Position numbers and translations under genes: made by a program. DNA of 15,783 bases from contig CAYVGZ010000036.1 of assembly GCA_964450845.1 (NCBI GenBank), positions 1 to 15,783 on the forward strand, in the 5' to 3' direction. The notes below the pieces were generated by a model. The model had not been told where the DNA came from. It searched no databases and was given only the letters and a program-made list of their open reading frames with translations. Below, piece by piece: positions 1-15,783 of this stretch (position 1 is the stretch's first letter; each line of letters starts with the position of its first letter). Origin of the DNA: an uncultured Candidatus Bathyarchaeia archaeon. GTDB taxonomy: Archaea; Thermoproteota; Bathyarchaeia; Bathyarchaeales; Bathycorpusculaceae.

Positions 1-66
1 GTAAGCCGGAAGGCTTCGGCCGACCGGTTCAGCCTGCGGCCTCCAACCGCTCGAGGTGTCGGGCTT
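1..66 (+). rRNA. rrl: 3' end of 23S rRNA (partial; starts before the window, exact 3' end approximate)
   Basis: GTAAGCCGG-AAGG-C(TTCG)GCC-GACCGG-TTCAGCCTGCGGC-CTCCAACCGCTCGAGG matches the layout of the last helices of archaeal 23S rRNA (GTAAGC...GTTCAGC...AA...CGAGG). It includes a GGC-UUCG-GCC tetraloop hairpin at 13-22. Confidence 0.85.
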
Positions 67-180
67 AAAACGGTGTCTGGACGATATTAATGGTGAACTT
101 TTATGGTGTGCGTCTGAGGTGTCTGTGCATGGTGTTTGTGTATCTGAACTTTTGTTGGGGAGTTTTGCTCTTTGCGGTGC
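67..180 (+). other. rRNA operon 3' trailer (probable 3' strand of the 23S processing stem, followed by T-rich tracts)
   Basis: G/T-rich non-coding stretch directly after the 23S end, with repeated GGTGT and TGAACTTTT. No 5S sequence is recognisable. The pairing partner lies outside the window. Confidence 0.5.
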
Positions 181-188
181 TAGACCGC

Positions 189-196
189 TTTATATA
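189..196 (+). promoter_or_regulatory. TATA box-like element (TTTATATA)
   Basis: Exact archaeal box A consensus in non-coding DNA; no obvious protein gene at the expected distance. Confidence 0.4.
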
Positions 197-281
197 GGTT
201 CAACTGGGAGTTTCTGGCAAGTGGTCCATGCTTTTTGGAGGATAGATATTTTTGTGTTCGGCTGAGTTAGTTATCAGAAAT

Positions 282-309
282 GGAGGTTCAAACCATTTCC
301 CCCGCACCA
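282..309 (+). pseudogene. Degenerate tRNA 3' end (tRNA-Leu-like T-arm + acceptor 3' strand + ACCA)
   Basis: GGAGG-TTCAAAC-CATTT-CCCCCGC-ACCA has exact 5+7+5+7+4 tRNA spacing. CCCCCGCA-CCA is the usual archaeal tRNA-Leu end. The T-stem is decayed (2 G-U pairs, 1 mismatch) and no intact 5' half is present. Confidence 0.5.
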
Positions 310-360
310 TCTTAGAATTTCTGGAAGATGAAGAACAAATAGTTTTTGTTAACGTTTCAT

Positions 361-367
361 TTTATAA
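361..367 (+). promoter_or_regulatory. TATA box of the radical SAM gene (probably a leaderless mRNA)
   Basis: TTTATAA begins 25 nt before the GTG at 386; no Shine-Dalgarno sequence. Confidence 0.55.
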
Positions 368-385
368 TAGTAACAGTGAAAACCT

Positions 386-1255
386 GTGACGTTAATCTCA
401 AGATTCGATCCTTGGCATTCCAAGCTTTGCACTTGCCCCCTTAAACTGACTTTTAACCCCTACACTGGATGTGACCACGCGTGCGTTTACTGCTATGCCT
501 CAAGTTACATTCCAAAATTCTTCAACTGCAGACCAAAAAAAGATTTGATTCCAAGATTAAGAAGGGAAGCCGCGAAGCTTAAGGGCGAATTATTATCGAT
601 AGCCAATTCTTCAGACCCGTATCCAAACTTGGAAGCCAAGACGGGTTTAATGCGGAAATGCCTGGAAATTTTGTCGCAAAATGATTGTGAGATTCAGTTA
701 ATTACAAAGTCTAACCTTGTTGTTAGAGACATTGACCTTTTGAAAAAAATGCCTTCAATGGTTTCTTTAACCATAACAACAGACGATGATAGCATTGCAA
801 AACTAATTGAACCGCATGCTCCATTGTCATCAGAACGTTTGAAAGCTGTTGAAACGCTAATCAATAAAGGCGTTCCAACGTCTGTACGCATAGACCCCAT
901 AATTCCATTTGTCAACGACAATATGGAAAATCTGATTAAAACTCTCGCATCTATGAATGTTAAACACATTACAGTGTCAACCTACAAGGTTAAGCTAGAC
1001 AACTGGCAAAGATTCAACATAGCACTACCGAAAATTGCAAAGAAACTAAAACCAATTTACTTTGAAAAAGGCGAAAAAATTGGCGGATACTTTTACTTGC
1101 CTAAAACTTTACGGCTTAAACTAATGAAAACGGTGGGCGCGCTAGCTGAGAAACACAACGTGAAGTTTGGGACCTGTAGAGAAGGTTTAAGCCATTTGAA
1201 CACAGCCATCTGTGATGGTCCATGGCTACTAAAAAAAAGCGTTAATCAACAATAA
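386..1255 (+). CDS. Radical SAM protein, spore photoproduct lyase-like (SplB/COG1533-type) family
   Basis: 289 aa; FNPYTGCDHACVYCYA carries the CxxxCxxC motif; SSDPYP, LITKS and VRIDPIIP segments are typical of SPL-like radical SAM proteins; GTG start. Confidence 0.85.
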   Translation: MTLISRFDPWHSKLCTCPLKLTFNPYTGCDHACVYCYASSYIPKFFNCRPKKDLIPRLRREAAKLKGELLSIANSSDPYPNLEAKTGLMRKCLEILSQNDCEIQLITKSNLVVRDIDLLKKMPSMVSLTITTDDDSIAKLIEPHAPLSSERLKAVETLINKGVPTSVRIDPIIPFVNDNMENLIKTLASMNVKHITVSTYKVKLDNWQRFNIALPKIAKKLKPIYFEKGEKIGGYFYLPKTLRLKLMKTVGALAEKHNVKFGTCREGLSHLNTAICDGPWLLKKSVNQQ

Positions 1256-1260
1256 AACCA

Positions 1261-1346
1261 GTCAAGTATAGCTAGGAAGTTCGAACTTGACAATGGTAGC
1301 TCGGGATAGCTTCAAACTCTCGGTTCAAACTTTTCTCCATACCATC
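1261..1346. repeat. Palindromic and degenerate-repeat intergenic region between convergent genes
   Basis: GTCAAGT/ACTTGAC inverted repeat (1261-1267/1285-1291); perfect palindrome AAGTTCGAACTT (1277-1288); three TTC(G/A)AAC units; 1322-1346 resembles 285-311. Confidence 0.5.
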
Positions 1347-1380
1347 AATTTGTAAGTACGTCGCCGTTATCTACGTGTTT

Positions 1381-2157
1381 TTATGGAGTGTTTGTGGATG
1401 TTGCGTTGGCTTGTACATATACTCCTCTTGAATCGTAGACTTGGGCAGACACGTTCACATTTGTTTCTGGAATGTCTGCCTCGAAGGAGATCAGGTAGGT
1501 TCCATTACCATAATCTGTGAAGGCATAGTTGCTTTGTTGGTCTGCACGGTTCCAAAAGCCTGAACTCTCATACAACACTGTCACGGTTTCAGCAAGCGCG
1601 GGTTTTCCCTGATTCATCAAGCTGCAAGTCACGTTTACTTGGCGTAGATTGCCGCTTAACGTTCGATAAACACTCTCCACTACAATAGATGTGGTGACAT
1701 TAACAGAGTAGACTAGCTGAACATTAACTTGTCCATCCACGAGTGAAAAGTTGAATTCAGAATAGGCGCTTGAGATGCCAGAGCCTTCAGTGCCCCAGAA
1801 AAGATAGGTTCCGTTTATGTATGGCGATGTATTCTTGAGCGTGAAATTCAGAATAGGTGTTCCAAACAGGTAAAAACTGTCAATGAAAGATGCCCACCTT
1901 CCCAAGTTTTCAGAGAGAACCGAACTGTCTCCTCCCCTTGTGATGTTGGCTAACGAGCCACTGACTATATTGTTAGAGCCGAGCTTTACGGCAAGTACGA
2001 AATCGTTCACACGTGTGGACCGTGTTTCTTTCAGCGAATTCCTGACTTCGTAGATGTAAACTTGTGTCGACAAAAGAACGAGGCTCACGACTAAGACTGT
2101 TATGACGAGAATCTGACCCGAGCGTTGCCTTCGATTTCCTTTTCTCACAAGTTTCAC
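1381..2157 (-). CDS. Minor type IV pilin-like protein (class III signal peptide)
   Basis: 258 aa; basic leader MKLVRKGNRRQRSG|Q then a hydrophobic helix; beta-rich S/T/N-rich body with 10 N-x-S/T sequons; GTG start overlaps the upstream stop (GTGA). Confidence 0.8.
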   Translation of the reverse strand: MKLVRKGNRRQRSGQILVITVLVVSLVLLSTQVYIYEVRNSLKETRSTRVNDFVLAVKLGSNNIVSGSLANITRGGDSSVLSENLGRWASFIDSFYLFGTPILNFTLKNTSPYINGTYLFWGTEGSGISSAYSEFNFSLVDGQVNVQLVYSVNVTTSIVVESVYRTLSGNLRQVNVTCSLMNQGKPALAETVTVLYESSGFWNRADQQSNYAFTDYGNGTYLISFEADIPETNVNVSAQVYDSRGVYVQANATSTNTP

Positions 2158-2588
2158 CCTGCCGTGGTTAGTTGCAGACGTAGTAAGTATAAGTTGCCCT
2201 GGGGGCTTTGGCTAGCGCATGGATATTGGACAGAGACCATGTTTTGGTTTGGGATTATGCCGTTTGATATGGTGACGTTATTGAGGGGTTGTCGGTTTTC
2301 ATCATAGACTGTGAGGTTGTAAGACATGCCCACCGGCAACAAAATGTTTAACGCATCTGCTATAGCCGTCCAGTTTCTTTCGTCTATCAGCTTATCGAGT
2401 TCTCCGTTATTGTCCATGGAAATGAGTGCTTGTGTGCCCATGGTTGCTAAATCGTCGTTGTTTGTCGGTGTGGCTGCTGGAGTGACCAAGGTGGTGAGGG
2501 CAAAGGCTGAGAACAGCAGCAGTATTGCCAAGAATGCTTCAACTGTCCTCATCTGTCCCTTATCGTCAAACATCGAAGTTTTGCACAC
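2154..2588 (-). CDS. Minor type IV pilin-like protein (KG|QMRTVEA type)
   Basis: KG|QMRTVEAFLAILLLFSAFAL cleavage motif plus hydrophobic helix; 3 sequons. The true start may be the ATG at 2573 (MFDDKG), which overlaps the upstream stop. Confidence 0.8.
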   Translation of the reverse strand: MCKTSMFDDKGQMRTVEAFLAILLLFSAFALTTLVTPAATPTNNDDLATMGTQALISMDNNGELDKLIDERNWTAIADALNILLPVGMSYNLTVYDENRQPLNNVTISNGIIPNQNMVSVQYPCASQSPQGNLYLLRLQLTTAG

Positions 2589-3639
2589 TCCTGCTCGTTA
2601 TGACCGCCTCGTACAAAACAGAGTTTACACTCACAGCATAAGCCACTGCAACTGCCTTTGATTGAGAAGTCAAGTCGCTGAAATCTGCGCCGATTTCTAA
2701 GGGCAACTGGGGATAAGCTGTCCATTCTGCGAATGATTCAGAGGCGTTGTTACCATTAAGCACGAGCATCATTGGGCTTGCTTCCAAAAGATGGGGAATG
2801 CTGTATTCTACGGACTGGTTTCCAACAGTTGTTTGGGAGAGGCTGGAATTGCAGCTGTAAGTGAAGACGTAGGCGTTCGATACTTCCACGTTTGAGTTTC
2901 GAAAAGAAGCGTTCAAGACATAGTTAAGAGGGCTGAGTCTAAGAAAAGTTTGATTGGGTTCGGAAGCTTCGGAATTGTGACCGAAAGAATATGCGTTGAG
3001 GGATATCATTTGAGGATGTGCTTGCGATTTTGCGAATACTACGAGTAATGCTGTTCCACCCAACACGTTGGGTAAAGTAATGTTTATTATGCCCACTCCG
3101 GAGTTGGTTGAGGAAGAAACGCTGTCAACATAGGCTCCTACGACTATGTAGCCCTTCAGCCATGTCGCAAGAGGATAGCCAGATTTGTCGGTTGACACTC
3201 TGAAAGTGTAGATGGTTTCAGTTTCTCTCATTTGGCTACTGGTCAACTCTATGGCAACTTCAAAGAGGGGACGAATTCTTATGTTGAAAGATATATCTTC
3301 GGTTCCTAAAATGGCTAGAATTTCCCTGTAGGCAAGGGAATATAGGTTGTCGGTGTTCAAACGGCTGACTTTGTCTAAGTCTAACTCGTAGGGTCGTCGA
3401 GTTTCTGACGCTAACCCGAAGGTTGATGGAATTACATCGCCGTTTTTTCCCCAATCGGATGGATTACCACTGCTTAAGAGTAGGTATTCAGCTAAGCTTC
3501 TGTAATGTTCAACTCCATTCATGTTCGCCAAGTCTTCTATGTAAGGTTGCATGACCTTAGCCGTGCCCACCATCGCTGAGGCTATGAGGATGACCATGAG
3601 CGAGCATGCGAAAAAAGTATCTATCGACGACGTGGGCAT
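2566..3639 (-). CDS. Membrane-anchored pilus accessory protein (pilin-like N-terminal helix with no cleavable leader)
   Basis: 357 aa; begins MPTSSIDTFFACSLMVILIASAMVG; predicted extracellular beta-rich body with 6 sequons; SD AAGGAGTGA upstream; inside the pilus operon. Confidence 0.7.
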   Translation of the reverse strand: MPTSSIDTFFACSLMVILIASAMVGTAKVMQPYIEDLANMNGVEHYRSLAEYLLLSSGNPSDWGKNGDVIPSTFGLASETRRPYELDLDKVSRLNTDNLYSLAYREILAILGTEDISFNIRIRPLFEVAIELTSSQMRETETIYTFRVSTDKSGYPLATWLKGYIVVGAYVDSVSSSTNSGVGIINITLPNVLGGTALLVVFAKSQAHPQMISLNAYSFGHNSEASEPNQTFLRLSPLNYVLNASFRNSNVEVSNAYVFTYSCNSSLSQTTVGNQSVEYSIPHLLEASPMMLVLNGNNASESFAEWTAYPQLPLEIGADFSDLTSQSKAVAVAYAVSVNSVLYEAVITSRSVQNFDV

Positions 3640-3655
3640 GTTCTGGCTTCACTCC

Positions 3656-5170
3656 TTATCCAGGTGTAGCGCCCAGCATCCCTGCTAGATACCCCTGCGA
3701 TAGGAGGAGGGAAACGTAGCCTGTGACTGCCAGCATAGCTGAGTACTTGAAACCAGCTGCAAAGGTACCCTCGCTTATCTTGCCGATGAAGAACCCGGAC
3801 ATCCAACATTGAAAAATTATCCCAATGGAGAACATGGTGAGCTGCTGTTGCATGGAGTTGAGCATGGTAGGCGAAGCGCCTGGCACGGTGATTTGGGTTA
3901 GGACAAAGATGGTTATCGCCACAATTGACGTCGTGAGGGCGATGAGTACACTCCAGACGAAAGCTAATAGCACATAAGGCTTGAGTGTAGACCTTTTGTT
4001 CGCTTCGATATCCTTATTCTTCTCACTGTAATCAGATAATATCTCCAGCGCTTCAGAAGAACCGCCTCCAGACTCGATAGTTTCAATTAGAATTAGAAAG
4101 TAGACAAGAACAGGCCAGCTTCTAATGCGCCTCTTTATGTTCTCAAAAATCTTCCTCAAAGGAACCCCCCATTCGATTTGGCTGCGAACAAGTTTCAAAG
4201 TCTCGCTGAACGACCCATACGCTTTCCTCTCAGTGGCATGGATAATGCTCTTCACGGGTGAAAGCCCAATTTTCCTAGACTCGGTTACATCTCTGAGAAA
4301 ACTGGGCATGGCTTCTTCTGCAACAAAGTTTTCCTTCGCAATCTTTTGATAAGCAAAAGCTGGTGGCAGAGAAATCATCAAGAGGCTTAAAGTCACGAAT
4401 CCAGGCAAAGTCAAAGCTTCGATTATGAACCCAAGCTGAGGTAGGAACATTACGGCGGCAAAAACCGCTAATGATGCTATGCCCGAAATTAGAAGGTTCC
4501 TGTAAGCCTCTTTAACAGAGAGCAGGTTGCTTTGGCGTGCAAGGTTGGCTATTGCCATAAAGACAAATGTGATGAAGGGTGTTGCTAGGAAGATTAGGGC
4601 GTACATTAGGGGTTCTGTTGCTGAAGAGGACACGCCCAAAGACAAATATTCAAACGAGCTGGTCGTAGACGTCACAGCGTAGAGAATGTACACGCACAAG
4701 GTAACGATAAGCATGACAGCATAAGCTTCAACCAACGTTCCCAACCTTTCAATAGATCTGAAAGCTGCCGCACTCTGCAGATCCAAAATCGAACGAAGCC
4801 TGCTCCTTAGATAATTAACCACATTGATGCCGCTCTTAACTGAGGAAACGTATCCTGCGAGGAAGTCGCGGTAGGTTTTGGAGTTTGCCTCTTCTGCCTT
4901 TTTATACATCACCGTTAATGGGTCACGTCCCAAAACCTCCACTTGTCGCACGACTTCTTGAGATTCTTTCTTTGTATTAGGTAGTAGGCTAACTCGACTC
5001 ATTTTCTTCCAAGCGTCGTAGATTGCGATTCCGCTGGCAGCCATCAGCGTGAAAAGCATGACTGTGAAGGGAAGCTCCTTATCGATCTCTGAGGCTTTCT
5101 GCTTCCCAGAGAGCAAGCGTATCAAGGAACTAAGCATTTTCGACGGGTTGAGTCTGGACGCCAACGGCAT
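3656..5170 (-). CDS. Type IV pilus membrane platform protein, TadC/ArlJ(FlaJ)-like, with two T2SSF domains
   Basis: 504 aa; two repeats of a cytoplasmic domain (ELPFTVMLFTLMAASG; AMPSFLRDVTESRKIG) each followed by several hydrophobic helices; directly downstream of the ATPase. Confidence 0.9.
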   Translation of the reverse strand: MPLASRLNPSKMLSSLIRLLSGKQKASEIDKELPFTVMLFTLMAASGIAIYDAWKKMSRVSLLPNTKKESQEVVRQVEVLGRDPLTVMYKKAEEANSKTYRDFLAGYVSSVKSGINVVNYLRSRLRSILDLQSAAAFRSIERLGTLVEAYAVMLIVTLCVYILYAVTSTTSSFEYLSLGVSSSATEPLMYALIFLATPFITFVFMAIANLARQSNLLSVKEAYRNLLISGIASLAVFAAVMFLPQLGFIIEALTLPGFVTLSLLMISLPPAFAYQKIAKENFVAEEAMPSFLRDVTESRKIGLSPVKSIIHATERKAYGSFSETLKLVRSQIEWGVPLRKIFENIKRRIRSWPVLVYFLILIETIESGGGSSEALEILSDYSEKNKDIEANKRSTLKPYVLLAFVWSVLIALTTSIVAITIFVLTQITVPGASPTMLNSMQQQLTMFSIGIIFQCWMSGFFIGKISEGTFAAGFKYSAMLAVTGYVSLLLSQGYLAGMLGATPG

Positions 5171-5175
5171 TCACT

Positions 5176-6759
5176 CTACCTTGTCTTTTTGGCTTTAAGG
5201 TTGAAGTAATATTTACTCAAGGCGTCGTTCACACTGCGATAGTCTCGAATGTTGTGCTCCGCCATGTCCAACAGCATCTTCTTTCGCTGTTCCAAATCAT
5301 CCAAAACCTGCTCAACAGAAACGTCCAAGTCTTTCGCAATCTTAGTTATTAAGTAACTGTCGCCAAAGTTTTCTTGGAAAGCATCGGTAGAAGCACTCCA
5401 GGTAAACACGTCTTTAATCGAGTTTGCATCCTTAATCTCGGTCACTCGGATGAATTTTCTGCTGGAAAGTCTCTTCTCCCCACTCAAGAAGATGGGCGAT
5501 CTTACATGCTTAACGATGATGGCACAGTTCATCAGGGGGATTATAGACGAAGGAATGTTCATCGGAGGCTGCGTCATCCGTTTAATCGCCGTTTCCACGT
5601 CTTCTGCATGTATCGTGCATAAACCCCCGTGTCCCGTTGCCAAGGCTTGGAATAGGACGTAGGCTTCTTCTCCTCTAACCTCGCCCACGATGATCAAATC
5701 GGGACGATGTCTTACAGCGGACTTTATCAGGTCATAAAGGGAGATTTCACCCTCGCTCTCTGTTCCAAACCCTGAACGGGCGATGGTTGCAGTCCAGTTT
5801 TCGTGGGGGAGGTTGATTTCAGCCACTTCTTCTACTGATATTATTTTGTGGTTGGGTCTGATAAGGCATGCGATGGCGTTTAGGGCGGTGGTTTTTCCTG
5901 CGCCTGTGGCTCCCATGATCATGACTGACATCTTATTCTCCATCAGAAGCCAGAGATATGCGGCTATATTTTCGTCTATAGTTTCGTTCTGGATTAAGTC
6001 TACTATAGTGAAGGGGTCTTCGCGGAACTTTCGTATGGTGAAGCTGGTTCCTGATGGAGTGGTTTCTTTTCCGTAGGACACTGCCAAACGGTGCTGTCCT
6101 GGCAAGGTGACATCTACTATGGGAAACGCTATGCTGACGTGTTTTCCTGCCTTGTGCACCATTTTCATGACGAAATCATCTAGCTCTTGTTCATCTTTGA
6201 ACAAGGCGTTGGTTCGGATGTTTTCGTAGCGTCTGTGCCAGAGGAATACGGGTTTGTTGACTCCGCTGCAGCTTATATCCTCCACGTAAGGATCATACAT
6301 CAACGAGTCGATTTTTCCGTAGCCCACTATGTCCCGTTCTAAGTAGTGGAGGATTTTTTTGAGGCTTATGGGAGAAACGTCCTTGAAGACTTTAGGGTGA
6401 GAATCAATGATGTTGGGCATTTGAGCCTTGAAGGACTCGCTGATCGTTTCCTCTCCTTCTGGAGCCTTCAACTCGTACTCTAGTATGTTCTTCATTCTAT
6501 GGAAGAGGTCGTTTTCTTCCTTCGTTAGGAGAAGTTCGTCGACTATGTAGAGGAATGTTCCTGTATCTTCATGTTGGACTATGGATGCGTAGGAGAACGG
6601 CGCCTTGAGCGGATAGGTTTCAACTTCAACATAACCTTCAGGGACTGTCCATTTCTTGAGGTTCAAGTATCCTGCTAGGGTTTCTTCGGACACGCCGAAC
6701 TCTTGTTCTCTTTGTTGTAAAGTTTCATTTTTTCTTTTCTTGTTCAAATTTAATTTCAT
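5176..6759 (-). CDS. Type II/IV secretion ATPase, TadA/VirB11/ArlI(FlaI)-like
   Basis: 527 aa; Walker A GATGAGKT, Asp box SVEEVAEI, Walker B LIIVGEVRG, His box TGHGGLCTIHA, FTIRKF motif; ATGA overlap with the upstream gene. Confidence 0.95.
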   Translation of the reverse strand: MKLNLNKKRKNETLQQREQEFGVSEETLAGYLNLKKWTVPEGYVEVETYPLKAPFSYASIVQHEDTGTFLYIVDELLLTKEENDLFHRMKNILEYELKAPEGEETISESFKAQMPNIIDSHPKVFKDVSPISLKKILHYLERDIVGYGKIDSLMYDPYVEDISCSGVNKPVFLWHRRYENIRTNALFKDEQELDDFVMKMVHKAGKHVSIAFPIVDVTLPGQHRLAVSYGKETTPSGTSFTIRKFREDPFTIVDLIQNETIDENIAAYLWLLMENKMSVMIMGATGAGKTTALNAIACLIRPNHKIISVEEVAEINLPHENWTATIARSGFGTESEGEISLYDLIKSAVRHRPDLIIVGEVRGEEAYVLFQALATGHGGLCTIHAEDVETAIKRMTQPPMNIPSSIIPLMNCAIIVKHVRSPIFLSGEKRLSSRKFIRVTEIKDANSIKDVFTWSASTDAFQENFGDSYLITKIAKDLDVSVEQVLDDLEQRKKMLLDMAEHNIRDYRSVNDALSKYYFNLKAKKTR

Positions 6760-7214
6760 CGGTTATCCCTCCAACTGCTCAGGCTGAGGGTGATGGTTGC
6801 GCCGTCTAAATAGGATTCTAAGAGAACTGGTCCGTAGCCGCTGGAATAATTGCCCATGGCAACGATTGTTTTGGGTAGGTACACTCGGTTGGTTACGTTG
6901 CCCGCGTGGATAGTTCCTAAGGCACCTTCCACCCATGCCTTTGAGCCTTCGTTTCGAAGTCTTATCCAGTATTGTTTGTTTCCGATGGCTGTGGGAAGTT
7001 GCAGAGTGGCTTCTAGGGTGGAGTTGGTTGCCGCTGTTAGGGCGGTGAGTTCGTAGCCTTTCGATGCTACGTGGTTTAGTAGATTCTTGAGTTGTTCTAT
7101 TTCAGGTATTGTTCGTAGGGTGGTGGTGTAGGCAGCGTAGGAAGAGATGAGGATGCTGGATACGGTGACTAGAGCGAAGAAGGCGTAGATGTAGCTGGGC
7201 GCGAGAGTTGGCAC
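6756..7214 (-). CDS. Small pilin-like protein with no basic leader
   Basis: 152 aa; MPTLAPSYIYAFFALVTVSSILISSY hydrophobic N-terminus; 3 sequons; GTG start with SD GGAGG at the end of the upstream gene. Confidence 0.7.
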   Translation of the reverse strand: MPTLAPSYIYAFFALVTVSSILISSYAAYTTTLRTIPEIEQLKNLLNHVASKGYELTALTAATNSTLEATLQLPTAIGNKQYWIRLRNEGSKAWVEGALGTIHAGNVTNRVYLPKTIVAMGNYSSGYGPVLLESYLDGATITLSLSSWRDNR

Positions 7215-7217
7215 TTC

Positions 7218-8060
7218 TCAGCCTCCTCCTTGGATTCTTTCCAGTTTAATGTTGCATACGAGGGTTTCGATTTTAACAAAAGCTCCGTTTGAGTTGCTTG
7301 CTACTGGAAGCACGATGGCATCGGTTCTTTCGTCTAGGGTTGCTTTTACTGTGAGGTTGGTTATGGGAGAGGTGAAGTTGTAGGTTTGTAGAGTTGAAGT
7401 TACGTTTAGGCATGTGGCTTTGATGTTGAATTCGCCCGAAGTGTTCAGGCTAGAAGACGTGTTTAAGTTGATTATGTAGATTCTGAGGGTGTTGACCGGT
7501 TTTCCTTGACTTGAGCCAGTCTCACTCATGGTTACTAAAGGACGATAGGTGAGTGTCAACTCAGGTGTAGATGCTCCTGAGGCTAGGTAGAGTTGTGCCA
7601 TCGTGAAGACGTTTTGGTTGATTATCGATTGTTTGTCACCCCTGAGGTATAGAGTGTAGACGAATTCTTCAGCCGCGGGTAGCTCGTAAACTGCTTTTCC
7701 AACGCTGCTGTTGAAGACTAGGGCGAAAAAAGTCATGTTGTCTGTGACATTTATGAGAAGGCTTTTCGCTGTTGGAAAAGTTTTGAAGACTCCCCCTGAG
7801 TCTTCGAAATGATACACGCTGGTGGTGCCTGGAGACCATGTTATCGAGTCTATGGAGTCTTCGAAGGAGAGCATGCTTTGTTTGGCTACTGAAATGTTGA
7901 GGAGTTGCCCTCTTGCTTGGATTTTCGTTACGGAGACGTAGTACGTGGCTGAGACGATTAAGGTGAGAGAGACAAAAAGCATGAGGAAGGAGACGGGCAG
8001 AGCAGTCGCTCGCTTCGATAGAAAGAATCGTAAAGCTGCTTTAACCTTTTTACTCTGCAT
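7218..8060 (-). CDS. Minor type IV pilin-like protein (class III signal peptide)
   Basis: 280 aa; basic leader ending ...SKRA| then a hydrophobic helix; 9 sequons; SD GAGG upstream; first gene of the accessory operon. Confidence 0.75.
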   Translation of the reverse strand: MQSKKVKAALRFFLSKRATALPVSFLMLFVSLTLIVSATYYVSVTKIQARGQLLNISVAKQSMLSFEDSIDSITWSPGTTSVYHFEDSGGVFKTFPTAKSLLINVTDNMTFFALVFNSSVGKAVYELPAAEEFVYTLYLRGDKQSIINQNVFTMAQLYLASGASTPELTLTYRPLVTMSETGSSQGKPVNTLRIYIINLNTSSSLNTSGEFNIKATCLNVTSTLQTYNFTSPITNLTVKATLDERTDAIVLPVASNSNGAFVKIETLVCNIKLERIQGGG

Positions 8061-8131
8061 TCATCTATTCCTCAATAGCAACCGTAAGCGACCAAGCTAA
8101 CCATTGCTTCATGGATAAATCCATAAGACGA

Positions 8132-8155
8132 TTTGTGTGTGAAACAATACTACAC
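8132..8155 (-). promoter_or_regulatory. Conserved upstream element, site A (GTGTAGTA-N7-ACACACAAA; GTGT-N11-ACAC core)
   Basis: 17/17 flanking positions identical to site B; 72 nt upstream of the 8060 start. Confidence 0.65.
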
Positions 8156-8251
8156 ATCAGAATACAGCATACGTATTCTGACACACCATTCCTTTGCGCA
8201 AAGTGTGGCATAGACGGAATACGAAACAAACCATGCAAAAAAGAAGCCTAA

Positions 8252-8284
8252 AACTCATAAAAAAAGAGAAAAAAGAAAGGGAGG
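8252..8284 (-). terminator. Oligo-T terminator of pilin 1
   Basis: Minus strand reads CCTCCCTTTCTTTTTTCTCTTTTTTTTAT just after the stop codon. Confidence 0.7.
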
Positions 8285-8294
8285 CGTTGGTAGC

Positions 8295-8813
8295 TTAACT
8301 GGCGGATTCTACGTTGACTTCTATTTTGTACTGTGCGCTAGCAGTGAAAACAGTCATACTGCAGGTGGTGCCGATGTCTTCAACGGATATGGTACCTGGG
8401 TCTTGAATATAGATGACCAAGCATTCGCCTGACTTCAAGGACAAATCGTCAGTGGCAGTGTCATAACCTGTAATGTTGGCTAGATACTCCAAGTCTGCGG
8501 TTGGTGCTGTAGTCGTTCTGTTGTAGTATATTGTGTACGCTGTCCAACTCATATCTTGGCCTCGTACTTGGATCTTGTCAATGAGAGTGTCCCTACCACC
8601 AATGTTCACTAAAACAAATGCGGCTTGCGCTACAGTGCTGTTTGTCCATATGTGTGCTTTAGTTACTTTCAGGTTTTCCTCTTGTACTCTAGTTGTGGTA
8701 ATGTTGATGGCATAGAAAGTGACGACTGTTGCCAGTAGAACTGAAACCACTAGAATAATCAACGTAGTAACTACCGTGCTAAGCCCTTTTCTGTTTTTTA
8801 GGAGACTCTTCAT
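8295..8813 (-). CDS. Major type IV pilin / archaellin-superfamily subunit, copy 1
   Basis: 172 aa; MKSLLKNRKG|LSTVVTTLIILVVSVLLATVV class III signal peptide; own TATA box, SD GGAG, ATG start and terminator. Confidence 0.9.
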   Translation of the reverse strand: MKSLLKNRKGLSTVVTTLIILVVSVLLATVVTFYAINITTTRVQEENLKVTKAHIWTNSTVAQAAFVLVNIGGRDTLIDKIQVRGQDMSWTAYTIYYNRTTTAPTADLEYLANITGYDTATDDLSLKSGECLVIYIQDPGTISVEDIGTTCSMTVFTASAQYKIEVNVESAS

Positions 8814-8863
8814 TTTTTGATTTCTCCGTGGCAGAAAGGTTCAGTTAGATGAGAATTAGAAAA

Positions 8864-8887
8864 TTTGTGTGTATTTGTGTACTACAC
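8864..8887 (-). promoter_or_regulatory. Conserved upstream element, site B
   Basis: Sense strand GTGTAGTA-CACAAAT-ACACACAAA; 51 nt upstream of the ATG and about 30 nt downstream of the TATA box. Confidence 0.65.
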
Positions 8888-8917
8888 TCGCTTATCCAAT
8901 GGTCTGTCAACATGGTT

Positions 8918-8927
8918 TTTATATAAA
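8918..8927 (-). promoter_or_regulatory. TATA box of pilin 1
   Basis: TTTATATAAA (self-complementary) between the pilin 2 terminator and the pilin 1 start; implies a 5' UTR of roughly 80 nt. Confidence 0.6.
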
Positions 8928-8968
8928 GCCTGCAATTGCTTGATTCGATTTGAGATTGGCCTGATAGT

Positions 8969-8984
8969 AAAAAAGAAAGGGAGG
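8969..8984 (-). terminator. Oligo-T terminator of pilin 2
   Basis: CCTCCCTTTCTTTTTT after the stop codon, identical to the pilin 1 copy. Confidence 0.65.
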
Positions 8985-8994
8985 CGTTGGTAGC

Positions 8995-9513
8995 TTAACT
9001 GGCGGATTCTACGTTGACTTCTATTTTGTACTGTGCGCTAGCAGTGAAAACAGTCATACTTGCCGTAGTTCCAATGTCCTGAACGGACATGGTGCCCGGG
9101 TCTTCGATGTAGATGACCAAACATTGACCTGACTTCAAGGATAGATCGTCAGTGGCATTGTCATAACCTGTGAAGTCGGTTAGAAACTCCAAGTCTGCAG
9201 TTGGTGCCGTAGTCGTCCTGTTATAATATATGCTGTAACTTGTCCAGTCCATTTCTTGGCCTCGTACTTGGATCTTGTCAATGAGAGTGTCCCTACCACC
9301 AATGTTAGAAATGACAAATGCGGCTTGCGCTACAGTGCTGTTTGTCCATATGTGTGCTTTAGTTACTCTTAGATTTTCTTCTTGTACTCTAGTTGTGGTC
9401 ACGTTAATGGCGTAGAAAGTAACAACCGTGGCAAGCAACACCGAAACCACTAGAATAATCAACGTAGTAACTACCGTGCTAAGCCCTTTTCTGTTCCTTA
9501 AAACTTGCTTCAT
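8995..9513 (-). CDS. Major type IV pilin / archaellin-superfamily subunit, copy 2
   Basis: 172 aa; MKQVLRNRKG|LSTVV...; 151/172 residues identical to copy 1 by manual count; SD GGAG. Confidence 0.9.
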   Translation of the reverse strand: MKQVLRNRKGLSTVVTTLIILVVSVLLATVVTFYAINVTTTRVQEENLRVTKAHIWTNSTVAQAAFVISNIGGRDTLIDKIQVRGQEMDWTSYSIYYNRTTTAPTADLEFLTDFTGYDNATDDLSLKSGQCLVIYIEDPGTMSVQDIGTTASMTVFTASAQYKIEVNVESAS

Positions 9514-9568
9514 TTTACTATCTCCGAACAGTTTTTAAAAGAAAAAATGCCTTCGTGAAGTATGTCTG

Positions 9569-9592
9569 TTTGTGTGTAAAGAAGAAAGACGC
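9569..9592 (-). promoter_or_regulatory. Conserved upstream element, site C (one half degenerate)
   Basis: Sense strand GCGTCTTT-CTTCTTT-ACACACAAA (CGT-N11-ACA); 56 nt upstream of the pilin 2 ATG. Confidence 0.5.
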
Positions 9593-9650
9593 AACTTAGT
9601 GGTAAAAATTGATATTTACTCTTCAAAATAATATGGTTAGATATGGTTTT

Positions 9651-10565
9651 TTAAGATGGAGAGACGATTTCCAAAGGTTTTTCAGCGTCCCATAATTCTG
9701 AGAAAAGCTTCTCTAAAGCATTGATGAAAGCTTCGTAGTTCGTCAATAATGCAGCAACCTTTTCCCTTCTAACCTTCTCTCCCGAATCGTCTCCGTTCTT
9801 CCTTATCATGAAAAGAAGCTGCCCCCGATCTACTAAGATGAAAGTGGGAACGCCTTCGACGTCTGAAACTGCAACCCTTGCATTGACAAGCTTAATTTTC
9901 TCGATAAAAAACCGGCTCTTAGATGAGCTAGTTGTCATGAGTTTAACGTCAAAGTCTTTCCTCGAAAGCCTCTCAAGCTCATCAATAAAGCCCGAATAGT
10001 ACAGTCTCCCGAGGTCTTCCTTGGAAGCGAAAACTTTTATTTCTCTCTCGGTTCTTTGAATTATCTCTTTTGCTTTCAAGTCGATCTGTTCCTCGCCCTC
10101 AAGAATTTGGAAAACTTCCTTACGTGTGAACTCCACCTGAGGCTGAGGCAACGACAACCAAATATCGACGAGGCGTTGCTTCCTACTCTCCAACCGCTGA
10201 ATCCCCAGCTTCTTGGCTTCAATGAGAGCTTCGATAGCACGCTCGAAAGGCGTAGCGATGAATTTAAGAGGCTTTTCGAAAACTGACGAGACCAGCCCTC
10301 TCTTCTCCAAATCTCGCAGTATCCTGTAGGTTTCTGTTCTGTGGAGACTGAGCGCCTCCGAAACCTCACTAGCTTTCCGCTCCTTGGAACGAGCTAAATA
10401 GACGTATACTCGAATCTCATTCTTCGAGAGGCCAAGCTTCTGGAACATGCTCTCAATGAGCTCTATAGACTTTAAAGGTCCTCTGTCTTTTCTGACGAAT
10501 TTCCATACTCCAGCATATTCGTCGTAAAGCTTGACGACCTCTTCAGAATCTTCAACTGTTTCCAC
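9651..10565 (-). CDS. TrmB-family transcriptional regulator
   Basis: Winged HTH LGLSKNEIRVYVYL...HRTETYRILRDLEKRGLV, a coiled-coil linker and a C-terminal effector-type domain. The start is uncertain (GTG 10565, or ATG 10448 giving MFQKLGL). Confidence 0.9.
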   Translation of the reverse strand: METVEDSEEVVKLYDEYAGVWKFVRKDRGPLKSIELIESMFQKLGLSKNEIRVYVYLARSKERKASEVSEALSLHRTETYRILRDLEKRGLVSSVFEKPLKFIATPFERAIEALIEAKKLGIQRLESRKQRLVDIWLSLPQPQVEFTRKEVFQILEGEEQIDLKAKEIIQRTEREIKVFASKEDLGRLYYSGFIDELERLSRKDFDVKLMTTSSSKSRFFIEKIKLVNARVAVSDVEGVPTFILVDRGQLLFMIRKNGDDSGEKVRREKVAALLTNYEAFINALEKLFSELWDAEKPLEIVSPS

Positions 10566-10685
10566 GAATAAACCATCCCAAATCTTCTAAGTCTGAATCT
10601 GAACCGAAGCAAGTTTGGGTTTGAGTTCAAGCTCTATTTTATACTTCTGAATTCACGATATGAATTGCAAATAAGTAGACGGAAC

Positions 10686-10829
10686 TTAGAAACCATCAAC
10701 TATCGTCGTTATCGCTTTTTCGCGTTTTCCATTCGAAAGATGGTCCAACTCTTTCAAAGTCTTCTCGACATTCCACTCACATGAACCTTTGGTCAAAGCC
10801 TTCCAACGCTTCAGAAGAATCGACTTCAA
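10686..10829 (-). CDS. Putative small protein, 47 aa (below the ORF-track cutoff)
   Basis: TTG start with GTGGTGG SD-like sequence upstream; MKSILLKRWKALTKGSCEWNVEKTLKELDHLSNGKREKAITTIVDGF; the start is 50 nt from site D. Confidence 0.35.
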   Translation of the reverse strand: MKSILLKRWKALTKGSCEWNVEKTLKELDHLSNGKREKAITTIVDGF

Positions 10830-10878
10830 AACAGTTAAGCCACCACACTTCTTAACTTTGGTTTTCTAGGCTATTCTA

Positions 10879-10902
10879 TTGGTGTGTAAAACTCTACAAC
10901 AT
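10879..10902 (-). promoter_or_regulatory. Conserved upstream element, site D
   Basis: Sense strand ATGTTGTA-GAGTTTT-ACACACCAA (TGT-N11-ACA), in the divergent region between trmB and the 10948 gene. Confidence 0.5.
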
Positions 10903-10947
10903 ACAAATTCTCTTATCTCTCGAAAAACATGTAACCATTAATGTCTA

Positions 10948-11619
10948 ATGGTGGGTTGCTTTATGGAAGAGAAGCCAGAAGAAAAATCAGAACAAAAGTC
11001 TAAGCAGGCTAAGGGCGAAAACGTTCCATCACAGGATGCCCAGAATGAAACTTATCTTTCATACACACGCCAACTGCAGAACAGCGAGTTAGAAGTTGAA
11101 GAGAGCAAGGAATTAGAAGAGAAACGCGGAGAGATTGAAAACAAGTTTAACGAGTTTCTAACAGCGATAAACGAGGAAACCTTGCAACTGAGCGAATTCC
11201 TTATCGAAGAGAAAAAGCTAACTGACGAACTTTGTGGCTTACTTACTCAGACTCTTAGACGGTTGAATATCTCCTTCTACATCTCACCTGAATACGTTGC
11301 AAAGCTTGGAGAGGCGAGACAGATCAAGCTGAACAGAGAAGGGCACCTGATAATCATCCGAGAGCGGGACAAGGTGGATTCGAAGCTCTTAAGCGACTAT
11401 CCCCCTGACATTATCTTGACTGTTGCGTGGGTTATCATCCCAGAGCTTGAGAAGGCGATGAAAGCCTACAGAAGCAGAATAAGCAAGAGAGTAAGCCTTC
11501 TCGAGAAGATAAAGCAGGAACTAAAGAATATTGAAAAAGCGTTCTCGCCGACCGAAGCAGAAAGCGGTGAGCAACTCGGAGAGGGAACAAGCAGACCCCT
11601 AGTAATAGGTGAAAGCTAG
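10948..11619 (+). CDS. Hypothetical coiled-coil protein (helix - small alpha/beta domain - helix)
   Basis: 223 aa, E/K/L-rich with heptad-like segments at both ends. The ATG at 10963 with a GGTGG SD is the more likely start. Confidence 0.8.
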   Translation: MVGCFMEEKPEEKSEQKSKQAKGENVPSQDAQNETYLSYTRQLQNSELEVEESKELEEKRGEIENKFNEFLTAINEETLQLSEFLIEEKKLTDELCGLLTQTLRRLNISFYISPEYVAKLGEARQIKLNREGHLIIIRERDKVDSKLLSDYPPDIILTVAWVIIPELEKAMKAYRSRISKRVSLLEKIKQELKNIEKAFSPTEAESGEQLGEGTSRPLVIGES

Positions 11620-11652
11620 ACGCAGCATTTTAGCCGAGCCGTGGTGTAGAAA

Positions 11653-12198
11653 TTGAGGAATGTCGTCACCGAAATCCGCAGTTTTTATTCGATTAAAGAG
11701 ATGACCGAAGCAATAGAAGAAGAAATGGAACAGTACAAGTCGGTGGCAGACGAGTACAGCCAATGGCTCGGCTCCCTCCTCCGAGACTTAGAAGAGACTT
11801 CTGAAGACGAAGAATGGCTTAAAAAGATGGCAACACTGCAGAAATCAAAGCTGAAGGGAAAAACAAAGCCAACACAGAAAAAAGAGAAAGCTAAGACGAA
11901 ACAAGCTTCAGTCGAGTGGGTTCAGTTGAAAGAGCTTGCTCTCAGTGCTTCCGAACAGAGCGAGGCTGAAATCCTTTTCGAAGCCATAGAAAAAATCAAC
12001 ACAAAAATAGAGCGCCTCGAAAAAGTCAAGGAATCCTTGTTGCAACTAGAGAAGTCTGGATTAGGCAAGGACATAACTTATGTAACCTACATCTGCGACG
12101 GGGTGCCCGAGAAAATCGTCCTCCGCCACAAGAAAGAAGAAGAGTTCGCCAAGAAGTTCCAGTACATAGCTGATTTCCTAGCAGTAAATGTGACGTAG
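11653..12198 (+). CDS. Hypothetical coiled-coil protein (helical hairpin with a Lys-rich linker)
   Basis: 181 aa; TTG start with GGTG SD; two long amphipathic helices around KGKTKPTQKKEKAKTK. Confidence 0.8.
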   Translation: MRNVVTEIRSFYSIKEMTEAIEEEMEQYKSVADEYSQWLGSLLRDLEETSEDEEWLKKMATLQKSKLKGKTKPTQKKEKAKTKQASVEWVQLKELALSASEQSEAEILFEAIEKINTKIERLEKVKESLLQLEKSGLGKDITYVTYICDGVPEKIVLRHKKEEEFAKKFQYIADFLAVNVT

Positions 12199-12201
12199 TA
12201 G

Positions 12202-13959
12202 CTAGGCTGTTGCGCTGTACTGGGTGAAGATTTTGGTGAATTTCTTCATTAAGTCGTAAGGCGTGTCCACGACGCAGTTGAAACGGAAATAATTCTTCAC
12301 CGCCCTGCTTTTCACACCGATTCCTATTACTCCAACACCCAATTTTTCAGCCCTTCTCACGTTCTGTACGAGTTTCTGTTCTATATCGCTGTAGCCCGAT
12401 GGGAAAAAATCAGAAACCACTATCAAAATTTTGGACTGCTCACCACGTTTTCTTAGTATATTACTCATCACCAATATTCCATCGGGCAAGTAAGTCATTC
12501 CACTATAGGATAACCCCCCTATCCTCGCATGAGAACCGACTGTGTAGTTTTCCGAAAAGTCTTTTATTATGTAGAACTTGTTGTTAAACGCAAACATTCC
12601 CCACGCTCGTTGGTCTTGAATAATGCTTTTCGCCACCTCGCCTAAGCACAGGGCGATCCCACGCACTGTGGTCATCGCGAGGTTTAAGCTGTGGCTTGCG
12701 TCCACGAGTACTGCCCAAGTTTGCTCGCTGGTTTGCAATTCTTCGCGGACGAAAATGTCGGTGCGACGACTCTTGCTGGCAACTATTTGGATGGCTTCTT
12801 GCAAGTCGAGAAGACCGCTTTCATGTTTGAAGTCTTCGCCCGTGATGTTCTTAAGAAGACGAAGCTTCTCCATTATACGTCTAATCTGTCCTCCTAGAAG
12901 GGCTCGATGGCGCAGAAAGTCAACATAGTCCTCTTTAGGGAATTCTATGGACTGAAAATTCGTGTTCTCCAAAAGAGGCTTGTAGCTCTCCAGTATTTTC
13001 TTCTCTTTAGTTTCCTTAGCCTCCCAAGCAGAAAAGATTTGGTAGATTTCGCCTTCTAGCACGTTCTCCTTCTCCTCCACGTTCACATTCTCTTGACAGT
13101 TAAAGCCCGACTCAATAGAAGTGCTTTGCAAAAAAGCGTTGACCTCGTCTTCGGTGGGTAGAATGTCATTGAAAAGAACACTATTTTTTCCATGGCTCTC
13201 ACTGTATAGCATGAAGGGAGCATCTGCAGTTTTGCGGTATTTGGCTAGAATGTTAAAAATTTTCGTTGCAATGTTTAACCTGAGTTCTCTAGATTCTTTG
13301 GGAATGGCAAGTAACAAGTCTTCTCCACTTACTTCATTCAACTCCTGAAACTTCTGGAAAGCGAAACCTTCGATTTCCCTTGCCAGAGAAACTATTGTGT
13401 TAACATCGTTCATCACGTCCTCTGGCACTTTGTTTTTCACCCTTCCCACGTAATATTGTGTAAAAGCGGAAGTCATGGTAAGAAGAGCCTTATTTGACAC
13501 ATGACTCCAAGAGCGCATTCGGAGGTATGAAACAGCGTTTGCATAAACGATATCTTGAATCAAATTTGGCCATTTTGCCCTGAGGTAGGCATTCACTACG
13601 GCATCTTCTACAAGGTTTGCCGAGAAGGTGGCGAGGTTGACATCCTTATTTCTAGCCCAGTCGTCGTAGGTTTTATAGTCCGAAACTGCAACATGCATGC
13701 TCAGATGAAAAGTTGATGCTTTGAACAGTTTCCACATCAGTTTTCTATGAAATGGATTGTTATAGTCTAAGACCATATCTTGATAACCCATTAAGCCATC
13801 AGTGATTCTGCGCGGCTTTACCAAACAGAGGACAAAGCCTACGTCATCGTAGCTCAGTGTTGGAAACTTCAAGTTGTCTCGGAGAAGAAGTTTCACTGTT
13901 TCTCTGTCTTTTCGTGAAATCTGGAGCAGAGCTGCCCAAGCGTAGTCAAAAAAGCTCAT
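12202..13959 (-). CDS. VWA-domain protein, NorD/CbbO/CobT-like partner of a MoxR AAA+ ATPase
   Basis: 585 aa; C-terminal MIDAS (LVDASHS...GMTYLPDG...VVSDFFP); SGLLDLQEAIQ pre-VWA segment; 15 nt downstream of the AAA+ gene. Confidence 0.85.
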   Translation of the reverse strand: MSFFDYAWAALLQISRKDRETVKLLLRDNLKFPTLSYDDVGFVLCLVKPRRITDGLMGYQDMVLDYNNPFHRKLMWKLFKASTFHLSMHVAVSDYKTYDDWARNKDVNLATFSANLVEDAVVNAYLRAKWPNLIQDIVYANAVSYLRMRSWSHVSNKALLTMTSAFTQYYVGRVKNKVPEDVMNDVNTIVSLAREIEGFAFQKFQELNEVSGEDLLLAIPKESRELRLNIATKIFNILAKYRKTADAPFMLYSESHGKNSVLFNDILPTEDEVNAFLQSTSIESGFNCQENVNVEEKENVLEGEIYQIFSAWEAKETKEKKILESYKPLLENTNFQSIEFPKEDYVDFLRHRALLGGQIRRIMEKLRLLKNITGEDFKHESGLLDLQEAIQIVASKSRRTDIFVREELQTSEQTWAVLVDASHSLNLAMTTVRGIALCLGEVAKSIIQDQRAWGMFAFNNKFYIIKDFSENYTVGSHARIGGLSYSGMTYLPDGILVMSNILRKRGEQSKILIVVSDFFPSGYSDIEQKLVQNVRRAEKLGVGVIGIGVKSRAVKNYFRFNCVVDTPYDLMKKFTKIFTQYSATA

Positions 13960-13974
13960 GGTTCATCTACTGCA

Positions 13975-15027
13975 TTAACTTCTAAAGTTTGCGAGAACTA
14001 TCCGCCTAACCATTTCTTGCACTTCGGCATCATCGCTGGTCGTGCAGATAATCGTCTCTTCAGCCGCTTCTGCAGATGTACATCCATCAGCAACCAACAC
14101 TGCCCAGTTTATCAAGTCACCTGGCGAAGGCCCATACGGTAAGTCACCGCTTTTATACTGGCGTCTCAGCTCAGCTCCGACTTTTACGATGTTATGAGCG
14201 ACATCTTCGCTCACGTTGCTGCGCTTCTTGACAAGAGTCACTTCATCAGGGCACACATTATTTCCGATGCTCAGGTAGTCGAAGTTTATCCACACTGACA
14301 TGCGGCGTCTGAGGGCGGCATTCAAGGGCTTTGTGCCCACGAATTCTGATGAGAAGGGATTCATGGAAATGATTAGATAACCGTAGGGGTGACGATGCAC
14401 CACTTCGTTGTCTTTCTCAGTCAAAACTATGTGTCCCCTAGTGTCGAGCAGAGGGTTAAGCCTGGAAGCTATGTCTTGTTTCATCATGTTAGCTTCGTCT
14501 AAGTAGAGAATGCCGCCTAGGCGACACCATGATATTATCTGACCGTCTATCCAATTCTCTTTCCCAAGACCTATGTACCTTCCGAAGAGATCGTAGGATG
14601 ATGTTTGTAAGCCGCAGTTGACTTCCCAAATCGGAAGCCCGTTGAGTTCGGCTACAAGGTAGACTATGTGGGTTTTTCCTGTGCCGCTAGGTCCTATTAA
14701 GGAGCATTGTTTAAAGTGGTAGAGGGCTCGCGTGATGCGTTCTACGTACTTCTCTCCTCGGTCCACGTATTCGGGCGTGTTTTTTGGAATCATGCTTTCT
14801 AGAAAATCTGGGAAGACGTAGCCTGGGTGCAGGTCGTATTTTGCTATGTCGTATTTCGTGTAGAGCGTTGGTTTTCCGTTGGGTTGTTTTGCGAGGGATA
14901 CATGGAAGCGTGTGGCGGCTATTTCTGTGCTGAATTGGGTTTCTTTTAAGCTTAAGGTACCTTGTTTCTTTTTTTGTCCTTGATGGCTGAAGCCCATGGC
15001 TGAAGAATTTTCTGTTGTTTTTGGCAA
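13975..15027 (-). CDS. MoxR-family AAA+ ATPase (CbbQ/NirQ/NorQ-like)
   Basis: 350 aa; Walker A GPSGTGKT, Walker B LYLDEAN, sensor MNP, Arg finger ALRRRM, C-terminal PSPGDLINWA lid; TTG start with AAGGAG SD. Confidence 0.9.
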   Translation of the reverse strand: MPKTTENSSAMGFSHQGQKKKQGTLSLKETQFSTEIAATRFHVSLAKQPNGKPTLYTKYDIAKYDLHPGYVFPDFLESMIPKNTPEYVDRGEKYVERITRALYHFKQCSLIGPSGTGKTHIVYLVAELNGLPIWEVNCGLQTSSYDLFGRYIGLGKENWIDGQIISWCRLGGILYLDEANMMKQDIASRLNPLLDTRGHIVLTEKDNEVVHRHPYGYLIISMNPFSSEFVGTKPLNAALRRRMSVWINFDYLSIGNNVCPDEVTLVKKRSNVSEDVAHNIVKVGAELRRQYKSGDLPYGPSPGDLINWAVLVADGCTSAEAAEETIICTTSDDAEVQEMVRRIVLANFRS

Positions 15028-15120
15028 GAGGAGAGTCTCCTTGTATGGCTGCTTGTTATTCTAGGGAAGCAGTTGATTTAAATATTGTGCATTACGATTC
15101 AATATAGAAAGCCAGAGTGT

Positions 15121-15144
15121 CTGTCGCTGGAACCTACACACAAA
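15121..15144 (+). promoter_or_regulatory. Conserved upstream element, site E
   Basis: CTGTCGCT-GGAACCT-ACACACAAA (TGT-N11-ACA); on the opposite strand from sites A-D but with the same orientation relative to its downstream gene (91 nt to the ATG at 15235). Confidence 0.5.
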
Positions 15145-15234
15145 GAAGAAAAACGCATGAAGAGCTAATGCAACCTTTGACTAGACGTTAAACAAGCAAT
15201 AAATGGGGTATCCAAGATTTGTCCATCAGCTAGC

Positions 15235-15756
15235 ATGTTCAATGTTGCGGTTAGTGTTGAGGTTCGCAGTTTATTAGGCGTCAAGCTAGCTGACAACTTG
15301 GGCAGCGGAGAAACCATCAGCTTCGACGTGAAGGCTCGGATGGAAGAAAAAGAGCGACGCAGCGGCAGGGTTGCCGTGGGATTCTCTTTAAGCGTCGGGA
15401 CTAAGCCGAGCGTGGTGAAGTTTGAGGTGGAGGGCATAGCCATTTTGGAGGGCAGGGACTCTGAAATTGAGAAGATGCTGGAAGTAGATCCTGAGACGCA
15501 GATTCCCTACGTCTTCCAACGAGTCTACCAACATGTTTTCATGTCCATGTACCTCTTATCAACCCTCATTGATACACCTTATCCGCCGCCTAACTTGCTT
15601 TTTTCGGGACAGCAGCAAGTGTCCGCCGCTTCGATTAGTCAAGGCTCTGCAACAAGTGAAAAAGAGAATACTCAAGCGGTCGAGGTGGTTGCAGCAGCGC
15701 CTGAAGAGGAGCCTTTAGAACCGAGTCAAGAGAACACAGAGCCCAAAAGAAGCTAA
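15235..15756 (+). CDS. Hypothetical protein, possible SecB-like chaperone fold, with an acidic low-complexity tail
   Basis: 173 aa; alternating beta strands (SFDVKARM, VAVGFSLSV, VKFEVEGIAIL), then helices and PYPPPNLL, which resembles the SecB secondary-structure order. This is pattern recognition only. Confidence 0.5.
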   Translation: MFNVAVSVEVRSLLGVKLADNLGSGETISFDVKARMEEKERRSGRVAVGFSLSVGTKPSVVKFEVEGIAILEGRDSEIEKMLEVDPETQIPYVFQRVYQHVFMSMYLLSTLIDTPYPPPNLLFSGQQQVSAASISQGSATSEKENTQAVEVVAAAPEEEPLEPSQENTEPKRS

Positions 15757-15783
15757 TCTTCGTAGTTAATAATATGGCTGAGC

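Follow-up and report, generated by a model that had tools for sequence, protein, structure and literature searches.

A MoxR-type ATPase, a VWA protein and a SecB-fold protein tied to a type IV pilus in Bathyarchaeia

Gene content of the locus

The window, that is, the whole stretch of 15,783 nucleotides analysed here (contig CAYVGZ010000036.1 of an uncultured Candidatus Bathyarchaeia archaeon), contains a type IV pilus operon, a regulator gene and a set of accessory genes (Table 1). An earlier, sequence-only reading had listed two major pilins, five accessory subunits, one ATPase and one platform protein next to trmB, two coiled-coil genes, a MoxR AAA+/VWA pair and a SecB-like gene, and all of these were found. 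The same reading began the region at position 7218; most of the pilus genes are located to the left of that position.

The two major pilin genes form a tandem duplication (700-nt period, 87% nucleotide identity), and their products have the class III signal peptide RKG/LS in common; pilin A also matches the UpsA model of NCBIfam (E 3.6e-6, below the cutoff of the model). The nearest NCBIfam models for PilB are FlaI (355 bits, below cutoff) and BasE, and PilC is BasF/UpsF-like by the same collection. Each of the five accessory proteins has one N-terminal hydrophobic helix. The place of p152 and p280 upstream of PilB is kept in orthologous loci, and the gene order of p258, p144 and p357 is retained in orthologous pilus operons.

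Table 1. Positions of genes and promoter elements in the window
Feature	Position	Strand	Remarks
Type IV pilus operon	1381-9513		two tandem pilins, PilB, PilC, five pilin-like proteins
p258, pilin-like accessory	1381-2157	-	N-terminal hydrophobic helix
p144, pilin-like accessory	2154-2588	-	N-terminal hydrophobic helix; weak DUF7288 match
p357, pilin-like accessory	2566-3639	-	N-terminal hydrophobic helix
PilC/TadC-type platform protein (PilC/T2SSF)	3656-5170	-	PF00482 T2SSF, 62.6 bits
PilB-type assembly ATPase (PilB/T2SSE)	5176-6759	-	PF00437 T2SSE, 121.7 bits
p152, pilin-like accessory	6756-7214	-	N-terminal hydrophobic helix; weak DUF7266 match
p280, pilin-like accessory	7218-8060	-	N-terminal hydrophobic helix
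Operator O1	8135-8157	.	GTGTGTG-N9-TACACAT; p280 operon promoter, inside doubtful ORF
Pilin B (pilinB), major pilin	8295-8813	-	class III signal peptide MKSLLKNRKG/LSTVV; Pilin_N E 0.018, below cutoff
Operator O2	8867-8889	.	GTGTGTA-N9-TACACTC; upstream of pilin B
Pilin A (pilinA), major pilin	8995-9513	-	class III signal peptide; Pilin_N E 0.0026, below cutoff
Operator O3	9572-9594	.	degenerate, 3 mismatches; upstream of pilin A
TrmB-family transcription regulator	9651-10565	-	PF01978, 60.4 bits vs 25.6 cutoff
TrmB promoter, second conserved element	10631-10674	-	rATTCAkATTTTGAATTCAGAAG + TATAAAATA
Operator O4	10882-10904	.	GTGTGTA-N9-AACATAC; upstream of cc223-cc181
cc223	10948-11619	+	acidic disordered N-terminus, then helical hairpin with small beta cap; AF2 pLDDT 79
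cc181	11653-12198	+	helix, Lys-rich linker, helix, C-terminal beta segment; predicted p173 partner
NorD-like VWA adaptor	12202-13959	-	intact MIDAS; D420, S422, S424, D517 invariant in 26 orthologues
MoxR-class AAA+ ATPase (CbbQ/NorQ/GvpN type)	13975-15027	-	AAA_5 73.7 bits, CbbQ_C 56.6 bits
Operator O5	15119-15141	.	GTCTGTC-N9-TACACAC; divergent AAA / p173 promoter
p173	15235-15756	+	SecB-fold domain (about 1-120) and acidic disordered tail; AF2 pLDDT 81

The AAA+ ATPase and its VWA partner

Comparison of the ATPase with the PDB gave matches to the midasin AAA region (2e-52), to NorQ (2e-21) and also to CbbQ, and its Walker A and B motifs and an RRR motif are invariant. A VWA_2 domain is present in 25 of the 26 members of the VWA family, the profile of which matches NorD (9qhd_G, 3e-8) and CobT. 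The pairs NorQ/NorD, CbbQ/CbbO and CobS/CobT are the best solved-structure matches of the two proteins and, as here, place an ATPase with AAA_5 and CbbQ_C domains beside a protein of about 600 residues with a C-terminal VWA/MIDAS. Unlike these systems, the present pair has no NO reductase, Rubisco or cobaltochelatase context, and it is set apart from them by the VWA protein, whose N-terminal 400 residues match nothing, and by an N-terminal extension of about 85-100 residues that precedes the AAA_5/NorQ-matching region of the ATPase. The action of vWA-MoxR systems has been described elsewhere (PMC7159879, PMC9976466).

A SecB-fold protein and two helical proteins

The AF2 model of p173 consists of four strands followed by two helices, the fold of SecB and Rv1957, and the top Foldseek matches were all SecB or SecB-like Rv1957 (probability 1.0, E 5e-5). 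A Pfam search with p173 gave no match, and it has no sequence-family match to SecB; of its 491 homologues, those among the matches listed bear only "hypothetical" names. It differs from both SecB and Rv1957 in its long acidic tail. Archaea are not known to have SecA.

The sequence-only reading had called cc223 and cc181 coiled-coil proteins; they are indeed helical, but both have small beta parts as well. The cc223 family, for which a Pfam search gave no match, is kept in both archaeal classes in which the module occurs (alignment A4), and the true start of the gene at this locus is probably the ATG at 10963. Across the same two classes G40, R44, W89 and F109 of cc181 are invariant (alignment A3), and the cc181 gene adjoins that of p173 where the module is dispersed. 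A model of the cc181-p173 complex scored 0.61, against 0.00 for the best of three controls. Of 80 solved complexes, 58 attained this level, as did 2 of 110 mismatched pairs; these counts are only approximate here because our analysis used its own alignments. Contact agreement among runs was at least 79%, and the pLDDT of the partner at least 84. The model predicts that p173 binds cc181, gripping its C-terminal 14 residues, in the manner of Rv1957, the chaperone of a toxin-antitoxin-chaperone (TAC) system, which grips the C-terminal extension of its antitoxin (PMC6377645); unlike the Rv1957 system, however, the present locus has neither toxin nor antitoxin.

The module might serve disassembly or retraction, with the ATPase/VWA pair and a SecB-fold holdase extracting or recycling pilins, or resetting the PilB-PilC motor, in place of PilT. 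Archaea are not known to have a PilT ATPase, and a search of ORFs and domains revealed no second PilB/PilT-type ATPase at the locus. A SecB fold would suit the holding of unfolded or hydrophobic segments, and conservation of the ATPase is unusually high (58-71% identity from one class to the other, vs 46-50% for PilB). MoxR and midasin-type machines, moreover, pull on a MIDAS-bound ligand (PMC7159879). However, the module is cytoplasmic, and membrane segments are absent from all six of its proteins, whereas a mature pilin is embedded in the membrane and exposes hardly anything to the cytoplasm; our data nowhere favor disassembly over assembly. We therefore consider a retraction aid improbable.

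A regulator and a palindromic operator

The N-terminal TrmB winged helix of the regulator is above the Pfam cutoff, as in TrmB/TrmBL1, and a spaced palindrome is available as its candidate site. In contrast to these sugar-responsive proteins, its C-terminal effector domain resembles that of TrmB only weakly (Regulator_TrmB, 14.3 bits), and its putative targets are pilus and chaperone genes rather than those of sugar metabolism. In most loci the trmB gene has a conserved place next to either the module or the pilus operon.

The upstream element that had been noticed in both halves of the region (TKGTGTGTR, five copies vs 0.43 expected) is part of a palindrome, GTGTGTA-N9-TACACAC, that recurs at the five operators of Table 1. 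The 57-aa ORF at 8065-8238, in which O1 lies, is probably merely the p280 promoter. Equivalents of O1 occur 44-75 nt upstream of p280 in four other loci (L038, L060, L061 and L062), those of O4 have an unchanged location in L031-33, L035 and L038, and perfect copies stand at the O5 position in L035, L039 and L041; the element is thus conserved in orthologous promoters, and it is present in both classes. GTGTGTA is the top-enriched upstream 7-mer (26 copies in 16.7 kb vs 27 in 506 kb), and the palindrome, with up to two mismatches, was found 30 times in 683 kb, vs about two expected. Twenty of these 30 copies lie upstream of pilin, p280, PilB, cc223, cc181, AAA or p173 genes. The operator is also shared by unlinked loci of one genome, namely L031 (position 6502) and L060 (position 4987) in G163, and L033 and L061 in G082. 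In genera g4 and g7 it is diverged or ambiguous, with N8-spaced variants only, and none was seen there at the cc181-p173 pair.

The protein that binds this operator is most likely the TrmB encoded at the locus. Its own promoter carries a different element, which has 84-93% nucleotide identity across 37 orthologous loci, and no other intergenic copy of ATTCAGAA is present in the window; the palindrome may therefore be the site of some other factor, or TrmB itself may be separately controlled. Activation and repression are indistinguishable here, because it is ambiguous how the operator lies with respect to the TATA box.

It is possible, though in our estimation unlikely, that the whole module is regulatory, like ArnB, and that the VWA protein, the ATPase and their partners control the expression or activity of the pilus, for instance by sequestering or remodeling TrmB or another signaling protein, with no contact with the machine. 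As with the ArnA/ArnB repressors of the Sulfolobus archaellum, a VWA protein is here associated with a type IV filament; the thaumarchaeal VWA protein belongs to the ArnB arCOG, for which an "alternative regulatory pathway" was suggested (Makarova et al., PMC4858521). Across 80 loci no gene neighbors AAA-VWA-cc181-cc223 as constantly as trmB, also when the pilus operon lies at a distance, and the Lys-rich linker of cc181 could bind DNA or an acidic partner. On the other hand, the partners of ArnB are an FHA protein and kinases, and it is never found in T4P loci (PMC4858521), whereas here the VWA partner is a MoxR ATPase, the genes lie within or are co-regulated with the pilus locus, and a domain search of the window found no FHA/ArnA-like partner, kinase or phosphatase. 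The closest solved relatives (NorQ/NorD, CbbQ/CbbO, CobS/CobT and midasin) are assembly chaperones, not regulators; the module genes, moreover, have the operator in their own promoters and so also belong to what the switch controls.

Linkage and co-occurrence with the pilus

A gene-neighborhood and co-occurrence analysis, one of the checks that the sequence-only reading had proposed, showed that the module is linked to the pilus and that in two archaeal classes the two co-occur almost perfectly. In 10 of 20 related genomes the ATPase/VWA pair has pilus genes no more than 10 kb away, and at least five different gene orders are represented across five families. Among 80 species-level loci, many of them on short contigs, 22 show the linkage, and eight Nitrososphaerales-type loci have TrmB, cc181, cc223, p173, AAA, VWA, pilin, PilB and PilC together. 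In 201 Bathyarchaeia genomes, where PilB orthologues form a clear top tier (at least 58% identity), 28 of the 29 ATPase-bearing genomes (G000, the genome carrying this contig, aside) have one; PilB occurs alone in three genomes, and about 168 lack both. Among 101 Nitrososphaerales-type genomes 23 have both, two the ATPase only and three PilB only. All of these counts are from related genomes and not from independent events. In one of the two ATPase-only cases, a complete genome that lacks the PilB orthologue, the ATPase gene is a pseudogene with a frameshift. The phyletic pattern of p173 in Bathyarchaeia is nearly the same patchy one, and the patchiness extends within genera: the same 5 of 11 g4 genomes have the parts. 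Where the parts are scattered over contigs, all are still present.

The module might instead be an unrelated neighbor that serves another client, or a MoxR-vWA conflict (defense) system that happens to lie near pilus genes. Bacterial ternary conflict systems of this kind exist (PMC7159879), and in many genomes, including those of many hot-spring Bathyarchaeia, the module is distant from the pilus operon. However, in both classes the phyletic patterns are almost the same, unlinked loci share the operator, and in G000 the operator is not a general promoter feature: the whole genome has seven sites with up to two mismatches, four on this contig and the other three intragenic. VMAP, iSTAND, FtsH and effector domains were not found, PADLOC gave no system match, and the window has no nor, cbb, cox or gvp genes. 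An unrelated neighbor is thus very improbable. Because of the conserved linkage, the near-perfect co-occurrence and the operator in orthologous promoters, the AAA+/VWA/SecB-like/helical block is supported as being specifically tied to this pilus type.

Proposed role and relation to published work

The reading that we prefer, and to which we give about an even chance, is a single TrmB-switched regulon made up of an adhesive archaeal type IV pilus of clade-4 type (two major pilins, five minor subunits, PilB and PilC) and a cytoplasmic module for maturation, loading or remodeling of the pilus machine. The module would comprise the NorQ/NorD-like pair, p173 holding the C-terminal segment of cc181, and the helical-hairpin protein cc223. 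TrmB, by binding GTGTGTA-N9-TACACAC, would switch pilus and module genes together. If the pair works like NorQ/NorD, CbbQ/CbbO and midasin, the VWA protein may use its MIDAS to grip a client by an acidic residue or an acidic tail. Candidates are p173 or cc223, each by its acidic tail, or PilB/PilC on their cytoplasmic side. A hexameric ATPase would hydrolyze ATP to pull on the client, so that the pilus assembly machine is matured, loaded or remodeled; p173-cc181 would act as a holdase or adaptor. Our best guess for the function of the module is thus an assembly or remodeling chaperone of the pilus machinery, acting presumably in assembly rather than disassembly.

The sequence-only reading had presented this as an undescribed system. 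For p173, cc181, cc223, the regulator and the operator we found no published description, but the link of the pair to pili has been in print since 2016, when Makarova, Koonin and Albers described a strong link between thaumarchaeal subclade-4A pilus loci and the pair of a GvpN/MoxR-like ATPase (arCOG00441) and a vWA protein (arCOG02900) (PMC4858521). The VWA partner and the clade-4 pilus link are the same here, and the present ATPase is of the same family and 58-67% identical to the Nitrososphaerales-type ATPase beside pilin-PilB-PilC. That study was limited to the pair and to Thaumarchaeota, and a SecB-fold protein, cc181, cc223, a TrmB regulator and an operator are all absent from its text; the present module, in a bathyarchaeial host, adds the SecB-fold protein, cc181, cc223 and TrmB, all of them in both classes, and the palindromic operator.

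The pilus locus

The window is an entire contig (15,783 nt) of a genome of 1.64 Mb that is 93% complete, and carries a type IV pilus operon set with a module of six genes to its right, none of whose products has a membrane segment. The two tandem pilin genes (period 700 nt, 87% nucleotide identity) both encode the class III signal peptide RKG/LSTVV and a transmembrane window (8-40), and their Pilin_N Pfam score is under the cutoff. Each of the products p280, p152, p357, p144 and p258 has a single N-terminal hydrophobic helix, and the adjacent PilB and PilC genes match T2SSE (PF00437, 121.7 bits) and T2SSF (PF00482, 62.6 bits), respectively. An A24 prepilin peptidase (49.3 bits, above the cutoff) lies outside the window, elsewhere in the same genome. 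PilB and PilC together, class III pilins and the prepilin peptidase place the system among the archaeal type IV pili (TFF superfamily, clade 4). No Pfam or NCBIfam family for ArlF/G/H/X, ArlCDE or archaellins was found in any window protein, and PilB scored 355 bits against the FlaI model, the cutoff of which is 550.

The 57-codon ORF over the promoter region is probably not a gene, and at other loci only the p280 promoter occupies this place. A radical SAM gene to the left of the operon, with weak DUF1848 and spore-photoproduct-lyase-like matches, does not accompany the module at those loci that were examined, and an Rfam search of the window found no RNA family.

Features of the contig and related sites in other contigs and genomes
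Feature	Sequence	Position	Strand	Remark
Radical SAM gene	window	386-1255	+	
Type IV pilus operon set	window	9513 down to 1381	-	
57-codon ORF	window	8065-8238	-	includes O1
Operator O1	window	8135		
Operator O2	window	8867		
Operator O3	window	9572		
TrmB	window	9651-10565	-	
TrmB promoter	window	10631-10674	-	second element
Operator O4	window	10882		
cc223	window	10948-11619	+	
cc181	window	11653-12198	+	
VWA protein	window	12202-13959	-	
AAA+ ATPase	window	13975-15027	-	
Operator O5	window	15119		
p173	window	15235-15756	+	
Separate pilin, then peptidase	G000 (host genome):C23	4960-6200		
A24 prepilin peptidase	G000:C23	5679-6041		
Frameshifted ATPase	G253:C1	1079535-1080403		complete genome
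Site with 8-nt spacer	L040	10802-10829		
Site with 8-nt spacer	L042	9282-9309		
Site with 8-nt spacer	L049	2557-2584		
Palindrome near PilB paralogue	G090:C1	1771177-1771199		complete genome
p173 paralogue	G166:C11	4222-4605		
p173 paralogues	G154:C24, G187:C6, G145:C1, G130:C66, G163:C13, G190:C6			

Linkage and co-occurrence

The sequence-only reading had proposed that the AAA+/VWA block belongs to the pilus, and gene neighbourhoods bear this out: in 10 of 20 related genomes, the ATPase/VWA pair has pilus genes no more than 10 kb away, the linkage being seen in at least five gene orders and five taxonomic families. A scan of 185,579 genomes gave 80 species-level loci, in which AAA-VWA / cc181-cc223 / TrmB is the most frequent cassette; 22 of the loci have pilus genes inside the fetched flank, many of the contigs being short. 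Genomes with the parts dispersed over contigs nevertheless have all of them, grouped into the sub-modules AAA-VWA(-cc223), cc181-p173, and TrmB beside the pilus operon. The ATPase orthologue also occurs, at 61-67% identity, in a second class, where 13 of the 43 genomes of one family of the phylum have it. Eight loci of this family, of the Nitrososphaerales type, unite TrmB, cc181, cc223, large pilin-like genes, p173, AAA, VWA, pilins, PilB and PilC in one block, and the homology of cc181, cc223 and p173 between the two classes consists of alignable conserved residues, not of shared composition. Two short contigs with the archaeal module (L079 and L145) are filed in bacterial bins (Krumholzibacteriaceae and Acidoferrum), most likely by mis-binning.

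The co-occurrence expected across Bathyarchaeia was also found. Of 201 sampled genomes of the class, 29 (the host genome not counted) have the ATPase orthologue and 31 have PilB orthologues (at least 58% identity, a tier distinct from the paralogues at 55% or less); 28 genomes have both, one the ATPase only, three PilB only and about 168 neither, these being counts from related genomes and not independent events. The contig of the ATPase-only genome terminates beside the module. The pattern of p173 matches that of the ATPase and PilB, and two of the three genomes with PilB alone have p173 as well. The distribution is patchy both between the genera of a family and inside a genus: in g4, 5 of 11 genomes have the genes, and these are always the same five. 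This repeated patchiness within genera argues against simple inheritance. Of 101 genomes sampled from the family in the second class, 23 have both orthologues (21 without G496 and G524, which are unpublished), two the ATPase only (one of them, a complete genome without the PilB orthologue, in a frameshifted copy) and three PilB only; these genomes, too, are related, and the counts are not of independent events. Thus, by three independent lines, namely linkage, co-occurrence and recurrence in a second class, the module is tied to the pilus.

One complete Nitrososphaerales-type genome without a PilB orthologue (G253) has a pilus-linked ATPase that is frameshifted into two overlapping frames, and looks like a pseudogene decaying once the pilus was lost.

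A shared operator and its candidate regulator

An element recurring upstream of genes in both halves of the pilus-module block had been noted before, and it is real: TKGTGTGTR occurs five times in the window versus 0.43 expected. In an unbiased count over 27 Bathyarchaeia loci, GTGTGTA was the top-enriched 7-mer upstream of module and pilus genes (26 in 16.7 kb versus 27 in 506 kb), well above TATA-like words. The aligned instances give a palindrome, GTGTGTA-N9-TACACAC, which we call the operator. Seven sites with up to two mismatches exist in the whole host genome, of which this contig has four; the remaining three fall inside long ORFs. In 683 kb from 35 loci, 30 such sites were counted where about two are expected. 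For 20 of the 30, the gene for pilin, p280, PilB, cc223, cc181, AAA or p173 follows at a distance of no more than 300 nt, so that the element is kept in orthologous promoters, as the first proposal required; three AAA/p173 promoters have perfect copies. At the same promoters the Nitrososphaerales-type loci have GTATGTA-N9-TACATAC variants, which cluster at the locus in complete genomes (four of five sites in G281 and two of two in G412). A loose pattern, GTNTGTA-N9-TACANAC with one mismatch, is genome-wide no commoner than a reversed control, and for it the clustering at the locus alone is informative. In two genomes where module and pilus are on separate contigs (G163, loci L031 and L060; G082, loci L033 and L061), the operator is present at both places and therefore looks like the mark of a trans-acting regulon.

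Several further sites were observed. The only sites seen between the ATPase and cc223 in genera g4 and g7 have a spacer of 8 nt in place of 9 nt (GTATGTA-N8-TACGTAC), and either the operator has diverged there or the register is different; no clear operator site was seen at the dispersed cc181-p173 pairs of these genera. G090 carries a perfect palindrome of the operator class (GTCTGTA-N9-TACATAC) with a PilB paralogue (48% identity) some 285 nt downstream of it, and the regulator may be common to a second pilus system in this genome. The host genome has a separate pilin gene (MPTKNILKTKKA/ISPILATLLL...), followed by its A24 prepilin peptidase. Here TTACACGCACACACAAACA, a close match to the half-site of the pilin A operator, stands some 22 nt past the TATA box in the downstream direction, and this may be a further member of the regulon.

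The regulator gene of the locus encodes a TrmB-family protein, with a winged-helix domain (PF01978) at 60.4 bits versus a cutoff of 25.6 and a weak match to the C-terminal, sugar-binding effector domain (PF11495; 14.3 bits, under the cutoff of 22.2). As the sole regulator conserved in the locus, TrmB is the natural candidate for the operator-binding protein; we only infer this, because its own promoter carries a different element and it is ambiguous where the operator lies with respect to the likely TATA boxes. The half-site resembles TACATA, which is bound by EarA of Methanococcus, and no other sign of kinship with EarA was seen in the regulator here, so that EarA is a lead only. In the TrmB promoter, the second element (rATTCAkATTTTGAATTCAGAAG) is directly upstream of TATAAAATA and adjoins the TATA box. 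Over 37 loci from many species the identity of this element is 84-93%, far above that of the flanking spacer, and most loci also have a CAGAATCGAATTCTG-like palindrome after the TATA box. The TrmB-cc223 spacer contains a 46-codon frame, which shows no conservation at the protein level.

The ATPase and VWA pair

The ATPase is a MoxR-class enzyme and combines an AAA_5 core (73.7 bits) with a CbbQ_C lid (56.6 bits), as in the CbbQ/NorQ/GvpN group. Its motifs GPSGTGKT (Walker A), DEAN (Walker B) and RRR (arginine) are invariant in 14 orthologues, and among solved structures it is best matched by the midasin AAA modules (2e-52), NorQ (2e-21), CbbQ and CobS. Between the two archaeal classes the ATPases are 58-71% identical (alignment A6), versus 46-50% for PilB, about 27% for the pilins and, by alignment, 21-26% for VWA and 14-24% for p173 at the same loci; for an accessory factor, the constraint on the ATPase is unusually strong.

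The VWA protein (585 aa), whose gene is 15 nt from that of the ATPase, has a C-terminal VWA domain with a complete MIDAS (D420, S422, S424 and D517, all invariant), and its family profile matches NorD (3e-8) and CobT at the corresponding C-terminal position. In adjoining a MoxR ATPase and in this domain it resembles co-chaperones of the NorD/CbbO type. NorQ/NorD and CbbQ/CbbO are encoded with their client enzymes, NO reductase and Rubisco; neither the window nor any of the related loci that were examined has genes for these enzymes. The first 400 residues match no Pfam family even at E 10, and a single-sequence PDB search of them gave nothing meaningful; the near-invariant H85, H89 and D119 (HLxxH ... 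ED) of this N-terminal domain may be a metal site.

The pair could in principle be an unrelated neighbour of the pilus, or belong to one of the MoxR-vWA ternary conflict systems, which are defined by a third component and vWA effector domains (Kaur et al. 2020; PMC7159879). Neither Pfam nor PADLOC revealed VMAP, iSTAND, FtsH, a beta-propeller third component or vWA effector domains here, and PADLOC matched no defence-system model beyond generic HTH and P-loop similarities. With these signatures missing, and in view of the co-occurrence and the shared operator, we consider this explanation very unlikely.

The three partner proteins

That p173 is SecB-like, as first read, holds at the level of the fold. 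Its AlphaFold model (pLDDT 81) has four strands, then two helices and a disordered acidic tail, and a Foldseek search of the PDB placed only SecB structures and the SecB-like chaperone Rv1957 at the top (probability 1.0; E from 5e-5 to 1e-3; TM by target, 0.44-0.59). No Pfam or NCBIfam family, Pfam SecB included, matched p173 at E up to 0.1, and among its 491 homologues those listed are named solely 'hypothetical'. SecB is a tetramer that hands clients to SecA, a protein that archaea are not known to have.

The protein cc181 consists of a helix, a Lys-rich linker, a second helix and a C-terminal beta segment, with several residues invariant in both classes, and its gene adjoins that of p173 in every case of a dispersed module. 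A predicted cc181-p173 complex scored 0.61 (best of three controls, 0.00). In a reference set, 58 of 80 solved complexes attained this level, as did 2 of 110 mismatched pairs; these counts apply only roughly here, because our own alignments were used. Contacts agreed by at least 79% between runs and the partner pLDDT was at least 84; in the model the C-terminal 14 residues of cc181 run antiparallel along residues 29-38 of p173. The prediction supports binding of cc181 to p173, and recalls the SecB-like TAC chaperone that grips the C-terminal extension of its antitoxin (PMC6377645).

The predicted fold of cc223, a disordered acidic N-terminus followed by two long helices with a small four-strand unit between them, has a topology similar to that of prefoldin (two long helices, beta hairpins), and no fold match is supported. 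Foldseek found no PDB match at E 0.001 or better, prefoldin appearing at E of about 1; a wide VIA-align search gave generic long-helix matches alone (Z of about 6), and an Atlas feature search only unnamed Bathyarchaeota clusters.

Relation to known systems and proposed function

The system is real and conserved, and its kind is known in outline: Makarova, Koonin and Albers (2016; PMC4858521) described an arCOG00441 ATPase and an arCOG02900 vWA protein in thaumarchaeal pilus loci. Orthology to that pair is judged by identity and neighbourhood, not by arCOG numbers: the ATPase is 61-67% identical to the ATPase beside VWA, pilin, PilB and PilC in the eight loci, which are from genomes of the ammonia-oxidiser type. 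The text of that paper has no mention of Bathyarchaeia, TrmB, a SecB-like protein or the helical proteins, and our literature search found nothing later on the subject. Added here are a fuller parts list, a cross-class regulon and a predicted protein pair; the function is a proposal by analogy.

In known MoxR/VWA pairs, the MIDAS grips an acidic residue of the client and ATP hydrolysis remodels it during complex assembly (PMC7159879; PMC9976466). By the same token, the MIDAS here would hold an acidic residue of a client, the acidic tails of p173 and cc223 being candidate ligands, and the ATPase would remodel the client by ATP hydrolysis. Because the module is cytoplasmic, plausible targets are the cytoplasmic PilB-PilC platform, newly made prepilins, and its own partners. 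We favour, with middling confidence, an assembly or remodelling chaperone that would be switched on together with the pilus. A regulatory role like that of ArnB is possible, if rather doubtful; neither an FHA nor a kinase domain, traits of the ArnA/ArnB module, was found in the window. It is unlikely that the module would aid disassembly or retraction, and slightly less probable again that the MoxR/VWA pair and the SecB-fold holdase form the long-sought machine in the cytoplasm, extracting, recycling or resetting subunits or the motor in archaeal pili, which lack PilT; if true, this would be a new, AAA+-driven route to pilus dynamics, common to Bathyarchaeia and ammonia-oxidising archaea.

Archaea have type IV pili as their chief organelles of adhesion and of the cell surface, and no chaperone or remodeller in the cytoplasm is known for these pili. 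A strongly conserved AAA+/VWA machine with three partners appears here as the fixed companion of one pilus type, in sediment Bathyarchaeia and ammonia-oxidising Nitrososphaerales-type lineages, which are abundant and mostly uncultured. The parts list, the candidate operator and regulator, and the predicted pair can be tested directly with recombinant proteins, without genetics in the native hosts.

Distant paralogues of p173 (E 1e-9 to 1e-15 versus the p173 profile) were also observed, away from the module, in many genomes of the set.
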